In this document: piece by piece, positions 1-64,000 of the stretch | Position numbering within the stretch: position 1 is the stretch's first letter | Layout of the letters: each line of letters opens with the position of its first letter | Sequence record: OP352608 | Reading direction: 5' to 3' (one strand) | DNA: 64,000 bases | DNA from: Escherichia phage vB_EcoM_SP13 | Translations under genes and position numbers: made by a program | Notes under the pieces: generated by a model | The model's input: only the letters and a program-made list of their open reading frames with translations | Told to the model about the DNA's origin: nothing | The model's database searches: none

Positions 1-155
1 TAATTATTTTACGCGAAAGAATAGGCGCGTGCCACACAGCGAGTCCCAACGGCCTTCACCATCCCATACCGACCCAACGCCAGCGGTGATGACACCAGCA
101 GAATTGGCGGCATTGGCCCAGGCGAGTCGTTTCAGCTTCCAACTACACCAACGAT

Positions 156-389
156 TCACAGTTCATCTCCAGATTGCAGAACAAGTCCCGCATAGAGGAT
201 TGCCAAGGCCAAAGGTGCACCACCACCAGCCTCTCTATTCTCTTTGATTTGAAGAGTATCCTTAAGGAATTGCAGCTGAACGTTGAATTCACTTTCAATT
301 CCAAGCACTCTAGCCAATTCTTTTACAGAATCTGCATATGCCTTGTCTAGCACTTCTTTTGGTACTGTTAAGGTTAATTCATTTGCCAT
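156..389 (-). CDS. hypothetical small protein
   Basis: ORF in track; internal ATG at 389 preceded by GGAG; overlaps upstream gene by 11 nt; no recognisable motif. Confidence 0.3.
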   Translation of the reverse strand: MANELTLTVPKEVLDKAYADSVKELARVLGIESEFNVQLQFLKDTLQIKENREAGGGAPLALAILYAGLVLQSGDEL

Positions 390-600
390 TTTCTTTCCAC
401 TCCACAAATGTGTTGCCGCTTGTTTCTCTGTTTAGCAGGTATCTGCCGCGCATCCCATGAAGGCTGAACTCAACCGTCGATGGATTAGATTTTGAAAGCC
501 ATATAGGCTGCCCGTCGAATGGACCGCCTACGCATGTATATTTCGCTTTTGGCTCACTCCTTTTGGGCCGTTTTGCCCGCTCTTTGATTGATAGTCTCAT
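379..600 (-). CDS. hypothetical protein
   Basis: 73-aa ORF, basic N-terminus; ATGA overlap with upstream gene at 600. Confidence 0.3.
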   Translation of the reverse strand: MRLSIKERAKRPKRSEPKAKYTCVGGPFDGQPIWLSKSNPSTVEFSLHGMRGRYLLNRETSGNTFVEWKENGK

Positions 601-815
601 CAGTCTTCACCTTGAGATTCCAGACAAGTAAGGACAAGCCAAGTCATCGGAAGAATCAAAACCAGAGAAATGAGGGACCAGATAGACCAGCACAGGATGA
701 CAGACTTGAATGTGTGAACGTCGCCAAACGCAGCAGTAAAACAGAATCCCATTACAAATGCAATAGCGGTGGAATGGTTGTCTATGGCTTTGATGGCACG
801 GTCGATGAGTTTCAT
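600..815 (-). CDS. small membrane protein (two predicted hydrophobic helices)
   Basis: 71-aa ORF with two long hydrophobic stretches; first gene of a leftward three-gene set. Confidence 0.35.
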   Translation of the reverse strand: MKLIDRAIKAIDNHSTAIAFVMGFCFTAAFGDVHTFKSVILCWSIWSLISLVLILPMTWLVLTCLESQGED

Positions 816-889
816 ATTACCTCCGGTTTTGAGTTAATATGATTATAACGCAGAGTCTCAGAAAGGCAAACTTTTTGTGAATTTTAATC

Positions 890-920
890 AAAAAAAATGG
901 CCAGAAAAAAATCTGGCCGA
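890..920 (-). terminator. stem-loop (GGCCAGA / TCTGGCC) with T-tract on minus strand
   Basis: 7-bp inverted repeat 899-905 / 912-918 flanked by A-run on plus strand (T-run on minus). Confidence 0.3.
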
Positions 921-994
921 AAGATCACCCTTTATCCACTACTAAGCTGGAATCATAATTTTACTTGATATAGCTTGTACAAGCAAACTATAAT

Positions 995-2455
995 ATGAAT
1001 AAAATATTAACACATAATTGGAAATTCATGTACCAGTTGAATCCTGCTTTAAAAGAAGTCTGGAAGACAAAAGCGCGATACAAAGTAATATACGGCGGTC
1101 GTGCATCTTCCAAATCGCACGATGCCGCTGGTTTTGCTATTTATTTGGCGGCAAACTTCAAATTAAAATTCCTTTGCGTTCGACAATTCCAGAACAAAAT
1201 TTCTGAATCTGTATATACTCTATTAAAAGACAAAATAGAGATTTCTGATTTCAAAGATGAGTTCAATTTATTAAAGAACTCTATTGAACATAAAAGAACT
1301 AAATCTGAATTTCTATTTTACGGTATCGCACGTAACGTTGATGAAATTAAATCAACAGAAGGTGTTGACGTCCTTTGGCTGGAAGAAGCGCACGCGCTTA
1401 CTGAAGAACAGTGGGACATTATTGAGCCGACAATCCGTAAAGAAGGGTCCGAAATATGGATCATCTTTAACCCCGATGAAGAGGCCGATTTTGTCTACCA
1501 AAACTTTGTTATGCGACCGCCGAAGAATGCCATTGTTAAAAAGATAAACTGGCAAGACAATCCATTTTTGTCGCAAACGATGCTGGACGTTATTGCAGGC
1601 ATGTACGAGCGCGACCCGAAAAAGGCAGAGCACGTTTATGGCGGCGTGCCGAAGACTGGCGGCGATAAATCTGTAATCAACCGCGCATTCGTTAAGGCCG
1701 CGCTTAATCTCCACAAACACCCTACGCTGGGATGGAGTTTGTCAGGGTCTAACCGTATAGGCTTTGACGTAGCGGACGATGGCGACGACCTTAACGCCAC
1801 TGCATTCGTTACAGGAAACGTATTGCGCGGCATCAAGACATGGGAAGGTCTGGAAGATGAATTGTTAAAATCGGCAAGCGGAGTTTGGAAAGATGCGCTT
1901 ACATTTGGCGCTTCTATAACTTATGACGCCATCGGTGTCGGCGCTTTTGCTGGTTCAAAATTTGATGAACTGAACGAGTATGCAATACATGAAAATCCAT
2001 CATTTCCAAGAATCGAATTTAATGCGTTCAATGCGCAAGGGTCTGTTGATGATCCTGATGACGTTTTTCTTGAATTACCACACGTTGAAATACTCAATAA
2101 AGACCATTTCGCAAACATAAAAGCGCAAAAGTGGACTGAAATTGCAGAGAGATTCAGAAAGACATACGAATATGCAACTGGGCAAGCCGTATATCCGACT
2201 GATGAGTTGATTTCAATCGACACCGATGGCATACCAGAACTTGGAATTCCAGCTTGGACTACTGAAGAGATTGAGACGTTTCTTTTTGAGATGTCAGCGC
2301 CGCGCAAAGATACGTCTGTTCTTGGCAAGTTCAAAGTTGAATCTAAAAAGGATATGGCAAAGCGTGGAGTCAAATCACCTAACAAAGCGGACGCGGCAAT
2401 CATGGCATTAATGAAACCAATCGTTGCAGCATCCGGCTTCTTCTCTAACCTTTAA
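995..2455 (+). CDS. terL: terminase large subunit
   Basis: N-terminal Walker A-like YGGRASSKS after LNPALKE, typical of phage large terminases; 486 aa; sits ahead of portal. Start could instead be ATG 1028 because a TTGATA-N18-TATAAT box abuts ATG 995. Confidence 0.8.
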   Translation: MNKILTHNWKFMYQLNPALKEVWKTKARYKVIYGGRASSKSHDAAGFAIYLAANFKLKFLCVRQFQNKISESVYTLLKDKIEISDFKDEFNLLKNSIEHKRTKSEFLFYGIARNVDEIKSTEGVDVLWLEEAHALTEEQWDIIEPTIRKEGSEIWIIFNPDEEADFVYQNFVMRPPKNAIVKKINWQDNPFLSQTMLDVIAGMYERDPKKAEHVYGGVPKTGGDKSVINRAFVKAALNLHKHPTLGWSLSGSNRIGFDVADDGDDLNATAFVTGNVLRGIKTWEGLEDELLKSASGVWKDALTFGASITYDAIGVGAFAGSKFDELNEYAIHENPSFPRIEFNAFNAQGSVDDPDDVFLELPHVEILNKDHFANIKAQKWTEIAERFRKTYEYATGQAVYPTDELISIDTDGIPELGIPAWTTEEIETFLFEMSAPRKDTSVLGKFKVESKKDMAKRGVKSPNKADAAIMALMKPIVAASGFFSNL

Positions 2456-2458
2456 CAA

Positions 2459-2698
2459 TCAAAGCATTCCGTGCTGAAGGTCTAGTTTTCTTGCAGCAAA
2501 TGACCTGGCACGGAATCGCTTACCCGCCCTTACTGCCTGCCGAATCTTCTTTTGCATACACTTACGGTCAAAATCGTTGCGGTCAACGGCTTCGAGTAAA
2601 TCCCGACGCAAAGCACCTAGTGTCGCCTTTTCGGATAATTCTACGCCCAGCGCGGCTGCAACGTCTTTCAAAACATCGAGTTCGGTTAACGTTCTCAT
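2459..2698 (-). CDS. hypothetical protein (basic, 79 aa)
   Basis: ORF convergent with terL; 4-bp ATGA overlap with upstream minus-strand gene. Confidence 0.4.
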   Translation of the reverse strand: MRTLTELDVLKDVAAALGVELSEKATLGALRRDLLEAVDRNDFDRKCMQKKIRQAVRAGKRFRARSFAARKLDLQHGML

Positions 2699-3111
2699 TT
2701 GATAATCCCCTTGATGTCTGATTCTGCCATAAAGATTGGAGTGCCGCCGCCAGGAACAATCGAGCGCGTTACTTTGTCGAACATATCGTTTTCTTCAACT
2801 TGAATACGATAAAATTTATTCTTGGATGAAGATGGGCACAATTCCATAAATTTACCAATGCCGCGAACGCATTCATCTTCAAAGTATACTGTTTCACCTT
2901 GAATGGATTCGATGTTTTCAACCGGATACACCTTGCGACCTAAAAGCCATTCATCCATGGTCGCCTGCAACACGCTTCTCGCATCCAAAATCCAAGGGTC
3001 AACTGTGGCACCTTCATATCGCGCAGCAGTGGCTTTTGCCAGCTCTTCATATTCGCATACGTTTACTACTTCGCCTTGATGAAGGACGACAAATACAATT
3101 GTTGTGCTCAT
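2695..3111 (-). CDS. hypothetical protein (138 aa)
   Basis: ORF with perfect AAGGAG Shine-Dalgarno 6 nt before ATG at 3111; opposite strand to flanking terL and portal. Confidence 0.5.
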   Translation of the reverse strand: MSTTIVFVVLHQGEVVNVCEYEELAKATAARYEGATVDPWILDARSVLQATMDEWLLGRKVYPVENIESIQGETVYFEDECVRGIGKFMELCPSSSKNKFYRIQVEENDMFDKVTRSIVPGGGTPIFMAESDIKGIIK

Positions 3112-3206
3112 TTCAATCTCCTTTCGTTTGGTTAACTAAAATATAACTCAAAATGATACAAAAGCAAAATATTTTATGAACTATTTATGATTACTATACA
3201 TATCAT

Positions 3207-3235
3207 TTGCTTACAAACACATGAATATTTATAAT
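3207..3235 (+). promoter_or_regulatory. sigma70-like promoter TTGCTT-N17-TATAAT
   Basis: -35 at 3207-3212, -10 at 3230-3235, in AT-rich gap upstream of portal. Confidence 0.45.
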
Positions 3236-3273
3236 ATAGATTGATTCCCTTTCACTGTCAGGTGGCGTTAACA

Positions 3274-5649
3274 ATGAAAATTCTTGGCATAAAACTCTGG
3301 GAGAAGACGCGACCAGAAGCCGAACCAGCGGAGATGCCGCCAGGCGACCCATTGGCACCGTTTGAACGCCTTGAAAGGCGCGGCAGCGGTCAACGCTGGG
3401 AAAAGACTGAAAGCAATCGACCGACCTTTAAAACGGTTGATGACTTCCCTTTATATGAGCCTGATATTAACGGGGACGGTGTTGCAATCATCAAAGGTCG
3501 CTCAGTAGATTCAGCAACCGTATCCAAAAAAGTTATGGATAATGCCTTAAAGAACATCAGTTCAGAAGGGCAGGTGAATCCATACACAGTGCCTATTCAG
3601 TTGCAAAACTGGTACTTATCGCAATCATTTATCGGATATCAAGCTTGCGCCATCATCGCGCAGCACTGGCTAGTGAACAAGGCTTGTTCCATGGTAGGCC
3701 GCGATGCGGTCCGTAAAGGCTGGGAAGTCAAATCCAGTTCTGAGTCGGAATTGTCAGTACAGGCCAGCGAACGCTTAAAGCAAATTGATAAAGAATTTAA
3801 CATCAAAGAGCACTTAGTTGAAGCCGAACGATTCAAGAATATTTTTGGCATCCGCGTCATCATATTTGATGTGCGCAGTGATGACCCAGAATATTATAGC
3901 AAACCTTTTAACATCGATGGTGTGACAAAAGGGTCTTATAAGGGAATCATTCAGGTTGACCCTTATTGGATGATGCCATTCTTGACGTCTGAAAACACTG
4001 CAGACCCTGCGTCACAGCATTTCTATGATCCAGAATACTGGGTGATCAGCGGACAGCGTTATCATCGCAGCCACCTAATCATCTTGCGCAACGATGAGCC
4101 AGCTGATATTCTCAAGCCGACTTATATCTACGGCGGCATTCCTCTGACTCAGCAGATTTATGAACGTATCTATGCCGCTGAACGTACCGCTAACGAAGCG
4201 CCATTGCTGGCGATGTCTAAGCGTACAACCACGCTTCGGACCGACGTTGACAAGGCGATTGCCAATGAGCGGTCGTTTGCCGAACGTCTGATGATGTGGA
4301 TTAAGTACCGCGACAACTATGCAGTCAAAGTGCTTGGTCAGAAAGAAGAGATGGACCAGTTCGACATCAACTTGTCAGACTTCGACAGCATCATCATGAA
4401 CCAGTACCAGCTGGTGGCCGCAATCGCAAAAGTTCCGTCGACAAAACTGTTAGGGACGTCACCTAAAGGCTTTAACGCCACTGGTGAGTTCGAAATGGTC
4501 AGCTATCACGAAGAATTGGAGACTTGTCAACAGCACGATTTGACGAAGATTCTTGACCGCCACTATAAAATCCTTTTGAAGTCTGAAGGCGTGGAAGTCG
4601 ACGTTAAAGTGGCATGGGAGCCAGTTGGTTCACTTACTGCTACTCAGCTTGCAGAGATTAACGACAAACGAGCGAATACTGGCAAGACTCTCATTGATGC
4701 TGGCGTAATCTCCCCTGATGAAGAGCGCGACCGCATCAAGGACGACAAAAACAGCGGCTACAACCGTTTGCCGGAAGATGCAGCAGAAGAAACCCCAGGG
4801 ATGTCTCCAGAGAATATGGCACTGCTTGGCAAGTCTGCTGGTGAAGTTCTGCAAGGCAAGGCCGATATTGAACAGGCCAAAGCTGATGTTGTCAAGATGG
4901 GCGGCCAGTTCTATAGCGAGACTGGTATTATGCCGGAAGGTGCCGCGCGTGGTGAGTTGGCGGAAAACCCTGACAGGGCACCAGTTGAGATTAACATGGA
5001 TGATACCGATGACGAATCAAGCCATCACGTTGATGTCCTAACGCAACTGAAAGAAGGTCTGGAGGGTATTGCTGACTATTACCTTAAAGAAGGTCAGGAC
5101 GTGGATTTTGACCCTCAAAAAGATGCAAGGTCGGTGCAACCGTCTACGCTTCCAAGCGTAAAAGGAAATGTCGTGAACTTGCGACACAATGTAGGGAAGA
5201 TGGATGCTGCATCGCTGCCTAAGATGAAGTTGCACGGGATGATTCTTGGTATTGAGAATCCTCGCAACAGCATTCGCAGGGGTAACAGCCTTGATGGTGA
5301 ATGGGCAGTTAAGATGCCGCACCATTACGGATTTATCAAAGGCACCAAGGGCGCTGATGGTGATGAAGTCGACTGCTTTGTTGGACCAAACATGAAGTCG
5401 CCTAAAGTATTCATCATTAACCAAAATGATAATTATTCTGGCGAATTTGATGAACACAAGTGTATGCTTGGATTTGATTCAGCAGAAGAAGCGAAAGAAG
5501 CTTATCAGGCGTCATTTGGTAACGGTTGGAACGGATTTGACTCAATCCACGAATTGGATGTAAACTCATTCAAGGAGTGGTTGAAGGGTGATTGCTCTCA
5601 AGCATATGGAGCACTCAACAATCCTACTAATTCACCGAAGCAAGGTTGA
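3274..5649 (+). CDS. portal protein (putative) with C-terminal inorganic-pyrophosphatase-like domain
   Basis: Large ORF directly after terL; AGGTGG RBS 8 nt before ATG 3274; C-terminus carries YGFIKGTKGADGDEVDC, which fits the family I PPase signature D-[SGDN]-D-[PE]-[LIVMF]-D-[LIVMGAC]. Confidence 0.55.
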   Translation: MKILGIKLWEKTRPEAEPAEMPPGDPLAPFERLERRGSGQRWEKTESNRPTFKTVDDFPLYEPDINGDGVAIIKGRSVDSATVSKKVMDNALKNISSEGQVNPYTVPIQLQNWYLSQSFIGYQACAIIAQHWLVNKACSMVGRDAVRKGWEVKSSSESELSVQASERLKQIDKEFNIKEHLVEAERFKNIFGIRVIIFDVRSDDPEYYSKPFNIDGVTKGSYKGIIQVDPYWMMPFLTSENTADPASQHFYDPEYWVISGQRYHRSHLIILRNDEPADILKPTYIYGGIPLTQQIYERIYAAERTANEAPLLAMSKRTTTLRTDVDKAIANERSFAERLMMWIKYRDNYAVKVLGQKEEMDQFDINLSDFDSIIMNQYQLVAAIAKVPSTKLLGTSPKGFNATGEFEMVSYHEELETCQQHDLTKILDRHYKILLKSEGVEVDVKVAWEPVGSLTATQLAEINDKRANTGKTLIDAGVISPDEERDRIKDDKNSGYNRLPEDAAEETPGMSPENMALLGKSAGEVLQGKADIEQAKADVVKMGGQFYSETGIMPEGAARGELAENPDRAPVEINMDDTDDESSHHVDVLTQLKEGLEGIADYYLKEGQDVDFDPQKDARSVQPSTLPSVKGNVVNLRHNVGKMDAASLPKMKLHGMILGIENPRNSIRRGNSLDGEWAVKMPHHYGFIKGTKGADGDEVDCFVGPNMKSPKVFIINQNDNYSGEFDEHKCMLGFDSAEEAKEAYQASFGNGWNGFDSIHELDVNSFKEWLKGDCSQAYGALNNPTNSPKQG

Positions 5650-5650
5650 T

Positions 5651-6502
5651 ATGGCTTTTAAAGCTTCGAAAAAACGTGAACGCCGCTCACCCGATAGAAT
5701 CGGGCGCGGCAGTCCGATAATCCCATCCAACGCAATCGCGATGGCCTATCGTCGTGAGATGAAAGGTCTTTGCTATGCGATGATTGACGACTATCAAGAA
5801 GGAATTGCTGAGTGGCTTGAAAAGAAGCAGGTGAAAAAATTCTTTGCGCAAGACTCTGCTGATTCAACTTTTCAAACCTTGATGAAGCGACTGCAACTGA
5901 AATGGGCAAAAGCTTTCGCCCGTGTCGGGTCAAAGATTGCCGCAGATTTCATCAAGTCAGTTGAAAAGGGTGCCACTTCTGCTACATTTGCAAGTCTTAA
6001 ATCTGCAGGAATAGAAGCGCCAAAAGCCACATATAATAAATTCGTTGAGAACACTCTTAAAACAAGCGAGACGTTCAACACGACTTTAGTGACTAAGGTT
6101 GGCGAGGATATTCACAACAGGGTGTACGAAGCGGTGATGCTTTCGCTGACTTCGCCAGACCCAGCGCAACAAGGCACGTCCGGTATTCAGGCGGCATTAA
6201 GGAATGTAAAACACTTCTCTGCAAAGCGCGTAGACCTTATTGCAAAAGACCAAACGAGCAAACTTTATTGCGTATTAAGTGATGAAAGGATGCGACAGAA
6301 TGGAGTCGAGGAATTTGAGTGGGCGCATTCAGGAGCAGGCAAAGAGCCGCGAATATCGCATGAGCATGTCGATGGAATGAGATTCAAGCTTGATGACAAA
6401 CGCTTATGGGAAGTAGGTGGAGAACTTAAGTTCAAAAAGGGTGACATCGGTCCTCCTGGATGGGCGATACACTGCAAGTGCAGGAAAATACCAATTATCT
6501 GA
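5651..6502 (+). CDS. head morphogenesis protein (MuF/SPP1 gp7-like, putative)
   Basis: Position immediately after portal, size about 280 aa; assignment mainly by synteny. Confidence 0.45.
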   Translation: MAFKASKKRERRSPDRIGRGSPIIPSNAIAMAYRREMKGLCYAMIDDYQEGIAEWLEKKQVKKFFAQDSADSTFQTLMKRLQLKWAKAFARVGSKIAADFIKSVEKGATSATFASLKSAGIEAPKATYNKFVENTLKTSETFNTTLVTKVGEDIHNRVYEAVMLSLTSPDPAQQGTSGIQAALRNVKHFSAKRVDLIAKDQTSKLYCVLSDERMRQNGVEEFEWAHSGAGKEPRISHEHVDGMRFKLDDKRLWEVGGELKFKKGDIGPPGWAIHCKCRKIPII

Positions 6503-6509
6503 GGTCATT

Positions 6510-7430
6510 ATGACGATACCAATCAACACATTCCCTCTATCTGGACAAACTCCAGTCTTGCCTGCGGTGTATGCTAATGGCTTGGCAATTGTCTCAGAAT
6601 TCACTTCTGATAAAAACTTGATTGTTCCACTGAGCCCGCCGCTTTCATCAGGGTATAACTCAGTAGGCCAGTTCTTTATGATTGGCAATGATGGCGATTC
6701 GACCAGCAAGCCTAATCTGACATTGTCTGTACCTAAGATGAACATCACCGACGTTCAAACTGGCTTGACTGCATCAACAATCACCATTGCTTTTGGAGAA
6801 GCAGTGATTATAGGAATGGAGTCTGGAGGGTCCAAGAATGCTGTCGCCGTTAAGGTAGTCAAATCCAGCGACAACCAATACACTTTACCAGCTGCGACGG
6901 CTTCCGTTCTCGGCGGCGTCAAAATAGGAAGCGGAATAAGCGTCGCAGGTGACGGTACAATTAGCGTAACTCAATACTCATTGCCGATTGCGTCAGCATC
7001 TACTTTAGGCGGCGTAAAGGTCGGTACAACTCTATCAATTGATGGTTCCGGTGTGCTTAACGCAGCAGCAAGCACCGTCCAGAATGCCACGAACAGTGTT
7101 AGCAATCCTCCAACCACTTTGGTTAATCTGGCAACCTTAAACCTTCCTGCAGGAAAGTGGCTTGTGACGGCAAGCCAATTGACCGTTGCAACTGCAGGCA
7201 TTCAAGCGAATACCGGAATCACTGTAAAATTATCAACAAGCAATTCAGATATTACGGATGATGCATTTACCATGTCAGCGGGTATTCGGGCTTCAGGACG
7301 TTTTGGCGGTAACGTCCCAACAAAAATGATTACTCTTGCCGCGCCTGGTAATGTGTATCTAAACTATCAGTGCACCGATGCGTTAACATCTACCGTTTAC
7401 GGACAGATCACCGCAATTAAGCTGAACTAA
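6510..7430 (+). CDS. structural protein with tandem fibre-like repeats
   Basis: GAGGT RBS; tandem repeat LPAATASVLGGVKIGSGISVAGDGTISV / LPIASASTLGGVKVGTTLSIDGSGVLN resembling phage tail-fibre repeats. Confidence 0.45.
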   Translation: MTIPINTFPLSGQTPVLPAVYANGLAIVSEFTSDKNLIVPLSPPLSSGYNSVGQFFMIGNDGDSTSKPNLTLSVPKMNITDVQTGLTASTITIAFGEAVIIGMESGGSKNAVAVKVVKSSDNQYTLPAATASVLGGVKIGSGISVAGDGTISVTQYSLPIASASTLGGVKVGTTLSIDGSGVLNAAASTVQNATNSVSNPPTTLVNLATLNLPAGKWLVTASQLTVATAGIQANTGITVKLSTSNSDITDDAFTMSAGIRASGRFGGNVPTKMITLAAPGNVYLNYQCTDALTSTVYGQITAIKLN

Positions 7431-7440
7431 AGAGGAAGTT

Positions 7441-7578
7441 ATGCAAAAGATTATTCAGTCACGTTATGTTAAAGTGCGAAATATTAATTGCAACTCTTTG
7501 CTTTCTTGGAAATGGGCTGTTTATGACTCGATGTTGATTGGCGTTTTAGTGGCAGGAGTGCTATTTAATATTCACTGA
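7441..7578 (+). CDS. small hydrophobic protein (45 aa)
   Basis: AGAGGA RBS 5 nt before ATG; C-terminal hydrophobic stretch MLIGVLVAGVLF; below the ORF-track size cutoff. Confidence 0.3.
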   Translation: MQKIIQSRYVKVRNINCNSLLSWKWAVYDSMLIGVLVAGVLFNIH

Positions 7579-7619
7579 ATTCATCGGCAAAGGATTGCCG
7601 CGAGTTTTATACGTATAAT

Positions 7620-7890
7620 GACGTATCATCCGTATCAAGTAAGTTGTTGTTTTCAAAAGAATCTTACGGATGATACGGATGATACGCGTTGCCGCCGTAC
7701 TATATAGGAATTCAAATAAATTAATTTAAAATTATATATCTAATTTAATTTTATTTTTTTATAAACTCTTATATATATGAAAAGTATCCGTATCATCCGT
7801 ATCATCCGTAGCACACCAGTGATAGCGCGGCTTATACACCGATACGGATAAAAATACGCCTCATTTTATCCGTATCATCCGTATCACACT
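7620..7890. repeat. palindromic 9-bp repeat element A (ATCCGTATC / GATACGGAT units around an AT-rich core)
   Basis: Units at 7622-7636, 7665-7686 (inverted), 7786-7810 (three tandem copies), 7841-7850 (inverted), 7867-7886; AT-rich core 7700-7785. Confidence 0.8.
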
Positions 7891-7943
7891 AATAAAGGCG
7901 CGGCTATATCGGTTGTTATACATATTCAAACCATAATTATTGT

Positions 7944-7972
7944 TTGCCTAAGTTTTTTTCATTAGATATAAT
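7944..7972 (+). promoter_or_regulatory. sigma70-like promoter TTGCCT-N17-TATAAT
   Basis: -35 at 7944-7949, -10 at 7967-7972, followed by GAGGGTGG RBS and ATG 8002. Confidence 0.5.
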
Positions 7973-8001
7973 ACACAATACTTATTTGAGGGTGGATGCG
8001 A

Positions 8002-9417
8002 ATGCAAACGGCACGCGAAATTGACAAAAATGGATTCTTGACGATTATGGGTTGTCCGATTTCGTCATTTGGCATTTTTGATTATTCTGCTGGTCAAGTT
8101 GGTCTTGATGGTGATCCGAATCGCATCGTAAAAGTCTATCGCCCTGAGTCAGCGGTGAAAGACCCCGAAGCGATAGATTCATTCAAAAATATCCCTTTCA
8201 TCGACAATCACGAAATGCTTTCTGGATTTGAAGGTGATGAGGATAACACAGCACCCGAAGAGTATGGCGTTGATGGCGTTCTGACTGGCAATGTTTATTA
8301 TGACAAGCCATGGATGCGCGGCGACCTTAAAGTGTTTAGCCGTCGTCTGAAGAAGGCCATTGATTCTGGAAAGGTTGACTTGTCTTTGGGCTATGACTGT
8401 GAATTCATCATACAGTCTGGAGAGTTTGACGGGCAGCCGTATGAAGTGGTGCAGACAACTCTTCGCGGCAACCACATTGCTCTCGTGGACGTTGGTCGAG
8501 TACCAGGTGCACGGGTGCTGGATGGTCGTTGCTTTGACCATCTTTGTTTGACGACTGTAACACCATCCAACGAGGATTTAGACATGCCAAAACCGTTAAA
8601 AGGTAAAGCGCGTGATAATGCTGTTGAACAGCTGAAATCACTGATCCCTGCGCTCGAACAATTTCTGAACGAAGAGAGTACTGAAGCTGCTCATCAGGAC
8701 GAAGTTGAAGTGAAAGCAGAAGAGAAGGACTCAACCGAAAATCGTGAAGAAGTAATGGTTGATCCAGAAGTCAAGGCAGAAGCAGAAGAAACCCCAGAAG
8801 GTGAAGAGAAGTTTGAAGTTGAAACTGAATCTCACGCTGGCGGCGAACTTCCGCAATTGATCAGCCAAATCGAAGCACTTATTGCAAAACTGAAAGGTGG
8901 CGCGGTAGGTGATGAAGAAGAAGTTGAAGCCGAAGTCAAAGACGAAGAAGAAGTTGAAGTCAAGGCTGAAGATGTATCACCTTGCGACAAAGCTGAAGAT
9001 GTGGTTAGCGGCCTGCAAAACAGCAACGTAAAGGGGGCTTCGGTCGAAAAAGATGACAAACCGACAAAAGCGGCGAAAGCGTCGCCAGGTCCAGCAAAAG
9101 GGGAACACTCAATGGCATCTGATTCAGCAGTTGCTGCTTTCTACGCTGATTCTGCTCGTAAGAATAGCCTCTACCAGCGCCTGTCTAAAGTTGTTGGTGC
9201 CTTTGATCATGCAACTATGGACTCCAAGTCCGTAGCGAAATATGGCGCTAAAAAGTTAGGCTTGAAGTGCGTTGATGGTGCTGAGTTTGACGTGGTGGAT
9301 AATTATCTGCGCGGCGTTGAGCACGGTCAGAAACAGCGTGTAGTCGCAAAACAAAAGGCCGCTGCGGATTCTGCAGCAACTGACGAAGCATTTGAAGCTT
9401 GGTTGAAAGGGGAATAA
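8002..9417 (+). CDS. prohead protease / scaffold fusion protein (putative)
   Basis: N-terminal about 190 aa resemble phage prohead protease-like domains (RGNHIALVDVGR), followed by a long acidic E/K-rich coiled-coil region typical of scaffolds; lies before the capsid gene. Confidence 0.5.
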   Translation: MQTAREIDKNGFLTIMGCPISSFGIFDYSAGQVGLDGDPNRIVKVYRPESAVKDPEAIDSFKNIPFIDNHEMLSGFEGDEDNTAPEEYGVDGVLTGNVYYDKPWMRGDLKVFSRRLKKAIDSGKVDLSLGYDCEFIIQSGEFDGQPYEVVQTTLRGNHIALVDVGRVPGARVLDGRCFDHLCLTTVTPSNEDLDMPKPLKGKARDNAVEQLKSLIPALEQFLNEESTEAAHQDEVEVKAEEKDSTENREEVMVDPEVKAEAEETPEGEEKFEVETESHAGGELPQLISQIEALIAKLKGGAVGDEEEVEAEVKDEEEVEVKAEDVSPCDKAEDVVSGLQNSNVKGASVEKDDKPTKAAKASPGPAKGEHSMASDSAVAAFYADSARKNSLYQRLSKVVGAFDHATMDSKSVAKYGAKKLGLKCVDGAEFDVVDNYLRGVEHGQKQRVVAKQKAAADSAATDEAFEAWLKGE

Positions 9418-9419
9418 AC

Positions 9420-10037
9420 ATGACTTTCCAAACTAGTGTAGGCCGTCAATATACAACTGGCTTTCCTGGCGACATCGTTCGCGACGGCCCACAGCGTGGG
9501 AAGCCAGGCCGAATCGTTAGCGCCAACGACGGTGCAAACGTAAACGCCATCAGCCGTGTGTTTGGTTTTAAGGCTGACGTGTCATTAATGGGTACTGGCC
9601 AGACCAAAACCTTGGGCGCGCAGGACTTTGAAGTTGAACTGGGCGGCACCAATTACTATGGCATCCTTGGCAACAGCAAGCGTTACGCTCTGTATGGCAA
9701 CTCTACTGGTCCTTTGGGTGCCAGCATGGTTCTGCCTCAATATAGCGAAGGCGAGTTCTACGATATGTGCACGGGCCTCGTAGTTGAAGTGTTCAACCCA
9801 AGCACCAGTCCGCAGACGCTGAACTACGGCGACCTGCTCGCTTATGTACCTAAAGGCATTTCCAGCGGTAACAACCCGAACAACTTGCCTATCGGTGCAA
9901 TTATCGCCTATACTGGCTCACTGCCAACTGGCATGGTTGCCATTCCAGGCGGTATCGTGATTGACCCGACTGCTATTGCCCTTTCCGGCCCAAGCGTCCA
10001 GTCTTCCACTTATACCATTGTACAATTGACTCGTTAA
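9420..10037 (+). CDS. hypothetical head protein (possible decoration protein)
   Basis: ORF between scaffold and major capsid gene; RBS present; no motif recognised. Confidence 0.35.
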   Translation: MTFQTSVGRQYTTGFPGDIVRDGPQRGKPGRIVSANDGANVNAISRVFGFKADVSLMGTGQTKTLGAQDFEVELGGTNYYGILGNSKRYALYGNSTGPLGASMVLPQYSEGEFYDMCTGLVVEVFNPSTSPQTLNYGDLLAYVPKGISSGNNPNNLPIGAIIAYTGSLPTGMVAIPGGIVIDPTAIALSGPSVQSSTYTIVQLTR

Positions 10038-10051
10038 TAGGCAGGTGAATA

Positions 10052-11191
10052 ATGACTCGCATTAGCCAAACACACTCTCGCCTCCCAGCGAGCAAGGTGC
10101 GCCCTTTTGATATGCAATCTGTTACCGACGCGGCTGTTTCCCAGCTTGCTCGTATCGGTATTGTGTTTGATTCCGCGATTGTGCGTGATCAGATTGAGCA
10201 CTTAAACCGTGCAGGCGCTTTCCGCGTAGGTGACGCCGCGTTCACTGCACCGCAGACTACTCCGTCAATCCCGACCCCGCTGCAGTTCCTGCAGCAGTGG
10301 CTGCCTGGCTTCGTCAAAATCATGACCGCTGCTCGTAAAATCGACGAGCTGGTTGGTATTGATACCGTTGGTCAGTGGGAAGATGCAGAAATCGTTCAGG
10401 GTATCGTTGAACCAGCTGGCACCGCAGTTGAATATGGTGATTTCACCTCTATTCCTCTGGCAAGCTGGAACGTAAACTTTGAACGTCGTTCTATCGTTCG
10501 TGGCGAAATGGGCATGGCAGTTGGTATGCTGGAAGAAGGCCGCGCGTCTGCTATGCGTCTGAACTCCGCAGAAACCAAGCGCCAGCAGGCTGCTGTATCT
10601 CTGGAAATCATGCGTAACGCAATCGGCTTCTATGGCTGGTACAACGGGAACAACCGCACATTCGGCTTCCTGAATGATCCAAACCTGCCAGCGGCGATGA
10701 CTTCCAACACCACTTCCGGCTGGGCTACTGCGACTTTCCAACAGGTAACTGCAGACATCCGTTTGATGGTTCGTCAAATTCGTGTGAACTCTCAGGACCA
10801 GATTGATCCAGAGAAAGTTGACATGACTCTGGCGCTGCCGACTAACTCTATCGATTGGCTGTCCAACACCACTGACTTCGGTATTTCTGTACGTGACTGG
10901 ATCACCCAGACCTATCCGAAGATGAAGATCAAATCTGCACCGGAACTCAACGGCGCACTTGGCAGTGACCCGACTTTCTTGAACGTGGCATACCTGTACG
11001 CTGATCACATCGATTCCTCAATCGATGGTTCAAGCGATGATGGTTCCGTATTCAGTCAGCTGGTTCAAACCAAGTTCATGACTCTGGGCGTTGAAAAGCG
11101 TGCTAAGAGCTACGTTGAAGACTACGCAAACGCAACAGCAGGCGTTCTGCTCAAGCGTCCGTTCGCAGTCGTCCGTATGACTGGCATTTAA
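10052..11191 (+). CDS. major capsid protein
   Basis: 379 aa, AGGTGA RBS, position after protease/scaffold; sequence resembles the DUF2184-type capsid family; followed by a stem-loop. Confidence 0.7.
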
Positions 11192-11216
11192 TTGCTGTGA
11201 TTACACAGTAAAACAC

Positions 11217-11246
11217 ATGGGGCGTGGTCGAAAGGCTTCGCCCCAT
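11217..11246 (+). terminator. stem-loop after capsid gene (ATGGGGCG / CGCCCCAT)
   Basis: 8-bp inverted repeat with 14-nt loop just after the capsid stop codon; no clear U-tract. Confidence 0.3.
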
Positions 11247-11306
11247 ATCAATAGACCTCAAGGGCTGTAGGGGCTTATCTGAGGCTTATATAAATAGGAC
11301 TACAAA

Positions 11307-11771
11307 ATGTCAAAATACATCGTTTCAACTATGTCTATGTCAGTTAACTACACTTTCTATACGGAAGTGAAAGAAAACCCGAATGCAAAAGCTGGTTCAG
11401 GCGCTCTTCCAAATATTCGCAAACAGATTCTAATCAAGGGCGGCGCTGGTCTTACTTCAGCAACTTCCGGCTTTGGTGAAATGGCAAAAGGCGCTGACGG
11501 TGCACCTTTGTGGACTCCTGAAGGAATCGTCACCGTTGTAAGCGATGCAGATTTTGAGCATCTGAAAGATCATCACGTGTTTAAGCAGCATCTTGAAAAA
11601 GGTTTGGTGAAAGTCGTAAATCACGACATTGTTGGCAATCACAAAGCCGTCGCTAAAGAAGTTCGCAGCATGTCAGACGACCCGTTTGCGCCTATGACGC
11701 GCGAAACTGCTGACAAGCGCATCAAGGTAAAATTGAGCGGCGACCAAGAAGATGATTTGTTCCGCGTTTAA
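11307..11771 (+). CDS. hypothetical structural protein
   Basis: 154-aa ORF after capsid gene. Confidence 0.4.
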   Translation: MSKYIVSTMSMSVNYTFYTEVKENPNAKAGSGALPNIRKQILIKGGAGLTSATSGFGEMAKGADGAPLWTPEGIVTVVSDADFEHLKDHHVFKQHLEKGLVKVVNHDIVGNHKAVAKEVRSMSDDPFAPMTRETADKRIKVKLSGDQEDDLFRV

Positions 11772-11785
11772 ATAAGGTGAATGCC

Positions 11786-12241
11786 ATGTCATTAGATTAC
11801 GAAAAGTTCAGAATTAAATTTCCACAGTTTGCTGATCAGGTTAAATTCCCTGACACAACACTTCAAGTATTCTATGACATGGCATGTGAATTTATTGAAT
11901 CACAAGACAGTCCTTGTCGTGTTTTAAATGGCAGTAAATTGGAGCTGGCATTGGAATATATGACGGCTCATCTTTTATGCATAGCCGCAGACCAACAAGT
12001 GTCTGTGTCTTCTGGTGACGGAGTTGAACAAGGCGGCTTCGTGACTGGCGCAACAATTGGTGACATCACAGTGAACAAAGTCGCGCCGCCTGCGAGTGAT
12101 GGCTGGGAATACTGGCTATCAAGCACTCCATATGGCATGGCGCTGTGGGCGCTTCTTCAAGCACTGGCCGTTGGCGGCTTGTCATTCGGCGGTCTTCCAG
12201 AGCGTGAAGGATTCCGTAAAATTGGTGGGGTATTCTGGTGA
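11786..12241 (+). CDS. hypothetical head-tail joining protein
   Basis: AAGGTGA RBS 5 nt before ATG 11786; synteny only. Confidence 0.4.
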   Translation: MSLDYEKFRIKFPQFADQVKFPDTTLQVFYDMACEFIESQDSPCRVLNGSKLELALEYMTAHLLCIAADQQVSVSSGDGVEQGGFVTGATIGDITVNKVAPPASDGWEYWLSSTPYGMALWALLQALAVGGLSFGGLPEREGFRKIGGVFW

Positions 12242-12624
12242 GGATTCCTGGCGTAAACTTATATCGAGTTGCGACAAAGGTTATCGGTCGCCAACCGATT
12301 CAATATTACATGTACAAGGGGCGCACCCTTGATAAGATGCGCAACTATGTCACTACATATGAAGAACCAATCACCTTACTTGCTTCGGTGCAGGCTGTAC
12401 TTCGAAACCAATACGTTGAGCTTGGTTTAGAGCTTCAAAAGAACTATGTCAAAATCTGGGTGGACAAAGACATTGTTGACCTTGACCGCGACGCTTCCGG
12501 CGACTATTTTGTGTTTGGTGGCAAAACATACAAGATGGAAGATGAAACGACATGGTTTGACCAAGATGGTTGGACGTCTTGCCTTGCCGTGGAAGTAAAA
12601 CAAAGCTTTCCAGTGTCTACTTGA
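12238..12624 (+). CDS. hypothetical head-tail protein
   Basis: GTG start overlapping previous stop; synteny. Confidence 0.35.
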   Translation: MRIPGVNLYRVATKVIGRQPIQYYMYKGRTLDKMRNYVTTYEEPITLLASVQAVLRNQYVELGLELQKNYVKIWVDKDIVDLDRDASGDYFVFGGKTYKMEDETTWFDQDGWTSCLAVEVKQSFPVST

Positions 12625-12631
12625 GGTGTAT

Positions 12632-13207
12632 ATGACAGATGTCGACCTGATTGACATGCTGGCAACGCGAATTGAAGAAGGTCTGGCGGCGTATAGTCGT
12701 GCAGACCTTTCTGCTGTTCCGGTCCAGAAAAAATACCAACCGACTCAACAGGGCATTCCGACTGGTGATCAGATTTGGTTTAACCTTTTATTCTCAGTCC
12801 CATTCGGTTGGTCAATGAGAAAGAATGAATTTGTCAATGATGAATCTCAATTCGTTAATGGCAAATTTAAAGATATTGAAGATCAGATATACGCAACACG
12901 TTTTCAAATTAGCGGCTTATTTCCAGAAGTTCCTGGCAATCCAGAAAAGCCTACGGCTAATGACGTTTTGACTTATTTAGCAAGATTCATAACCCACAAG
13001 GCTAATTTGAGGGATTGGTTTAAAAGGCATCAAGCTTCAGTATATAGAGTCGACATGAACAACAATGAAAAGTTCTATGACGACATGTCTCAGTTTGAAT
13101 CGTTTCCTTCTTTTGATTTGGTAATCCTTCACAGAAACGCAATTTCAATTGACACGCCTGCTGTTGCAAGAGCTGTTAATAACGATTTAGGCGATATTCC
13201 GGTGTGA
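12632..13207 (+). CDS. hypothetical head-tail protein
   Basis: ORF with GAGGTG upstream; synteny. Confidence 0.35.
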   Translation: MTDVDLIDMLATRIEEGLAAYSRADLSAVPVQKKYQPTQQGIPTGDQIWFNLLFSVPFGWSMRKNEFVNDESQFVNGKFKDIEDQIYATRFQISGLFPEVPGNPEKPTANDVLTYLARFITHKANLRDWFKRHQASVYRVDMNNNEKFYDDMSQFESFPSFDLVILHRNAISIDTPAVARAVNNDLGDIPV

Positions 13208-13208
13208 T

Positions 13209-13694
13209 ATGACAAAATCAAAAATGATAGAAAAACAGATAAAGGCGCTTCAATCGATGAAGGGTCTTACTGTTGAAGCAGGATGGTTTGATTCTACCAG
13301 ATACCCTTCAGAAACTGGTGGGGAAGGCATGTTGGTGTCAGAAGTCGCGCGACTGAATGAATTTGGTCACATAGCCGTTTTGAACTTTGGGCAAGGGCCA
13401 GTCAGGGTAGAAGTGCCACCCAGACCATTCATGAGATATGCCTATGAATTATTCGTTAGTGAGCGCAGTGAAATAGAGAATAAAATTGCTAAAAAGATTT
13501 TTTCCGGTAAAATAGACGCTAGACAGGCATTAGGTCAGATTGGGCTTGCGATGGAAGCAAAGATTGTCGAATCAATTAAAAACGGACCTTGGCAAAGAAA
13601 CGCCAGATATACCGTGCGTGTGAAAGGATTCGACAAACCTTTAATTCACAGCAGCCTTATGTGGCAATCTGTCAACAGCCAAGTCATTAAATAA
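13209..13694 (+). CDS. hypothetical tail protein
   Basis: ORF tightly packed before sheath gene. Confidence 0.35.
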   Translation: MTKSKMIEKQIKALQSMKGLTVEAGWFDSTRYPSETGGEGMLVSEVARLNEFGHIAVLNFGQGPVRVEVPPRPFMRYAYELFVSERSEIENKIAKKIFSGKIDARQALGQIGLAMEAKIVESIKNGPWQRNARYTVRVKGFDKPLIHSSLMWQSVNSQVIK

Positions 13695-13706
13695 GAGGAC
13701 ACCGAC

Positions 13707-15245
13707 GTGATCAGTCAATCTCGTTATATTAAAATTGTATCAGGGGTCGGAGCAGGCGCGGCTGTTGCAGTTCGCAAACTGTCGCTTCGCATCATGACTT
13801 CCAATACAGTTCTGCCGCCAGGCATTGTAGCAGAATTTTCAACTGCTGATGCCGTTGGATCATATTTCGGTTTTTCTTCCGAAGAATACAAGCGTGCAGC
13901 ACTGTATTTCGGATTCATCAGCAAGCAAATCAACTCGCCTGATTCAATCAGCTTTTCTCGCGTTGTATCCACGGCGATTCCTGCAATGGTTATCGGCGAC
14001 ACTGAGCCTAAAACGCTTGCTACTTTCCAGGCATTCACTGGCGCTATCTTAAGCATCACTTATGACGGCACAGACTACCTGACTGACGCCATCAACCTTT
14101 CAGCGGCAACAAGTCTTGCCAACGTAGCGGAACTTTTGGAAACGGCAATCAACACCAAGTTTGCAGCAGAAGGTGGCACGTCGGTGCCTGCACTTGCTGA
14201 TGCAGAAGTGTATTGGAATGCCAACACCCAGCAGTTCACTTTGGAAGCCGCTCCGTCGACCGCTGGTGCTGGAAACCTTTCGATTAACGTCACAGGTCAA
14301 CCGACAGACCCATCTCAGGCGCTTGGTTGGACGACTACTGGCACCGTTACGGTTGCTGGACAGGGTGTAGCAAGTCCGGTAGAAGCCATCGCGGCATCTG
14401 TGGAGATTTCCAACAACTTTGGCTCATTCCTTTTCGCTGGAGCAGACCGAACGCTGGAAGAAATCACAGCCGTTGCAGCTTGGACTCACTCGCAGAACAA
14501 CATGTACATGTATCTGTTCTCGACTGCATTCGCCAACATCGGCTCATACTATACCGCGTTGAAAGGTTACTCAGGCGTTGGTATGATGATCCGTGCAACT
14601 AACCTCGCGAATGATTACATCGACCAGGCGCCTGCTGAAATTCTTGCGGCGACAAACTATAACACTGTAAATGCAACTCAAAACTACATGTATTATCAGT
14701 TTGAAACGCGAAATGTAACCGTATCGACTGATTCACGCGCAGATACTGCTGATCAAAACCGTGCAAACTATATCGGTGCGACTCAGCAAGCTGGTCAAAC
14801 TCTCGCGTTCTTCCAGCGTGGTGTTCTGATGGGCGGGTCTACCGCAGCAGTTGACATGAACACTTATGCCAACGAGATGTGGCTTAAATCTGCTATCACT
14901 TCTCAGCTGTTCAGCATGTTCTTGAATCTTGGTCGCGTGCCTGCAAACGAAGAAGGCAAAGCGACTGTCCAAGCCATGATTCAAGTTGCTGTTGACAATG
15001 CGAAGGTTAACGGCACCATCTCTGTCGGTAAGGCGCTGACGGAAATTCAGAAACAGTACATCACGCAAACCTCCGGTGACAACACTGCTTGGCGGCAGGT
15101 TGAGACTATCGGTTATTGGTTGACTGTCGATTTTGACACTGAAACCACTTCCGATAACCGCACCGAATACTATGCAACATACACGCTAATCTACTCTAAA
15201 GATGATGCTGTGCGTCGCGTTGAAGGTCGTGACGTTCTTATTTAA
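13707..15245 (+). CDS. tail sheath protein (putative)
   Basis: 512-aa protein immediately upstream of tube gene; size and position typical of contractile sheath; GTG start. Confidence 0.55.
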   Translation: MISQSRYIKIVSGVGAGAAVAVRKLSLRIMTSNTVLPPGIVAEFSTADAVGSYFGFSSEEYKRAALYFGFISKQINSPDSISFSRVVSTAIPAMVIGDTEPKTLATFQAFTGAILSITYDGTDYLTDAINLSAATSLANVAELLETAINTKFAAEGGTSVPALADAEVYWNANTQQFTLEAAPSTAGAGNLSINVTGQPTDPSQALGWTTTGTVTVAGQGVASPVEAIAASVEISNNFGSFLFAGADRTLEEITAVAAWTHSQNNMYMYLFSTAFANIGSYYTALKGYSGVGMMIRATNLANDYIDQAPAEILAATNYNTVNATQNYMYYQFETRNVTVSTDSRADTADQNRANYIGATQQAGQTLAFFQRGVLMGGSTAAVDMNTYANEMWLKSAITSQLFSMFLNLGRVPANEEGKATVQAMIQVAVDNAKVNGTISVGKALTEIQKQYITQTSGDNTAWRQVETIGYWLTVDFDTETTSDNRTEYYATYTLIYSKDDAVRRVEGRDVLI

Positions 15246-15292
15246 ATAATTGCCGCCGTAAATGGCGGCCATCTCTCTGAGAGGAATCTGTA

Positions 15293-15760
15293 ATGATTAA
15301 CGTTTCCGGTTTTGGCGCTTCGATTCGTTTGGTAGCATCAAACACTTTTCCGAATGGTGTGACTCTTTCTGATTTTGCAGATGATGCTGATCCGATTGAC
15401 GCGCCGGACCTGCAAATCTCTGAGGCTGCAATGGGCCTTAACGGTGACTTAGTAGTATGGAACCGTGCAAACCCGCTTGAAGTAGGTGTGAACATCATCC
15501 CTACTTCTGAAAGTGATGTCAACTTGGACGTTCTTGCAGCTGCAAACCGCGTAGGCAAGCGTAAGAACTCTGCAAAAGACGTGATCACACTTGTGCTGAC
15601 TTATCCTTCTGGAATGGTTATCACGCTAAACAAAGGCACCTTGACAACTGGTTCAGTAATTCCTGGCATCCAGTCTCAAGGTCGTGTGAAAACACGTCAA
15701 TATCGCTTCAAGTTTGAGAACGTAGTCAAAACTGGCGTGAGCAACCAAGAGATTTTATAA
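15293..15760 (+). CDS. tail tube protein (putative)
   Basis: 155 aa directly after sheath; GAGAGGAA RBS; paralog of 16711-17208. Confidence 0.5.
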   Translation: MINVSGFGASIRLVASNTFPNGVTLSDFADDADPIDAPDLQISEAAMGLNGDLVVWNRANPLEVGVNIIPTSESDVNLDVLAAANRVGKRKNSAKDVITLVLTYPSGMVITLNKGTLTTGSVIPGIQSQGRVKTRQYRFKFENVVKTGVSNQEIL

Positions 15761-16089
15761 TGTATCAAATACCACTTGACAGCGTACCTAACCAGAATAT
15801 CAGCTTTAACGTTGACGGTGCATATTGGCAGTTGCACATTTTTGCCGCTATCGAGCACATGTGCGCCGACGTATACCGCAACGGTGAACTTTTGATTCAA
15901 GGGGTGCGCTGTTTTGGTGGTATCCCAATGGTGCCTTATAAGTATCTCATGATTGGGTACGGTAATTTCATTTTCGACAGCGTACCTGATTATGAAAGTT
16001 TTAACTCTGGCGGCTGTAATCTATATTACATGTCAGAATCTGAGTTGGCTGAATTCCAGGCAACTGCTGAAGCGGAGTTTGCAATTTGA
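15760..16089 (+). CDS. hypothetical tail protein
   Basis: ATG overlaps previous stop (TAATG). Confidence 0.35.
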   Translation: MYQIPLDSVPNQNISFNVDGAYWQLHIFAAIEHMCADVYRNGELLIQGVRCFGGIPMVPYKYLMIGYGNFIFDSVPDYESFNSGGCNLYYMSESELAEFQATAEAEFAI

Positions 16090-16442
16090 CAACTCTAACA
16101 ATTGAAGTTAACGAAAATAATGACCTTTTTCTGCCTGATGGAAGAAACTTAAATATTCTTTCAGGAGAAAAAGCGATGGTGCAAGTAATCAAGGCCGCGC
16201 ACCAGATGCGACTTGGTGAAGACTTGTACGATATAGAAAACGGTGTCGATTATTTGGGGACCGTTTTCAAGTCGCCCGTTGACGAAGACGGTGCGCGAAA
16301 GTCGATTGCAGATGCTATTCTGAAGAAAGCAGACGTTGCCGGAATCGACTCGTTGACTGTCACCATCCAAAACGGTATCCTTGGATTCACTGCAGAAGTG
16401 GTGACTATTTATGGCGAACGTATAAAGGTGAGTAATCAATAA
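16086..16442 (+). CDS. hypothetical tail protein
   Basis: TTG start in track; alternative ATG at 16176 with AGGAG RBS. Confidence 0.35.
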   Translation: MTTLTIEVNENNDLFLPDGRNLNILSGEKAMVQVIKAAHQMRLGEDLYDIENGVDYLGTVFKSPVDEDGARKSIADAILKKADVAGIDSLTVTIQNGILGFTAEVVTIYGERIKVSNQ

Positions 16443-16708
16443 TGGCACAAGTAATTCATTTTGCAAATGGCGTCATGAAATTTGGCGAAAAATTTGAAGA
16501 CGCATCAGAGCTGTTTAATAAGAAGGTTGATCCTGTTGCAGAAATCAAAGAGCAGGTCGAAGAAAAATCCGTTGAACAAAAACTAGATTTTGATTCCATG
16601 AGCGTTTCAGAATTGAAGTCTTATGCTAAAGAAAATGGCATTGACATCAAGGGTCTTTCTTATAAGGATGAAATTCTTGCTGCAGTTAAATCTGCATCTG
16701 CGGAGTAA
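16442..16708 (+). CDS. small protein with HeH/SAP-like motif
   Basis: SVSELKSYAKENGIDIKGLSYKDEILAAV resembles a helix-extension-helix DNA/RNA-binding motif. Confidence 0.35.
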   Translation: MAQVIHFANGVMKFGEKFEDASELFNKKVDPVAEIKEQVEEKSVEQKLDFDSMSVSELKSYAKENGIDIKGLSYKDEILAAVKSASAE

Positions 16709-16710
16709 AC

Positions 16711-17208
16711 ATGGTCAATATTAGTGGATTTGGCACAAGCATTAGAATTGTCGCTCTTCAATCTTTTCCTGTTGGGCTGAATATCAGTTCTTTGTCTGAT
16801 GACCAGGATTCGCTAATCATTGAGGAAGTTGAATCAGTAGGTTATCAACTTACTTACGACGGCGGCATTTGCATATACGACAAAGCCGCCGTCGTTCGCG
16901 TATCCATTGCGGTCATTCCAAACACTGAAGACGACATAAATCTTAAGCTTTTATTATCTGCCCGTAAAGGTGGATTCAAGTGGTTGCCAATTCAGGATGT
17001 GACATCGATGCTCATTACATATCCTGACGGTGGAAGGGTGGCATTCTCTAACGGAACGATAATCAGCGGTCCGCTTGGTGACTCCATAGAGCAATCAGGC
17101 CGTCGCAAGACAAACCGATACACATTTGTGTTTGCCAGCTACGGTGGCGCACAGAGCACGTCTCAAATTGCCAAGGGCGTGGTGCAGAGCATATTGGGGT
17201 CCATTTAA
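16711..17208 (+). CDS. tail tube protein paralog
   Basis: Clear similarity to 15293-15760 product (MINVSGFGASIRLVA vs MVNISGFGTSIRIVA; ITYPxG; RxKTxRY). Confidence 0.5.
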   Translation: MVNISGFGTSIRIVALQSFPVGLNISSLSDDQDSLIIEEVESVGYQLTYDGGICIYDKAAVVRVSIAVIPNTEDDINLKLLLSARKGGFKWLPIQDVTSMLITYPDGGRVAFSNGTIISGPLGDSIEQSGRRKTNRYTFVFASYGGAQSTSQIAKGVVQSILGSI

Positions 17209-17741
17209 TGGCTATCGATTTACTGTCATATAGTCTATCAAACAGAAGCTTCACGATAAAGAGCTTCAACCTTGGAGAAGTATCCACGCTTGGATGGGCC
17301 ATAGTCAACGTCAAAATAAGACTCCAAGCAAAGATATTCAAAAACCAAAGGGAAGACGGCAGCTATATTGTCGATGGCAGAGTAAAGATGCCGCGAATAC
17401 TCACTGTCACCGTGATAGCTCAGACGAAAAGCGCATCAGATGCAATAGCTAAGATGTTGCAAAACAGGTCGACTATATACACAATTAATTCCCGTGGTCT
17501 AATATTCGAACGTATGGTGCTGCAAAATAACAACTTCAGCCAGGACGCTGACAATATAACGTCTCAGCCCATACAATTGGTCTTCCATGAGATATTAACA
17601 CAGCAGGATGTGTCTATTCAAACAGCGCAGGCAGGCGACTCAACAGTAATAGAGCGCGGCATTGCATACATAAAAGAAACTTCTGCCAGCGTCACCGGCG
17701 TCGCTACAAAGGTGATGAATGGTATCAAGGGGATGTTCTGA
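17208..17741 (+). CDS. hypothetical tail protein
   Basis: ORF overlapping previous stop. Confidence 0.35.
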   Translation: MAIDLLSYSLSNRSFTIKSFNLGEVSTLGWAIVNVKIRLQAKIFKNQREDGSYIVDGRVKMPRILTVTVIAQTKSASDAIAKMLQNRSTIYTINSRGLIFERMVLQNNNFSQDADNITSQPIQLVFHEILTQQDVSIQTAQAGDSTVIERGIAYIKETSASVTGVATKVMNGIKGMF

Positions 17742-18301
17742 TGGACTTCGTTTCGATTCTGCTTTCTGGTCAATCTTTGACCATAACGAATGAGTCAACA
17801 GGTCTTCCTGTCTGGACAAGGCTTTCACCTGTTTCTGCAGAAATAACATCCCCAGCAGAAACAACTCAATTCCCTCTTGCTGGCACAGCCATGCAGGTTG
17901 TCGAAGTATCAAGCACGTCATCAGTAAGCAATTTACAGGCAGCAAAGGTTGTAATGCCAGCCCATATGGCGTTAAACGTAATTTGCAATGACCAGTCTAC
18001 AATTGAAAATATCATAAATTCATTTGATGATGACGAAGTCACATTTTCAATAACTTCTCGAAGCATCATTGCCAGTAAAATGTCGATGTCCGACGTTGAA
18101 ATAACCCAGTCAGAAGAAAACTTGAATGGAGTCTCAATAGTAATAACTTTCGAGCAAACGTCATTTAGCATTCAAGGAAGCTTCGACCCTAAACAATCTG
18201 CAGACGAATCATCAAATGGTGTTGCTATTAAAGAACCAGTCAGTTTGACTACAACTGTGAGTTCGTTATATAATAAAATAAAATCAACAGTAGGAATATA
18301 A
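17741..18301 (+). CDS. hypothetical tail protein
   Basis: ORF overlapping previous stop. Confidence 0.35.
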   Translation: MDFVSILLSGQSLTITNESTGLPVWTRLSPVSAEITSPAETTQFPLAGTAMQVVEVSSTSSVSNLQAAKVVMPAHMALNVICNDQSTIENIINSFDDDEVTFSITSRSIIASKMSMSDVEITQSEENLNGVSIVITFEQTSFSIQGSFDPKQSADESSNGVAIKEPVSLTTTVSSLYNKIKSTVGI

Positions 18302-18302
18302 A

Positions 18303-18719
18303 ATGAAGATCACCAACAAACAAACTGGTCGTACAGTAGAAATTAAAATCAGCAAAATGACTGCGATGGAAGGCTGGAATATTCAGCGTCGCTTTGTCGA
18401 ATTTGCAATGTCGAAAGACCCTGCGTTTCGTTCAGAGTATACGATGGAAGTGTTGAGCTTCGCAAAAGTCGAGCTTGATGTGGGTCAAGAAATCCCATTA
18501 AGCACTGGTGCACTAATTGACAACCATCTTGGTGACTGGGAAAACCTTAAAGAAGTCTTCGAAGCAGTCCTCATGGAGAACGGTATAAACCCAGATACTC
18601 ACGCCGAGCGTGAAGGCTACTGGGAACAAGCTGGCGGCGAAATGGCTGCAGCATTCATCGGCGAATCGATGCGATTAATCGCGCCATTCCTCAGCGGCGA
18701 GACTCCAAACAAGGGGTAA
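18303..18719 (+). CDS. tail assembly chaperone (putative)
   Basis: 138-aa acidic protein immediately upstream of tape measure gene. Confidence 0.4.
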   Translation: MKITNKQTGRTVEIKISKMTAMEGWNIQRRFVEFAMSKDPAFRSEYTMEVLSFAKVELDVGQEIPLSTGALIDNHLGDWENLKEVFEAVLMENGINPDTHAEREGYWEQAGGEMAAAFIGESMRLIAPFLSGETPNKG

Positions 18720-18722
18720 ACT

Positions 18723-20903
18723 GTGTCTGACTCATTAGAAAAATTTGTGCTTCAATATACGGTGGACTTGAAAGAGTCCATCAATCGTCTTGAGCAATTG
18801 CAAGATAAAGTTGATCAGACAAACAAAAAGGCGAAATCCGCTGGAAAAGATTTCTCTGGAGCATTCAAAGATGTTTTTGGCGAGCTAAAGCCGCTCACTG
18901 GTGAGCTAGGGTCAATCGACGGAATACTTGCGCGGCTGACATATCGTTTTGCCGCGCTTGTTCCTGTGGTAGCAGGATTGGCTGTCGTTGTCAAATCCAT
19001 CGTTGATGTTCGAAAAGAATACGAAGCGCAAAGAAAGCTTGGTTTTGAAGCCGGACTCTCTCCAATGGGTGTCGAACAACTACAACGACAGTTGAATGAA
19101 AGTTCAGGTGGCATCCTTGGCGCACAGGGGTCGCGCGATTTAATCAGCAAAGCTTCTAATTTGGCATTCAATGCATACACCAACCCTGATGTGATGAACA
19201 AGGACAACTTGTTGCTGAACAAGATGGGGACAAGTCCTTTCAATAGTAACGGCGGCATCAAAGACACGAATCAGCTGCTTGATGAAATTGGAACAAAGCT
19301 GAGAAGTGTTAATGAGCAAACCGCTCGTGCCATTGGTGCTCTGGCAGGATTCACGGCTGATGAAGTCCGCGCCCTTCGTGAGCGCAACCAGTCTGTGAAA
19401 GAAAGCACGCGCATAAGTGACGAAGAAACCGCGAAGCTGCAAAGACAGCAAGCTGCTCTTGAGACTATACGAAATAGTATGGGGCAAATTCAAGAAGATT
19501 GGCGGCGTATTGAACTGGTCATCGGTGAAAACGTTATGCCTGCATTCTCGACGCTTGTCAGCAAAACCGCCGATACAGTCGAAGGATTCCAGATGATGTT
19601 CCAAAGAATGTCCGATGGGTGGTCTGAATTCGTCGACAATTTCATCGCTGACTTGAAACATCCGTTCGACAAGCAGGCCGCTGTCAACGAGCGTCACGAG
19701 CGTGCCGTTGATAGATGGATCACGCAGATGGCAGACGGCGATGTGAAACGCCAGAGGAACCAGGAGCAAAACGCTGCTGAACAACGCTCTGCACAGGCTC
19801 TTTTTACTCGCGATATCAACCTGTTTTCAAGTGCCGTTTCAACCTTTGCTGGCGTGATTGATGAGCGTCAAGCTTGGGCGGCATGGGCAGGTGAAATCGG
19901 GCGCAGCGCAGGGCAATCCGCGATGCCTGGAACACCAGCATTGAATACTGGCGCGACCGTAGGGAATAATCTTGGGTCAGGGAATCCGACAGCATACGAC
20001 TCAATATATGAGGAAGCTTCAAAACGCTATGGTATACCTGTTGCGATGATGAAGGCCGTAACAGAAGTCGAATCTGGATTCAACCCCAATGCCGTAAGCG
20101 GAGCAGGTGCGACCGGACTGATGCAAATCATGCCTTCCAACTTCAAGGGTCTTGGTATCACAGACGGCAACGACCCTAGACAAAACATTATGGGCGGCGC
20201 TCAACTGTTGAAAGAGTATTTAAACGCTGCCAACGGCGATTGGAATCTTGCGCTGACGATGTATCACGGTGGCTACGACCGCAGCGGCTGGGGCAAGAAT
20301 ACACGCGCTTATCCTGGAAAGGTCATGGCAGCTCTCGACCGACAATCCAATGGTGAGTATGCCACGGCAGCGCCGCAAGGTGCACCAGTTACTCCAGTAC
20401 TTAGCGGTAGCGGAGCGGAAGCACCAAAGGGCCGTTATGCACCAGTACAAGGTCAATCGCGCCAAACGGTGCAATACAGGCAATTGCAAGAAGCCATTGC
20501 AGGATACCTGAACGTACCAGTTGAGCAGTTGATGCAGGGACAAGTCAACAAAGGTGATATTGACTTTGCTCAAACTTACCTTAAGCTTGGAACGCAAAGG
20601 GATTATATTAAAAACATGCAACTGGCTTCAACTCCAGGTGTAAGACCGAACATTCAAGCCGAAGCGATGAAAAACGCTCGTCTTGCTGCATTCCAACTTG
20701 AAGCATTCCAGAAATACGGCGGCGACCTTTCCGCGAATAGTCGACCTGGTGGGCGTGATATTACTATGGGTCAGAAAAACGTTGTCATCAACGTCAACGG
20801 CGCTCAAGACCCACGCAGCACGGCATTCGAAACGAAACGAGTGCTTGAACAAGATGATATCAACGACATAAACAACCTTACTGCTACACCTTTGAAGTGG
20901 TGA
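18723..20903 (+). CDS. tail tape measure protein with lytic transglycosylase (SLT) domain
   Basis: 726 aa, coiled-coil N-terminal half; C-terminal SLT motif EVESGFNPNAVSGAGATGLMQIMP; GTG start. Confidence 0.7.
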   Translation: MSDSLEKFVLQYTVDLKESINRLEQLQDKVDQTNKKAKSAGKDFSGAFKDVFGELKPLTGELGSIDGILARLTYRFAALVPVVAGLAVVVKSIVDVRKEYEAQRKLGFEAGLSPMGVEQLQRQLNESSGGILGAQGSRDLISKASNLAFNAYTNPDVMNKDNLLLNKMGTSPFNSNGGIKDTNQLLDEIGTKLRSVNEQTARAIGALAGFTADEVRALRERNQSVKESTRISDEETAKLQRQQAALETIRNSMGQIQEDWRRIELVIGENVMPAFSTLVSKTADTVEGFQMMFQRMSDGWSEFVDNFIADLKHPFDKQAAVNERHERAVDRWITQMADGDVKRQRNQEQNAAEQRSAQALFTRDINLFSSAVSTFAGVIDERQAWAAWAGEIGRSAGQSAMPGTPALNTGATVGNNLGSGNPTAYDSIYEEASKRYGIPVAMMKAVTEVESGFNPNAVSGAGATGLMQIMPSNFKGLGITDGNDPRQNIMGGAQLLKEYLNAANGDWNLALTMYHGGYDRSGWGKNTRAYPGKVMAALDRQSNGEYATAAPQGAPVTPVLSGSGAEAPKGRYAPVQGQSRQTVQYRQLQEAIAGYLNVPVEQLMQGQVNKGDIDFAQTYLKLGTQRDYIKNMQLASTPGVRPNIQAEAMKNARLAAFQLEAFQKYGGDLSANSRPGGRDITMGQKNVVINVNGAQDPRSTAFETKRVLEQDDINDINNLTATPLKW

Positions 20904-20907
20904 TAAT

Positions 20908-21780
20908 TTGAAAAAGAGAATCCTTAAAGTCACCTTATCTATGCCGGATGGCACAAGCCAAGTGCTTGATGAAGGATTGATGCTTAGATGCCGAATCAAA
21001 AAGGCAGCACTTTCCGTGCAAAATAAGGCCACAATCGAAGTCGCAGGATTGACAGGGTACTTGAGAGAGTACCTGCTTTCCAACTTCACCGCATTCAACA
21101 AACGTCTGCGTGATCAAGGTCAATTGGCGGCGAATTATGTCAACGTAACAATTGAAGCTGGATATAGAGAAGGCAACGTTGTTAGTAGCAACTTAGTCTA
21201 CAAGGGGCAAGTCACAACGGTCGAGATAACAGCGCCGCCGCCGAACATCGTCATACGCATCACTTGCTACACCAACCAGATAAACAGGACTAAGTTTATC
21301 ACTCAAGCTGCACCGTCAAACCCAACATTCAAAGAGTTTGTGGAGTGGTCGGCAAAGCAAATGGATATTGATACTGTTATATGCGATACTTCGATTAACA
21401 ATCAGCGCCTTGTTAACCCAGGCCGCACAACATATGTTGCAGCCGCCTTGTTGCTTGAGATTCAGAACTATCAAAGGAACTCTATTGCGGCATATATCGA
21501 TGATGATACGCTCATCGTCAAGGATAAAGACAAAATTCTGAATCCAGAACAGATAACGGTGATTGAGGAATTTGTCGGAATACCGATGTGGAACGAGTGG
21601 GGCGCTGACTTCACTTGCATGTATAACGCGGATTTGAAGCTTGCCCAAGGTGTGAAATTCAAATCAGTCTTAAACCCAAGCTTGAACGACACCACATTCG
21701 TCATCATGCAACTTGAATATGATTTAGCAAGTCGTGATGACATATTTACGGTGACGGGCGGCGTTGCACCATCGGCCTAA
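20908..21780 (+). CDS. hypothetical tail/baseplate protein
   Basis: TTG start right after tape measure; synteny. Confidence 0.35.
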   Translation: MKKRILKVTLSMPDGTSQVLDEGLMLRCRIKKAALSVQNKATIEVAGLTGYLREYLLSNFTAFNKRLRDQGQLAANYVNVTIEAGYREGNVVSSNLVYKGQVTTVEITAPPPNIVIRITCYTNQINRTKFITQAAPSNPTFKEFVEWSAKQMDIDTVICDTSINNQRLVNPGRTTYVAAALLLEIQNYQRNSIAAYIDDDTLIVKDKDKILNPEQITVIEEFVGIPMWNEWGADFTCMYNADLKLAQGVKFKSVLNPSLNDTTFVIMQLEYDLASRDDIFTVTGGVAPSA

Positions 21781-21782
21781 AT

Positions 21783-22304
21783 ATGAGAAAGAATAAAGTA
21801 ATTGATTTGTTTGGAGTTACTTATGAAATACATCAATTCAGCGCAATAGATGCGTTTGAAATGGTTGATGCGATAAGCATATTAACTCCACTTGAATTAT
21901 TAAGTGAATGTCATGTTATTAAATATGACGGAACTAAAGTCAGATTAAATTCTGAGAAGGCCATCAGTGAAGAAGTGAAAAGTGTGCCAAATCACTTGCC
22001 GCCCAACCTTGTATTGAAAGTTCTAATGGAAGCGGTAAAGAAGCACAATTTTGGATTCCTCAGTGATTGGAAAGGCACTAAGATTCCAAATAGATTCTTG
22101 GCTGACGTTCCGACCGTGGAGCCTAATTATCTTGAGCCGATGGTTGCAAGCCTAATAAACAATGGTCTTGCTTCGTTAAAAGAATTGGAAGAATATTATT
22201 CATTGCGTGATGCATTCGCTATGTTTGATGGACTAATAGCAAAATCACTTAATGAAGCCTACTCAAACGAAGCTGCCATTAAAGAATCAAAGTCAAATCG
22301 CTAA
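21783..22304 (+). CDS. hypothetical protein
   Basis: 173-aa ORF; followed by inverted repeat and promoter-like box. Confidence 0.35.
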   Translation: MRKNKVIDLFGVTYEIHQFSAIDAFEMVDAISILTPLELLSECHVIKYDGTKVRLNSEKAISEEVKSVPNHLPPNLVLKVLMEAVKKHNFGFLSDWKGTKIPNRFLADVPTVEPNYLEPMVASLINNGLASLKELEEYYSLRDAFAMFDGLIAKSLNEAYSNEAAIKESKSNR

Positions 22305-22308
22305 AATA

Positions 22309-22337
22309 TTGCTTATAGACTCCTTATAGATTATAAT
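22309..22337 (+). promoter_or_regulatory. sigma70-like promoter TTGCTT-N17-TATAAT inside tail module
   Basis: -35 at 22309-22314, -10 at 22332-22337; overlaps left arm of a 14-bp perfect inverted repeat (22315-22328 / 22350-22363). Confidence 0.4.
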
Positions 22338-22364
22338 TTGTTGATCAGATATAAGGAGTCTATG

Positions 22365-23090
22365 ATGGCAGAAAAGTTAACCCAACTTACAAGCCCCAAC
22401 CAAACTGACAAATCAAGTATGTTTGCCGCGCTGCAGGGAATGCTGGACCGTGGCAAGTATACCACTGACGGCATGATTCCTGCACAAGTAATATCTTATG
22501 ACCGCAAACAGAATTTAGCAGTCATAAAGCCTGTTATTCATTTCGTAAGTCTTGATGATAAACCAGTGGAGCGTCAACCCCTGGTGTCAATTCCTGTGTT
22601 GGCAATCGGCGGCGGCGGCTTTGTAATCAACTTTCCTCTGAAAGAGGGTGATTTGGGCTGGATATTCGCTGGCGACCGCGAGTTGTCGACATTCCTTGAA
22701 GAATTGAAGCCGACCGCGCCTACCAATGGTCGCGCGAAAACTTTCGCTGATGGACTGTTCATACCGGATGTATTTCGAAAATACACCATAAGCGGAGAGG
22801 ATGCAGGCTCAATGGTAATCCAGTCACTCAGCGGCGCTGTCCGCATTGCATTAAGTGATGACTCGATAAACATAACTGCATCCGCTGGAGTAAATGTGAA
22901 AACACCAATAACCACTATCGACCAACAATTGATAGTTAATGGAAAGGCAACGTTCAATGGTGGTATAGAAGGGAAAGAAGGAACGACGGCAACGCTTCCG
23001 ACTGGCACAACAATCGGCGGCATAAATGTATCCACTCACGGTCACATAGGTAACGGACCTGGAAACAGAACTGGGGATATGATAGAATGA
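22365..23090 (+). CDS. baseplate central spike / gp138-like protein (putative)
   Basis: AAGGAG RBS; N-terminal region resembles phage baseplate spike N-domains; C-terminal HGH motif. Confidence 0.4.
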   Translation: MAEKLTQLTSPNQTDKSSMFAALQGMLDRGKYTTDGMIPAQVISYDRKQNLAVIKPVIHFVSLDDKPVERQPLVSIPVLAIGGGGFVINFPLKEGDLGWIFAGDRELSTFLEELKPTAPTNGRAKTFADGLFIPDVFRKYTISGEDAGSMVIQSLSGAVRIALSDDSINITASAGVNVKTPITTIDQQLIVNGKATFNGGIEGKEGTTATLPTGTTIGGINVSTHGHIGNGPGNRTGDMIE

Positions 23091-24358
23091 GTGCACAATA
23101 TTCTTACATAGTAAGCACTGGTGTAATAACCATCGACACAGCCGATTTGCTGGCTGACGTTCAAAGTGAATGGATTGAGTCATTAGGGGTCGGGCTTGAC
23201 GTTGATGCATCGACACCGCAAGGCACCCTAATCGCGACAGAGACTTTGGCAAGAACTTCAGTCATGAAGAACAACGCCGAGCTGGGAAGTCTCATCAACC
23301 CTAATTATTCATATGGCGTATACCTTGATGCCATCGCGGCATTGCTTGGTATTGAGCGAACGAAAAACATCAGCACGATGTTGAAAGGAATTACCGCAGA
23401 AGGAACGCCGCTGTTGGAAATTCCTGCTGGAAGTTTGCTGACGGATTCAAACGGCACATACTGGTATGTTCTTGAAGACGTTCAAATCACTTCGACTGGC
23501 AAGACAAGCAACATGACTCTTGCATCAAAAGATTATGGCTCATTTACTGTTGCCCCTGATGAAGAGTTTACAGTGGTGCAAGGATATGACGTCATCGGAT
23601 GGTCAAGAACGTATTCAACATCAGCAACGACGACCGTACCAGGTACGCAATACATGGGCGACGGAGCGTTAAAGGCCGCTCGCGTAAAGCGCCTTTACCA
23701 GCAGGGAATTGCATCGCTTGGTGCTATTCGCGCTCGCGCCATGTCGGTCGACGGCGTGGAATCGGTGATGGTCGTGGAGAACGACACGGGATTGCCTGGA
23801 ACGGTGCGCGGCATCACCTTTTCAACGCCTAACGGTGTCTGGGTGTGCGCAAGCGGAACGTTCGATAAGCAAGTTTTTGCTGAGACTATTTTCAAGGCAA
23901 AGATGGGCGGCCAGCCGTGGGACTTTGGTGCTACCAACCAGGGTGATCCAGTCAACTCGCCTGATGGAATAGAAGTTGTCGACGAAGAATCGCAACTGTC
24001 TTATTTCGTAAAGTTCAACACTGCTGTCATATATGACTTGTATGTCGATATTACTGTTGTAAGAGGCACCGCAACCGCCGATGCCGAATCTATTATTGCC
24101 GCTGTGTTGAATTACGGTAATGGAAATTTTAACGGCGAGCAAGGATATGCAGTGGGCCAATCTCAATCTTCTTTTGAGATTGCTTCAGCAGTGTCTTGCG
24201 AGTATCCAGGTCTGTACATTAAAGATTGCAAAATTGCAGCAGTAAAAAGCGGACAGGCAGCGCCAAATTATCCATCCGATTACGGCAGCGAGTGGATTGC
24301 CAATCCTTGGGATAAGGCTAATACTATGCGCGGCTTCATCAACGTTAAATTTGTGTGA
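23087..24358 (+). CDS. baseplate J-like protein (putative)
   Basis: 423 aa, position after spike; resembles baseplate J / gp47 family by composition and synteny. Confidence 0.45.
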   Translation: MSAQYSYIVSTGVITIDTADLLADVQSEWIESLGVGLDVDASTPQGTLIATETLARTSVMKNNAELGSLINPNYSYGVYLDAIAALLGIERTKNISTMLKGITAEGTPLLEIPAGSLLTDSNGTYWYVLEDVQITSTGKTSNMTLASKDYGSFTVAPDEEFTVVQGYDVIGWSRTYSTSATTTVPGTQYMGDGALKAARVKRLYQQGIASLGAIRARAMSVDGVESVMVVENDTGLPGTVRGITFSTPNGVWVCASGTFDKQVFAETIFKAKMGGQPWDFGATNQGDPVNSPDGIEVVDEESQLSYFVKFNTAVIYDLYVDITVVRGTATADAESIIAAVLNYGNGNFNGEQGYAVGQSQSSFEIASAVSCEYPGLYIKDCKIAAVKSGQAAPNYPSDYGSEWIANPWDKANTMRGFINVKFV

Positions 24359-24364
24359 GGAACT

Positions 24365-27103
24365 ATGCAAAAGTTTGACACAAACCTGTTGCAAAACCTT
24401 AAGTGGATGCAGAACAATGCGCCAAACATTACATCTTTGGTGCAAAAGAAAAGTGACTGGTATGAAAGATACCAAGATCAGTTTTGGACTGACTGGTACA
24501 ATAACATTTTTAACATTGACACTTGTGATGCAATGGGCATTTATATTTGGTGCGACATTCTTTGCATACCAAGAGACTTTGTGGACTTAAGCAATTATGA
24601 GCACAACTGGGCGTTTGGACCGACGCGCGACAACTTTGAAGGTGCGGACAACATCGGCGGCAACTTCTTTGGTGCTGGCGGGAAGGTTGTAAAGAATATC
24701 GAAGAAGCGCGCATACTTCTTAAGCTTCGTTATCTGACGCTTACAAGTGATGGCCGCATCGAAAGTATCAATCGCATGCTTAAGTGGATTTTCAACCGTG
24801 GAGAGGCTTGGGATTACTCTTCATCACGCTACGCATATGTGACCGACAATACTCAAGGCGCAGTGTCTTCGTCTGAATCAACCAATGGCTCATTCCTTCT
24901 GTACGACTGGCAAGGGTCAACTGAGATTCAGCACGATTATAAGCAGATACTTTTAAGCCATGGCAACAACGCCGGACTGACCATCAGCGGAGTATCAGGC
25001 ACCGTGTCACGGATGGCGCATCCAGATTGGTACTCATGGGGGAATGGCTCCGGCACAGGTCTTGTCGGCGGCGACACCAGACAGTATGGCGGCCCTGATT
25101 ACTATGGACAGTTGTGTGGTGATTACCCAGGCGAGGCCATAGAGAATTTTGCCAACGCAGTAAGGGTAGTCAAGACTGCTTCAAGCGGTGAGCCTGTGTA
25201 TTCTTTGGCAGATAATCCAAGCGCCCAATCCATTGCGCTTCCTTCGCAGGCTGGCGTTAACGTTTGTTATAGCTTCTACATAAAGGTGCTTTCTGAAAAT
25301 GTCGCTTCTGTTTCGGTTACAGAGAATAGTGATGCATCTAGTAATGGAAAGTTGTTTGACCCAGTCACTGGGCAGTTCAACTTGGACCCGTATTTGAGCT
25401 ATTTCATCACAGGCAAATTCGATGGAGTAAGAAGGGAATCAAGCCGTGGTGGCATCAAAGCAATCGGCGGCGATTGGTATCGAATCTGGATTGTAGAGCA
25501 GACGGCAACCGCTGCGTCTGGAGTAAGTACCAGCTTTTCAATAGAGTTGAAGGCGACTGCCGCTGGATCAACTCAAACTCGTGAATTGCCTGAAGGGTCT
25601 GATGCACTTCTTTTTGGATACTCGATTTGCGTCTGCGACCCTGTTCAGAATCCAAATGGACCTGAGCCTTATTTTTATGGAACGCAAAACCCTCCTTCTG
25701 ACGGAACAGCAATACTGTCTGTAACGGCGGGAACGCTCAACAACATCTCCTGTGCAAACGGACCGCTGACGACAAGAAACGGTGTGGTTGGCGAGTCATT
25801 CATGCAACCTGGCTCATCACTTGCATACTCTGGCTCAATCGGCGGCTACCCGTACCCAGGGAACGCCACATTGATTGCAGAGACTGACGGCATCAGACGC
25901 TCATGGAACGTTAGCAGGCTTGATGGAGTACCGCCGCCGCCGACCGCTGACTATTACATGGAATACGTCATCGGACCTTATTTCGCCAACAACCTGTCAG
26001 ACAACTTTAAGACGCTAGTTGGCGACAGGGATGAAGGATTCTTGCCAGCAAATGCCGGAATACGCTGGCAGCTTTACCAAGAAGTCGCAGACTTATCTGA
26101 TATTGATTTGACTGTCAGCAACATAACAGACACGCGAGTAGGATTTGAAACGGAAGGTGTTGCTTGGATTAACACTGACGGTATCATCAGAGTTGGCGGC
26201 ATTAACGAGTGGCCGCTGAACAACTTCAACGGTGTGATACGCCAGCTTGAATCTTTGAAAGGTGTAAACCAGGTCATCGACGGCGCGCTTGTCAACGACT
26301 ATTCAATCTCAAAAGCATCAAGAGATGACTTTGGTCGTGAAATCCCACGTGCCGCAATCACTAACTACTGGAGATACACACAGCCCAATGACGGCACATC
26401 TTTTGGCAATATCATTGAGGATGGCGCAAACACGGTCACAGCGACGCCAATCAGCGGTGTACCCAACCAGTTCCCATCATTCAAGCTTTCCGCTACAATA
26501 GGGACTGTGCCAGCGTCCGGTTATGCACGCGCTGTACTTGCTACTAAATACACTGGCACCCTGACTGGTCCTTTATCATTCATTGCGGTAGTCAAAAACA
26601 ACACGGTTAACGGTCAAAAACTTTTTGTAACTGTACCGGATGGGATGGGTGGCTATATCCCTAAATTCTACAACATAGGCGCAGGTGATTTGCAACGTAT
26701 CGAAATTGACCTTGCCGCTGAGATTGTTGAAGGCGCTACCTGGGATGGATCAACAGGCGGCATCAGCATCGGTTTGATATCAGGGAAAGACTTGCCGACC
26801 GAAGTTGGTACGACTCTTGAACTTGATATTTTAAGCTTGATGCTTGTGTCTGGTAATACGATGAATGCGCTTGCAATTTCAACAAGCGAAGATTTCGCAA
26901 AGAAGACTGCGACTTCTATATACATCAAAAACCCAGGATCACTTGCCACTGGAGTTCAATTGATTGCTTCTAATGGTGATGTTGTAGCAACAGTAAACTT
27001 TCCGAGAAGTGCTGCTGGTGGTTATGTTTCAAGCATGAACATAACTGACTTAACTGGTGATTGGGCATCAACCCTTTTATCAAAAATTAAATACATCGTG
27101 TAG
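24365..27103 (+). CDS. baseplate wedge / tail fibre-associated protein
   Basis: 912-aa protein between baseplate J and tail fibre genes. Confidence 0.4.
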   Translation: MQKFDTNLLQNLKWMQNNAPNITSLVQKKSDWYERYQDQFWTDWYNNIFNIDTCDAMGIYIWCDILCIPRDFVDLSNYEHNWAFGPTRDNFEGADNIGGNFFGAGGKVVKNIEEARILLKLRYLTLTSDGRIESINRMLKWIFNRGEAWDYSSSRYAYVTDNTQGAVSSSESTNGSFLLYDWQGSTEIQHDYKQILLSHGNNAGLTISGVSGTVSRMAHPDWYSWGNGSGTGLVGGDTRQYGGPDYYGQLCGDYPGEAIENFANAVRVVKTASSGEPVYSLADNPSAQSIALPSQAGVNVCYSFYIKVLSENVASVSVTENSDASSNGKLFDPVTGQFNLDPYLSYFITGKFDGVRRESSRGGIKAIGGDWYRIWIVEQTATAASGVSTSFSIELKATAAGSTQTRELPEGSDALLFGYSICVCDPVQNPNGPEPYFYGTQNPPSDGTAILSVTAGTLNNISCANGPLTTRNGVVGESFMQPGSSLAYSGSIGGYPYPGNATLIAETDGIRRSWNVSRLDGVPPPPTADYYMEYVIGPYFANNLSDNFKTLVGDRDEGFLPANAGIRWQLYQEVADLSDIDLTVSNITDTRVGFETEGVAWINTDGIIRVGGINEWPLNNFNGVIRQLESLKGVNQVIDGALVNDYSISKASRDDFGREIPRAAITNYWRYTQPNDGTSFGNIIEDGANTVTATPISGVPNQFPSFKLSATIGTVPASGYARAVLATKYTGTLTGPLSFIAVVKNNTVNGQKLFVTVPDGMGGYIPKFYNIGAGDLQRIEIDLAAEIVEGATWDGSTGGISIGLISGKDLPTEVGTTLELDILSLMLVSGNTMNALAISTSEDFAKKTATSIYIKNPGSLATGVQLIASNGDVVATVNFPRSAAGGYVSSMNITDLTGDWASTLLSKIKYIV

Positions 27104-27113
27104 AGGAACGGCA

Positions 27114-28898
27114 ATGCCAACACTTATTAACAGACCTTTCGCGCAAAGCGGTGATGTATCCGTGGTGCCGGATGCAAGTCCAAGCGGTTATGTGAACTTC
27201 CAGCGCGGCTACACCCCTGACTATGCACTTGCGCTGGAAGCCGGAAACGTCGCCGCGAAAGCAGTTGAACGTGAGTCGATGAACTGGTTGCTGAATCTGA
27301 TCACCGACAACCTTATGTTCATCCAGGACCACGGCGCTCAACAGTATTTCTCGTCTGACTTGAAGCCAGATGGATACCCGAAAAATGCCATCGTTGTCAG
27401 CAACTCTGGCACCCCTTCAGCGCCTGAATGGCGCATTTTCCAGAGTGTGGTAGACGGCAACACCAGCGCAGTCCCAGCTAACGGCGAAACGGAATCTTGG
27501 CAGGAATTGACGCTGCCTAGCGAAGCGAGAAAATATATTCCTATGCCTGCTGGCGGCGATGCGCAAAACCCGTATTTTGTTCGCGGACTGATTTCAAACT
27601 TTGTGGACTTTGATAATATCACGACTTCCACAACTATTGTCATTCAATCTGATGCCGTTGCCGCTCTCTGCTCTAACATCCCGAACGCGGTTGGTGCGAC
27701 GAAGGTTGCAGGTCGTCTCCAGGTTTGCGCTTGGCAGGTTGATGCGCAGACTTTCGCCCTGCAACAATACACGTCAATGAACGGATATGTTTTCACCCGC
27801 TCTTATACTTCTGGTGCTTGGAGTGCTTGGATTCAAAATGCAACTGTTCAAGACGTGCAAATCGGCACGCCGAATCTTGCATCAGGTAAAGGCGCACAAG
27901 ATATAATCCTTACCGTTCCGGCAGGTTATGCATGGCCGCCGTCAGCAGGTAGTCGCCTGACAATTGTCAATGATGTAACGACTACCGGACCTGTTACCGT
28001 GACCATTGGTGCAAACAAAGTTGCAGTCCTTGGATTCGACGGCGGCGAGCTGCCAGCAGGGTCCATCGTCGGTCTTCTTCCTTTTACTATTATTTATGAC
28101 GGCACCGTTTGGCGTCTTCTTCAAGCATTCGGCGCGGCGCAAATCGGTGTCGATGCTAGTGAGCCGCAACAGTTTGTTACAAAGCGCCAACTCGATGCTT
28201 TGGCTGCGAAATTGATAACTATGGGTGATGTATTCGAAGTCGGTGAGACTCGATTCTTGACTAATGGCACTAACCCAAATACTAAACTGGGCGCTTATGG
28301 ACAGGTTTGGACCAGATTGCCTGACAACATGGTCATCAGGACATCTGGCACAGCAAGAAACGGCCTTGCCACTGGCGGCGCGGACTCTGTTACTCTTACC
28401 GCCGCCATGCTTCCTCTGCACAATCACAGCGTGAACATAACTACGCGACAGAGCGGTCCATGGTCCAATACCACTGGAGGCGCAGGCAACCATAACCACA
28501 CAGGCGATACCAGTCAAAACGGCGCTCACGTGCACGGAATGGATGCTGCTGGTAATCATCATCACGACAGTGGCTGGGGTGAGGCTTATGCAGACCAGGC
28601 TAGATACGGGGTGTATGATGGCACGCACAATAACCTTGGAAGTGCAAGGTCTGATTATGACAACTACAAATACAACACCTCGACTAACGGTAGCCACGTC
28701 CACAATATTCAATCTTCTGGGTCACACACCCATGGGTTGAATATAAATTTCGCTGGCAATCACAGCCATAGCTATACCCTTCCCGCTCACACTCACGATG
28801 TGGTCGGTAACACTGGCAATGCAGGGCAGTCCGTCCCAACGGCTGTTTCAACTCTGCCGCGATATGTCGTCTTGAACGGCTGGTACAGAAGCGCATAA
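27114..28898 (+). CDS. tail fibre protein with HxH repeats
   Basis: GAGGAA RBS; C-terminal region has many HxH motifs (NHNHTG, AHVHG, NHHHD, SHVHN, SHTHG, NHSHS, AHTHD) as in metal-binding fibre tips. Confidence 0.55.
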   Translation: MPTLINRPFAQSGDVSVVPDASPSGYVNFQRGYTPDYALALEAGNVAAKAVERESMNWLLNLITDNLMFIQDHGAQQYFSSDLKPDGYPKNAIVVSNSGTPSAPEWRIFQSVVDGNTSAVPANGETESWQELTLPSEARKYIPMPAGGDAQNPYFVRGLISNFVDFDNITTSTTIVIQSDAVAALCSNIPNAVGATKVAGRLQVCAWQVDAQTFALQQYTSMNGYVFTRSYTSGAWSAWIQNATVQDVQIGTPNLASGKGAQDIILTVPAGYAWPPSAGSRLTIVNDVTTTGPVTVTIGANKVAVLGFDGGELPAGSIVGLLPFTIIYDGTVWRLLQAFGAAQIGVDASEPQQFVTKRQLDALAAKLITMGDVFEVGETRFLTNGTNPNTKLGAYGQVWTRLPDNMVIRTSGTARNGLATGGADSVTLTAAMLPLHNHSVNITTRQSGPWSNTTGGAGNHNHTGDTSQNGAHVHGMDAAGNHHHDSGWGEAYADQARYGVYDGTHNNLGSARSDYDNYKYNTSTNGSHVHNIQSSGSHTHGLNINFAGNHSHSYTLPAHTHDVVGNTGNAGQSVPTAVSTLPRYVVLNGWYRSA

Positions 28899-28906
28899 GG
28901 TGATTT

Positions 28907-29551
28907 ATGATTAATGCAAACGTAATATCTAAAGGGACCGGATGCAGCATGGATGTTGCTGAAAAATGGGTCGACCCCTTCAAGCAGGCTTGTGAGCACT
29001 ACGGAATCAAAAGCAAGAATGCCATCGCGGCGTTGCTTGCAAACGTAGGAGTAGAAACAGGCAGTATGAAGACTTTTGTGGAGAACTTGAATTACTCCGC
29101 TCAAGGTCTTGCGAATACATGGCCTAGCCGTTACAGCGCCAGCGGTCGTTTCGGTGGCGCACCAAACTCCTTGGCATTGTCTATTGCCCGTAAACCAATG
29201 GAAATCGCCAATAATACATATGCAAACCGAATGGGCAATGGTTCGGTAGCATCTGGCGACGGTTGGAAGTACCGTGGCCGTGGTGCCATTCAGCTGACTG
29301 GAAAGGCTAACTATGCAGAGTATTCAAAGCAATCAGGGTATGATGCATTGAATAACCCTGACATTTTGACTGAGCCGAAACACATCGCTGACAGCGCGGC
29401 ATGGTTCTTCAAGAACAGCGGTTGCATCCCACTTGCTGATGCTGGCGCATTTGATTCGACTGTGAAGCGGATTAACGGGGCCGCGCCGAATACGGCTAAC
29501 CATGGAGATTTGCGACGGAAGCGTTACAAGGATGCACTAGCAGTTATGTAA
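28907..29551 (+). CDS. endolysin, glycoside hydrolase family 19-like
   Basis: YRGRGAIQLTGKANY motif characteristic of GH19 phage lysins; last gene of virion module. Confidence 0.6.
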   Translation: MINANVISKGTGCSMDVAEKWVDPFKQACEHYGIKSKNAIAALLANVGVETGSMKTFVENLNYSAQGLANTWPSRYSASGRFGGAPNSLALSIARKPMEIANNTYANRMGNGSVASGDGWKYRGRGAIQLTGKANYAEYSKQSGYDALNNPDILTEPKHIADSAAWFFKNSGCIPLADAGAFDSTVKRINGAAPNTANHGDLRRKRYKDALAVM

Positions 29552-29552
29552 G

Positions 29553-29580
29553 AAAAAGGCCCATATGGGCCTTTGTTTAT
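29553..29580. terminator. bidirectional rho-independent terminator
   Basis: Palindrome GGCCCATATGGGCC (29558-29571) flanked by A-run and T-run, between convergent genes. Confidence 0.65.
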
Positions 29581-29789
29581 TTTACGGCTTCAACCTGGAC
29601 GGGCGGCGCGGAACTTGTATCAATGTCTGGCAAGTCGAAGTAATACCCCGCCATGCCAATCACGCCAACAATCGCGGCCCGTGCCACCTTGTTGCTGATT
29701 GACTCCCCAATAAGCTTTACCAACAGGGACAAGATTTGAGACGTCAAAGCCTTTTTCAGCCTTTTGTTTTCTTCCAAATCTTTCTGCAT
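29577..29789 (-). CDS. small membrane protein (70 aa)
   Basis: GGGTGG RBS 5 nt before ATG 29789; C-terminal hydrophobic segment AAIVGVIGMAGYYF. Confidence 0.4.
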   Translation of the reverse strand: MQKDLEENKRLKKALTSQILSLLVKLIGESISNKVARAAIVGVIGMAGYYFDLPDIDTSSAPPVQVEAVK

Positions 29790-29803
29790 AACTACCACCC
29801 ATG

Positions 29804-30346
29804 TCAACGCACTTCCTGTGTCTTAACATTACCTGAAGCATCTCTTAAGGGCAGTGGATAGTAGGCCATTTGGTAGTCTGATACGCCTTCAACATGATAA
29901 AACACGATTACGTCTTTGCTGTTGATGAGCATGTTAACGACATCTGATTTATCTTCTGGAGTGAGTATGAGTGCGCCGCCTGTCCTGCTGTCTACTGCAA
30001 CAGGGTATGTCTTATCGACAAGGCCGCTGTCCAATGTATTATACCTGACAACGATTTCAGGGGCATCAACTTTTGCAATTGACATTCCGAACACAAACGA
30101 CACGACTTGGCGACCGCGATCATTCATTACGCACATCTTTTCCTTATCAAACCTTTCCTTTATCACATCATATTTGTTCCAACAAAATTCGAACGATTGG
30201 CCGTTGTTAAAATATCTCGTTAATACTTTTGCATTGCTGTTTGGCGGCGTAAACATACTTTCAGCCGCTGCACTTTTGGTGAAGAACAAAACTGTCAGCA
30301 TAGCCATGATGATGATCAAAACAATCTTTAAGTTTTTCGATTTCAT
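29804..30346 (-). CDS. secreted protein of unknown function
   Basis: N-terminal signal-peptide-like sequence MKSKNLKIVLIIIMAMLTVLFFTKSAAAE; own TTTACT-N16-TATACT promoter upstream. Confidence 0.5.
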   Translation of the reverse strand: MKSKNLKIVLIIIMAMLTVLFFTKSAAAESMFTPPNSNAKVLTRYFNNGQSFEFCWNKYDVIKERFDKEKMCVMNDRGRQVVSFVFGMSIAKVDAPEIVVRYNTLDSGLVDKTYPVAVDSRTGGALILTPEDKSDVVNMLINSKDVIVFYHVEGVSDYQMAYYPLPLRDASGNVKTQEVR

Positions 30347-30423
30347 TATAATTCACCTTTTGATTACGAATATTAATAGTATAGGCCGAAGGTTTTGAAA
30401 GTAAATAAGGCGAAAGGTAAATA

Positions 30424-30448
30424 AAAGAAAAGCCGGAGATTTCCGGCT
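30424..30448. terminator. rho-independent terminator (AGCCGGA / TCCGGCT)
   Basis: 7-bp stem, 4-nt loop, flanked by A-run and T-run. Confidence 0.55.
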
Positions 30449-30522
30449 TTATGTATACACTGTATATTAAATTCTATAAAACGACGAGATAGATTATCCG
30501 CACCAATTATTTATCTAGTGTC

Positions 30523-31500
30523 TTAGAAATACTCCATATCGGTAATATCACGGAAGCATTTATACAAAGCAGAGCGCGGCACGTCAACGATGCCAAAGTT
30601 AAAGAATTTATACGTAAGGTATTTATCGCGATAGTTTTCGCGATTCTCCCAAAGCATTTTACGCTCTGCCATAGGCATTGAACCAGCGGAGACGCGGAAA
30701 GGAATCATTTCACCTTTCTCATCCACATATTTTGGATTGACGACTACGAATGAGCCAAGGTATCCTTTCGCAACTAAACCTTCAGCCTCTTTTGAACGCT
30801 TGGTGCGACCCAATTCGTCAATGAATGCTTCGTTGTTGTTCTCCATCATCTCAACGAAGTCTATGATCAATCCTTCTTCATCGGTCCACGGCTTGTCCTT
30901 CCACACATCACGTGACTTCGGCGTCGCGCGGCCATGCTTGTATTTGCCCGTCCAAGACTTGCCATACAAGCCTTCATATCCAAGCTGGTCCGCTTCGATT
31001 TGCATCGCCGCGTACTGTTCCATATTTTCGATGTTTCGATATTCGAGAGCGCGAAGGAATGGGCGTCGACCATGGTTGATGAGATGTTGATTAACTTCAG
31101 CAACTCTAGCTCGATAGTTCGCATAACGCTTTTCAAAAGGCAAATCAGGGTCGCTGAAGTCATCAAACACCCACCATGTAAAGTTAGTGATTGCATCAGT
31201 ATTCATGCACGCAGTATAGGCCTGTTGCATGACGTTCTTGTCATTTGGATTGCCGTCGATTAGCTCTCCATCAAGTCCGTGAATTAGTTCACCCAAAAAG
31301 AGGAATTCTTTTTTGATTTGAACGTTTCTCAGCGCCATGCCGGACGTGCCCATTGGCAAGTTGTCATACGCCATTGCGCGTATTCCATCGACCTTGAATG
31401 ACAATCCGCAAGGCAGCGGCACGTCTTCGCCGCGCTCGATTATTTGCTTACGCTGGCAACCCTTCATTGGTTTTAATGCTTTGATTTCTCCTGCCATCAC
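30523..31500 (-). CDS. ATP-dependent DNA ligase
   Basis: Adenylation motif I FKVDGIR near N-terminus; 325 aa consistent with minimal phage ligases; AAGGAG RBS. Confidence 0.6.
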   Translation of the reverse strand: MMAGEIKALKPMKGCQRKQIIERGEDVPLPCGLSFKVDGIRAMAYDNLPMGTSGMALRNVQIKKEFLFLGELIHGLDGELIDGNPNDKNVMQQAYTACMNTDAITNFTWWVFDDFSDPDLPFEKRYANYRARVAEVNQHLINHGRRPFLRALEYRNIENMEQYAAMQIEADQLGYEGLYGKSWTGKYKHGRATPKSRDVWKDKPWTDEEGLIIDFVEMMENNNEAFIDELGRTKRSKEAEGLVAKGYLGSFVVVNPKYVDEKGEMIPFRVSAGSMPMAERKMLWENRENYRDKYLTYKFFNFGIVDVPRSALYKCFRDITDMEYF

Positions 31501-32090
31501 TCAAACTCCTTATTCATCACTTGTTCCAGCGCATAGGCGTAAGCCTGATCAGTAGATTTGATGAACGTTCCGTTGTACATGACACCTTTGCGGTCCTTGA
31601 TGTCTTCGTAGGCCGCTTGCGCACAGTCGGATAAGCGAAGGCCATAATCATGAGCTACGCCGGAAAGGTAATCGACTGCGGCCATGATGGTGACGTCAAT
31701 ATCCATGGTCTGATTCTTAGCAATAGCATCACCAAGCCGTCCAAGGGTCTTTGCCAGGCGAAGGATGAATGAATGAGGGTGAGCGCCTTTATCAGCACAA
31801 CCGCCGCCATTAATGTTTTCGATTTCAGTACCGTTTTGCGCCGCCAGGATGGTCAACACAACAAGACAATCGCCAATGTCGTCCTTGATTGCAGCTTGCA
31901 AGTCACAGATGGCCTGCTCTGTATATCCAATTTCAGGGTCGAAGAACACAAGGTCATGGAGTTGATCAACGTGGTCGGTTAACTCCCCAAACTCGCTGAT
32001 AAGCTTCGGGTATTGGTCCTTAAGGTCGCAACCTTGGATGATGTTACGGTCAGAAGCCCACTGGCGAATGTTTGCATAAATCTGTTTCAT
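31497..32090 (-). CDS. MazG-like nucleotide pyrophosphohydrolase
   Basis: EFGEL ... DIGDCLVVLTILA motif pattern typical of all-alpha NTP pyrophosphatases. Confidence 0.5.
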   Translation of the reverse strand: MKQIYANIRQWASDRNIIQGCDLKDQYPKLISEFGELTDHVDQLHDLVFFDPEIGYTEQAICDLQAAIKDDIGDCLVVLTILAAQNGTEIENINGGGCADKGAHPHSFILRLAKTLGRLGDAIAKNQTMDIDVTIMAAVDYLSGVAHDYGLRLSDCAQAAYEDIKDRKGVMYNGTFIKSTDQAYAYALEQVMNKEFE

Positions 32091-32606
32091 TTATTTTTCC
32101 TTTGATGCATTGAATTGATCGATTTTTATTTTAGCCTGATTATAAGTATCAATCAAGCTATTAACTTTCTCTTTTAATCGATTTGTTTCTGCGGCGAACT
32201 GAACAAGAAATCTGACATCCTCTTCTGATAGTCCACAGTTTCCTTCTGGGATAGAGAGGCGTCCAGTGGTCGCAGAGTCGGGCACACTCCTGAGTAACTC
32301 ACGGGAGCAGCTGAGTTGCTCGCGCAACTTGACATTCCCAGACTTGTAACGAGCAATAGTGTCATCAGCAACCAGTTGCGCTTCCTGGCGACCCTTCTCA
32401 TATGCCGATGCCGATTCAACCTGTAAAGTTGCAATTTGCTCTTCGAGTGCATTTATCTTGTCCTTACGCTCATTAAGCGATGTCAGATATTGATTATCCT
32501 TGGCCAGTGATGCGTTGGTTTGCTGCAGGTCTTCAACGTATGATCCAGCGGCAAACGCGCCAACAAGGGCCAGAATCTTCAGGAGCGGTACAATTCTTTC
32601 TATCAT
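32091..32606 (-). CDS. Rz-like i-spanin (putative)
   Basis: N-terminal hydrophobic anchor followed by long coiled-coil-like region; contains an embedded out-of-frame lipoprotein-like ORF. Confidence 0.4.
   Translation of the reverse strand: MIERIVPLLKILALVGAFAAGSYVEDLQQTNASLAKDNQYLTSLNERKDKINALEEQIATLQVESASAYEKGRQEAQLVADDTIARYKSGNVKLREQLSCSRELLRSVPDSATTGRLSIPEGNCGLSEEDVRFLVQFAAETNRLKEKVNSLIDTYNQAKIKIDQFNASKEK
32174..32365 (-). CDS. Rz1-like o-spanin embedded in alternative frame (putative)
   Basis: 63 aa from internal Met: MTLLLVTSLGMSSC (signal plus lipobox-like Cys), Pro-containing mature part; entirely inside 32091-32606 in another frame. Confidence 0.35.
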   Translation of the reverse strand: MTLLLVTSLGMSSCASNSAAPVSYSGVCPTLRPLDASLSQKETVDYQKRMSDFLFSSPQKQID

Positions 32607-32663
32607 GATGCACCAGATAAATAAAAGGCCGCCAATCGGCAGCCTTGTTGATTTGATTGTCGA

Positions 32664-33524
32664 TTAAAACTCTTCTGCGTCGGTCGGAGTTTCATTGACA
32701 GGGCCAGCGGCACCGCTTGCTTCTTCCTGCTTGCTGCGGTCAATGTTAACGTTGCCGCCAACTACGTCGTTGTGGAATGCCTTGGCGACTTCGTACAGAC
32801 CTTTGTCCTGCACCAGACCTTCCAGCTCAAACTTCAGAACTGACCATGTATTGCCGTCTTTGGACTGGGATGCAGTGCCCATGCGAACGATGTTCATAAA
32901 GGTCGGCGGCGTTTTCAGACCCTGCGGAGTCTGAACTTTCTTCTGCTGCAGAGCTGTCATCAGCATGCGAGACGGCTTGATCATGGAAGAAGTCAGAGAC
33001 AGCATTGCGCTACCAAATTCACCAGTTTCTTCGTTCAACAGAATTACGAAGTGGTTACGTGTATCTGCGTAGTAAGGCGATTTCTTCTCGTGCACCTTGC
33101 CGTTTTCGTCCGGCACAAACACTTTACCGTTGATCTCAACAGCGCGCCCTGCCGCGACTTCTGCATCAACGTGCTCTTTGGTGAATTCACCTTTAAAGCC
33201 TTTATCGTCGGACTCGCGACCGCCCCAAAGGATGAAGGTGCGTTTGAATGCACAAGGGATGATCTGCACGCCTTTCTTGCCGTCATACAACTCACCAGTG
33301 ACGGTGTTGTAAAGCATGCCAGCTTTTGCGCCAGGAACGTGTTTCGGATCATCTTCGTCGACCATAGGTGACATCTTCTGCAGGACGACGATAAAAGGAA
33401 TGGCATACGCATCGGCATCGGCACCTTCAAAACCAGCGCCAAAATCGGTCATGTCGACAAAATCGGCCATAGCGGACATCTGGGTGTTTTTCACTGCAAC
33501 TTCGGTGGTTTCTTTCTTAGACAT
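32664..33524 (-). CDS. single-stranded DNA-binding protein-like (putative)
   Basis: Acidic C-terminal tail ending in aromatic residue (ETPTDAEEF) as in phage SSBs; sits in replication module. Confidence 0.4.
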   Translation of the reverse strand: MSKKETTEVAVKNTQMSAMADFVDMTDFGAGFEGADADAYAIPFIVVLQKMSPMVDEDDPKHVPGAKAGMLYNTVTGELYDGKKGVQIIPCAFKRTFILWGGRESDDKGFKGEFTKEHVDAEVAAGRAVEINGKVFVPDENGKVHEKKSPYYADTRNHFVILLNEETGEFGSAMLSLTSSMIKPSRMLMTALQQKKVQTPQGLKTPPTFMNIVRMGTASQSKDGNTWSVLKFELEGLVQDKGLYEVAKAFHNDVVGGNVNIDRSKQEEASGAAGPVNETPTDAEEF

Positions 33525-33583
33525 TTGATATTTTCCTATAGTATCAAGTTTCGTGGCAACCTGATTTCAAGATAAAGGTTAAA

Positions 33584-34141
33584 TTACTTTTTGCTTTTAG
33601 GCAAGGTTATTTTAGCTTCTTTGTATTCAAAAACGCTAATATCTTCACTAACTGGATTGCCTGCTTCCAGCTGTTCTTTTACAAATGACTTCAGTGTAGC
33701 AGAATGAACGCCTTGTTTCAATGTGGCTTCAACGCCATCTTCACGCAGCGCGGCAACAATCTCTTGCGCCTGTTCGATTTCTTCGCGACCGAACTCAGCC
33801 GTGACGCTGGACTTGATCAAGCCGCCGTAACCGTTGTTGACAAGCCAATCGAAAACTTTTAATTCGTTTTCTTTCTTGATTGAAGCATTCACCTTGGACT
33901 CGACCTTGATTTTGGTCTTGTCCTCAAGCTTGATTTCAGACACACCAAGCTCATCCATTACGCCAGGAAGCAAAACAGTTTTGATTTCACTGATGCGCTG
34001 CTTTTGCATATCAGCTTCATCTTCAAGCTCTGTCAAAGCTTCTTGACGTTCTGCAAGTTCAGATACTAAGCGCGCAAGGCGCTCTTGAATGCTCTCAGGA
34101 GCGACCTGCGGCAAATCATCTTCCCAATTAATATTGCTCAT
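33584..34141 (-). CDS. hypothetical protein (coiled-coil N-terminus)
   Basis: 185-aa ORF in replication module. Confidence 0.4.
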   Translation of the reverse strand: MSNINWEDDLPQVAPESIQERLARLVSELAERQEALTELEDEADMQKQRISEIKTVLLPGVMDELGVSEIKLEDKTKIKVESKVNASIKKENELKVFDWLVNNGYGGLIKSSVTAEFGREEIEQAQEIVAALREDGVEATLKQGVHSATLKSFVKEQLEAGNPVSEDISVFEYKEAKITLPKSKK

Positions 34142-34401
34142 ATTTTACCTTCTTGCATTAGCCCTTCAACACGGGTCATTTGATAACGTTCAGGTTTCCA
34201 AGCCGCCAAAGCCTTCTCAGCGCCTTTTAAGGTTTTATATGCCTTGATGCCAGGCACAATAACGGTATTCACCCCAGCGCCGTTGCCATAATCAAACTCT
34301 TTAACAACGCGGAACATCCCGTCAATTTCTTTGACCAAAAGACGTTTGAAAGCGATTGCGCCAGTAGCTTCATTTTTGTAACGTTCAAGGATGCGTACCA
34401 T
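34138..34401 (-). CDS. hypothetical protein
   Basis: 87-aa ORF overlapping neighbour by 4 bp. Confidence 0.4.
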   Translation of the reverse strand: MVRILERYKNEATGAIAFKRLLVKEIDGMFRVVKEFDYGNGAGVNTVIVPGIKAYKTLKGAEKALAAWKPERYQMTRVEGLMQEGKI

Positions 34402-34475
34402 TTTGTGTTCCTCTGTTTCGTTTCGATGAAGTAATTATGACTCATCTTCCATGACAAGTCAAATTATTTTTGATA

Positions 34476-35999
34476 TTAATTCATCTTTTTGCCGTCGAGG
34501 ATGTGATCAGCAAGCATAGATTTCATGCTCAGTGAACGCTGAATTTCTTCATCGATGGTATCAACACCAATAAAATCAACATACAACACACTTGATTTGG
34601 TGCCGATGCGGTGATTTCGGTCTTCGGATTGCTTGCGCAGCTCGTTGTCATAGTTGCAAGAATAATAGATTGCCAAGTCGGCGGCGGTAAGCGTGATTCC
34701 GATGCCTGCCGCTGCAGCGTGGCAAACCAAAACTTGTGTTCCACCGTTCTCGACTGTGTTTTTCTGGAAGTCATCAATCAAGAACTCTCGCTGCTCTTTC
34801 GACGTTTCACCGTTGTATACACCAGTGACCACGCCTTCAGACTCAAGCCAATCCTTAATCTGGTTCATCTCTTCCTTAAAGATGGCCCACACAATGAATT
34901 TGCGCTCTGGGTCGTCTTCCAGCACCCCTTCCACATAGTCCTTAAAGGCCGTGAATCGTGGGTTGTCTTCCATGTAGACCATCTCATCATACACCTTAAC
35001 AAAGCCTGATGTCACCTGCTTCATCTTGGTGCGAGATGCGATCATCTCAAACTTAACGTTTTCTTCTTCGCCTTTGTACTCCATCAGATAGTTGTACTCA
35101 TTCTTGAGTTCATCATATACATCGCGCTGCTTAGGCGACAACTCGAAGTCGATAAACTTGTACACCTTCTCTGGAAGGTCCGGCAAGTATTCCGCTTTTG
35201 TCGCGCGGAAATAGTGCGGTTCCATCAGCCGGATAAGCTTGTCAAGGTTCTTGTACATCGGTCGGCCAAACTGGTCTTTGCGAGGCACTTGCGGAATGCC
35301 ATAACCGTTGCCGCCGATTTTCTTGAGAATGGCCTGCATCTCTGGGTCGTGCGCTTCAAGCAGGACTGTAAATTCAGAGTTGAATGCACGGAACGATTTG
35401 GTGCCAAGCAAGCCAGCTTCAAGGAAGTGATATTGCATGTAAATATCAGCAGGCGAGCGCGGCAGCGGCGTACCGGAAAGGATTCGACGGGCCTTTGCCA
35501 GCCGTCCCAATTCCACAACCTTGATGGAGCGTTTGGCTGTGTTATTTTTGATACGCGTCGATTCATCAATGATCATCAAACAGCGGTATTTCTTCAAGAC
35601 CGACTCAATGTGTTGATAACCGACTGGTGTGTTGACGGTATCAATGTTGAATGAGAAGATGCGCGCAGGCACTTCGCCTTCAGGGTAGTGATCAGCAAAC
35701 ATCTTCTCCCAAATCGCCTTGCCCTTTTTAGTCTTCATCTTGTCATTGCCGCGCCAGTAATGCCCAATCCACTTGATGGAAAGGTGTTCTGGTGCTTCAC
35801 GACGAATCCAGTTTGAGTGCACACCGTTAGGAGCGATGACAACCATGGCATCAAATGCGCCAGCGGCGAAGTGTTTTTCAAACTCTGCCAAAGCAGTCCA
35901 GGTTTTGCCAAGACCCTGCTCCATAAAATAAGCAAAGTATTTTCTGCGGCCTGCTTTATCAAGCGCCAATAATTGGTGGCGCATTCCTTGTGTTTTCAT
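34476..35999 (-). CDS. SNF2-family helicase
   Basis: Walker A GLGKT, DExx box MIIDESTRIKN, helicase C-terminal motifs. Confidence 0.7.
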   Translation of the reverse strand: MKTQGMRHQLLALDKAGRRKYFAYFMEQGLGKTWTALAEFEKHFAAGAFDAMVVIAPNGVHSNWIRREAPEHLSIKWIGHYWRGNDKMKTKKGKAIWEKMFADHYPEGEVPARIFSFNIDTVNTPVGYQHIESVLKKYRCLMIIDESTRIKNNTAKRSIKVVELGRLAKARRILSGTPLPRSPADIYMQYHFLEAGLLGTKSFRAFNSEFTVLLEAHDPEMQAILKKIGGNGYGIPQVPRKDQFGRPMYKNLDKLIRLMEPHYFRATKAEYLPDLPEKVYKFIDFELSPKQRDVYDELKNEYNYLMEYKGEEENVKFEMIASRTKMKQVTSGFVKVYDEMVYMEDNPRFTAFKDYVEGVLEDDPERKFIVWAIFKEEMNQIKDWLESEGVVTGVYNGETSKEQREFLIDDFQKNTVENGGTQVLVCHAAAAGIGITLTAADLAIYYSCNYDNELRKQSEDRNHRIGTKSSVLYVDFIGVDTIDEEIQRSLSMKSMLADHILDGKKMN

Positions 36000-36418
36000 G
36001 ACAATTCCTCTAAATACTTGATGATGTGATGAATAGTTCCCTTCACGATTATCTCACGTTGAACGTCTGCAGTATTATAACGCTTTAATTCAATAGAAGG
36101 GTGGACTAAATAAAACATCTTCTCAGAATCAACCTTAAGCAGAACAAATGATGGGTATTTCCAATCATTCCACGAAGAAAGAAAGCTGCATTGGCCTTTC
36201 TCAAATGCATTTCTGAAAGGTGCAGTGGTGGCCCTTGCAGGCCACGATTCAAAGAACTTCATTTCAAGCCAAAAGCCGCGCCCTTTCCGGTTGGTGCCGA
36301 TTACGTCCGGCACGCCATCACCAGTCATCGACTCGATTCGTTGAAGCTTCAATACCGATTCTGAATGCTTCTTCAAAGGCACGAATATGTATTTCTGCTC
36401 ACGGTTATTTGTTGCCAT
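35996..36418 (-). CDS. VRR-NUC domain nuclease
   Basis: GDGVPDVIG ... FWLEMK pattern of PD-(D/E)xK VRR-NUC nucleases; adjacent to SNF2 helicase as is common. Confidence 0.55.
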   Translation of the reverse strand: MATNNREQKYIFVPLKKHSESVLKLQRIESMTGDGVPDVIGTNRKGRGFWLEMKFFESWPARATTAPFRNAFEKGQCSFLSSWNDWKYPSFVLLKVDSEKMFYLVHPSIELKRYNTADVQREIIVKGTIHHIIKYLEELS

Positions 36419-39302
36419 CTGGATACACCTGTTTGATCACGTCAACGATGAACATGTCAATGCCTTCAAGCTTACGACCTTTCATCAGGAAGAATGCGCC
36501 GTTCCCGACGTTTTCAGCGATGTACTTCCCGTACTTCTGGAATTTCTCTGGACGAATCCTGAAGCGCATTGGCGAGTCGGTCGAGTCATCCTTGCACATA
36601 AGGTCGATGAACTGAGTCTCAAGCTTGTTCCCGTACTGGTCAAACTCTGCGTAGCGGCCATCAGCTTGAAGACCCTTTTTAAGCTTGCCGTGCTTTGTAT
36701 AGATGCCGCGCTCAAGTCGTTTACGGATGCGTGTTGCTTCGTTCTCGTCCGCAAGCACTTTCTTTGTCAACTTGCCGATTACTATTGCGCGCTCGTCATC
36801 ACCGACTTCCTTCATCTGGCGTATTGAAGCGCCGGACGTCACGCCAATCAGATAAGGGTCATTATATGCCCATCCGAACTTTGTGTGCATCTCTGTCAGG
36901 TCGCCATATTTAACTTCAGCATTGGCCAATGCATCCTTCTGCTTTTGCGTTAAGGTTCCGGCTTCACGCGCTTCGATATATTTCATCGCCTTCACCATGC
37001 CGTACCCTTTCGCGTTCATGATGCCGCCGATTAGCTTTCCGTTCGCGATGGTCCAGTTCATTGAAGAGTGATCAGGGTCGATTGGCACATAATCCACGCC
37101 TTCCTTCGCAAGTTCACGTAATATCGCAATCGTCTGGTCTTCGTCCTTAGCAGCGCGTAAGCAGGCTGCGGCAAATTCCAACGGGTAGTGTCGCTTAAGC
37201 CACAAGGTCCAGTAGGTCACGACCGCGTATGACACGGAGTGTGACTTGTTAAAGCCCCATGACCCGAACGTGGCCATCGCTTGCCAAAGCTTTCTTGCAT
37301 CCGCTTCCGGTACGCCATTATTTATTGCGCCTGCAACAAAGTCCTCTCCAAGCTTGTTAAAGTATTCTTCACCCTTACGGCCTGACATTGCCTTACGTAC
37401 AGCGGATGTTTTCGCCCAGTCGAATGAACCAATCTCTTTAACCACGGCCATGATTTGCTCTTGGTAAAGAAACACGCCGTAAGTCTCTTTTAGGTACGGC
37501 TCAATCTGCGGCACGTCGTACTCAATCGGCGCACGCCCTGCCGCGCGTTCAATGTATTTCTGGGCCATACCGGATGACAACGGGCCAGGTCGACCCAAAG
37601 CCGTCAGGTTGTCGATTTTGTTAAAGTTATCGACGTGCACAAAGTTTGTTACTGAGCGTACAGCGTCGCCTTCAAACTGGAAGATGCCTGACATCTTGTT
37701 TTCGTTAAGAATGTCAAGGACGCTTTGATCATCAAGCTTGATGCCGTAGAGCGTTTCAGCATCAATAACGCCTGTATCAGAAATAATTCCGAGAGTACGA
37801 AGGCCCAACGCATCAAGCTTCAAAAGGTTAAGGTATTCGCTGTCAGGCTTATCAATTTGTGCAATCCCTTCTGCAGTTACAGTACAGTAATCAGAGATTG
37901 GGTCATTACACACAATGATTCCCGCTGCGTGAACACCTGTGTGGGACGGGTGAATCTCAAGGTCGCCCATGCAACGCGCGGCATCAGGATATTTGGCCAC
38001 GAACTCTTGACCCGTGGTTGTTGTTGCAAAGGTATCCTCCAGGCCGTGACCATAACGGGCGTCACCGGATGAGTATTCAAGCAGTGCGTTTTTAATGTTG
38101 GCCGTTTCGTGGTATCCAATGTTGAACTTCTTACCAACCTGCGCCATTACTGAGTTGGCCTTAAGCGTGTTGATGTTGCCAAGCTTTGCAACGTTCATTT
38201 CGCCGTATTTCTCTTTAAGGTAATCAAACACCATGTAGCGTTTGGTATCTTCAAAGTCGATGTCGATGTCAGGAAGGTCGGCGCGGCTTACGTCGATGAA
38301 TCGGGCAAACAGCAGCTTATACGGGATTGGGTCCACTTCCGTGATGCCAAGGCAATAGCAAACAAGTGAACCAGCCGATGAGCCGCGAGCAGGACCGACG
38401 AGCATTTTTGTTTTTGCGAATCGTACAAGGTCCGCTACTACCAGAAAGTATGAGTCGAAATCTTTCAGCTGAATCTGGTGAATTTCTTCGTTGAAGCGGT
38501 CCTCATATTCCTGAGTCCATTCTTTGATGTGACCTGCTTTGAGACGGTACTCCATCCCCTCACGCGCAAGCTTTACCATATCACCAGCAAGGTGAATAAT
38601 CGGTGCCTTGCGTAATTTCAGGTCAAGTCCGACTATGCCGTTTGCTATGTCAACAGCATTGGCCGTTGCCTGATTCAGCTCATCTTCCGTCAAGATGCCT
38701 TTAAGCTGTTTGCGCAAGTCTTCCGCGTCAACGATGCAGTGCGGCTTGACCGTGTCGCGCACTTCCCAAGCATAAGCAAAGTCAACGTGCTCAGGTGAAG
38801 GCATGTGGTTGTATCCGGTTAAAACCAGCGGCCTTCCGTTGCTGCGGTGAGCCAACACCTGGCGCTTAGCCAAAAGGAACGATGATGGGTTGACGTCTAT
38901 ATAATCGTAGTCCTCTGGCCGCAGCAACTCCACGGCACCGCCACAGAATTTAACGACGCCATCGAGCGCACCGAACTCTGCACGGGTAAGCCCGCCGCGC
39001 TGCGTTGAAAGTGTTGTAGCGTTGTAAAAAGATTTTAAGTCAAGGGCCAATATCCAAGCCTTCGGTTTGAATCCCTTTTTCGGGTCCGCATCAGGGTCGA
39101 TGATTGGAATCTCCATCCCAAACATAGGCTTAATATCATTTTTCTGGCATTCCTTTTCCCAGCGAACGTGACCCCATGTATTGTTATCAACTAATGCCGC
39201 GACTTCGCAGCCCAACTCTTTGAGCCGTGCTATAATTTCAGGATGCCGTCCATAAACTTCTTTGAACGTGTAACCGCTGCGAACTCTCAATTGTGGAAAC
39301 AT
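36405..39302 (-). CDS. dnaE: DNA polymerase III alpha subunit-like replicative polymerase
   Basis: 965 aa; N-terminal PHP-like region and ADLPDIDIDFE motif characteristic of Pol III alpha. Confidence 0.7.
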   Translation of the reverse strand: MFPQLRVRSGYTFKEVYGRHPEIIARLKELGCEVAALVDNNTWGHVRWEKECQKNDIKPMFGMEIPIIDPDADPKKGFKPKAWILALDLKSFYNATTLSTQRGGLTRAEFGALDGVVKFCGGAVELLRPEDYDYIDVNPSSFLLAKRQVLAHRSNGRPLVLTGYNHMPSPEHVDFAYAWEVRDTVKPHCIVDAEDLRKQLKGILTEDELNQATANAVDIANGIVGLDLKLRKAPIIHLAGDMVKLAREGMEYRLKAGHIKEWTQEYEDRFNEEIHQIQLKDFDSYFLVVADLVRFAKTKMLVGPARGSSAGSLVCYCLGITEVDPIPYKLLFARFIDVSRADLPDIDIDFEDTKRYMVFDYLKEKYGEMNVAKLGNINTLKANSVMAQVGKKFNIGYHETANIKNALLEYSSGDARYGHGLEDTFATTTTGQEFVAKYPDAARCMGDLEIHPSHTGVHAAGIIVCNDPISDYCTVTAEGIAQIDKPDSEYLNLLKLDALGLRTLGIISDTGVIDAETLYGIKLDDQSVLDILNENKMSGIFQFEGDAVRSVTNFVHVDNFNKIDNLTALGRPGPLSSGMAQKYIERAAGRAPIEYDVPQIEPYLKETYGVFLYQEQIMAVVKEIGSFDWAKTSAVRKAMSGRKGEEYFNKLGEDFVAGAINNGVPEADARKLWQAMATFGSWGFNKSHSVSYAVVTYWTLWLKRHYPLEFAAACLRAAKDEDQTIAILRELAKEGVDYVPIDPDHSSMNWTIANGKLIGGIMNAKGYGMVKAMKYIEAREAGTLTQKQKDALANAEVKYGDLTEMHTKFGWAYNDPYLIGVTSGASIRQMKEVGDDERAIVIGKLTKKVLADENEATRIRKRLERGIYTKHGKLKKGLQADGRYAEFDQYGNKLETQFIDLMCKDDSTDSPMRFRIRPEKFQKYGKYIAENVGNGAFFLMKGRKLEGIDMFIVDVIKQVYPDGNK

Positions 39303-39844
39303 TATTTACTCCAGATGTCATATACGCCAATTTGTTGGCAGACTTTGTGCAGTAATATTACGTCGTCTAATGCACGGTGCTTCTGTTCATATTTTCCGAA
39401 ATATAATTCATACAACTCTTGAAGCTTAACTCTTCGGCCAAAAATAGGCAAGGTTTGCTCAACTGTACATATGTTTATTTCTGGAAAATTAACATCATCA
39501 AGCGTAAGTCCTTCGCGCTGTAGTGCATAATCAAGAATGTTTTTATCGAACGCATGGTTGTGCGCGATAGTTGCATCAGTCTTCTTGAAGATTTCTTTTA
39601 GCTGCGGGACGAAATTGATGAACGGTGGATTGCACTCAAGGTCTTCATTTGTTAATCCGGTAATCTTTGTGATGATTTCTTCGATCACAATTTCAGGATT
39701 AATTATGAATTCAAAAGTTTCAAGAATCTCTTTGCCGTCTGTCAACAGACCTGCAAATTCAATAGGGCGCGGCTGCATCCCAAGCGGCGCTTTCGGGTGC
39801 ACTGTCAATCCGGTTGTTTCGAAGTCATAAGGGAGAAATAACAC
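39302..39844 (-). CDS. DnaQ-like 3'-5' exonuclease
   Basis: DEDDh motifs: DFETTG, HNHAFD, HRALDD. Confidence 0.7.
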   Translation of the reverse strand: MLFLPYDFETTGLTVHPKAPLGMQPRPIEFAGLLTDGKEILETFEFIINPEIVIEEIITKITGLTNEDLECNPPFINFVPQLKEIFKKTDATIAHNHAFDKNILDYALQREGLTLDDVNFPEINICTVEQTLPIFGRRVKLQELYELYFGKYEQKHRALDDVILLHKVCQQIGVYDIWSK

Positions 39845-39898
39845 ATTAGCCTCCTACAAAAAGGCCGCCCATTAGGACGGCCACAGATTCACGATTCG

Positions 39899-40450
39899 TT
39901 ATACAGTGTACGGAGTACCGTCTTGATTCAAGCGCACGATAAACTTCAAATCAACGCCGATGATTTCACGCGTATCAAAGATCACATAGTTGTAACGACG
40001 TTGACCAGCAATGTTCGGGTTGGTATGAGAGTCAGTTACAACTTCCTGTGCAACCTGAATACCTTCTTCTTTAAAGAACTTACGCCATTCAGCAAGTTCA
40101 GCGGCAGTCACGTGCATGCCAAGGTGGCTGACCTGATTGTCATGCGCATCGATATATTCGATGTTTTCGTTAATCCAGTTGCAGCCCATTGTGTAGTCAA
40201 GGATTTCAAGCTCAAGAGGCTTACCAGCGCCGCCATCAGTACCGTTGCCAGCCTGATAGTTGAAGCGCAAGTCAGCTTCATTGGTGCAATCGTCGCGACG
40301 ACCTTTAAAGTCATCAGCTTCAAATACGCGACCAGTAGCAACAACATGATCATGGAACCATTCTGTCAGGCCGATTTTAGCCAAGAAATCCTGTGCGCGC
40401 TGAGCATCTGGAATTGACAGGGCGATTTGTTCAATTTTAAAATGTGGCAT
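39899..40450 (-). CDS. VOC (glyoxalase/bleomycin-resistance-like) family protein
   Basis: Two beta-alpha-beta-like modules (KIEQIALSIPDAQRAQDFL; HLGMHVTAAELAEWRKFF) reminiscent of VOC fold; motif-level only. Confidence 0.35.
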   Translation of the reverse strand: MPHFKIEQIALSIPDAQRAQDFLAKIGLTEWFHDHVVATGRVFEADDFKGRRDDCTNEADLRFNYQAGNGTDGGAGKPLELEILDYTMGCNWINENIEYIDAHDNQVSHLGMHVTAAELAEWRKFFKEEGIQVAQEVVTDSHTNPNIAGQRRYNYVIFDTREIIGVDLKFIVRLNQDGTPYTV

Positions 40451-40546
40451 TTTGTTTCCTTAATTAAATATTATTGATTAATTACTGCGTTGTCTTCGTC
40501 CTGTTTCTTTTCAGGAGCGGGTGTGACAACTTCAAGTGTTCGTGAT

Positions 40547-41230
40547 TTATTTACCAAATGGAATATCAGTGCCAGACATAAAGCGCCATGCGCCCGTAAT
40601 TAAGATATGGCGAATGAAGTCAGCAATTACTTGCGGCTCAGTCTCCAATCCATTCATCAGTGCCTTTTTCTGGTATTCAGCGGCGTATTCAGGAGTCCAG
40701 CCGCGAGTCGCGCAAACGGCATCTTCAATCTGTTTAGACATGCCAGTGCCGCGCAACTTGTTAGGACTAATAGAGAATACCGTGATGCCGTACTTAGGCG
40801 TAAGTTCGTGAGCCATCTGCTTGCTGATCATAAGCGCAGCGGCCTTGGATGCATTATAACACAAGCTGGACGTCATAGGAATATGCGCAGCATTTGAAAC
40901 GATGTTGATCACAAAACCTTTGTTTTCGATAAGACCTTTCAGCGCGGCCTGAGTCGTGTTAACGAAAGAGAATGCATTGGTGTGCATAACGCGGTTAAAC
41001 TCTTCATAGTTTACATCTTCAAACCAATTGTTAGAGTTGACACCAGCACAGTTGATCAAGCCTTCAACATCATATGGGCTTAAAATTTCTTTCATCTGTT
41101 TAGCATCGCGGACGTCATATCCGTATGCTGAATCGATGCCAAGCACGTTATGACCGTAAGCGCCAAGGGTGTCAAAAATAGATTTACCAAGACCGGAATT
41201 GGAACCTGTTACAACAATTACTTTTTTCAT
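40547..41230 (-). CDS. short-chain dehydrogenase/reductase (SDR)
   Basis: Cofactor motif VTGSNSGLGK, NCAG, catalytic YNASK. Confidence 0.65.
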   Translation of the reverse strand: MKKVIVVTGSNSGLGKSIFDTLGAYGHNVLGIDSAYGYDVRDAKQMKEILSPYDVEGLINCAGVNSNNWFEDVNYEEFNRVMHTNAFSFVNTTQAALKGLIENKGFVINIVSNAAHIPMTSSLCYNASKAAALMISKQMAHELTPKYGITVFSISPNKLRGTGMSKQIEDAVCATRGWTPEYAAEYQKKALMNGLETEPQVIADFIRHILITGAWRFMSGTDIPFGK

Positions 41231-41295
41231 TTATTTATCCTTTTTGGACTTCGTTTCGATGAGGTAAATATAACTCATCGAAACGAACAAGTAAA

Positions 41296-42168
41296 CTATT
41301 TATTGAAATTAATATTATGGGTGTTTACAAGACGTTCACACATGGCGCTATAAACACCATCGTCGTGTATTGAGTCTTCGTGCTTCAGGCCGCTGATTGC
41401 GAAGCGTGTAAGCTTGACAATCTTAAGCTCGAACAGATGCCACATGTGGTAGTCTTCCGGCGTTTTCAACGTTACGCCATTAGGGAAAAGCACCTGCATA
41501 ACCTGACCTACCATCACAGCGTTATCGCCATAGACAGCGTTGCGCTCACGGAAGGTCGCTGCCATTGCATCAAGAATATCGGCGGCAGTTGCCGGAGATT
41601 GTTCAACTTCCACAGCCTTAGTCTCTTCTTGCCCTGTTGCGCTTGGATCAATTGCTAATTGTTGCACCACTTCACCTGCTTTGCAAAGATTAAATGTAAA
41701 AGCGATTTTATTTTGAGCAACGGAGTTATAATACAATGCTTCATCTTGCATCCGCGCGAGTACGTCTTGTCGGTCGTCGAATACATTGATGATTCGATAA
41801 TCGCCGTGCCGCAAAGCGTGCGATAGCCATGCAGATTTCATAATAGTTGATGGACGTTTGTCGCCATAGTCTCTCATCTTGATTGTAAATTCATCAAAAG
41901 GGAAAACATTGTCCAGACGTTCAAAAGTCACTTGTCTGTATTTTTCTGGCCTTGCAGTCCAATATTCAACCGCCTCACCGCGAAGAGATGCCGACTCTAC
42001 TGCTGATGCAATGTGAGGATAGAACTGATCATAACCAATACCGCTGTGATAGTCATCATAGTCTGACAACGGACCTGCCACCTTGATGCGGTCTAAGCGC
42101 CAACGGTCATCAAACAGAGTTCCGTCAAGGTCGAATACGTTTAAGATTTGGTTATTTTTGATACTCAT
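41296..42168 (-). CDS. HAD-superfamily phosphatase with C-terminal domain of unknown function
   Basis: N-terminal HAD motif I FDLDGTLFDD; about 120-aa C-terminal extension not recognised. Confidence 0.5.
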   Translation of the reverse strand: MSIKNNQILNVFDLDGTLFDDRWRLDRIKVAGPLSDYDDYHSGIGYDQFYPHIASAVESASLRGEAVEYWTARPEKYRQVTFERLDNVFPFDEFTIKMRDYGDKRPSTIMKSAWLSHALRHGDYRIINVFDDRQDVLARMQDEALYYNSVAQNKIAFTFNLCKAGEVVQQLAIDPSATGQEETKAVEVEQSPATAADILDAMAATFRERNAVYGDNAVMVGQVMQVLFPNGVTLKTPEDYHMWHLFELKIVKLTRFAISGLKHEDSIHDDGVYSAMCERLVNTHNINFNK

Positions 42169-42968
42169 CCTTTTGATACTCCATCTTTGGCAACCGGATT
42201 ATTGGTGATTGGCATCGCATCCCAAAACTGGATGCGCAACTCTTCTTGCTGTGCAGTGGTATCCATCCAATCACGATACCAAGGGCAATGGGCCTTGCCA
42301 TGGCGAGGGAATGCGCACTTGCCCATACCGATGCATTGCGGCTGTAGTAAAGGATTAGCCCACGGGTGCACCTTGAGGACTTCCGCTACCATCGCACGGA
42401 AAACTTCCTGATACTCGCCTTGAGTACGCGTGCACAAGCGGTTAGAGGCCATTTGTTGTAGAGTGCGCAAGTTGAACTTTGCCATGATATGCGTTTGCAT
42501 ATTAGAAGGCAACACGGCACGTGCATCTTGAATCTCTGCGCCAGCCGCGCGAAGTTCTTGGTATAGGGCGTCAATGGTTGCCATTGCATCATCCCATTTC
42601 TCTGCCAGTTCAGCAGCCTTCTCGTCATGACGAGTCCATCCCTTTGGATCATCCTCTGGGTAAGTGAATTTGGCAGGACGAATCGCATCAAACGCTGACG
42701 ACTCCTGAGCGCGGCTTGTTCGTTCTTGATATGCACCTGTTCGTGTGCGCACCATCTGATGAGTCATATTCTTTGATACATCAGTGATGTCAAAGATATA
42801 GTCAACAAAGTCGAAAGGTGACTTTATGGTGTCAAGCATGTAGCGCCAGTGCTCTTGCTTCTCTGATTCTGTCATCTCAGAGACTGGCTTACCAGCCATG
42901 CGCGTATTCTTTGTTTCCAGCAGAAGGTCAAGTGCATCTTGGGTGTATCGAATTAATTCAACTTTCAT
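42165..42968 (-). CDS. thyX: flavin-dependent thymidylate synthase ThyX-like
   Basis: ThyX-like blocks: VRTRTGAYQERTSR (RHR-x8-S motif with His replaced by Thr), ARAVLPSNMQTHIMAKFNLRTL; extra Cys/His-rich C-terminal 50 aa. Confidence 0.6.
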   Translation of the reverse strand: MKVELIRYTQDALDLLLETKNTRMAGKPVSEMTESEKQEHWRYMLDTIKSPFDFVDYIFDITDVSKNMTHQMVRTRTGAYQERTSRAQESSAFDAIRPAKFTYPEDDPKGWTRHDEKAAELAEKWDDAMATIDALYQELRAAGAEIQDARAVLPSNMQTHIMAKFNLRTLQQMASNRLCTRTQGEYQEVFRAMVAEVLKVHPWANPLLQPQCIGMGKCAFPRHGKAHCPWYRDWMDTTAQQEELRIQFWDAMPITNNPVAKDGVSKG

Positions 42969-42981
42969 TTTAATTATCCTA

Positions 42982-43428
42982 TTAACGGTAGTTAACTAGT
43001 TGCTGATCACCAGAGAAGGTGCAATGATAAACGAATTGTGCGTTATAAAGCAACTGAAAACTTTTCTTTGGTTCATTATTAGAACTCATTGATGTAAAGA
43101 TTTCTGCACCAGAACGGTTTTCACCAATCAGGTTGATAAAGCCGCCAGTTGAACGAGGCTGAACGAAAGTGAAACGTTGCATCCACGGAGTGCGGTTGGC
43201 ACCTTTCCCTGTGAATCCTTGAATCTGAATATTCAGGCCTTCTTGCTCGTTCACACCGATGTAAGTGGTAATTGTTGCGCCAGTCGTTGCTGCAGTCTTG
43301 CCGTCCATCGCTTCGCAATCGTAAACAGCGATTGAATCGGAAGTACGGACAGCGGCTTCAGTCGCTTCCATATACATGGTTCCGAGAATAGCAGTTGCGG
43401 CAAGCGCGATTCCAGTGATTCGTTTCAT
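42982..43428 (-). CDS. secreted protein of unknown function
   Basis: Signal-peptide-like N-terminus MKRITGIALAATAILGTMYMEATEA. Confidence 0.45.
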   Translation of the reverse strand: MKRITGIALAATAILGTMYMEATEAAVRTSDSIAVYDCEAMDGKTAATTGATITTYIGVNEQEGLNIQIQGFTGKGANRTPWMQRFTFVQPRSTGGFINLIGENRSGAEIFTSMSSNNEPKKSFQLLYNAQFVYHCTFSGDQQLVNYR

Positions 43429-43493
43429 TTTCGTTTCCTCTATGAGTTCTGCTTCAATGATTAAAGTATACGCCCATTGAAGCAGAAAGCAAA

Positions 43494-44489
43494 TTATTTA
43501 TTAGCAATATAAGCAAATTTTTGATAGTTATTTGCTTTGATGAGTTTTTCAACTTCAACAAGGTCATGAGCAACGTCATCAAGCAAAATGTTTCGCCAAG
43601 TAGCAAAGCGACCGACACTAAATACGTTCAAATCCATGGTCAGCTGTAGGAGTAGAGCGTGTCGCAAGTCTTTCGGAATGTCGACAATCTTGCCATACTT
43701 CTGGTCGACCTTTTCAACTTCTTCGAGATCGATGTCACTCCATGATAGGCCAAAGGCTGTCAATACTTCGTCAACTTCTGCACGCAACTTAATGTCACGG
43801 TAACGAGTAATGCCGCCAGCGGCTTCAACTGCGGCTTCACTTACGCTAACCAAAGGAATTGTTTCAATGATCAGTGTGTCACCAGTGATTGATGCGCGGT
43901 AAGTTCTGACGGAGTAGTCAGGAAAGTAAATGGTTTGATACAGTGCACACTTGCGCTTAATCTTAAAGCGGTAAACACGAATGTTTGCCTTATCGAATGA
44001 GAAATCAATCTTTTGATCAATCCCAGCAAGCTTCATCATGACTGGCAGCGGCGACGTGTTGATGATTGGCGTCTCGCTATAGCCGCAAAGAGTATCAACA
44101 GGAGTATTAAAGAATATGCGGTCACCCAGTTTGTCGACAAGCTGATCATAAAAGTCATCAGGCGCAATATAACGCGTTGCAGTTTTAAGCTTCATGATTG
44201 AGCGGCTACCGAATTGATTAGTGACCTTCATGGAATACATATTGGCAAGGTTGATTGGGCAATGGTCGTGGTAGTAGTTGCCGCGAAAATACACAGCCTT
44301 GTCAACTGTCACGGCCTTAAAAGGGATTCCGGTAATACGGCTTACTTCTTCGCCGCGAAATCGTAGCAAAGCCTTGTGCTGTGGCGCTCGTTCCCCTGCT
44401 TCGTACACAATGGAGTTCGGGAAGTGACACGCGGTAATAAGTCCTGCCAAACCGCCGCCGATAATCATTACAGGTTGTTTCATGTTCAT
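43494..44489 (-). CDS. FAD/NAD(P)-binding oxidoreductase
   Basis: N-terminal Rossmann dinucleotide-binding motif VMIIGGGLAGL; 331 aa; function unknown. Confidence 0.5.
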   Translation of the reverse strand: MNMKQPVMIIGGGLAGLITACHFPNSIVYEAGERAPQHKALLRFRGEEVSRITGIPFKAVTVDKAVYFRGNYYHDHCPINLANMYSMKVTNQFGSRSIMKLKTATRYIAPDDFYDQLVDKLGDRIFFNTPVDTLCGYSETPIINTSPLPVMMKLAGIDQKIDFSFDKANIRVYRFKIKRKCALYQTIYFPDYSVRTYRASITGDTLIIETIPLVSVSEAAVEAAGGITRYRDIKLRAEVDEVLTAFGLSWSDIDLEEVEKVDQKYGKIVDIPKDLRHALLLQLTMDLNVFSVGRFATWRNILLDDVAHDLVEVEKLIKANNYQKFAYIANK

Positions 44490-44622
44490 TTGTCCTTTGT
44501 GGGTGATATGAGAAGTATAATAGCTAAATTATTTTACAGCAACAAGTCATTTCTATTTAGTACAGACGAAAAAGACCCACAACAAGTGTGGGTCAATTAC
44601 CGCTATATAACCGTCCTACAGG

Positions 44623-45462
44623 TTATTCCGCTTGATCACCGTCTTCGGCATTGTCGTTGGATTCAACATCGACAAACTCGATGTGGCCCATCTCTTCCAG
44701 CTTGCTCAGGTAGGAGCGAACGGAAGCGCCAAACAGTTGATCTTTAACTTTTTCGCCCAGCTCATCGATAGACTGCGCCACGCCAACTTCGCCTTCTTTG
44801 ATCGCCGCCAGAACGCGTCCACGGGTGGAATGCTCTTGCGGCTGGCTCAGGCCATTGCCGGTGTAGATGAAGTGAGTGGCTTTTGCACGACGCTGACCGT
44901 TTGCCTTTTTAGCAGCCTTGCGCTCTGCGATGGCTTTGCGACGTTCTTCAGCTTCTTTCTTACGCTGTTCTTTCTGCTGTTCTGCAGCTTCTTTAGCCGC
45001 AATCTTAGCAGCTTCACGCTCTGCCTTGCGTTTCGCTTTAGCTTCTTCTTTGGCCTTCTCTTTTTCGGCCTTCGCTGCAGCACGGGCTTGATCACGCTCT
45101 GCTTTCTTGGCCGCAGCCTGCTCAGCTTTCAGGCGCTTGGCTTCTTCTTTAGCCTTTGCCTTTTCGATTTCTTTTGCTGCTTTAGCGGCTTCACGCTCTG
45201 CTTTCTTAGCAGCAGCCTTTTCTGCACGCTCTTTAGCTTTCTTAGCTGCTTCTTCAGCACGCTTCTGCGCCTTCTCATCAGCAGCCTGCTTGCGTTTCAG
45301 CGCAGCTTCTTCACGCTTGGCTTGTTTTTCCTGCTCACGCTTCTGGCGCTTCTCTTCGGCTTCTTTCTTTTTAGCCAGGCGTTTTTCTTCAGCCACGCGA
45401 CGACGTTCTGCTGCGGCTGCTTGTTTTTCTTCTTTAGATAATACTTTGATTGCTTCGGCCAT
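44623..45462 (-). CDS. highly charged K/A/E-rich protein with globular C-terminal domain
   Basis: About 190 aa of KAE-rich low-complexity repeats (AKKAKERAEKAAAKKAERE...) then a 70-aa non-repetitive C-terminus; AAGGA RBS before ATG 45462. Confidence 0.5.
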   Translation of the reverse strand: MAEAIKVLSKEEKQAAAAERRRVAEEKRLAKKKEAEEKRQKREQEKQAKREEAALKRKQAADEKAQKRAEEAAKKAKERAEKAAAKKAEREAAKAAKEIEKAKAKEEAKRLKAEQAAAKKAERDQARAAAKAEKEKAKEEAKAKRKAEREAAKIAAKEAAEQQKEQRKKEAEERRKAIAERKAAKKANGQRRAKATHFIYTGNGLSQPQEHSTRGRVLAAIKEGEVGVAQSIDELGEKVKDQLFGASVRSYLSKLEEMGHIEFVDVESNDNAEDGDQAE

Positions 45463-45621
45463 ATTCACAGTCCTTAAATAAATTAGTTTATTTTATATTC
45501 CCCGTTTGGGATAACTTAATTATGCCTTCAGTTGCCGCCAGTAGCAACTAAAAACTATGGCGGCAATGCCACTTTAATTAAACTGATTTTCAGTTTTATT
45601 TTTCGTAAATTTACGTCAACA

Positions 45622-46806
45622 TTAACGCGCTTTCAAATCACGGTACACGGTCAGATTCTTCTTAGCACGGGTGATAGCGGTGTACATCATCTTGGAGTAC
45701 GGAACGCCGCGCAAGATTTCTTCCAGCACGCACACATTATCCCACTCGCTGCCTTGCGATTTGTGCACCGTGATGACATAGCCATAGTCCATCCCGCCAA
45801 CAGCGCGTTGCGCTTCTTTGCGCACTTCCTGATCAGTAGAGAAGGAAAGAGGATTGATCTTCACCTTTATATCTTTACCATCAGTTAATGAACGCAAGTT
45901 GACATACATTATTTCATTCGACTCATCTTCATCCCTTTCAAAGTCCGGCACTGGCTCATAGCTAATAACAATCCCTTGCTCGCCATTACAGAATCCTGGA
46001 CCGTGTTGGTTGAATGTGCAAATAACCTTCTCGCCGATTCCTGGCATTGGCGTTATACGTCCGCTCACTTGCCGTAATAATGAATTCCATTTATCTTTGG
46101 TGCTATTATAGGAGCAAATAATTTGATCATCTTCGCCCATGAATTTCTTCAATGCAGTAACGCGCGGCGATTCTGCCAATACTTTGACGTCATCGTATTC
46201 ACGCGGGGGAAGGCGGTTGCCTTGGCGCACGAAGAAGGAGGCGCGGATTATATTGGACTCTTTCCCTTGCCGCATGATTTCGGTTAACAGCACGTCAACG
46301 GCATCTTCAGTAAAGTAGGCGGCGGCTTTTACCGGAGGGACTTGTCCAATGTCGCCTAATGCCAGGACAGGGATGCGGTGATCAAGAAGGCGCTCTGTGT
46401 CCCACTCGCCAACCATCGACGCTTCATCGAGTACAACAAGGTGCGGCCTTTCATCCAGCTTTGACTTTCTCGAAAAGATTGGCTCATTGTCGTCATTTAC
46501 GCCGCGCACGTTATAGATGAACTGGTGAAGGGTCTTAGCGCCACGACAGCCTTTTTGCTTTAATCGGCTTGCAGCCTTTCCGGTCGGCGCAATATAGATA
46601 GCTCCATACTCACCGACACAACGGCGCACAATCTCGCGAGCAATAGAGGTTTTACCAGTCCCTGCATAGCCAGCGATGAAAAACACGCGCTTCGTCGTTT
46701 TACCGTCCTGCAATCGCTTGTACCATGCAACGGCTTTCTCGATGGCGTCGATTTGTTGCGCGTTAAACTGAATCACTGGCTCATCATTAAATTCTGGAAT
46801 GTTCAT
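45622..46806 (-). CDS. Dda/RecD-like SF1 DNA helicase
   Basis: Walker A AGYAGTGKT, Walker B VVLDEASMV, C-terminal VITVHKSQGSEWDNV and TAITRAK motifs. Confidence 0.7.
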   Translation of the reverse strand: MNIPEFNDEPVIQFNAQQIDAIEKAVAWYKRLQDGKTTKRVFFIAGYAGTGKTSIAREIVRRCVGEYGAIYIAPTGKAASRLKQKGCRGAKTLHQFIYNVRGVNDDNEPIFSRKSKLDERPHLVVLDEASMVGEWDTERLLDHRIPVLALGDIGQVPPVKAAAYFTEDAVDVLLTEIMRQGKESNIIRASFFVRQGNRLPPREYDDVKVLAESPRVTALKKFMGEDDQIICSYNSTKDKWNSLLRQVSGRITPMPGIGEKVICTFNQHGPGFCNGEQGIVISYEPVPDFERDEDESNEIMYVNLRSLTDGKDIKVKINPLSFSTDQEVRKEAQRAVGGMDYGYVITVHKSQGSEWDNVCVLEEILRGVPYSKMMYTAITRAKKNLTVYRDLKAR

Positions 46807-47132
46807 TATAACTCCACTACGCTTTCAAGGTCCAGATATACTGGAATAAAATGGCAATCTTCTTTTCGTTCAAACATCTCACCATCAACATGGCTGAAGA
46901 AAACAGTTGTGTTTGGTATCTTCCATCCTTTCTCGTCGCGCACTAAGTACGCCATGGATTCAACAGGGATGTACAGCGATACCGGATTTGCGGCAAAAAT
47001 AAATTTGATTCTGTCTGGTTGGCCCAGAAATCGCATGATTGTTAGGCTTGAATTCAATCTTGTATTAAGGAAGGACTCAACGATTCCGACGTGTGTTGCA
47101 CGTTCGCGTTGCTTCGTCTCTTTTTCGTTCAT
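46806..47132 (-). CDS. hypothetical protein
   Basis: 108-aa ORF, first gene of leftward module. Confidence 0.4.
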   Translation of the reverse strand: MNEKETKQRERATHVGIVESFLNTRLNSSLTIMRFLGQPDRIKFIFAANPVSLYIPVESMAYLVRDEKGWKIPNTTVFFSHVDGEMFERKEDCHFIPVYLDLESVVEL

Positions 47133-47235
47133 TTCAGGCGACCTTTGTTAGTGCGGAAATATTTTCTGATAGTATAATTGCAGATATAGTATAAAGCAAA
47201 GTAAATCGAAATTGTGAACTAAATGGTAAATATTG

Positions 47236-47263
47236 TTGACTTTGTATCACTCAATATTATACT
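47236..47263 (+). promoter_or_regulatory. sigma70-like promoter TTGACT-N16-TATACT in divergent control region
   Basis: -35 at 47236-47241, -10 at 47258-47263; in 160-bp AT-rich gap between divergent modules. Confidence 0.5.
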
Positions 47264-47292
47264 GCAGGTATTGATCACCAAAGGAAAGAAAG

Positions 47293-48375
47293 ATGGCTAG
47301 TTTAAGAGAAGAAGCAAAAATAATTGAAGAGTTTTTAACAGAACTCCAGAGAGGCATCCCAGAAGATGAGCGCGTCATGACGGTGTTTGCTCCTGAAGCA
47401 ACGGTGCAGACTGACGAGCGCGGAAAGAAGATTAACAGCAGCTTCTGGCCTAAGCCTTGGAAGTTGGGCAAGCCGCTCATGCAGCACCAAAACGGCTATG
47501 CTTGCATCAGTTCAATGCGTAAGTCTCCCAACCCAAAGACGGGTGAGATGCGATACTGGCGTACAGAGTCGGCCTTTGGTCACGGTATGGCGATGATGGT
47601 CGACGACATCGGTCACGGTAAAGGGTCCAAAGGCGATTTAGATTTGGAATTCTTTTTTGAGCGACTGAAGCCGACTGTCATCGTCGAGACTTCACCGAAC
47701 AACCACCAGCTTTGGTACTTCTTTAAAGAACCGATTGACCATCTTATTCAGTTCAAAGCGTTCCTTGGGTCTTTCGTTAACATGGTACTCAAGAAGGGCG
47801 GCGACAACACGATTAAAGACGTAACGCGCGTGGGCCGTGTTCCTGGGTGCATCAATAACAAGCGTGTGACTCACGACGGCCCCTATAAATATGTCGATGA
47901 GAACGGCGACCCGTTCCGCTGCCGACTTGTCCATGCAGACTACTCCTTGCGCTACACCATCGAAGACATTTGTCACGCATTTGGCTTTCACGTCGTCATG
48001 CCGCAAAAGCGTGAGATTCAAATTGACGTCGATGAATACAAGTATGATGCCGTTTGGTATAAAATAGCCCAGCAGATTCTGGCGCGCAACAAGATGGGTG
48101 AAGGGTCTGATGGCGACGTCATCGAGAATATGTCAGGCAAGTGCCGCATAATCTGTCCTTGGGGTGAAGAGCACACCAACGGCGACCCGTATGGCGCGTA
48201 CTTTCGCGGCCCTATCCCTGGTGCAGAACATGAATTTGTGTTCGGTTGCGCCCACGACTGTCACCGGAAAGGGGAAGGCAAGAAAGGTTGGACTGCTTTT
48301 GTTGAAGCAATCGTCATGCCTTATATTGAGAATCAACTTGACATGATAAATCGTCGTGCAGGTGGCATAAAATAG
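47293..48375 (+). CDS. DNA primase (archaeo-eukaryotic primase / Prim-Pol-like) with zinc-binding C-terminus
   Basis: hhhDD motif MAMMVDDIGHG, His motif region, C-terminal CPWGEEH ... CAHDCH cysteine/histidine cluster. Confidence 0.5.
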   Translation: MASLREEAKIIEEFLTELQRGIPEDERVMTVFAPEATVQTDERGKKINSSFWPKPWKLGKPLMQHQNGYACISSMRKSPNPKTGEMRYWRTESAFGHGMAMMVDDIGHGKGSKGDLDLEFFFERLKPTVIVETSPNNHQLWYFFKEPIDHLIQFKAFLGSFVNMVLKKGGDNTIKDVTRVGRVPGCINNKRVTHDGPYKYVDENGDPFRCRLVHADYSLRYTIEDICHAFGFHVVMPQKREIQIDVDEYKYDAVWYKIAQQILARNKMGEGSDGDVIENMSGKCRIICPWGEEHTNGDPYGAYFRGPIPGAEHEFVFGCAHDCHRKGEGKKGWTAFVEAIVMPYIENQLDMINRRAGGIK

Positions 48376-48376
48376 T

Positions 48377-48404
48377 TTGCTTTTATTTTCATAGCAACTA
48401 TAAT
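48377..48404 (+). promoter_or_regulatory. sigma70-like promoter TTGCTT-N16-TATAAT
   Basis: -35 at 48377-48382, -10 at 48399-48404. Confidence 0.4.
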
Positions 48405-48433
48405 CATTTTATGAACTGAAGCAGAGGTGATTT

Positions 48434-48580
48434 ATGCAAAGCGAAGAATTGAACATCGAGGTTGAAGGACTGTTAAAGTCGTTAGAACCTAAACCAGTAG
48501 AGCTTCCGACCCTTCAAGGCGTCATGGCTCACCATCAATCGGCTGCGGCCCAACACTACTCTGAATTTGTTAAGGAATAA
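48434..48580 (+). CDS. small hypothetical protein (48 aa)
   Basis: GAGGTGA RBS before ATG; below track cutoff. Confidence 0.3.
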   Translation: MQSEELNIEVEGLLKSLEPKPVELPTLQGVMAHHQSAAAQHYSEFVKE

Positions 48581-48582
48581 AA

Positions 48583-48873
48583 ATGAACGAACCAAAAATG
48601 ATGACCGTTGAAGAAGCACAAAAGCTTCGTGTTGAAAACGAGCTTAAGCTTGTCAACCAGATTCTTCCTTTGTTTGCAGGCTACGCAGTGGAGGAAGTTG
48701 TTGGGGCAATCCTTAACGTATCCACGCATGTCGCTATGAATCTTCAGGCCGAGCGATTCAACACACTGCTGACTATTAAAGACCTTACCGTCAGCGCAAC
48801 GTTCACTGTTGAGCCAGTCAATTTTGACGAAGCTTCAGCCGCGATTCAACAGCAAAGAGATCAAGAGGTGTAG
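48583..48873 (+). CDS. hypothetical protein
   Basis: 96-aa ORF. Confidence 0.4.
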   Translation: MNEPKMMTVEEAQKLRVENELKLVNQILPLFAGYAVEEVVGAILNVSTHVAMNLQAERFNTLLTIKDLTVSATFTVEPVNFDEASAAIQQQRDQEV

Positions 48874-48874
48874 C

Positions 48875-49138
48875 ATGGGCGCTTTCCGTAACGAGTTCAC
48901 CTGGAACGTTACCAGCAATCTCTCGACTTGTCCTAACTGTGCAAGCGATGTTATCAAGGTGCGGCAGCATCGCAACGCGGAGGAAGGTGCCTGGGAAGAT
49001 GGCGACCTTGTAGAGTGCCAGTGCTGCTCTCATGAAGGTGTTGTTGAGCTTCAAGCTGGTGAAGGTTGCCCACCAGCAGAGCGCACAGCACGCGTTGAAT
49101 GGGATGCAACAGACTCCATTGGTGATCCTCAACAGTAA
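48875..49138 (+). CDS. zinc-ribbon protein (putative)
   Basis: CPNC ... CQCC cysteine pairs. Confidence 0.4.
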   Translation: MGAFRNEFTWNVTSNLSTCPNCASDVIKVRQHRNAEEGAWEDGDLVECQCCSHEGVVELQAGEGCPPAERTARVEWDATDSIGDPQQ

Positions 49139-49257
49139 ATTTAGGTATAGATACTTATGAAAGCCGTAAAGAAATACACATTAATCATTTCCCTTGTCAT
49201 CATCCTGGGGCTATTATATGTATTGGATATGGCATATTATTTGGCAGGGGTGAGTGG

Positions 49258-49548
49258 ATGAATATTGTAATTCTTTATGGTGAAAATATCAGCGATGACG
49301 ACATCGAAGTTGCCGTTGATGTTTACGGTATCGATGAGGTGAAACGTGTTGAAGAAATTAGTGGCGCAAATCTCAATGAGATTGTCAAAGAAGCTTGCTG
49401 CCCTTCGGAAGAGATTCTGGTGGTTACTAACGATGACCTGTCTTCTATGGATCATTTGCGCCGCATCTTCACCGATTGCCAATACCTTCATGCTGTTCAA
49501 TCAGTAAACAAATTGAGAAAGGCATACGCCAACCAATTTCCTTGCTGA
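49258..49548 (+). CDS. hypothetical protein
   Basis: 96-aa ORF. Confidence 0.35.
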   Translation: MNIVILYGENISDDDIEVAVDVYGIDEVKRVEEISGANLNEIVKEACCPSEEILVVTNDDLSSMDHLRRIFTDCQYLHAVQSVNKLRKAYANQFPC

Positions 49549-49598
49549 TAGTTCACCAGTTATATTGCTTTAAATTGAGTTTTACTATATTAATATAC

Positions 49599-49618
49599 AA
49601 CGCCAGATTTCTGGCGTT
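49599..49618 (+). terminator. rho-independent terminator / 5' leader hairpin (AACGCCAGA TTTC TGGCGTT)
   Basis: Perfect 8-bp stem followed by TATTT; lies just downstream of a TTGCTT-N17-TATATT box (49565-49593). Confidence 0.5.
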
Positions 49619-49684
49619 TATTTACCGCACCCTGAAAGGATATATCCATGCAACAATATAACAAAGCCGTATCAGGAGGATTAA

Positions 49685-51355
49685 ATGTCAATTAATAATG
49701 ACAATCTTCCAGAGGATACAGGTGATGAATTTGGTGCAATCTTTGACGAAATTCAAGATGCAGGCGTTTCGGAAGAAATGCAGGCAGCAGAGCAGCAAGG
49801 CACCAGAGCTAAAATCAGCCTTCAACATAAAGCCGTTGAAAAAGATTCAGAGCGCATGGAATGCTACGGTGAAGAAGACTTGGTTGAAAGAGCACGCTTG
49901 CTCGCCTCACTTCAGGTAATCAAGTTCCCTCACTACAAGCCGACCAAAGATGACTTCGTTCTACAGGCAGACCGGACGAGTGACATGAACCGTTATGCGG
50001 TTTTCGACGCGTTGTTTGATAAGGGAAGTGGCGTTGTTCCATTCCCTCACAAAGATACTTTTCGTGGGCGCTTAGTCGACCATCGCGGCGAAACATTCAC
50101 CGACCGTACTTTGGAAGTCACAGAGATAGTTGCCGCTGTCGACGCAGCAGGATTGTCCAACCCAAACTCACGTCAGGTCGCTCAATCCTATAAGGAATGG
50201 GCCATGCGTTATCAGCGCGACGACCTGATGGACTTCTTCTACAAGAAGCTGCCTGAATGGGACGGTACTGCGCGCATCGAGAAATACCTTATCGAGCTAT
50301 TCCGACCGTTCGATACAGAGTTAAACCGACAAATCGGTGTGTATTTTTGGCTATCGCTCTACAACCGCCTGACCAACCCTGGCTGTCAAGCGCCAATTTC
50401 TATCGCGCTCATCGGCGGCCAGAACGCAGGGAAGAGTTATTTTAGCAAGCTGCTTTGCGAAGCTATTATGAACGACCGCCACGCAACACCGATTCCGTTG
50501 AACTTAGCCGCGCAAAACTTCAACCCGTTCTTGCGAGCTATTACGGGTCGCTCAATTATCGCGAACGTTGGCGAGATGACAGGCTTTAAAAAGGCCGACA
50601 TCGAAAACATGAAAGCATTCCTGACTAAGACGGAAGATGACCTGGACTTCAAATTTGAAGATACGCAGGTTAAACCACGCCAGTGGATTGCGATAATGGA
50701 CGGCAACGAATACGCAGGTATGCAGCGTGATGACACGGGCAACCGTCGTGTGTATCCTATCTTTGTTGGCCAACTCGCCGACAAGGACGGGCAACCGAAC
50801 TGGTCGAAAGACTTCCAAGCTGACCTTTCCACTTTGAAAGAAGACGTTTGGCAATTGATGGCTGAGTGCGCTGCTTGGATGGAGAAGCACGGCGAAGCAG
50901 GTTACAACGCGTTTGTTGGTGAAACATCTCGCATGCTCACTGAGTTTAGTAAGAACGAAATGGAACGTGCACGCGGCGTTATTCGTGATGAGATGGTTGA
51001 CAACGACCTTGTTGAAGTCGTCATTACCGCGCCTTATGACCGACATCACAGCGGACGCTGGCACATAACCAGTGGTGCTATTGCTATGGGATTCAGAGCG
51101 AAGTGCGGCAAGTCGCCTTTCTCTCGTACCCTTGCGCCGCACATGTCGAAGCTTGGTTTTGAGCCTGCAACCTATCGCAACCAGCGCGGTTACTTTACGC
51201 CGCTGATTAAGAATGAAGCAGGAGAATACATTTCTGATTTGATGACCATCTTAGCGTATCTTATCCGCGATGAGTCTGACCCTGAAGATATTGAATTCTT
51301 GAAGAAGGTTATTGAGCGTAAACGTTCTTTGGGAAGAGATAAGGATGAATTCTGA
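49685..51355 (+). CDS. VirE/P4-type primase-helicase family NTPase
   Basis: Walker A IGGQNAGKSYF and downstream NTPase motifs in C-terminal half; 556 aa. Confidence 0.5.
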   Translation: MSINNDNLPEDTGDEFGAIFDEIQDAGVSEEMQAAEQQGTRAKISLQHKAVEKDSERMECYGEEDLVERARLLASLQVIKFPHYKPTKDDFVLQADRTSDMNRYAVFDALFDKGSGVVPFPHKDTFRGRLVDHRGETFTDRTLEVTEIVAAVDAAGLSNPNSRQVAQSYKEWAMRYQRDDLMDFFYKKLPEWDGTARIEKYLIELFRPFDTELNRQIGVYFWLSLYNRLTNPGCQAPISIALIGGQNAGKSYFSKLLCEAIMNDRHATPIPLNLAAQNFNPFLRAITGRSIIANVGEMTGFKKADIENMKAFLTKTEDDLDFKFEDTQVKPRQWIAIMDGNEYAGMQRDDTGNRRVYPIFVGQLADKDGQPNWSKDFQADLSTLKEDVWQLMAECAAWMEKHGEAGYNAFVGETSRMLTEFSKNEMERARGVIRDEMVDNDLVEVVITAPYDRHHSGRWHITSGAIAMGFRAKCGKSPFSRTLAPHMSKLGFEPATYRNQRGYFTPLIKNEAGEYISDLMTILAYLIRDESDPEDIEFLKKVIERKRSLGRDKDEF

Positions 51356-52002
51356 TGAATAAAGCAATCAACATCGCTAAATTCTTTCAACATCTTGGTG
51401 AACTGAACAAAGAAAGTGACGTTCACGGCGAAGAAATGAACCGGATGATTTCAACCGTGTTGCGTGGCTTTGGTTATGATAAGGACTCCATCACTTGCAA
51501 GCGTACAAAACTTGTCGATGAGTCTTATCTTTACTACGTAGAGCTGCGCATTGGTAAAGATGTAATGATTATTGACCCTAAACTGGAAGGGGCGCACTGT
51601 TTTGGCGCTCATCCTCGTGCGAGTGAATTCAAGGGTCGCGGTCGCAACCGAATCCAGAAGCTTGATGACGCAGGCGACTTGAACATTGCCATGTTCCTCA
51701 AAGAGTTCCTTGCGCTACCGAAGGTTGCATCATCCACTGGCCGTGATGACCCTTGCAAGATTGGATTCAGAACTAAAGATTTGCGCAATGCGCTACGCAA
51801 GAAGGGATTTGTGCCTTCTTATGACAACGTCGCCGCGCTGATGGCTTCAATGGAGGAAGCTGAAGCGATGGACAAGGTGCGCGGCTATTTCCTGAATACA
51901 GGCTTCACCATGTATGAATGGCACACGAAGGGATTGACTGTCGCCGACTTCATCTATTCATTAGAGCAGAAGTATGTACGCAATATGCAGGCCACAGGAT
52001 AA
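51355..52002 (+). CDS. hypothetical protein
   Basis: 215-aa ORF overlapping previous stop. Confidence 0.4.
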   Translation: MNKAINIAKFFQHLGELNKESDVHGEEMNRMISTVLRGFGYDKDSITCKRTKLVDESYLYYVELRIGKDVMIIDPKLEGAHCFGAHPRASEFKGRGRNRIQKLDDAGDLNIAMFLKEFLALPKVASSTGRDDPCKIGFRTKDLRNALRKKGFVPSYDNVAALMASMEEAEAMDKVRGYFLNTGFTMYEWHTKGLTVADFIYSLEQKYVRNMQATG

Positions 52003-52041
52003 TTATCATCAAAATATTTGCTTTTCTGACGAGGTGATATT

Positions 52042-52266
52042 ATGATTAATTTAGACAGGATTGAGTTAGCACTTAGTACCTTAATCAAATATTACCAGTT
52101 TGCTTTTAAGGCTAGTTTGTTTGGCTTGTTCAATCCTCATCAAGCAGCAAAGGCGAGAAGCAATGCCAACCGCCTGCGCTGCACTGGTATAGTTATCCAC
52201 GACCGGATATTGACAGAGGGTAGATTCAGCCATGAATACACAGGGGAGAATAACAAATCAACGTAG
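52042..52266 (+). CDS. hypothetical early protein
   Basis: GAGGTGA RBS. Confidence 0.35.
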   Translation: MINLDRIELALSTLIKYYQFAFKASLFGLFNPHQAAKARSNANRLRCTGIVIHDRILTEGRFSHEYTGENNKST

Positions 52267-52437
52267 GGCTTTACAAGTCCTCATCCACTACCTGTCACGC
52301 CTTTATCCAACGGCGCACGAGCAGAATCCAGCGACTGGTAATCTGTTTAAGCGCCGTAACCTTTCGTTAAAAACATTCGCTTTAATCCAATATGACCGCT
52401 ACCTGGACGGGCGCTACTGCGGCCCGAAGGATTCTCT

Positions 52438-52716
52438 ATGATTACTACATACAAAGTATTCTTTGTCAAGTGCACATCATCTATTGATGACCAATTTACT
52501 GCTGGCAAGAATTATCCCGTGATTTCTGAGTCAAAGCTAGATATAATCTTGAACGATCATGAAATCTATGAGCCGATGCCAGCGACTGCGTTTGATGTTA
52601 TCGGTCACGTTCGGATCAAGACGAATGTTGAGACGATGCATGACCCGTTGTTCAAGAAGCAAATCAAGAATGCCATGCAAGACTTTTGCGCGGCCATGTT
52701 TAAATATTATAAGTGA
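52438..52716 (+). CDS. hypothetical early protein
   Basis: 92-aa ORF. Confidence 0.35.
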   Translation: MITTYKVFFVKCTSSIDDQFTAGKNYPVISESKLDIILNDHEIYEPMPATAFDVIGHVRIKTNVETMHDPLFKKQIKNAMQDFCAAMFKYYK

Positions 52717-52723
52717 GTTGAAG

Positions 52724-52945
52724 ATGAGCAAGAAAACCCTTAAGGCTGGCGACCGTATCCGTTGGATGTCAGGACAGAATATGCGCGCAGGCACCATCCT
52801 TGAGCTGGACCAGTACCTTACCGATTCACGCGGTCGCAATCATTACCGCGTTCGAATCGATACAGTAAAAGAAGATGACAAGTCACTGGTTGGTGAAGTC
52901 GTCATCGTAACTCCACGTCAAATCAAGGCGGCTTGTGAAGCGTGA
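52724..52945 (+). CDS. hypothetical small protein
   Basis: 73 aa from ATG 52724. Confidence 0.3.
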   Translation: MSKKTLKAGDRIRWMSGQNMRAGTILELDQYLTDSRGRNHYRVRIDTVKEDDKSLVGEVVIVTPRQIKAACEA

Positions 52946-53099
52946 ATAAATATCAATTTAACGATAATAAAATCAGTAAGGCAGACGCAATCAAGCAGCT
53001 TCGTCGCGTACTTGAAGCCAGCGGTCACACGAAAGAGCGTGCACGCGTCCTGGCCAAAGAGCATTATAAACGTTTTGTGTCACAAATCAGAGGTTAATT

Positions 53100-53582
53100 A
53101 TGATCATCCATCGCCCTTTAATGTTAAGTAAAACAGAAGCAGCAATTATTTTAGCGGCAGCAAGTCAATGTAACGTTCCAATTCCATTAAGGATGAAAAT
53201 AAATAAATTCATCGACAGCGAGTTTGCAGATGTTGAGTCATTCGATATTTTACCGCCAACCAAAAGGCATGTTGAAAGACTTGTACATCACCAATCACGT
53301 TGCGCAAAAGTTCCTATTCAAACTTATGTTGATAAAAAGCCGCGCCTTAAACCTGTTCCGGCTGATAAGATAGAAGTTGGTGACGTTATTGTTTGCGTAT
53401 ATTACGGCAGTCAGATTTTCAATGCTGTTGTAGTAAGGCGATACAGCATGAACGGTTGCCAATACATGGAAGTGACGAACGCAAAGAAAGAACCTGGCAG
53501 CTTGAACGTGGCTTACGCATTAAGGGAATTCAGCAGTCCTTCTTGCACTCTTTATAAGGTACTCGACCATGGCTCATGTTAA
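53100..53582 (+). CDS. hypothetical early protein
   Basis: 160-aa ORF. Confidence 0.4.
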   Translation: MIIHRPLMLSKTEAAIILAAASQCNVPIPLRMKINKFIDSEFADVESFDILPPTKRHVERLVHHQSRCAKVPIQTYVDKKPRLKPVPADKIEVGDVIVCVYYGSQIFNAVVVRRYSMNGCQYMEVTNAKKEPGSLNVAYALREFSSPSCTLYKVLDHGSC

Positions 53583-53916
53583 AGACGAAGTGTTGTTTGG
53601 CGCAGAGATTAAGAAACGTGTCAGAGAAATGGCAGGAGAAGAAAGAGTGAAGTCGCTGCGAAAAGGTTTTGATCACATCAATGGTGTATCCGGCACGAAG
53701 GAGATGGGCGTGTTGGTAAAAGACATTCGCATTGGCGATGTCATGGTCATCGACCGACAAGCACGAGTCGTTATCCAGGTGCAACCGAACGATGATGAAG
53801 GATGTGTCCTATTGAAGCTGAAGAAGCTTTCATCCAGCCCAGCAAAAGCCGTCATCAAGAAGGTCTGGCCCGAAGGATTACGCAAACTCATTCGTCGACC
53901 CGTGGAGAATGTATAA
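53569..53916 (+). CDS. hypothetical early protein
   Basis: 115-aa ORF. Confidence 0.4.
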   Translation: MAHVKDEVLFGAEIKKRVREMAGEERVKSLRKGFDHINGVSGTKEMGVLVKDIRIGDVMVIDRQARVVIQVQPNDDEGCVLLKLKKLSSSPAKAVIKKVWPEGLRKLIRRPVENV

Positions 53917-54152
53917 TGGAAGATTATATCAATGCGATGTACATGGCATTCTATGTCGTGCAACTTCCCAATGGCGCGGTATTTTATGGCGAGTATACCT
54001 TTGACGTTCAATATGACGTTTCAGAGCGTACAGTGTTAACAAGGGAGTTGATTGCGGACCTTAAGGACGACATAAAACGCGTCGCGCGGCAGCAGTTCAA
54101 TTTGGATGACACCGTCATCGTTCGAATTACCGGAATAACAGAGGTGCAGTGA
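53916..54152 (+). CDS. hypothetical small protein
   Basis: 78 aa, ATG overlapping previous stop. Confidence 0.35.
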   Translation: MEDYINAMYMAFYVVQLPNGAVFYGEYTFDVQYDVSERTVLTRELIADLKDDIKRVARQQFNLDDTVIVRITGITEVQ

Positions 54153-54481
54153 TGACCCGTGATCAGATACTCGCCGCGCATGAGCGTGAGAAGGTGAAAG
54201 AGATTTGTAAAAGGCACGCATTATTTGCTGACTCTTATGTGTTCTTAAAGTCTTGCATCAAACAAAACGCAAGGATGGATAACACTGTATTGACATTCAA
54301 CCTTTTGTCTAACGGAGCAAAGCTTGATGCAATATGCGGGTGCAGAATTGCCAGCATGACGTTTGAACGAGGTGCTCACAAAGACTCTTTCTTCTATCAA
54401 TTCTCCCACCGGACGGGTGATACAAAGATAACAAGGACAAGGCACGAGATAGAGATTGACCTACTCCACTATGTAAAATGA
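54149..54481 (+). CDS. hypothetical early protein
   Basis: 110-aa ORF. Confidence 0.4.
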   Translation: MMTRDQILAAHEREKVKEICKRHALFADSYVFLKSCIKQNARMDNTVLTFNLLSNGAKLDAICGCRIASMTFERGAHKDSFFYQFSHRTGDTKITRTRHEIEIDLLHYVK

Positions 54482-54497
54482 ATGTCAAAGGTGATTT

Positions 54498-54692
54498 ATG
54501 AGTGTTAAACTAGACATACAGAAAACTCTTGATAAGGCCGCTGCAATAAAGAACTTCATGGATTGTTATGCCAGTTGCACGCTTTATGGAAGCGTGCCAA
54601 ACGGCGACGTAAGGCCGGAAAGCATGCTTGAGTGGCTTGTTGAACATCGTTACATCATCGACATAGTTGATGAATACATAAAGCAGAAATGA
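54498..54692 (+). CDS. hypothetical small protein
   Basis: 64-aa ORF with RBS. Confidence 0.35.
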   Translation: MSVKLDIQKTLDKAAAIKNFMDCYASCTLYGSVPNGDVRPESMLEWLVEHRYIIDIVDEYIKQK

Positions 54693-54716
54693 ATATCAAA
54701 AAGGTGAGCTAAATGC

Positions 54717-54745
54717 TTGCCTTTTCTTTTATCAATACTTATACT
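54717..54745 (+). promoter_or_regulatory. sigma70-like promoter TTGCCT-N17-TATACT within conserved 50-bp element
   Basis: Element CAAAAAGGTGAGCTAAATGCTTGCCTTTT... is repeated at 55949. Confidence 0.45.
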
Positions 54746-54776
54746 CTTTTCATCAAGACGAAAAGTGAGGTGAATT

Positions 54777-55094
54777 ATGATTTACTTAGGCATCGACAAG
54801 GAACAAGACGAGCGGTTAGGAAGCGTGTTAAACGTAGACTTGAACACAGCTGTACACATCAAGCCTTGGCCAGATGGCCACCCCGACGTAGTTGTACCCG
54901 TTGCGCCTTGGACGCGTTACGTTGCCATTGACAATAACGGCCTTGTTCATTGTTATTCAGAAAGGCCAACGTATTTCGAGATGTACCGCGAATGGCTCAT
55001 GACTGGATGGGCAAAGGTGCGCTGTTGCGGCGAAGTCGGTCTGGATGGCTGGAGCTTCGAGGCTAGTGAATCGTGTGTCGAGGTGCAATTATGA
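54777..55094 (+). CDS. hypothetical early protein
   Basis: GTGAGGTGA RBS. Confidence 0.4.
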   Translation: MIYLGIDKEQDERLGSVLNVDLNTAVHIKPWPDGHPDVVVPVAPWTRYVAIDNNGLVHCYSERPTYFEMYREWLMTGWAKVRCCGEVGLDGWSFEASESCVEVQL

Positions 55095-55309
55095 ATGGCG
55101 CGCTGGGTAAGTTGTCTTTCAACAAGCGTAATGAGCTGCGCATGGTGTCGCGCTTTCAGTTTGTATTGAACGCAATGTCGAATATTGCCATCACGATGCT
55201 TCGCGCTGATTGCCCTGCTGAAAAGCGTGAGACTTTATTTGAACGTCACAACCAATTACGAAAGGCTGCTTATAAGCTGCAGCAATATGCTATGGAGTAT
55301 GCAAAATGA
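55091..55309 (+). CDS. hypothetical small protein
   Basis: GAGGTG RBS 5 nt before ATG 55091. Confidence 0.35.
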   Translation: MNGALGKLSFNKRNELRMVSRFQFVLNAMSNIAITMLRADCPAEKRETLFERHNQLRKAAYKLQQYAMEYAK

Positions 55310-55689
55310 GAATGAAGCGTTGCCCTTACTGCCACGATGTGATGCACCTTCCACACGAAGAGTTTGTGCAGCACATGACTAACTGTGATAAGAATCCTAA
55401 TAGCGAAAGCCAGCTTGAAGAAAGAATGTTCTTGGTGTCATTCAAAGCTTCTGCTTATGAAGTGCAACGTTCTTACGGCGCACCAAGTACGATTTACTGT
55501 CCAACAACATTGAGAAGTGATATCGACTCAATTCAGCTTGCTGCCTGGATTAACGTTAAGGAAGGAATCACGCCGCACTTTATTGCGCGCATCCAATCTC
55601 AGATTCTACAAATGAAGCGCGAATACAACCGTGACATCACTGAAGTGAAGGTGTTGTCCATCACGCCAATGAATAAGGAGTTGCCGTGA
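55306..55689 (+). CDS. zinc-finger-like protein (putative)
   Basis: CPYCH ... H ... H ... C near N-terminus. Confidence 0.35.
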   Translation: MRMKRCPYCHDVMHLPHEEFVQHMTNCDKNPNSESQLEERMFLVSFKASAYEVQRSYGAPSTIYCPTTLRSDIDSIQLAAWINVKEGITPHFIARIQSQILQMKREYNRDITEVKVLSITPMNKELP

Positions 55690-55946
55690 ACAAGGGTCCG
55701 ATGACTAAGTTAGCCGTTGCCGCGCGGAAGCTTCGACAAGCCGTTAATGGGTCGCGCCCCGTGGTGTTAACACTCGACGACGCAAAGGCACTGGTAGAGC
55801 TACTCGACGAGCACAACCGACGCAAGAATCTGGAGAACACATTACGCTGGCGCGTTACTCCGAAAGGGCGGGAGAGTGAAAAGAAAGCTTACTTGCGACG
55901 CAAACTAAGGTCGGTCGGCCTCCACGAAGAGGCGAAGAATATTTAA
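55686..55946 (+). CDS. hypothetical basic protein
   Basis: 86-aa ORF. Confidence 0.35.
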   Translation: MNKGPMTKLAVAARKLRQAVNGSRPVVLTLDDAKALVELLDEHNRRKNLENTLRWRVTPKGRESEKKAYLRRKLRSVGLHEEAKNI

Positions 55947-55968
55947 TTCAAAAAGGTGATCTAAATGC

Positions 55969-55996
55969 TTGCCTTTTTATTTGCCTGTATTATACT
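55969..55996 (+). promoter_or_regulatory. sigma70-like promoter TTGCCT-N16-TATACT (second copy of conserved element)
   Basis: Same upstream AAAAAGGTGAxCTAAATGCTTGCCTTTT sequence as at 54697. Confidence 0.45.
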
Positions 55997-56024
55997 TAGT
56001 TCATCAAGCAAAGGAGATTTGATT

Positions 56025-56327
56025 ATGAGTTACGACGAAAGGTTTGGCAGAAGTGGATTATTTCACGATGCTGTATGTAAGGACAGCCAAGATGTTGTCT
56101 GCGTATTCAACGTTGATTCTTACGGCGTGCTCAAACCGTTTAAAATCGGTGAGACATACGAATTGTTTCACGGATGGTTGACGCGTCGCAACAACCTTCC
56201 TGATATGGAAGTCTGGTGGATAGAATATAAGGGCCAGGCCCATCGCTGCAAGGTTGTAGAGGTGCGCGGCGTGAACTACTATCAATCTGTTATCAGCGGC
56301 TTTGTTTTTAAAGAGGGTGAGCTATGA
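56025..56327 (+). CDS. hypothetical early protein
   Basis: AAAGGAG RBS before ATG 56025. Confidence 0.4.
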   Translation: MSYDERFGRSGLFHDAVCKDSQDVVCVFNVDSYGVLKPFKIGETYELFHGWLTRRNNLPDMEVWWIEYKGQAHRCKVVEVRGVNYYQSVISGFVFKEGEL

Positions 56328-56629
56328 GTACCGAAGCAATGAAGAAAAAGATTTTGAACGCTTTGCAAGAAGCCGTGAACTGTGGTGCAATTAAAGAGTT
56401 CAAGGAGACGCAAGAAGGCGGTGAGCCAGTATTCTTCTTTAAGAATAAAAAGGACGGTGTAGCGGCAATCATGCTATTAAAGAATAGTGATGATACATTT
56501 ATTCTTTGCGTCGGCGGTTACGACCTTGTCACTGATGATGCATTCATCACTTGTGTCGACGGCCTTAATCCTATGTTGACATTTGAGCGTCGCGCCATCC
56601 GTGTTGCAACGTTTGGAGGGAATTTATGA
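56324..56629 (+). CDS. hypothetical early protein
   Basis: 101-aa ORF. Confidence 0.4.
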   Translation: MSTEAMKKKILNALQEAVNCGAIKEFKETQEGGEPVFFFKNKKDGVAAIMLLKNSDDTFILCVGGYDLVTDDAFITCVDGLNPMLTFERRAIRVATFGGNL

Positions 56630-56811
56630 GTACCGAAGTCCATAACGCTTCAGCAATGGTAAGCTTTTACCGTAACAAAGGCGTGTCACTCGTTAAAACG
56701 CCGCAAGGCATGATGTTCTTTGGCACGCGATTCCTTAAGGCTTCGGAGCGTGAAACGCTGTCCAAGTTTGACCAGAAAACATTGCACGCAGTTTGGAGAA
56801 GACAACAATGA
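56626..56811 (+). CDS. hypothetical small protein
   Basis: 61-aa ORF. Confidence 0.3.
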   Translation: MSTEVHNASAMVSFYRNKGVSLVKTPQGMMFFGTRFLKASERETLSKFDQKTLHAVWRRQQ

Positions 56812-57101
56812 GATTAAGCCTAGCTCAGATTCAGACATTATATCGCATGGAAGACGGCACATCATACATGTTGCGCGGCGACCGCAAGAAGGCTTATGAG
56901 AAACGGCCTTCATTGTTTCACGACGTTAACGCGCCATCAATCCCTGTCTTATTCCGGCTGGGCCTTGTTGACTGGAAAGTGCCAGGAGAGAAAGACCCAA
57001 CTCGATATTCACCGGTTGTGATGACAAAGAAAGGTCGTGCAGCATTAAAAGAAATTAAAGAGCATATGGCTGGAGAAAAATACTATGACATCAAATCTTA
57101 A
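56808..57101 (+). CDS. hypothetical early protein
   Basis: ATG 56808 with GGAG upstream. Confidence 0.35.
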   Translation: MRLSLAQIQTLYRMEDGTSYMLRGDRKKAYEKRPSLFHDVNAPSIPVLFRLGLVDWKVPGEKDPTRYSPVVMTKKGRAALKEIKEHMAGEKYYDIKS

Positions 57102-57265
57102 GGCCCGTTTGTTATTCATCAAGCCGCATGTGCCATATAAGATTAGTAAGCGCACCTGGCTTAACATTTACAACCGCAGCGGCGACCGTTGTCTGTACAA
57201 GGCGAAGCGACGCAAGAAGGTATATTCTTACACAACATCTATCAAATAAATAGGAGAAGACAACA

Positions 57266-57769
57266 ATGAAAATAGAACAACTCGAAGCAGTATTGGAAAT
57301 GGCCGTAAAAGCTGGCGCAATCAGAAGCTATCGCCGCGAGAAGTCGGAAAACGATATGGTGTTTTGTCGCAACTTCTATATCGTCGGCAACCTTAATGAC
57401 CACTACACCATCGAGTGGTATACTAACATGATGACGCTTAAGTCGCGCACCATGGAGCTTTGGTGTGATGACATCTGCTTATCCAACACCCATCCATCCT
57501 ACGACGTTGCATTGGCATTCTATTACGGAAGCCGTCAACCTGTCGCCCACATCGGTGAGAAGCATGAGCATCTTAAGGCGCGACCAGAGGAATCAATGGA
57601 AGGTTGGATTGAATGGGCTGGCGGCAAGAATCCGGTGCCTGGTAAGAAGGTCATGTTGATGTGGAGGAATGAAGGGAAGTCTTCTTATTCATCCAATTCA
57701 GAAGGATGGCTATGGCAGCACAACGGAAGCGTTTATGACATCATTGCTTATCGCGTCGTGGAGGAATAA
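57266..57769 (+). CDS. hypothetical protein with C-terminal DIIAYRVV domain
   Basis: AGGAGAAG RBS; C-terminal domain shared with 58651-59076 product. Confidence 0.45.
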   Translation: MKIEQLEAVLEMAVKAGAIRSYRREKSENDMVFCRNFYIVGNLNDHYTIEWYTNMMTLKSRTMELWCDDICLSNTHPSYDVALAFYYGSRQPVAHIGEKHEHLKARPEESMEGWIEWAGGKNPVPGKKVMLMWRNEGKSSYSSNSEGWLWQHNGSVYDIIAYRVVEE

Positions 57770-58110
57770 TGGAAGAGCAAGAAGGCCGTGAGCTAACATT
57801 TGACGAGCAGATGCAAGAGCTTCAGCGCACATCGCCGCTGCGCGGTAAGGTTGTTGACATTGAGGCGAGCGAATCCAATCTCACCCAGTGGCGACTCAAG
57901 TGCACCAGCACAAGCAAGGATATGTTAAGCTTCAAAGTCGGTCAAACCTATTTGCTTTATGAGGCAAAAGGACTTATTATTGATGGAAGGCAAATCGTCT
58001 TCACGGTAGTCAGCGGAATGCGTTGGTTCGTGAAGCGTGATGTCGAGGGCCGTGATATGTTTGTCGCAGGCTTTCCAGAAACAAGATTCCAATTGGAGAA
58101 GGTTAAATGA
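57769..58110 (+). CDS. hypothetical early protein
   Basis: 113-aa ORF. Confidence 0.4.
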   Translation: MEEQEGRELTFDEQMQELQRTSPLRGKVVDIEASESNLTQWRLKCTSTSKDMLSFKVGQTYLLYEAKGLIIDGRQIVFTVVSGMRWFVKRDVEGRDMFVAGFPETRFQLEKVK

Positions 58111-58436
58111 AATTGAAATGGTACGTGGACCCTGAGCCGACAGGCCAATACAGGTCATTCCAACGTCGCGGCTGGCCGATTTGTTACAGCGGCAATCCCG
58201 ATAAAGAAGATTGCGAGATGCTCGCCGCGATAGTAAGTCTTAACCATGACGGCTATGAAGGCCACTACGCGAGAGCAACCAACCTTCGGCTCAAGGTGCG
58301 CATCCATTTCAAGGTCGCAGGCGAGGACCGCACCGGACTCTCCAAAGAAGAGTTCAGCAGCATTGCCGAAGCAAAGGCATGGCTAAAGGCATTCTACAAG
58401 GCCAATCCTAAATTTTATCCAACTAAGGGTGCATAA
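58107..58436 (+). CDS. hypothetical early protein
   Basis: 109-aa ORF. Confidence 0.4.
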   Translation: MKLKWYVDPEPTGQYRSFQRRGWPICYSGNPDKEDCEMLAAIVSLNHDGYEGHYARATNLRLKVRIHFKVAGEDRTGLSKEEFSSIAEAKAWLKAFYKANPKFYPTKGA

Positions 58437-58654
58437 TGACCGATAAACAATACGCAGTCGGGCAACGTGACATCGAGCAACTCGACGAGGGCGGTTATTA
58501 TACACGCCACATCTATGCTATGACTCAAGAAGGACTTTACAGCAAGTCGGACATCGCCGCTGAACTGGCCCATCGCGACTTGCAAATTGATCTTCTCAAG
58601 ATAGAAGTGCAGAACTTACGAAACACCCTGTTAAACACCTGGAGCTTAAAATGA
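58436..58654 (+). CDS. hypothetical small protein
   Basis: 72-aa ORF. Confidence 0.35.
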   Translation: MTDKQYAVGQRDIEQLDEGGYYTRHIYAMTQEGLYSKSDIAAELAHRDLQIDLLKIEVQNLRNTLLNTWSLK

Positions 58655-59076
58655 TACAGCGTTACGACCTGACATATGATGTGGCATCGGACGATTTCGC
58701 CGTCACTCCCGTTCCAGAAAGTCATGAAGGACGTTTTGTTGCATATGAGGACTATGAATCACTGCTCAAGCTTAATGAGTCGCTAACAAAAGAGATTGAG
58801 CAATACCACGAGCGCATCAAAGTCGCTGAAGATGTTATCAAGCTTTTTAGCGAGGCTGTTGAGAAATACAAGGAGCGCAACGTACCGATTAAGGAGGAAG
58901 CGTGGACCGTGTGGCTTGGTGGTGAGAATCCTGCACCTGGCGAGATTGTTGAATACAAGCTGCGCAATGGAGGTGATAAAGTATTGTCGAGACTTTCTGA
59001 CCATCTTCACTGGGGTCATATAGGAGCACTCAAAGGCAGCGACATCATTGCTTATCGGGTCGTTAAGGAGGGGTGA
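58651..59076 (+). CDS. hypothetical protein with C-terminal DIIAYRVV domain (paralog)
   Basis: C-terminal W-GG-NP-PG ... DIIAYRVV pattern shared with 57266-57769 product. Confidence 0.45.
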   Translation: MIQRYDLTYDVASDDFAVTPVPESHEGRFVAYEDYESLLKLNESLTKEIEQYHERIKVAEDVIKLFSEAVEKYKERNVPIKEEAWTVWLGGENPAPGEIVEYKLRNGGDKVLSRLSDHLHWGHIGALKGSDIIAYRVVKEG

Positions 59077-59609
59077 TGGGTAACGATGCAGGATGGGGCA
59101 AGCCGCGATACTCAAAACTTGCCCACTACTTTGACGACGGCGAGCAAATCAGCTTGTGCGGTAAATTCAACAAAGGCAATACAGAGTTGACCGATGCTCA
59201 AGAAATGGAATCAAGTCTGACAATTGGTGATTGCTCTAAGTGCAGAAAGGCATTATATGAGTTATTGACTCTAAGGGGATTGAAAGCGGCAAAATCAAGG
59301 GATGAATGGGTCATCAACGTCTGTGAAGGGAATCCAGAATTGATGGATGAATTGCTGAAAACAGATGCCGTTAATGCCATTTTCAAAAGGCATTATAAAA
59401 CTTGTATGCGTTACAAGATGAATGATGATATTATTTTTATGGTATTATCTTATTCAAGGAGCACAATGGACGTCAAAAAGCTTCGACAATATCGCCACAA
59501 GGTCATGTGTGAATTGCGCCGTTTAGGAGTTATTGTGGATAATAATGTCATTAAAACGGAGTTAAAGAAGCGTGATAAAAGGAATGGTGACTGGAAGGTC
59601 AGCGGATAA
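59073..59609 (+). CDS. hypothetical Cys-rich protein
   Basis: 178-aa ORF with several Cys pairs (CGKF, CSKCRK). Confidence 0.4.
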   Translation: MMGNDAGWGKPRYSKLAHYFDDGEQISLCGKFNKGNTELTDAQEMESSLTIGDCSKCRKALYELLTLRGLKAAKSRDEWVINVCEGNPELMDELLKTDAVNAIFKRHYKTCMRYKMNDDIIFMVLSYSRSTMDVKKLRQYRHKVMCELRRLGVIVDNNVIKTELKKRDKRNGDWKVSG

Positions 59610-59612
59610 ATA

Positions 59613-59637
59613 AACACTGTTTACGTGTTTTGAAGAA
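59613..59637 (+). terminator. stem-loop after last early gene (AAACAC / GTGTTT)
   Basis: 6-bp inverted repeat followed by TT. Confidence 0.3.
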
Positions 59638-59869
59638 TGGAATGTGTGCAATGGGTCGCTTTATGCGGCCTTTTGTCGTTTGGGTCATGTTTTGCTATGG
59701 AATAATTATGAGGTTGTGTTTTATTTATTAATTGTGCGGAAATATTTAGAAATATATATAAACAGGATTGTTAATATTTTAATAGTTTATGGCTATTGGT
59801 CCGTGGTGTTTGTTAGATTCTATCTATGGATTGGATTTTCTTGGGTCGTGAAACGTGGTTTTGAACACA

Positions 59870-60240
59870 TTTGATACGCCTAAAATACGGTTAAAAATTA
59901 AGCGTATCATGGCTGCAGGCCGCGCCGTTCCTGGATTCCTCTTTTCCAAATTGGTACACCCTTACGTCATGATACGTCATGGTTTTTTATCCGTATCAGT
60001 GTACAACCCTTGCCGCGCCTGGCTTGTACATTAATCTTACGGATGATACGGATAAAACTGAGCATCGTTATATATAGAATTCGAAAAATTAATTAACTCC
60101 AATTTTAAAAACATTTATATTAATTTTTTTCATATCCTCATACTTATGTTAATTTATATATTTAACGTATCATCCGTAAGATATAAGTAAAAACAAAGAC
60201 TTGCGGCAATACGGATGATACGTCATGATACGCTTCAACC
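59870..60240. repeat. palindromic 9-bp repeat element B (homolog of element A)
   Basis: Units at 59965-59980, 59990-59998, 60038-60054 (inverted), 60167-60179, 60211-60234; AT-rich core 60065-60165 resembles 7700-7785. Confidence 0.8.
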
Positions 60241-60461
60241 AGCCAGCAGCGGCTAAGTCGTTGATTTGCATAACAAGCGGCAAAAGGGATGGATTTCTTT
60301 TATACGTATCAAACAGTACACCACGCACCACGGTCCGTTATCCATTCAGCAATATGATTTGTGTACGTTTATAGCCATAATGAACATCAATCTGCACTTG
60401 AATATAATGTCCATCCATTGTATAATTCACACTATTAATTTGCACTATGGGATTTTGCACT

Positions 60462-60935
60462 ATGAGTCAAGATTATGTAGCGATGCCTGAAGACTTTGAA
60501 GACCCGCGATTCGCAGAGCACAATCAGGCTTTATTCGATGAGTTCATTGACCTTGTTATTCAGGGTCATGACATGCGCGCAGCTTTTGCACTAGTATTTG
60601 GAATGGAAGTTGCAACGGATAACTACACTGGCCAGCGAATCCTTTGCACGCAACGCAATCCATACTACAAGATGCGCTTCAAAAAGCGTATGGAAGAGAT
60701 GCCACTCAAGGATTTGTGGAGCGTAAAAGGTGCAATTCACAATTTGGTTAAGCTTGTTCGTGATCCAGAAGTCGCGGCGTCAGCCAAGCTTAATGCTATT
60801 CGTGAACTGAATATCATCTACGGCATCACGATGATTGATGAAAACGGCAATAGTAAAATGGGCCGTTCCATGGACGATTTCTACAAGGATTTTGGAGAGG
60901 CGGCCAAAGAAGGTGAGCAATTCTCCCGCCACTAG
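60462..60935 (+). CDS. terminase small subunit-like protein (tentative)
   Basis: 157 aa; C-terminal AKLNAIRELNIIYG region resembles small-terminase/DNA-binding folds; motif copies overlap its start codon; far from terL in this window. Confidence 0.3.
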   Translation: MSQDYVAMPEDFEDPRFAEHNQALFDEFIDLVIQGHDMRAAFALVFGMEVATDNYTGQRILCTQRNPYYKMRFKKRMEEMPLKDLWSVKGAIHNLVKLVRDPEVAASAKLNAIRELNIIYGITMIDENGNSKMGRSMDDFYKDFGEAAKEGEQFSRH

Positions 60936-60954
60936 CCAATTTGCACTATAAAAC

Positions 60955-60988
60955 GGCCCTAGAACACATTTTCTCCAATTCTAGGGCC
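60955..60988 (+). terminator. stem-loop (GGCCCTAGAA / TTCTAGGGCC)
   Basis: 10-bp perfect inverted repeat with 14-nt loop just after the 60935 stop; no U-tract. Confidence 0.35.
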
Positions 60989-61049
60989 ATCGGTAATACG
61001 ACGGGGAAGGTTACAAACATAAACGCGTTAGAAAGTGTATTATTATAAG

Positions 61050-61313
61050 TCATCTTTTAGTCACCTTACGTAACAATTTACGACCTTCAACCGTCCAATC
61101 GAACGACTCCACCAGCAGATTCGCACTATAACCTAAGACGATGCGTCCCTTCTCGTTATCGACCCGCCAACAAGTCTCGAATAGCATTCGATTTGCACTA
61201 TTAACTATTGCCGCAACTCGCGTAGGATAAGCGCAATTTGAACTATGGTCGTAAAGGGATAAGGTGCGACCACTTCCGATGGACAACGTAGCGATGAGAA
61301 TGAGCGTATTCAT
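61050..61313 (-). CDS. hypothetical protein
   Basis: 87-aa ORF; motif copies fall inside it. Confidence 0.3.
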   Translation of the reverse strand: MNTLILIATLSIGSGRTLSLYDHSSNCAYPTRVAAIVNSANRMLFETCWRVDNEKGRIVLGYSANLLVESFDWTVEGRKLLRKVTKR

Positions 61314-61363
61314 AAGCCACCAATTTGCACTATGAAAAGCGACCCCGAAGGGCCGCCATTCGA

Positions 61364-61990
61364 TTAGATAATCTGGAAGGTATAGGATTTGTTGCCGAAC
61401 TCAAAGTTCAAGCGCCCAGCTTCCTTAAGCTTCATGCGGAAGCGAATGTGCTTGCTATCCGGCAAGCCCAGCACGGCGAACGCTACGCGGACCGATTTGA
61501 ACTCGCCTACACCCTCGACCATAACGCCGTTACGGGTGAGACGCTTTTGCGCCACTTCCTTATTATCCCAACTTTTTGCAATACCTTCGCTATTCGAACG
61601 GCGATGGGAAGGAGTTCCATTTTGCACTACGCAATTTGCACTATCGTTTAGACCGCTCTTAACGAAGGCTTCATACTCTTCGTCGGTCATCGCGTCGAGT
61701 TCTTCCTGGGTCGGCTCGGCCTTTTTAACGACCGCACGCGCCTTATGCGTTTTTACATCGCTGGACACTTCCTCGCGCGACTTCGCTTCGGGGATGGGCG
61801 ATTCGTTGGACGGCTCATCGAGCGCGTTTAAGGACTCGATTAACGCGATTACGCGAGTCTCGGCGGTACGGCGGTCCGCAAATTTCTTAATCGGCTTCGA
61901 ACCGGAATTTGCATTATAAAATGCAACGAGGTCGGCGGTCTTAGTTGCGATAACGTCGCCGCTAGTCGAGAAACGATTTAAGCTAACCAT
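61364..61990 (-). CDS. hypothetical protein
   Basis: 208-aa ORF spanning the visible composition change. Confidence 0.4.
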   Translation of the reverse strand: MVSLNRFSTSGDVIATKTADLVAFYNANSGSKPIKKFADRRTAETRVIALIESLNALDEPSNESPIPEAKSREEVSSDVKTHKARAVVKKAEPTQEELDAMTDEEYEAFVKSGLNDSANCVVQNGTPSHRRSNSEGIAKSWDNKEVAQKRLTRNGVMVEGVGEFKSVRVAFAVLGLPDSKHIRFRMKLKEAGRLNFEFGNKSYTFQII

Positions 61991-62070
61991 AATGAACTCC
62001 TATTTGTTAGGGCGCTAGGCGCGAAAGAATTTTATTAAAGCGCCGCGCACGACGCTCTAAAAATCCTCTC

Positions 62071-62355
62071 TTACGCTTCGACGAGGGAGAAGGTCTCAAA
62101 TTCTTCTTCGCCCATAACGAGTAAGATGTTACCGATTTCGACCGCTTCGAAGAAGTATCCGTTAACGTTTACTTCGAAGGCTTCGCGGTCCGATTCCGGT
62201 AACGCCGCGTAAAGTTTAAAAGCCTCGGCGACCGTTACCCCACCCGCCTCGATGGTCTGGTCTACGTTCGCGGCGTAGACTTCGGATAAAATTTGTTTTA
62301 CGCCGTAGTTCTCGACGATAGCGTTACGGATGGAAGAAACGTTAAGAATAGCCAT
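62071..62355 (-). CDS. small acidic protein, paralog family member
   Basis: Similar to 62990-63280 product (MAILNVSSIRNAIVEN vs MITLSAIRAARVETSEN; VNVNGYFFEAVEIG vs VTINGFVYTITEIG); preceded on minus strand by conserved promoter-hairpin-RBS cassette. Confidence 0.5.
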   Translation of the reverse strand: MAILNVSSIRNAIVENYGVKQILSEVYAANVDQTIEAGGVTVAEAFKLYAALPESDREAFEVNVNGYFFEAVEIGNILLVMGEEEFETFSLVEA

Positions 62356-62423
62356 TTTAAACTCCTAGTTGGGAGAGGCGTTAACGACCTATTCGCTAAC
62401 TCATCCCGTCCCGATATGAGTAC

Positions 62424-62451
62424 ATTATAATATAGTGTAGAAAAAAGTAAA
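62424..62451 (-). promoter_or_regulatory. promoter TTTACT-N16-TATAAT (minus-strand copy of cassette)
   Basis: Minus -35 at 62446-62451 and -10 at 62424-62429; same cassette as 62894-62922. Confidence 0.5.
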
Positions 62452-62495
62452 GCACTTTTTCGATAAAAATGCGATAAATTATTTTATCTTTTTTC

Positions 62496-62523
62496 TTTAC
62501 TTCTTCGTACACTCGCGTATACT
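62496..62523 (+). promoter_or_regulatory. promoter TTTACT-N16-TATACT (cassette copy)
   Basis: -35 at 62496-62501, -10 at 62518-62523; followed by GGGAG RBS and ATG 62580. Confidence 0.5.
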
Positions 62524-62579
62524 TGTTTATATCGAGACGGGCGATGGCCCTTCCTTCTACTAGCATCGGGAGCTTTATT

Positions 62580-62882
62580 ATGACTACTTTAATCTCTTCC
62601 ATCCTTACTTACGACGAAGACCGTTTAACCGTTCGCTCTCTTATCGCCGCCGTTAACGCCGAACTAGAATCTAGCGCCATTAAGGTCCGCGCGGTTGCCT
62701 TCGTCGGTCTTTCCTTCGACGATATCAAGTACGCCGAACGTAGCGCCATCCGCTTCGCGAAGACCGACGACGAAGCCGTTACCCTTATCGAGACGGTTAC
62801 TCCGCGCGGCGAAACGTTAATTATCGTCGAGTATATCGACGTAGAAGGCGATAAGGCTTATAAATATTTTATCGCAAAATAA
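62580..62882 (+). CDS. hypothetical small protein
   Basis: GGGAG RBS 7 nt before ATG 62580. Confidence 0.45.
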   Translation: MTTLISSILTYDEDRLTVRSLIAAVNAELESSAIKVRAVAFVGLSFDDIKYAERSAIRFAKTDDEAVTLIETVTPRGETLIIVEYIDVEGDKAYKYFIAK

Positions 62883-62893
62883 CGAAAAAGTGC

Positions 62894-62922
62894 TTTACTT
62901 CTTAGTACACTAAGACTATAAT
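62894..62922 (+). promoter_or_regulatory. promoter TTTACT-N17-TATAAT followed by 5' UTR hairpin
   Basis: -35 at 62894-62899, -10 at 62917-62922; hairpin GGTAGCGA / TCGCTACC at 62945-62965; AGGAG RBS; ATG 62990. Confidence 0.55.
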
Positions 62923-62989
62923 GTTTTATATCGAGAGGGGATGAGGTAGCGAATAGGTCGCTACCCTCCCGACTAACTAGGAGAATATT

Positions 62990-63280
62990 ATGATCACTTT
63001 ATCCGCTATCCGTGCCGCTCGCGTCGAAACTTCCGAAAACTCTAACGTATTTGGCGAAACCTTAGAGAGCGTTTATCTCTCTAACGTTGACGCGATTATC
63101 GAGTCTATTTATGAGCCGATCAACTTCCTCGACCTTTACAAGTATCGCGATGAGGACATCGTGTCCTACCGCGTAACGATTAACGGCTTCGTTTATACGA
63201 TTACCGAAATCGGCGGCGAATATCTCGCTGTACCGCAACTCGGCGGCGAAGTAACTTACTTTAAAATCGTAAGCCTTTAA
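62990..63280 (+). CDS. small protein, paralog family member
   Basis: Paralog of 62071-62355 product; strong promoter and RBS. Confidence 0.5.
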   Translation: MITLSAIRAARVETSENSNVFGETLESVYLSNVDAIIESIYEPINFLDLYKYRDEDIVSYRVTINGFVYTITEIGGEYLAVPQLGGEVTYFKIVSL

Positions 63281-63291
63281 GGAGAAGAAAA

Positions 63292-63501
63292 ATGATTAAT
63301 ATGAATAACTCTCTTAACGCGCGCGCCCATCGCACCGCCGTCATCGATATGTTCCGTGAGCTTAAGGACTTATGCGATAATATGAACGCGATGTTATCCA
63401 TCGGCGGCTGGGGATACGAAGAAGAAGTTAAATATGCGGTTATGCGTCGCCGTCGCGATAACGTCCTTGGGCAAATTAAACGCGCCGGATTATTCCTTTA
63501 A
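63292..63501 (+). CDS. hypothetical small protein
   Basis: AAGGAGAAG RBS before ATG. Confidence 0.45.
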   Translation: MINMNNSLNARAHRTAVIDMFRELKDLCDNMNAMLSIGGWGYEEEVKYAVMRRRRDNVLGQIKRAGLFL

Positions 63502-63669
63502 TTATAATCAACCACCGTTACTAATAGGCCGCGCTTAGTCGCGGCTTTTCTTCGTCCCTATCTCGGTGCGCTCCTACGCGAAAACTCCTTTATCCTTCCC
63601 TTCGTCGTCGCATAATCTTCGTCGATATGCGCCTTAGTTCGCATAACAGGTATTACGTTAAATGGAGAA

Positions 63670-63940
63670 CATCGCGTAAGTCCTTGTTTTATATAGACAC
63701 CTATATCGGACCGTTAGGGCGGGTCGCGTAAGTCGTTGTTTTATAAAGGCGCAAAACTTTCCCTTCGTTCCGAACTAAAACGAGGAATATGCCGACCCTT
63801 CGTCCGAAAATAGTACGCATGCGAAATTACATGCATCTAGAATAATCCCCACAGATATTATCCTACACGCAATCATTCGCTTTCGAATCATTATGCTTCA
63901 TATTATTATGCGTCGAATCATTCGCTTTCGAATTGTAACG
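63670..63940. repeat. direct repeats in 3' non-coding region
   Basis: CGCGTAAGTC(C/G)TTGTTTTATA twice (about 63673 and 63725); AATCATTCGCTTTCGAAT twice (about 63870 and 63917). Confidence 0.6.
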
Positions 63941-64000
63941 CTGGAAACTGTAACGGCGATTGATTATTGCGTTCGTGTGGTTTTTATGGCATGGGTCTTT

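Follow-up and report, generated by a model that had tools for sequence, protein, structure and literature searches.

The window analysed here is a 64,000-nucleotide stretch of the Escherichia phage vB_EcoM_SP13 genome (OP352608). Its minus strand carries, at 44623..45462, a coding sequence of 279 amino acids plus a stop codon. The open reading frame originally predicted at this position is confirmed by the ORF list, by a 100% identical counterpart in Escherichia phage F13 of the genus Wifcevirus (F13_0088), by its homologues and by codon conservation. The protein matches the phrog_4765 profile over its full length (residues 1–279, E 1e-83), and the C-terminal 97 amino acids by themselves match it at E 5e-47. 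Translation starts at the ATG at 45462; a Shine-Dalgarno sequence, AAGGA (45471..45475, minus strand), can be read from the sequence 8 nt 5′ of it. GTG at 45468 was rejected as an alternative start, as its spacing from AAGGA would be only 2 nt. A 269-amino acid ORF on the plus strand (44632..45441) was rejected as a gene: substitutions follow the pattern of the minus frame, which makes this ORF an antisense shadow.

Immediately 3′ of the gene, scanning identified an intrinsic terminator with an 8-bp stem (GACCCACA/TGTGGGTC) followed by a T-run (44564..44594, minus strand). Equivalent terminators lie 3′ of the orthologues in JG024 and PCSE1, so that they occur in three genera including Wifcevirus, and the WFH and LBL3 records annotate a terminator after the orthologue. 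The 159-nt intergenic region upstream of the gene includes a candidate sigma-70-like promoter, TTGCTA-17-CATAAT (45519..45547, minus strand), found by scanning and matching on consensus only. An intergenic gap of ~110–160 nt 5′ of the gene is present in all annotated genera.

The upstream neighbour is a Dda-like SF1 helicase (45622..46806, minus strand), recognized by Pfam AAA_30 and UvrD_C_2 matches and by synteny, and such a helicase adjoins the gene upstream in every examined phage that has a K/A/E-type protein. Downstream lies a gene for a 331-amino acid GxGxxG (Rossmann-like) protein, phrog_4828 (43494..44489, minus strand, PHROG E 4e-148), for which Pfam, NCBIfam and PDB-sequence searches gave nothing. 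These neighbours agree with the original placement of the gene between an FAD enzyme and a Dda-like helicase. The module runs from a RepB-type primase and the Dda helicase to this gene, and on through phrog_4828, ThyX, PNKP, an SDR protein and an exonuclease to a PolIII-alpha-type polymerase, and is syntenic as a whole even among remote relatives. These comparisons show that the position of the gene is fixed within a deeply conserved module for replication and nucleotide metabolism.

Domain layout and relatives of the protein

Residues 1–190 consist of K (24%), A (30%), E (21%), R (11%), Q (6%) and D (1%), 93% in total; hydrophobic residues make up only 6%, there is a single Gly/Pro residue, and the net charge is +25. 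They are followed by a non-repetitive domain of ~76 amino acids (residues 191–266) with a net charge of −1. This composition count bears out the earlier description of ~190 K/A/E-rich residues followed by a ~70-amino acid non-repetitive domain. That description had also spoken of repeats, a term that fits the composition and the periodicity of the protein and does not apply to the DNA, in which TRF gives only a 15-bp array of two copies. The protein ends in an acidic tail of 13 residues, ESNDNAEDGDQAE (residues 267–279; 44626..44664, minus strand), which has a net charge of −6 and is predicted to be disordered from its low pLDDT in an AlphaFold2 (AF2) model.

The layout of helix, winged-helix domain and acidic tail is kept in every orthologue examined, from at least eight phage groups. 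Acidic tails are widespread in the family; they span 1–48 amino acids in the orthologues and, with one exception among the homologues with a cleanly delimited tail, their net charge lies between −2 and −16. The exception is P0010, which has a single Glu after the domain instead of a longer acidic tail; most remote relatives have short D/E-rich ends.

A homologue of the C-terminal part is present in 356 phage records. Searching with the C-terminal domain, a single-sequence word-indexed search returned only two proteins and a profile search 12, and an exhaustive HMMER search returned only 46 cluster representatives. Remote relatives scanned against Pfam and PHROG matched no named family, all 62 matches of the remote subfamily are labelled ‘hypothetical’, and the gene is not discussed in the BASEL paper.

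Many Pbunavirus records label the orthologue as a putative structural protein, which would place it in the virion, as a structural protein or as an internal head protein that is packaged along with the DNA. We consider this highly unlikely. The label goes back to ORF66 of LBL3, where the note ‘putative cell wall associated hydrolase’ is a similarity guess, and the sister records of PB1, 14-1 and SN say hypothetical. The protein is missing from the mass-spectrometry list of the Pbunavirus SCUT-S1 virion, and the virion atlas of Pa193 does not mention the orthologue, gp84, in its main text; such non-detection is weak evidence, because trypsin would shred the K/R-rich part. The gene moreover lies in the replication module and not in the morphogenesis module.

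A charged helix with a continuous basic seam

The AF2 model, run as a monomer, predicts one uninterrupted α-helix from residue 10 to residue 186 (44905..45435, minus strand), mostly with pLDDT above 90, which corresponds to ~26.5 nm and ~17 polar hendecads. In the low-complexity part the K/R spectrum peaks at a period of T=3.68 with P=17.7, as against a shuffle maximum of 9.9 (z ~14). Sector and row-of-11 tables, together with the family profile, place K/R at hendecad positions 2, 5/6 and 9 and E/D on the opposite face of the helix; in the family hendecad profile E/D are nearly excluded (1–5%) from the three K/R positions. All 18 homologues have a K/R period of 3.64–3.70 (z 10–17), with E/D 150–180 degrees out of phase with K/R. 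The charge pattern is common to every orthologue examined, in Wifcevirus, Pbunavirus and at least six other phage groups, and a second metagenomic family, P0039/P0048, displays the same charge period. Counted from the RRxKATH motif that follows the helix, the register of the seam is kept over at least 165 residues, with resultant lengths R of 0.78, 0.64 and 0.61 in three successive windows. The basic stripe is continuous and makes at most about one turn across the whole rod.

No hydrophobic 3.5-residue periodicity was found in the helix, and a heptad coiled coil was therefore ruled out. LIVMFWY residues form 3–8% of the low-complexity region of the homologues without consistent periodicity, and the spectral power of Ala is weak and its phase variable among them. 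As modelled, the protein is shown to be a rigid ~26 nm rod, a single α-helix without a hydrophobic seam, as the resemblance to a single α-helix noted in the original prediction had suggested.

Composition of this kind underlies the annotation of orthologues in FEC19, the Epa phages, Ro157lw and others as TolA, an envelope-spanning protein. The likeness to domain II of E. coli TolA is one of K/A/E-rich helical composition only, and that domain lacks the 3.68 K/R period (P=2.1 vs 17.7). BLASTP against E. coli TolA gave E=0.18 and no match once the low-complexity (SEG) filter was applied. The phage protein has no transmembrane anchor (maximum Kyte-Doolittle 19-residue window 0.61 vs 2.45 in TolA), no domain III and no other Pfam match. 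TolA identity is refuted at the sequence level, and the chance that the protein has a TolA-like role is negligible. The ‘TolA’ and ‘structural protein’ labels are artefacts of composition and not established functions.

ER/K single α-helix (SAH) domains and (EAAAK)n linkers are likewise rich in A/E/K/R, have no hydrophobic core positions and consist of one long isolated helix, as is predicted here. In SAH domains E and K are interleaved at i/i+4 with a charge period of ~6–9, and the helix normally connects two domains. Here, in contrast, like charges are segregated on opposite faces with a period of 3.68, and the helix has a free end. E→K i+4 pairs occur at the shuffle expectation in eight of nine orthologues (z −1.3 to +0.7; Serratia phage SMP +2.1), and mild enrichment is confined to some i+3 and K→E i+4 pairs. 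A classic ER/K helix was rejected because the E→K i+4 pairs do not exceed the shuffle expectation.

The 11/3 periodicity over many K/A/E-rich repeats is shared with the 11-mer amphipathic helices of group 3 LEA proteins, apolipoproteins and α-synuclein, and the K/R period of 3.67–3.70, equal to 11/3 and kept across ~17 repeats, is that of the group 3 LEA 11-mer. Hendecad periodicity is typical for helices that lie on flat surfaces. The helix could lie with its continuous basic seam flat on the anionic inner membrane and anchor the phage DNA or the replisome there through the winged helix. We regard such a tether as very unlikely: LEA and apolipoprotein helices have a Lys-flanked hydrophobic face, whereas the helix described here has a basic and an acidic face and no consistent hydrophobic or Ala stripe. 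Neither a transmembrane segment nor a Pfam LEA_4 or apolipoprotein match was found. A literature search found no paper joining hendecads with phage, lysine and DNA binding.

A small DNA-binding head joined to a very long Ala-rich α-helical tail is also found in KfrA-type proteins of IncP-1 and IncU plasmids (PMC7821693, PMC7783346), which, like the phage protein, are encoded on mobile elements and which form higher-order structures (PMC7821693, PMC7783346). By analogy with these filament-forming proteins, the basic and acidic faces, ~165–180 degrees apart, might stack rods into sheets, filaments or a condensate at the site of replication, to which the winged helix would recruit DNA. Such a self-assembling scaffold seems improbable to us. 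KfrA has its head at the N-terminus and a tail that oligomerises as a heptad coiled coil, while here the head is C-terminal, the period is a polar 3.68 instead of a hydrophobic 3.5, and a hydrophobic seam is absent. There is no match to Pfam KfrA_N (PF11740), and the AF2 model is that of a monomer run only.

Two further suggestions of the original prediction fared less well. A histone-tail-like or DNA-condensing role, if taken as that of a polycation, does not agree with orthologue pI values that range from 5.6 to 9.7 or with a helix net charge of +2 to +25, and a spacer or molecular ruler is at odds with the variable length of the helix and with the lack of a second, N-terminal domain in most orthologues. 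The low-complexity region ranges from 103 to 263 amino acids between genera, and Pbunavirus NP3 is viable without 26 of its residues. A DNA-condensing or ruler role is thus poorly supported.

The C-terminal winged-helix domain

The rod passes through a short Gly-containing linker and the RRxKATH motif into a winged-helix-like domain (residues 191–266; 44665..44892, minus strand), which AF2 predicts with confidence and which has the order β-α-β-α-α-β. Its three-helix bundle and β-sheet wing are those of a winged-helix (wHTH) fold and can be superimposed on known domains. The motif itself, RRAKATH (residues 191–197; 44872..44892, minus strand), is a near-invariant basic linker into the first β-strand. 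In alignment A1 the two Arg residues and the TH pair do not vary; in alignment A3 the same holds for R192, while R191 and T196 are nearly invariant. The basic residues R192, R214, R249 and K254 are invariant, and R191 nearly so; the domain has invariant basic residues where helix 1 begins and on helix 3. VRSYLSKLEE (residues 248–257) is the putative recognition helix. DNA binding through helix 3 and the wing is putative, with the invariant R192, R214, R249 and K254 as indirect support.

In Pfam, NCBIfam and PDB sequences, no profile match places the domain in a named HTH or winged-helix family. Neither the full-length protein nor its C-terminal part had a significant match in Pfam (none at E≤10) or NCBIfam, and a fold search of BFVD led only to uncharacterised members of the family itself. 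The domain, for which a fold search had been suggested, was identified as a winged helix, which fits the idea of nucleic-acid binding. A resemblance to the domain inserted in the peptidase fold of type-2 methionine aminopeptidase, Ebp1 and Arx1 (identity 6–16%) most likely reflects convergence or a very remote relationship and implies no shared function.

Linker histones H1/H5 also combine a winged-helix globular domain of ~75–80 amino acids with a K/A-rich extension of at least 100 amino acids, whose presumed role is to offer basic residues to DNA. H1.0 is among the Foldseek matches, the linker-histone match being weak (E 4.7), and Pfam Linker_histone is not matched (E≤10). The order of the domains is reversed in the phage protein, which also has an acidic tail. 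The H1/H5 extension is a disordered Pro/Lys-rich polycation; the phage helix, in contrast, is a pre-formed polyampholyte with 21% Glu (15–28% in orthologues, whose pI is 5.6–9.7).

Conservation of the low-complexity helix

In five Wifcevirus genomes the N-terminal 190 codons differ by at most 20 synonymous and 0–1 non-synonymous changes, with no indels. The dN/dS of the low-complexity region is 0–0.03 in Wifcevirus and that of the coding sequence 0–0.2. The low-complexity helix is under strict purifying selection, and its constraint equals that of the Dda helicase. It was found in every orthologue examined, in Wifcevirus, Pbunavirus and six further phage groups, and a different N-terminal domain replaces it only in remote metagenomic relatives. 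The original prediction had named an established function of homologues, together with a variable or absent low-complexity part, as grounds for giving it up; as it turns out, the functional labels of homologues are artefacts and the helix is kept.

Most orthologue loci have the phrog_4828 gene next downstream, and in remote relatives the pairing persists with 4-bp overlaps; the phrog_4828 protein encoded in the window is 40% identical to the product of the gene after P0046, one of the remote relatives. This pairing, the SAH-like composition and the single helix of the AF2 model would suit a protein-protein adaptor or tether, in which the winged helix binds the phrog_4828 enzyme, Dda or the polymerase, the helix serves as a stiff spacer or electrostatic arm, and the ligand is not nucleic acid. 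We think an adaptor rather unlikely. At the N-terminal end most orthologues offer a spacer nothing to hold, phrog_4828 is not beside the gene in BcepF1 and the P0009 contig, and an inert spacer would need neither a phase-conserved basic seam nor purifying selection at the level of residues.

A possible role at the replisome

We tentatively propose that the protein may be an accessory factor of the replication module, one that works at the phage replisome or close to it and binds nucleic acid or some other linear polyanion. Anchoring on DNA would be the task of the RRxK linker and the winged helix, and the basic seam would run along the phosphate backbone in an extended, register-independent electrostatic contact. 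The acidic face would point outward, so that the protein would coat or tether DNA rather than condense it. The acidic tail might fold back onto the basic surfaces, as in auto-inhibition, or dock on a partner in the replisome, as do the acidic tails of SSB, T4 gp32 and T7 gp2.5. E. coli SSB, T4 gp32, T7 gp2.5 and HMGB1 have the same succession of a DNA-binding core (putative in the phage protein) and a disordered acidic C-terminal tail; the position of the gene among replication genes and beside a helicase is a further likeness to the SSB-type proteins. The core differs, being a winged helix and not an OB fold or an HMG box.

Several points speak against this proposal. The helix is a polyampholyte with a net charge of only +2 to +5 in some orthologues and pI values down to 5.6, and a net charge and pI this low are unusual in a non-specific DNA binder. 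The contact geometry is a guess, because a straight α-helix cannot follow the groove of B-DNA. Gene order may have been kept through common descent of the module and not through functional coupling.

A more specific form of the proposal, to which we give a small chance, is that the protein belongs to a new, non-OB class of replisome factors that coat or organise DNA. The K/R seam would lie along ~40 nt of extended ssDNA, or along a duplex, with the winged helix as anchor and the tail recruiting Dda and the PolIII-alpha-type polymerase. The phage supergroup shows no recognisable SSB: none is annotated in curated Bas99, and none was detected by a PHROG scan of 10 candidate unassigned ORFs. If this reading is true, the ‘basic-seam helix’ of polar hendecads would be a nucleic-acid-binding module not described before, one that the P0039/P0048 family may share.

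Significance

The gene, conserved down to individual residues, belongs to the core of the Pbunavirus replication module, and it is likewise core in Wifcevirus and in six or more related genera. Pbunavirus phages are among the Pseudomonas aeruginosa phages most used in personalised therapy, and the database labels ‘TolA’ and ‘structural protein’ are misleading. Low-complexity regions are usually assumed to be free to evolve; here the constraint is like that of a helicase, and the 11/3 charge register is unbroken over ~170 residues. For protein design, the helix offers a clean case from nature of a functional charged helix whose charges are segregated by face. Should the proposed function not hold, the protein would be one more ordinary hypothetical phage protein, if a tidily built one. 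If the seam does bind nucleic acid, it would represent a new type of DNA- or RNA-binding element and would fill a gap in our picture of how phage replisomes of the PolIII-alpha type are organised.

The gene and its product

Over 4.5 kb the window matches Escherichia phage F13 (OP745617, genus Wifcevirus) at 100% identity, and it shares 95-98% identity with WFC, WFH, FEC19 and the BASEL phages Bas98-101. The gene under study, located at 44623..45462 on the minus strand, is an open reading frame annotated in F13 as a hypothetical protein (F13_0088). Its start codon is the ATG at 45462, with an AAGGA Shine-Dalgarno sequence 8 nt upstream; an in-frame GTG at 45468 was rejected as the start, as the AAGGA is just 2 nt away from it. 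The product (279 aa, 31.1 kDa, pI 9.7) has three parts. Residues 1-190 are composed of K (24%), A (30%), E (21%), R (11%), Q (6%) and D (1%), which together make up 93%, and include one Gly/Pro and 6% hydrophobic residues, with a net charge of +25. A non-repetitive domain (residues 191-266) and an acidic tail (residues 267-279, ESNDNAEDGDQAE) follow. This architecture agrees with the original prediction of about 190 K/A/E-rich residues preceding a small non-repetitive domain, which also named the neighboring genes correctly. Its description of the region as repeats holds for the composition and periodicity, but no DNA-level tandem repeat was found in the gene.

Comparison of five Wifcevirus genomes revealed at most 20 synonymous and 0-1 non-synonymous differences in the 190 low-complexity codons, with zero indels and a dN/dS of 0-0.03. 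The adjacent Dda helicase is on par (0.00-0.02), so the low-complexity region is no spacer that drifts freely. A 269-aa plus-strand open reading frame (44632..45441) that lies entirely within the gene was dismissed as an antisense shadow of the low-complexity codons, because the substitution pattern is consistent only with the minus frame.

A long helix with a continuous basic seam

A full-length AlphaFold2 model built from a 21-sequence alignment exhibits one unbroken helix of 177 residues (10-186; about 26.5 nm), mostly with pLDDT above 90. Fourier analysis demonstrated that K/R residues recur sharply every 3.64-3.70 residues in 18/18 homologues, close to the 11/3 (3.67) of a hendecad, an 11-residue repeat spanning three helix turns. 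This periodicity exceeds shuffled sequences by 10-17 standard deviations; in F13_0088 the K/R spectral power is 17.7, compared to at most 9.9 among 200 shuffles. E/D residues are offset from K/R by 150-180 degrees, so that the rod-like helix carries a basic seam along one face and an acidic face opposite. When written in rows of 11, the homologues keep register through about 17 repeats. Hendecad positions 2, 5 and 9 are K/R in 54%, 53% and 70% of cases in 15 homologues, with E/D down to 2%, 5% and 1%. In hendecad coiled coils the matching positions (a, d/e and h) form the core, whereas here they hold positive charge. The phase of the seam relative to RRxKATH, the basic linker motif at residues 191-197, is kept across at least 165 residues, with resultant lengths of 0.78, 0.64 and 0.61 for three consecutive windows of 55 residues.

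The original prediction had proposed a coiled-coil check. No consistent hydrophobic or Ala seam at 3.5 or 3.67 was found in the low-complexity helix, and it is consequently not a conventional coiled coil; that the protein serves as a self-assembling scaffold seems quite unlikely. Nor is the helix a textbook ER/K single alpha-helix, as E(i)->K(i+4) pairs show no enrichment. In the orthologue of Pseudomonas phage NP3 (locus L028 from KU198331, 201..1007), a Pbunavirus, a 26-residue in-frame deletion flanked by two AEKAK repeats lies within the helix; it equals 7.09 hendecad turns and is thus nearly phase-preserving, although this is a single, anecdotal case.

A predicted winged-helix domain

In the full-length model the helix is followed by a short linker, a beta-alpha-beta-alpha-alpha-beta domain (residues 197-264, pLDDT 93-97) and a disordered tail. 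The fold search suggested for the C-terminal domain was run with a separate model of that domain alone, and Foldseek gave weak agreement, with matches that include Pol III C34 and histone H1.0. Based on this topology and these matches, the domain is predicted to be a winged helix. Alignments revealed invariant R192, Q209, S212, R214, G227, R249, K254 and L255, and near-invariant R191, T196 and P208. Conserved basic residues precede strand 1, and others lie at the beginning of helix 1 and on helix 3, suggestive of a putative phosphate-binding surface.

Distribution and database labels

F13_0088 matches the PHROG profile phrog_4765 (E 1e-83), while Pfam, NCBIfam and PDB-sequence searches returned zero matches. 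The C-terminal 97 aa matched 356 phage records in tblastn, 293 of them from Pseudomonas phages, essentially all Pbunavirus / PB1-like. The remaining records include Wifcevirus, Serratia (Myosmarvirus), Burkholderia BcepF1, Xanthomonas FoX7, Pantoea PA1, Salmonella PCSE1 and Aeromonas Gekk3-15. The family is small: HMMER, run exhaustively over 1.84 billion cluster representatives, identified only 46 matches at E below 1e-3, and all members with a traced origin come from phage genomes or phage-like metagenomic contigs. All orthologues share a three-part plan, i.e. a K/R/E/A-rich N-region of 103-263 aa whose net charge is always positive (+2 to +25), the RRxKATH motif with a domain of about 77 aa, and an acidic tail of 1-48 aa. 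F13_0088 belongs to an uncharacterised phage family, and its combination of a winged helix with a polar hendecad basic-seam helix and acidic tail has no counterpart among the named families of the profile libraries and structure sets searched.

Some orthologues carry the label 'TolA protein', an artefact of their composition. In BLASTP, E. coli TolA matched at E 0.18, and not at all under the low-complexity filter. TolA domain II is similar in composition, yet lacks the K/R period (P=2.1), and F13_0088 has no transmembrane anchor. We regard a TolA-like role as next to impossible, and a tether at the membrane surface as very doubtful. The widely propagated label 'putative structural protein' originates from LBL3 ORF66 (locus L024 from FM201281, 663..1547), annotated 'putative structural protein; putative cell wall associated hydrolase', and is likely a low-complexity false positive; the sister records PB1, 14-1 and SN list the counterpart as 'hypothetical'. 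The protein is missing from the SCUT-S1 virion mass-spectrometry list, which is weak evidence because trypsin would leave the K/R-rich part as very small peptides. A virion protein is highly improbable.

A fixed position in the replication module

Every examined phage with a K/A/E-type protein has the gene immediately downstream of one for a Dda-like SF1 helicase, across a gap of 110-160 nt. In 7/9 loci it is followed by phrog_4828, encoding a GxGxxG protein of about 315-333 aa, and then by ThyX and a PNKP-type phosphatase/kinase; phrog_4828 is always upstream of ThyX. The phrog_4828 gene of the window (43494..44489, minus) encodes 331 aa with an N-terminal GxGxxG dinucleotide-binding motif and has no Pfam, NCBIfam or PDB-sequence match. 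A strong intrinsic terminator lies 3' of the F13_0088-type gene in F13, JG024 and PCSE1, and terminators are annotated at the same position in WFH and LBL3. Upstream, the gap contains sigma-70-like promoter candidates, which are consensus matches only, and a weak terminator-like hairpin (45557..45572, minus) is located just past the Dda helicase stop in the 159-nt intergenic region. Together these suggest that F13_0088 may be its own transcription unit.

Between phrog_4828 and ThyX lies a 148-aa open reading frame (42982..43428, minus) with a signal-peptide-like N-terminus (MKRITGIALAATAILG) and neither a Pfam nor a PHROG match; an exported protein within a replication module would be odd. The curated Bas99 genome (PQ850618) has no annotated single-stranded DNA-binding protein (SSB), and PHROG found none among ten unassigned open reading frames of the window, even though the phage has genes for a polymerase, an exonuclease, helicases, two primases and a ligase.

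Possible role

The favoured, though tentative, reading is that F13_0088 is a replisome-associated protein that binds nucleic acid. Its winged helix and RRxK linker would serve as the anchor, the seam would provide an extended, register-independent electrostatic contact, and the acidic tail could be an auto-inhibitory or partner-docking element, by analogy to the acidic tails of SSB, gp32, gp2.5 and HMGB1. That the protein is instead a protein adaptor is unlikely. The single helix and possible DNA binding of the original prediction survive, but its condenser and ruler or spacer do not: orthologue pI ranges from 5.6 to 9.7 and helix net charge falls to +2 in some, which does not fit a histone-like condenser, and the free end carries nothing while length differs between genera.

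Remote relatives

A metagenomic subfamily (P0036-P0047, plus 62 clusters) retains both the basic linker and the winged-helix domain, and most members also end in a short acidic stretch. The K/A/E helix is replaced by an unrelated domain of ~60 aa at the N-terminus. The subfamily members occupy the same slot of the same replication module as F13_0088, in the order RepB-type primase, DUF932, winged-helix protein, phrog_4828, ThyX, PNKP, SDR, RNase T-like exonuclease and PolIII-alpha polymerase. The adjacent phrog_4828 protein is 40% identical to that of F13, and its gene often overlaps the winged-helix gene by 4 bp; the phrog_4828 protein is a deeply conserved candidate flavoenzyme of the replication and nucleotide module.

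The whole F13 module order is present in two uncultured phage contigs, L029 (43.7 kb) and L031 (31 kb). At the position of the Dda helicase, L029 as well as the shorter contigs L018 and L030 encode a DUF932 protein; L031 has neither at that place.

A second metagenomic family (P0039/L027 and P0048) has a K/A/E-rich N-terminal helix with the same K/R period (3.64-3.69), joined to a small, unrelated C-terminal domain (…QNG.TRP…QYA.W+.F.G…), which suggests that the basic-seam hendecad helix is a reusable module. The shared slot of the remote relatives indicates that the winged-helix protein is an ancient core gene of the replication module, and that the hendecad helix is an N-terminal addition, lineage-specific and strictly maintained.

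Follow-up and report, generated by a model that had tools for sequence, protein, structure and literature searches.

The non-coding element upstream of the small terminase gene terS (copy B) and its homologue upstream of the head protease gene (copy A) were analyzed in a 64,000-nucleotide stretch of phage DNA, hereafter the window. The explanation that we favor, and hold at about even confidence, is that both copies are Rep-type replication origins and that copy B is in addition the packaging start. Directly established are the anatomy of the two elements, their homology to each other, the position of the terminus in deposited genomes, the identity of terS, the homology and fold of a phage-encoded helicase, and the conservation of the element pair in three genera. 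An earlier note on this DNA had offered four functions for the two copies without choosing among them, namely an origin, a packaging signal, a regulator-binding site, and a mobile non-autonomous element. The first two are supported by the present analysis, a purely regulatory role appears weak, and the mobile element is rejected.

Around copy B, the DNA matches Escherichia phage F13 at 99.9-100% identity and, at 90-97%, other Wifcevirus phages, namely WFC, WFH, ECML-117, vB_Eco4M-7, and Mansfield and the BASEL phages Bas98-101; by its sequence, the window is from a Wifcevirus, a myovirus of E. coli. The base composition of the whole window is 53.9% A+T, and the genes are laid out as follows.

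995-2455, plus strand: TerL, followed by the portal, head morphogenesis, and head protease genes, to ~29 kb
29.5-47 kb, minus strand: replication and nucleotide-metabolism block
47.3-59.6 kb, plus strand: block opening with the RepB-type primase and VapE-like SF3 helicase genes, followed by many small ORFs

The repeat unit of both elements is a 9-mer, TGATACGGA on the plus strand and TCCGTATCA on the minus strand, which frequently occurs in head-to-tail runs with a period of 9 bp, its GATACG core recurring every 9 bp. The ATCCGTATC/GATACGGAT units (n = 9 in the window) are confined to copy A (7607-7886) and copy B (59872-60313). Exact matches to ATCCGTATC, counted on both strands, number 9 against 0.30 expected from shuffles (largest shuffle count, 2), and all of them are located at 7628-7885 or 59989-60053. 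Matches to the heptamer TGATACG fall inside the two elements (~0.4 kb each) in 17 of 23 cases. A census of 10-mers across the window identified the TGATACG-type units as the most repeated family and ATTTGCACTA as the sole other local family; the units of copies A and B were the only iteron-like family in this census. The features of copy B and its surroundings are listed first, followed by those of copy A.

59653-59671, plus strand: terminator-like hairpin with a T-run, which closes the early gene block upstream of copy B
59872-60313, unstranded: copy B as a whole, ~13 units TGATACGGA or TCCGTATCA around an A+T-rich core, delimited by the unit map and homology to copy A
59872(+) and 59901(-): outermost left units of copy B, from the unit map
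59961-60057, unstranded: left arm of copy B, with units at 59970(+), 59990(-), 60035(+), and 60044(+)
60053-60163, unstranded: A+T-rich core of copy B, 111 bp, 82.9% A+T, aligning with the copy A core
60164-60234, unstranded: right arm of copy B, with units at 60164(-), 60173(-), 60207(+), 60216(+), and 60226(+)
60298-60313, unstranded: distal palindromic unit TTTTATACGTATCAAA, from the repeat search and unit map
60398-60426, plus strand: sigma-70-like promoter TTGAAT-17-TATAAT upstream of terS, 10/12 consensus matches

7585-7600: terminator-like hairpin upstream of copy A
7607-7886, unstranded: copy A as a whole, with the same layout as copy B
7620(-) and 7629(-); 7662(+), 7671(+), and 7680(+): left units of copy A, from the unit map
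7689-7786: core of copy A, 98 bp, 83.7% A+T
7787(-), 7796(-), and 7805(-); 7840(+); 7869(-) and 7878(-): right units of copy A, from the unit map
7944-7972: sigma-70-like promoter TTGCCT-17-TATAAT upstream of the head protease gene, 10/12 consensus matches

Each copy is set between an upstream terminator-like hairpin and a separate downstream promoter, both promoters having been called from consensus matches alone. In both copies, opposed arrays of the TGATACGGA unit lie on the two sides of a ~100-bp core with ~83% A+T, and in copy B we regard this core (60053-60163) as a candidate DNA-unwinding element. Every arm of either copy is itself an inverted repeat with a potential stem of 14-17 bp and DNA fold z-scores of -3.5 to -5.8. 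In the left arm of copy B, TTTTATCCGTATCA and TGATACGGATAAAA are able to pair as a 14-bp stem (z-score -4.97), as are ACGTATCATCCGTA and TACGGATGATACGT in its right arm (z-score -4.18), and copy A as a whole forms an imperfect palindrome of 148 bp. No match to a covariance model of Rfam 15 was obtained in 59400-60700 at E values up to 1. The earlier note had placed copy B at 59870-60240 and had described its units as two 9-mers. The element is real, but its right edge was drawn too short, for it runs to ~60313 and ends with the last TTTTATACGTATCAAA; the two exact 9-mers are likewise real, but they belong to a larger set of ~13 units that are mostly degenerate.

When copy B was used as a blastn query against the whole window, copy A was the sole match (67 nt at 79%, E 6e-10; 152 nt at 69.7%, E 3e-7). 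A MAFFT alignment of the two copies gave a mean column identity of 74% and takes in the inner arms, the A+T-rich core, and the right outer arm. The copies are alignable over ~150-200 bp, and the claim that they share both the units and a homologous AT-rich core was borne out by an alignment that extends well beyond the short 9-mers. Within the genus, copy A is almost invariant across 5 Wifcevirus genomes, core included. The left arm of copy A in Bas101 (PQ850631) carries a clean 9-bp deletion of exactly one unit (TACGGATGA), and such gain or loss by whole units is typical of iteron arrays. The right arm of copy B is nearly invariant across Wifcevirus, and conservation of its left arm is limited to the inner part, from ~60034.

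The left end of the packaged genome maps within the core of copy B. The terminal features are given below, where a slash marks the boundary.

60101/60102, plus strand: left end of the packaged genome, which is the left boundary of the direct terminal repeat, ...AATTAACTCC(A)/ATTTTAAAAAC...
60102-64000, plus strand: right-hand copy of the direct terminal repeat, 3,899 bp, ending ...GGCATGGGTCTTT, the conserved right end

The linear records of WFC, WFH, Ro157lw, and Mansfield, which come from three laboratories, all open at ATTTT..., and the base aligned with their first position is 60102 of the window. The start and terminal repeat of Mansfield were assigned by PhageTerm (PMC6753283), and the terminus evidence as a whole consists of deposited records and PhageTerm predictions. 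Position 60102 lies near the center of the copy B core, at distances of 49 bp (left) and 62 bp (right) from the inner arms; the start codon of terS follows 360 bp downstream. In the genus alignment, the sequence is nearly invariant everywhere to the right of the terminus; to its left, conservation is limited to AATTAACTCC and the inner arm, TGATACGGAT(G/A)A(T/A)AC, and beyond that arm even close relatives are non-homologous. The core of copy B thus carries a conserved junction, AATTAACTCC/ATTTT. Copy A lacks this AACTCC/ATTTT junction, its AACTCC motif included, and is presumably not cut. We consider it highly likely that copy B contains the chromosome end. The packaging signal suggested earlier is therefore supported by the position of the left genome end inside this core, just upstream of terS, and inspection of the deposited linear genomes was positive for copy B only.

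The terminal repeats measure 3,784 bp in WFC, 3,701 bp in WFH, 3,533 bp in Ro157lw, and 3,673 bp in Mansfield, and published values for WFC and WFH are ~3.7 kb each (PMC6563267). WFH, Ro157lw, and Mansfield have an identical right end, ...GGGCATGGGTCTTT, and the window stops at precisely this base. It follows that the window is the final 64 kb of a linear record and that copy B as analyzed here is internal and complete, located where the right-hand repeat is joined. Both boundaries of the Wifcevirus repeat are accordingly defined by sequence and conserved (AACTCC/ATTTT on the left, the end of GGGCATGGGTCTTT on the right), with WFC 81 bp off. In the WFC record (MK373777; 3703-3784), the terminal repeat continues 81 bp past the GGGTCTTT end shared by WFH, Ro157lw, and Mansfield, and this excess reflects either a genuine difference or an inaccurately called boundary. 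The stretch before the right boundary (63850-64000) contains direct repeats of AATCATTCGCTTTCGAAT (2-3 times), TGTAACG (twice), and ATTATGC (twice). No TGATACG units were found at this boundary (63850-64000), and the right-end cut must therefore rely on signals other than those of the left end.

Element pairs of the same kind were found in two other genera, and we regard the pair as ancient. The TerS of Pbunavirus PB1 is 41% identical to that of Wifcevirus, and in PB1 the 550-bp gap upstream of the head protease gene aligns with the gap upstream of terS at 72% column identity; the PB1 elements have the unit GGTAATTTGG and an A+T-rich core with inverted arms as in Wifcevirus. In Serratia phage Hera (Myosmarvirus), the A and B gaps are paralogous over 231 bp (71%, E 1e-21), and the unit is ACTTTTCG. 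Metagenomic relatives keep the layout upstream of terS with the units TGATACGT (contig L028) and TCTTGCGGAT (contig L029), and L028 retains the AATTAACTCC/ATTTTGAA junction. An element pair upstream of terS and the head protease gene is thus common to Wifcevirus, Pbunavirus, and Myosmarvirus, with genus-specific units. Judged from these comparisons of sequence, copies A and B co-evolve within each genome, diverge between genera, and hold the same two syntenic sites.

The terminal repeats of MTx and MyoSmar were predicted by PhageTerm to be 3,566 and 3,559 bp long, respectively (PMC6588376, PMC6753285), and the boundaries of both map into the A+T-rich core of element B, just to the right of the units. 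The Pbunavirus records Ab28 and Pa193 open at the left edge of the element B core; other authors describe Pbunavirus genomes as circularly permuted, and the termini are disputed in the literature. The start of the Hera record was rejected as terminus evidence for copy A; it lies at the edge of the A-type gap, which is a gene boundary, and was treated as arbitrary. The order of genes is primase, small ORF, helicase, terminator, element B, and terS in PB1, and helicase, element B, and terS in Hera. Wifcevirus has ~25 small ORFs on the plus strand (51355-59609) between the helicase gene and copy B. Because the helicase gene directly abuts element B in PB1 and Hera, the 51355-59609 block has the appearance of an accessory region prone to insertions, bounded on its right by the variable left flank of copy B. 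To the left of element B (59640-59870 of the window; L011, 600-800; L013, 690-900), the DNA is rich in G+T, carries TGGATTTTG-like repeats, and lacks homology even among close relatives; the DNA to its right is C+A-rich, with CCACC-type repeats in PB1 and Hera, and a switch in strand composition centered on element B was seen in all three genera.

The palindromic architecture and the presence of two dispersed, non-coding copies would suit relics of a non-autonomous MITE-like mobile element with terminal inverted repeats, as the earlier note had proposed among its options. However, there are exactly two copies, in all three genera they hold the two syntenic positions described above while co-evolving within each genome, and copy A hardly varies in the genus. 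The left homology boundaries read ...CAAAAG/AATCTTACGG in copy A and ...TACATT/AATCTTACGG in copy B, the right ones ...CCTCA/TTTTATCC and ...CTTCA/ACCAGCC, and no target-site duplication was found at these A/B homology boundaries. Descent from a mobile element is contradicted by the lack of target-site duplication and by the fixed synteny; we regard it as extremely improbable and rejected it.

The elements might instead be operator arrays through which a phage regulator controls the promoters of the terS/terminal-repeat genes and of the head protease-scaffold-capsid operon. Both lie upstream of rightward sigma-70-like promoters, inverted repeats fit dimeric regulators, and the core of the PB1-type A element has been predicted as a sigma-70 promoter in JG024 (PMC3008698). 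However, the units are located 60-500 bp upstream of the promoter hexamers and spread over >400 bp, and promoter-like matches within the elements are not enriched over shuffles (7 vs 4.9 and 3 vs 4.0), with only the separate downstream promoters reaching 10/12. Control by a regulator also fails to explain why the genome end lies in the core, why inverted arrays enclose 100 bp of A+T-rich DNA, or why element B directly follows the helicase gene in PB1 and Hera. The placement of each element between a terminator-like hairpin and a separate promoter further weakens a purely regulatory role, which we consider unlikely.

The gene that follows copy B had been described as terS-like, and this description was confirmed.

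60462-60935, plus strand: terS, small terminase subunit, 157 aa
60438-61917, plus strand: array of ATTTGCACTAT, 9 copies with at most 1 mismatch

The terS product was matched by phmmer to the TerS of Pseudomonas phage E217 (PDB 7UXE, E 7.2e-34). Its Mansfield orthologue is annotated as TerS, and most Wifcevirus records give 'hypothetical protein'. The gene sits inside the terminal repeat, ~9 kb from TerL across the genome end, and each packaged DNA molecule therefore has two copies of terS. The adjoining motif array reported earlier was also found, and all 9 copies of ATTTGCACTAT are on the plus strand regardless of gene orientation. The copies at 60438 and 60453 fall directly on the start of terS (ATG at 60462), and in the relative L028 the motif (T)TGCACTA(T/C) occurs six times within 130 bp upstream of terS. 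This direct one-strand array could be the true recognition array of TerS, or a signal for DNA entry or early expression.

Two proteins are candidates for reading the units of copies A and B, TerS and the helicase that opens the rightward early block together with its primase.

47293-48375, plus strand: RepB-type primase, 360 aa, upstream of the helicase (Pfam PF16793, E 4.1e-36; PHROG 4861)
49685-51355, plus strand: VapE-like SF3 helicase, 556 aa (Pfam PF05272, E 1.6e-28)

The helicase sequence matches Rep1 of SaPI1 (PDB 7PDS) with an E value of 4e-11. Its AF2 model, built with 62 homologues, has a pLDDT of 89.8 and shows an H-b-H-H-b-b winged-helix topology at residues 436-504. The best Foldseek match of this model in the PDB is again 7PDS (E 6e-16, ~480 columns, nearly the whole target), ranked above the NrS-1, poxvirus D5/E5, and SaPI5 PriRep5 helicases. 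In every comparison the C-terminus is the least conserved and fastest-evolving part of the helicase, with identities of 53-55, 32-38, 31-33, and 14-21% versus 85, 63, 54, and 55%, respectively, in the core, whereas TerS diverges evenly along its length and has no fast-evolving domain. The helicase is a candidate initiator, which may read the units via its C-terminal winged helix (residues ~436-504). The covariation of units with the helicase C-terminus is weak and suggestive only, because L028 has nearly the same units and yet a C-terminus that is only 53-55% identical. The variability of the C-terminus, the even divergence of TerS, and a report that E217 TerS does not bind DNA to an appreciable extent in vitro (PMC9611059) favor the helicase over TerS as the reader of the units.

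The competing assignment takes the units as TerS binding sites, copy B as a classical pac-type site, and copy A as an uncleaved paralogue that acts in site pairing or in regulation of the head genes. It accounts for a terminus near the middle of the core, between the inverted arms, for the position of terS immediately downstream of copy B, for the mapping of termini to element B in three genera, and for the conservation of AATTAACTCC/ATTTT in B across the genus and in L028 together with its absence from A. The layout is also broadly like pacL-pacC-pacR of SPP1 and the pac site of P1, where hexamer repeats flank the cut and the general arrangement is one of repeats around the cleavage position. 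As in these sites, the cut in copy B is flanked on both sides by short repeats, adjoins the small terminase gene, and lies in A+T-rich, bendable DNA. The virion DNA end falls inside the site, as read from deposited records rather than raw reads, and the site is next to terS. However, SPP1 and P1 package by the headful mechanism and have permuted ends, whereas the direct terminal repeats of Wifcevirus and Myosmarvirus are exact and their right end is precise. The pac sites of SPP1 and P1 are single-copy and a pac site is expected to be unique, whereas here copy A is present as a paralogue, though without AACTCC/ATTTT; this second copy, upstream of the head protease gene in three genera, is the more strongly conserved one and has no known packaging role. 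Appreciable DNA binding by the E217 TerS was not seen in vitro (PMC9611059), no domain of TerS evolves fast in step with the complete replacement of units between genera, a ring-shaped decamer would be expected to read direct rather than two-fold inverted repeats, and the direct one-strand ATTTGCACTAT array at terS offers an alternative TerS target. We regard binding of the units by TerS as possible, though doubtful.

The reading of both copies as Rep-type origins draws on the replicons of the staphylococcal pathogenicity islands (SaPIs), in which the gene order is pri, then rep, then ori immediately 3' of rep (PMC9371898). In the SaPI origin, 6-12 short iterons are divided equally between the two sides of a central A+T-rich region, at least 2 per side being in opposite orientation, and the C-terminal winged helix of Rep reads these iterons, two hexamers probably loading on either side of the core (PMC9371898). 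The same layout is present in copy B, with units at 60035(+) and 60044(+) on the left of the core and at 60164(-) and 60173(-) on the right, and in copy A, with units at 7662, 7671, and 7680 (all plus) on the left and at 7787, 7796, and 7805 (all minus) on the right. A cognate SF3 helicase with a C-terminal winged helix is encoded as well, according to the PF05272 and 7PDS matches and the AF2 model. By analogy with the SaPI Rep layout and given the encoded Rep1-like helicase, the origin function that the earlier note had listed appears supported.

The phage thus resembles a SaPI replicon (Rep1, 7PDS; PriRep5; PMC9371898) in having a self-loading SF3 helicase, an upstream primase gene, and opposed repeats around an A+T-rich core, and in PB1 and Hera the likeness extends to the position of element B directly after the helicase gene. 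In contrast to SaPIs with their 5-6 nt iterons, the unit period here is 9 bp, there are additional outer arrays and two copies per genome, and the core holds the chromosome end. The order of primase and helicase is kept in the window, but copy B lies 8.5 kb past the helicase gene, after many small ORFs. Moreover, the replicon is a 68-kb virulent myovirus known from sequence, rather than a satellite.

The consensus of the DnaA box is TTATNCACA. DnaA boxes were rejected as an explanation of the repeats, since TTATCCGTA (59987-59995 and 7866-7874) is off this consensus at positions 7 and 8. GC/AT skew was rejected as an origin indicator; its extremes at ~29 kb and 46-47 kb coincide with switches of the coding strand, and GC skew in the window simply tracks the direction of transcription.

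Two distant homologous repeat regions per genome are also known from other phages, namely oriL and oriR of SPP1, which are bound by G38P, and ori and crr of P4, which are bound by the alpha primase-helicase. The alpha protein is a helicase of the same D5/VapE-like class as the one encoded here, and its C-terminal winged helix binds the origin. Copies A and B are alike in being a distant homologous pair, binding of both regions by the same initiator being a property of the SPP1 and P4 systems. They differ from those two-site origins in the layout of the repeats and in the coincidence of copy B with the genome terminus, for which, to our knowledge, neither SPP1 oriL/oriR nor P4 ori/crr offers a parallel.

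According to the explanation that we favor, copies A and B would be paralogous cis-acting sites at which a protein-DNA complex assembles. The VapE-like SF3 helicase would bind the unit arrays through its C-terminal winged helix, load on both sides of the core, and then melt it, and the RepB-type primase would prime synthesis. The left chromosome end would be made at ...AACTCC/ATTTT... in the copy B core, next to terS, and the right end would be cut after GGGTCTTT, ~3.5-3.9 kb into the next unit. It is the binding protein of the units, the start of replication at these sites, and the action of terminase as the cutter that we infer. An origin role alone leaves the chromosome end in the core unexplained, which we count against the origin interpretation, and the packaging start is assigned to copy B in addition.

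The two roles of copy B could be coupled. In T7-type concatemer junctions, secondary origins lie near the ends, and local DNA synthesis is probably required to duplicate the repeat. The Wifcevirus ends are like such junctions in having exact terminal repeats with sequence-defined left and right ends; unlike them, the repeat is ~3.5-3.9 kb long with terS and early genes inside it, a phage RNA polymerase is absent, and the left end is placed inside an iteron-flanked A+T-rich core. We suggest, as a rather unlikely but specific extension, that the origin in copy B fires in the concatemer, runs rightward, and locally duplicates the 3.5-3.9 kb repeat, the stationary branch being the substrate of terminase. 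If this were true, firing would set the left end AACTCC/ATTTT and supply the second copy of the repeat, giving a concrete answer to how long direct terminal repeats arise. Copy A would then be an ordinary internal origin, and element B of Pbunavirus would be the start point of headful packaging.

No description of these elements was found in the literature searched, and the only published guess at Pbunavirus origins was derived from GC skew (PMC12390725). What would be new is the fusion of an iteron origin and a packaging start in one element, accompanied by a conserved second copy. Phages of Wifcevirus and Pbunavirus find wide use, actual or proposed, in therapy, and their synthetic reconstruction is under way. 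The conserved element pair provides precise candidates for the origin or origins and the packaging start of these genomes, and it indicates to genome engineers which non-coding stretches to leave undisturbed. If origin function and end formation are coupled, the pair would also be relevant to a long-standing problem, the way in which long terminal repeats become duplicated.

Follow-up and report, generated by a model that had tools for sequence, protein, structure and literature searches.

The repetition of a short word in one orientation around the small terminase gene (terS) of a phage raises the question of what reads it, and at which level. The phage is a Wifcevirus, a PB1-like E. coli myophage, and the window is the whole 64-kb stretch of its genome that was analyzed; the other 4.5 kb of the ~68.5-kb genome was searched as F13 10755-15238. 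An earlier note had reported nine copies in the same orientation, and this is what we find: with at most one mismatch, ATTTGCACTAT occurs nine times in 60438-61917, always on the plus strand, whereas shuffled sequence gives 1.87 ± 1.38 occurrences (9 versus 1.9) and none of 100 shuffles reaches nine. Five copies are exact (60438, 60939, 61191, 61323, and 61634) and four carry one mismatch (60453, 61119, 61236, and 61907); three more with two mismatches (60425, 60584, and 61620) fall in the same stretch, also on the plus strand. The core TTGCACTA occurs eight times between 60440 and 61636, all on the plus strand, and nowhere else on either strand of the window; the probability of this clustering together with the strand bias is ~5e-14. 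In the other 4.5 kb there is no copy with one mismatch or fewer. The genome-wide count against expectation that the note had proposed gives enrichment at a single locus on a single strand, not an even distribution over both.

A co-oriented array beside the genome end

The landmarks of the region are these:

60024..60232, unstranded: terminus-centered element; AT-rich core with the cut position, between CTTACGGATGATACGG and its inverted copy
60102..64000, unstranded: direct terminal repeat (DTR), probably the right-end copy; its left boundary (60101/60102) is the physical left genome end
60398..60426, plus: predicted sigma-70-type promoter TTGAAT-17-TATAAT upstream of terS, with 10/12 consensus matches
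60462..60935, plus: small terminase gene terS; E=7e-34 to PDB 7UXE, 'Small terminase', decameric (10 chains)
61050..61313, minus: small ORF of 87 aa with three motif copies; variable sites per codon position 5/5/28, as in a real coding gene
61109..61116, minus: host Chi (GCTGGTGG on the minus strand), 2 nt from the copy at 61119
61364..61990, minus: conserved DTR gene of 208 aa with 2-3 motif copies; homologues in Kyle, MyoSmar, and PS44

The WFC record carries an exact 3784-bp duplicate at both ends, the first base of which corresponds to window position 60102 with 60/60 identity. Mansfield's record begins at that same position, PhageTerm having given its DTR as 3673 bp (PMC6753283), and the final 40 bases of the window agree with the right DTR boundary of Mansfield; the DTR is 3.7-3.9 kb long. 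Measured from the terminus at 60102, the array runs from +324 to +1533 (the last solid copy), with a doubtful copy at +1806, and it straddles terS, with copies on both sides of the gene. Inverted repeats I1 and I13 are centered ~5 nt from 60102, and their arms are conserved in 12 genomes. These terminus-centered repeats (GGATGATAC iterons) are a family separate from the motif within the same end region.

Most copies lie inside genuine coding sequence. The best structural match of TerS, PDB 7UXE, is presumably the TerS of Pbunavirus E217, Mansfield annotates the gene as terminase small subunit, and its variable sites by codon position (6/1/44) are mostly third positions. The 87-aa ORF has a 28% identical homologue in Kyle. 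The 208-aa ORF, with variable sites 15/14/87 by codon position, is 49% identical to its homologue in Kyle and 34.5% to that in MyoSmar; it matched nothing in Pfam or the PDB, even as a four-sequence profile, and a homologue search with it as a candidate reader of the motif returned near-identical sequences only. Single-sequence AlphaFold models of the two ORFs were unusable (pLDDT 51 for 61050-61313 and 41 for 61364-61990).

The copies, with their variation scored across 13 genomes (this phage and 12 other Wifcevirus), are:

60425..60435, plus: weak copy ATTCACACTAT, two mismatches; overlaps the 3' end of the terS -10 hexamer; invariant in 13/13
60438..60448, plus: ATTTGCACTAT in the terS leader, exact; invariant in 13/13
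60453..60463, plus: TTTTGCACTAT, one mismatch; its final bases are in the terS ATG (60462)
60584..60594, plus: doubtful copy TTTTGCACTAG within terS, two mismatches; on a conserved Ala-Leu pair
60939..60949, plus: ATTTGCACTAT, exact, 3 nt past the terS stop; invariant in 13/13
61119..61129, plus: ATTCGCACTAT inside ORF 61050-61313, one mismatch here; exact ATTTGCACTAT in 10/13 genomes
61191..61201, plus: ATTTGCACTAT inside ORF 61050-61313, exact
61236..61246, plus: ATTTGAACTAT inside ORF 61050-61313, one mismatch here; exact in the other 12 genomes
61323..61333, plus: ATTTGCACTAT between ORFs 61364-61990 and 61050-61313, exact; invariant in 13/13
61620..61630, plus: weak copy TTTTGCACTAC inside ORF 61364-61990, two mismatches; present in 10/13 genomes
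61634..61644, plus: ATTTGCACTAT inside ORF 61364-61990, exact here
61907..61917, plus: doubtful copy ATTTGCATTAT, one mismatch; varies between relatives

At 60453, a 1-nt deletion gives exact ATTTGCACTAT in 9/13 relatives. The site at 61634 is kept in 10/13 genomes (nine exact, one with one mismatch); the remaining three, in which the copies at 61620 and 61634 are both absent, have a different allele of that gene segment. The copy at 60584 may be non-functional because it falls on the codons of a conserved Ala-Leu pair in TerS, and Kyle terS also has GCACTA at the orthologous position. The copy at 61191 has the same codons (VNSAN) at the equivalent place in Kyle and PA1. Two copies of the 12 lie 5 nt from terminator hairpins: 60939, before a bidirectional hairpin read from the sequence at 60955-60988, and 61323, next to one at 61339-61356. 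Otherwise we find no conserved flanks or hairpin around the copies, and the conserved block, (R)ATTYGCACTAY, is only 11-12 nt long. All copies are direct repeats, and the spacings between them (13, 15, 131, 355, 180, 72, 45, 87, 297, 14, and 273 bp) show no helical phasing, leaving an array that is irregular across ~1.2 kb.

The orientation of the motif is constant whatever the strand of the gene, and its copies occupy every permitted reading frame in genes of both strands. As the earlier note had observed, copies lie within minus-strand ORFs (61050-61313 and 61364-61990) and two overlap the start of terS, with the ATG at 60462 in the copy at 60453 and an alternative ATG at 60447 in the copy at 60438. 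A peptide-repeat artefact is excluded: both stop-free frames are used in the minus-strand genes (xSAN and VVQ/IVR) and all three in the plus-strand genes. Descent from a duplication is likewise excluded, the flanks of the copies being unrelated. There is no mention of the motif in the literature consulted on Wifcevirus, Mansfield, vB_Eco4M-7, and E217 TerS, no Rfam match in 59500-64000, and no convincing match by eye to the consensus of DnaA, the sigma-54 -12 element, marbox, ops, or Ter.

The array in other phages

The Pantoea phages Kyle and PA1 carry arrays of (R)ATTYGCACTAY in the same place and orientation, with the same flanking ATTY. Kyle has 13 array copies of GCACTA(Y), from +477 to +1478, and the strict form TYGCACTAY occurs seven times in one DTR copy and not once in the remaining ~66 kb of unique sequence; PA1 has 13 copies, from +270 to +1145 relative to the terS start. 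Most of these sites are at non-orthologous positions, and blastn returns no alignment between Wifcevirus and Kyle or PA1 in the array zone. Because the DNA of the two Pantoea phages cannot be aligned to that of this phage there, the array behaves as a maintained DNA-level signal: it is kept across genera independently of surrounding sequence and coding frame. The function at the DNA level that the earlier note had suggested is therefore supported twice over, by the independence of frame and strand and by the survival of the word in two lineages whose DNA cannot otherwise be aligned here. A test within the genus showed no significant excess of conservation in motif columns over the sequence around them (p=0.19 for all positions; p=0.74 for third codon positions). 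The Wifcevirus genomes are too alike, so the argument is carried by over-representation and by the comparison between genera.

The word is absent from MyoSmar, a Hera-like phage, Pbunavirus PS44, IMG/VR loci, and Salmonella PCSE1, and a scan of IMG/VR for paired copies gave only chance matches and coding repeats of AT-rich phages. Some of the motif-less relatives carry Chi arrays or other repeats.

The motif arrays of Kyle and PA1 are interleaved with co-oriented host Chi arrays that face the left genome end. Kyle has nine Chi sites (255-1972) and PA1 seven, each beside 13 motif copies; Wifcevirus has one beside 9-12. That one, at 61109, is the sole exact Chi in the DTR, is kept at +1008 in 12/12 other Wifcevirus genomes, and is oriented to be active for RecBCD entering through the left genome end. 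The shared orientation of the Chi sites shows which end of the genome RecBCD would meet, and the arrays suggest that these phages depend on host recombination inside the terminal repeat.

Candidate readers of the motif

We tentatively favor a packaging role for the array, as a polar signal scattered over several sites that terminase would read, although we hold this view at somewhat less than even confidence. The motif would be a cis-acting signal at the level of double-stranded DNA, of fixed polarity, marking the first ~1.5 kb of the DTR. Much as a pac, cosB, or cosQ site in dispersed form, the array would inform terminase of its position, on phage DNA at the repeat, and of its direction of travel, the copies serving as binding sites for TerS or being recognized by the translocating TerL motor en route to the terminal cut. 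Both the identity of the reader as terminase and its action in packaging are what we infer from the setting of the array: the solid copies all lie inside the DTR, within ~1.5 kb of the left end and on either side of a genuine terS, and the pac and cos sites of lambda, P22, SPP1, and P1 are in or beside the small-terminase gene, near the cut (PMC9611059). Uniqueness of the locus at one mismatch or fewer is expected of a signal that identifies one place in the genome, a polarity that ignores gene strand suits a single direction of DNA travel, and the array is maintained across genera, in Kyle and PA1. Among full-length proteins, TerL is the best conserved between Wifcevirus and Kyle, at 75% identity, and is outscored only by a 71-aa fragment of an antisense ORF; this is in keeping with a conserved protein reading a conserved word. 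Within the TerS N-terminal domain, the three motif-bearing lineages share (Q/R/K)-R-N-x-Y-Y, a basic QRN/RRN/KRN patch, where motif-less relatives have E-S-N/T. Finally, in the Wifcevirus phages F13, WFC, and Mansfield a motif-related sequence, AATTTGC(A/G)GTACACTAAT, is found 25-30 nt past the right end of the repeat, and more diverged versions occur there in Kyle (AATTTCACAGTACACTAAT) and in PA1 (AAATTCACCGTACACTAAAT, at about the expected position of a boundary that is unmapped in that phage).

Pac-like small-terminase boxes were among the alternatives raised by the earlier note, and they remain the best single guess; to the note's observations we can add that the array starts ~320 bp inside the physical genome end, in the DTR. 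Their assignment to TerS fares less well. Its DNA-binding domain is poorly conserved, the N-terminal identity among motif-bearing lineages (40-44%) being no higher than that to motif-less Pbunavirus (39%), and E217 TerS has no appreciable DNA binding in vitro (PMC9611059). Known TerS arrays are compact (< ~300 bp) and near the cut, whereas the motif is spread, unphased and mostly in coding sequence, over 1.2 kb. The lineage-specific GGATGATAC iterons, symmetric about the cut, are a more conventional candidate for the cut site. MyoSmar, Pbunavirus, and Salmonella PCSE1 have homologous TerS and TerL and no comparable array, and the within-genus conservation test also gives this view no help.

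Less probable, but of some weight, is that the copies are strand-specific sites for priming or for replication-recombination, read by a RepB'-type primase or an SF3-type helicase. The motif would be recognized on one exposed strand, either during RecBCD processing up to Chi or in a D-loop between terminal repeats, and one-directional DNA synthesis would start from the repeat. The phage encodes a RepB-family primase (ORF 47293-48375; PF16793, E=4e-36) and a VapE/D5-like NTPase (ORF 49685-51355), and in RSF1010 priming by RepB' is restricted to particular single-strand initiation sites. Recognition of a single strand would be expected to give the strict polarity, uneven spacing, and disregard of gene orientation seen here; the primases of Wifcevirus and Kyle share 71% identity; and the motif is interleaved with Chi in Kyle and PA1 and has a copy 2 nt from Chi in Wifcevirus. 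PHROGs profiling of 20 of the 33 listed ORFs of at least 200 aa identified TerL, portal, DNA polymerase, helicases, primases, ligase, and tail proteins, and among these 20 no recognizable phage recombinase, which fits the reliance on host RecBCD plus Chi that has been proposed for Chi-rich phages (PMC12315714). Against priming, the same primase (56-64% identity) is present in motif-less Pbunavirus, Serratia, and Xanthomonas relatives, most Wifcevirus copies are left of the only Chi site, and the sites lack a conserved hairpin, unlike the ssi sites of RSF1010. Confinement to 1.2 kb would be odd for lagging-strand priming, and classic iteron origins are compact and phased, which the array is not. 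A related view, which we consider decidedly unlikely, makes the word a polar signal of the Chi/KOPS class, read by a DNA-translocating enzyme that enters at or runs from the left end. Such an enzyme might be the motor that packages the DNA, a helicase-primase of the phage, or host RecBCD redirected by a phage factor, and the motif would work alongside, or partly replace, host Chi in the terminal repeat.

Other readings tie the copies to gene expression. It is unlikely that they are operators through which a phage regulator, possibly TerS itself, controls terS and the convergent leftward operon. The copies at 60425, 60438, and 60453, between the predicted terS -10 (60421-60426) and the start codon, are ideally placed for repression, and tight control of terS is plausible because TerS overproduction is harmful in E217 (PMC9611059). 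Kyle and PA1, however, have no copies near their terS promoters, the first being 120-270 nt inside the gene; most copies are deep in ORFs and distant from predicted promoters; the divergent promoters at 62424-62523 and 62894-62922 carry none; a non-palindromic word in one orientation is unusual among operators; and a search of the first 8 kb of Kyle gave no homologue of the 'transcriptional regulator' ORF of the DTR (63292-63501). Because the copies are uniform in DNA orientation, the convergent transcript sets share 11-nt complementarity, so that terS mRNA (AUUUGCACUAU) might pair with its exact complement in leftward transcripts and thereby limit terS translation or stability. The terS start codon does lie within a copy in Wifcevirus; the terS copies of Kyle and PA1 lie within the gene, away from the ribosome-binding site, there is no Rfam match, and the transcripts come solely from consensus scans. 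We know of no precedent for multi-copy trans pairing of this kind and regard it as very improbable. Equally improbable are leftward promoters for host polymerase (minus strand TATAGT-GCAAAT) or for a phage-modified form of it. Read on the minus strand, several copies give (T/C)ATAGT or TATAAT, close in sequence to a -10 hexamer, and the copy at 61323 is 10 nt upstream of the start of ORF 61050-61313, but there is no -35 element or upstream conservation, the Kyle equivalent GTAGTG lacks the essential A at position 2, three copies stand in an 87-codon gene and none before any other gene in 68 kb, and a promoter scan was negative at the motif sites. The likeness of CACTAT(A) to the 3' part of SP6 and T7 promoters, the sole support for a T7/SP6-type reading, had led the earlier note to consider promoters of a single-subunit RNA polymerase while remarking that the window encodes none. 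The remark agrees with our profiling, which found no single-subunit RNA polymerase among 20 of the 33 listed ORFs of at least 200 aa (that of 965 aa encodes a DNA polymerase), and the search of the remaining 4.5 kb that the note had proposed gives a tail protein and small ORFs, with no such polymerase annotated. The block is 11-12 nt rather than ~20 (-17 to +3 or beyond), with unconserved positions after it, and the copies, which occur nowhere else in the genome, fall within ORFs on either strand rather than ahead of co-oriented genes. Because no such polymerase was found among the profiled ORFs or the annotated remainder and the sites are not in front of genes, the T7/SP6 promoter idea is effectively refuted.

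For the question of how phages with kilobase-long DTRs recognize, cut, and duplicate their ends, the motif offers a specific candidate signal that can be tested; its distance from a mapped terminus is defined, and it is kept across two genera. If its reader is TerS, the terminase family of the 7UXE protein, for which we know of no DNA target, would gain its first recognition site, an aid in designing synthetic or therapeutic relatives, the PB1-like Pseudomonas phages; vB_Eco4M-7 has already been rebuilt from PCR fragments (PMC11074155). If the reader is instead a translocating enzyme, the motif would be a new polar DNA signal.

Comparison with known systems

Several systems share part of this architecture. 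The phage encodes candidate initiators in its VapE/D5-like NTPase and RepB primase; for an iteron origin, however, the copies are dispersed and unphased, and the GGATGATAC inverted-iteron/AT-rich element at 60024-60232 fits that architecture better. CACTAT(A) is common to the motif and to T7/SP6/T3 promoters, which differ from it in conserved block and in placement relative to genes. The ssiA and ssiB sites of RSF1010 are likewise strand-specific signals, read by the RepB' primase, and this phage encodes a RepB-family primase; they are nonetheless ~40 nt long, with a hairpin and one per strand, whereas the motif is a hairpin-less 12-mer in at least 10 copies on one strand. Short-repeat arrays by the terminal repeat of T7 and T3, reportedly described by Dunn and Studier in 1983, have long been suspected in concatemer processing or packaging, and they resemble the motif as arrays of a short word tied to the DTR of a virulent phage. 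The T7 arrays are ~180 bp, non-coding, and just outside a 160-bp repeat; the motif array is inside a 3.8-kb repeat and within genes. The iss region of T5 offers a similar setting, a repeat-rich cis zone in a long DTR with early genes (bioRxiv 10.1101/866236), but it is a large untranslated region with inverted repeats, palindromes, and DnaA boxes, while the motif copies are direct and mostly coding and, compared by eye, agree with the DnaA-box consensus at only 7-8/9 positions.

The terminal Chi arrays of P1 and LLS-type lambdoid phages are, like the motif array, polar, irregular, multi-copy, near one end, and in coding sequence (PMC12315714). The word itself differs, being neither GCTGGTGG nor a known active variant and reading ATAGTGCAAAT on the Chi-bearing strand. 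The R-sites of lambda cosB, the pac hexamers of P1, and pacL/pacR of SPP1 are, as here, short repeats by the cut and the small-terminase gene, and they are unique in their genomes, where they set the site and direction of packaging; the motif array is likewise unique. Those arrays span ~120-270 bp, are often phased and sometimes of mixed orientation, and are largely non-coding, whereas the motif array is an irregular 1.2 kb that begins 320 bp from the cut, is mostly genic, and is strictly co-oriented.

The terminal repeat and its motif array

The region studied here is 100% identical to Escherichia phage F13 over 2.5 kb and matches 27 other Wifcevirus records (WFC, WFH, FEC19, ECML-117, Mansfield, Bas98-101) at 91-98% identity; these phages are described as PB1-like myophages (PMC11990801). 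The two ends of the WFC record are exact duplicates over 3784 bp, the first base of which maps to window position 60102 (60/60 identity), and the Mansfield record was opened at the same place, from a PhageTerm-predicted 3673-bp direct terminal repeat (PMC6753283; PMC6563267). The right boundary of the Mansfield repeat coincides with the last bases of the window (64000). From the WFC duplicate and the Mansfield boundaries, 60102-64000 is a single terminal-repeat copy, probably that of the right end. This end point, together with an F13-type protein recorded on a 72,384-bp sequence, makes it probable that the window forms the final 64 kb of a record with the repeat at both ends. With the terminus mapped at 60102, the motif array spans +324 to +1533 counted from the left physical end, and a doubtful copy sits at +1806.

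The motif, ATTTGCACTAT, occurs in five exact and four one-mismatch copies between 60438 and 61917, all on the plus strand, so that the earlier note's count of nine plus-strand copies stands on recounting. The expectation is 1.87 +/- 1.38 copies, and nine were reached in 0 of 100 dinucleotide-preserving shuffles. Three two-mismatch copies (60425, 60584, 61620) share the stretch and the strand. The 8-mer core TTGCACTA is found eight times, always on the plus strand, within 60440-61636 and nowhere outside it on either strand; the joint chance of this clustering and strand bias is ~5e-14. The earlier note had proposed a genome-wide count; the 4.5 kb of genome missing from the window (supplied by F13) holds no motif copy with one mismatch or fewer. 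Copy spacing is irregular and unphased.

Features in and around the array, with genes discussed below (window coordinates)
995-2455: TerL, far from terS
47293-48375: RepB-family (RepB') primase (PF16793, E=4e-36)
49685-51355: VapE/D5-like NTPase, replication module
60398-60426: predicted sigma-70-type promoter TTGAAT-17-TATAAT, upstream of terS
60425, 60438, 60453: motif copies between the predicted -10 hexamer of the terS promoter and the ATG
60462-60935, plus strand: terS (small terminase), matching the decameric 'Small terminase' of PDB 7UXE at E=7e-34
60939: motif copy after the terS stop, before a bidirectional terminator hairpin
Gap before ORF 61050-61313: one motif copy
61050-61313, minus strand: ORF of 87 codons holding three motif copies
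61364-61990, minus strand: ORF of 208 codons holding two or three motif copies

ORF 60462-60935 is a genuine small terminase; PDB 7UXE is presumably the TerS of the Pbunavirus E217. The earlier note was right that two copies overlap the start of terS and that others lie within the two minus-strand ORFs. Both ORFs are real genes, since the differences among 13 genomes fall mainly at third codon positions (variable sites by codon position: 5/5/28 in ORF 61050-61313 and 15/14/87 in ORF 61364-61990). Copies in the minus-strand genes use both frames that avoid an in-frame TAG (xSAN and VVQ) and copies in plus-strand genes use all three frames; because every permitted frame is used, the constraint acts on DNA or RNA and not on a peptide. 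Further right, two near-identical rightward promoters (62496-62523 and 62894-62922) have the form cTTTACTtcttcGTACACT...TATA(C/A)T-gtttatatcga, with a conserved spacer common to both. F13 has a third copy owing to a ~303-bp duplication relative to the window, between 62549 and 63049, and the same promoter type occurs in Pantoea phage PA1.

Conservation of the array within and across genera

Seven core copies occupy the same positions in 13/13 Wifcevirus genomes, and the copies at 61119 and 61236, each with one mismatch in the window, match the motif exactly in most relatives. Across these 13 genomes the variability of motif columns is not significantly lower than that of their surroundings (6.5% vs 11.8%, p=0.19; third positions, p=0.74), because the genomes are so similar. 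The comparison with other genera is decisive for the array. Pantoea phage Kyle (L015), whose TerS and TerL are 43% and 75% identical to those of the window phage, has an exact terminal repeat of 3603 bp with terS at +357 and 13 copies of GCACTA(Y) from +477 to +1478, on one strand throughout. The strict form TYGCACTAY has seven sites in one copy of the Kyle repeat and none on either strand of the other ~66 kb, all of it unique sequence. In PA1, whose TerS is 60% identical to that of Kyle, 13 copies lie between +270 and +1145, counted from the terS start, and the opposite strand has none. ATT(T/C) is enriched upstream of the core in all three lineages, giving the consensus (R)ATTYGCACTAY. In the array zone, blastn aligns no part of the Wifcevirus repeat with those of Kyle or PA1, and the majority of copies occupy non-orthologous positions; selection has therefore maintained the array while individual sites turned over.

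The motif word does not occur in the corresponding region of Serratia phages (MyoSmar and a Hera-like phage), Salmonella phage PCSE1, Pbunavirus (PS44 and IMG/VR loci) and other IMG/VR relatives. MyoSmar (L017) carries three copies of AAAAAATAAGCATGCTTTGTA, with a palindromic GCATGC core, at flipped repeat coordinates 977-1096; lying in the zone of the Wifcevirus and Kyle arrays, these may be a lineage-specific counterpart.

Repeat boundaries and Chi sites

The left terminus (60101|60102) falls in the AT-rich centre of a ~190-bp element, 60024-60232, bounded by CTTACGGATGATACGG(ATGATACG) and the inverse ACGTATCATCCGTAAG, whose arms are kept in 12/12 Wifcevirus sequences (the window and 11 relatives), even with replaced DNA further left. 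An intergenic paralogue (7640-7830, 77% column identity) precedes the prohead protease gene and is flanked by further CGTATCA pairs at 7622/7631 and 7871/7880 (7600-7900), and Kyle has the same two-element arrangement with different iterons (at the junction and at 17676-17926). The architecture looks like that of an origin or cut site, and the element is a more conventional candidate than the motif for cut-site or origin recognition. A different element, AATTTGC(A/G)GTACACTAATCA(A/G)AAT, is conserved in Wifcevirus genomes 25-30 nt right of the repeat's right boundary, with a second, partial element ~100 nt further on (F13, 10776-10800 and 10873-10895; compared sequence L003, 3725-3750). More diverged forms occur in Kyle (3626-3650) and in PA1, where the right boundary is unmapped and the element lies roughly where that boundary is expected. 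This element and the motif have AATTTGCA and ACACTA(A)T in common.

Host RecBCD, a translocating enzyme, is known to read Chi as a signal, and the polarity of Chi is established: the orientation seen in these repeats is the one active for RecBCD entering at the left end (see also PMC12315714 on Chi polarity). Kyle has nine copies of the Chi reverse complement, CCACCAGC, at +255 to +1972, only four elsewhere and two in the opposite orientation. Co-oriented Chi sites also lie inside the terminal repeats of PA1 (seven), MyoSmar (four) and the Hera-like locus (four exact plus near-matches), and IMG/VR relative L037 has six copies of GCGCCAGC(G), the reverse complement of a proposed Pseudomonas Chi. 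Wifcevirus has a single such Chi (61109-61116, minus strand, +1008), kept in 13/13 genomes and 2 nt from the motif copy at 61119. Sites in the right-end repeat copy are in the inactive orientation, implying that RecBCD has access to the left end alone. No recognisable phage recombinase (RecA/UvsX, Erf, RecT or Sak type) was found among the 20 profiled of 33 ORFs of at least 200 aa, which would fit repeat-repeat recombination that depends on host RecBCD/RecA and Chi; Kyle has an annotated endonuclease VII gene.

Candidate readers and likeness to known systems

The most likely reading, held tentatively, is a packaging-related polar signal, because of terminus proximity, genome uniqueness, the terS neighbourhood, the related element past the right boundary and the conservation of TerL, whose 75% identity between Wifcevirus and Kyle is the highest of any full-length protein. 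Against it weigh the dispersed layout, the separate, more conventional cut-centred element and a divergent TerS, whose N-terminal (DNA-binding) half is 40-44% identical among motif-bearing lineages, no higher than against motif-less Pbunavirus. TerS residues about 60-75 read (Q/R/K)-R-N-x-Y-Y in Wifcevirus, Kyle and PA1 and E-S-N/T in motif-less PS44, MyoSmar and PCSE1, a change of charge that may mark a DNA contact, although phylogeny confounds the comparison. In vitro, E217 TerS did not bind DNA (PMC9611059). The two repeat-encoded ORFs gave no family match, PDB match or usable structure model.

A strand-specific priming or recombination-coupled signal ranks second and is possible. Between Wifcevirus and Kyle the RepB' primase and the SNF2 helicase are each 71% identical; the primase, 56-71% identical across Pbunavirus, Serratia, Burkholderia and Xanthomonas relatives and 50% in a Salmonella relative, occurs in motif-less relatives too. 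Operators for a regulator rank third and are unlikely, the idea being weakened because Kyle and PA1 lack copies at their terS promoters, and a new polar translocase signal is decidedly unlikely. Pairing between convergent transcripts is a minor and very improbable account, as are host-type or phage-sigma promoters, and the T7/SP6-type promoters raised in the earlier note can in effect be dismissed. Some explanation outside these keeps roughly one fifth of the weight.

We found no mention of the motif array in the papers examined on these phages. It would work most like pac/cosB- or cosQ-type packaging signals or a Chi-type polar array, and it has the zone and polarity of the Chi arrays, with the same irregular spacing and the same embedding in coding sequence. 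However, pac/cosB-type signals are compact and the array is not, and the motif departs from a Chi-type array in sequence; for these reasons the array is assigned to neither type and seems most akin to terminus-associated repeat arrays.
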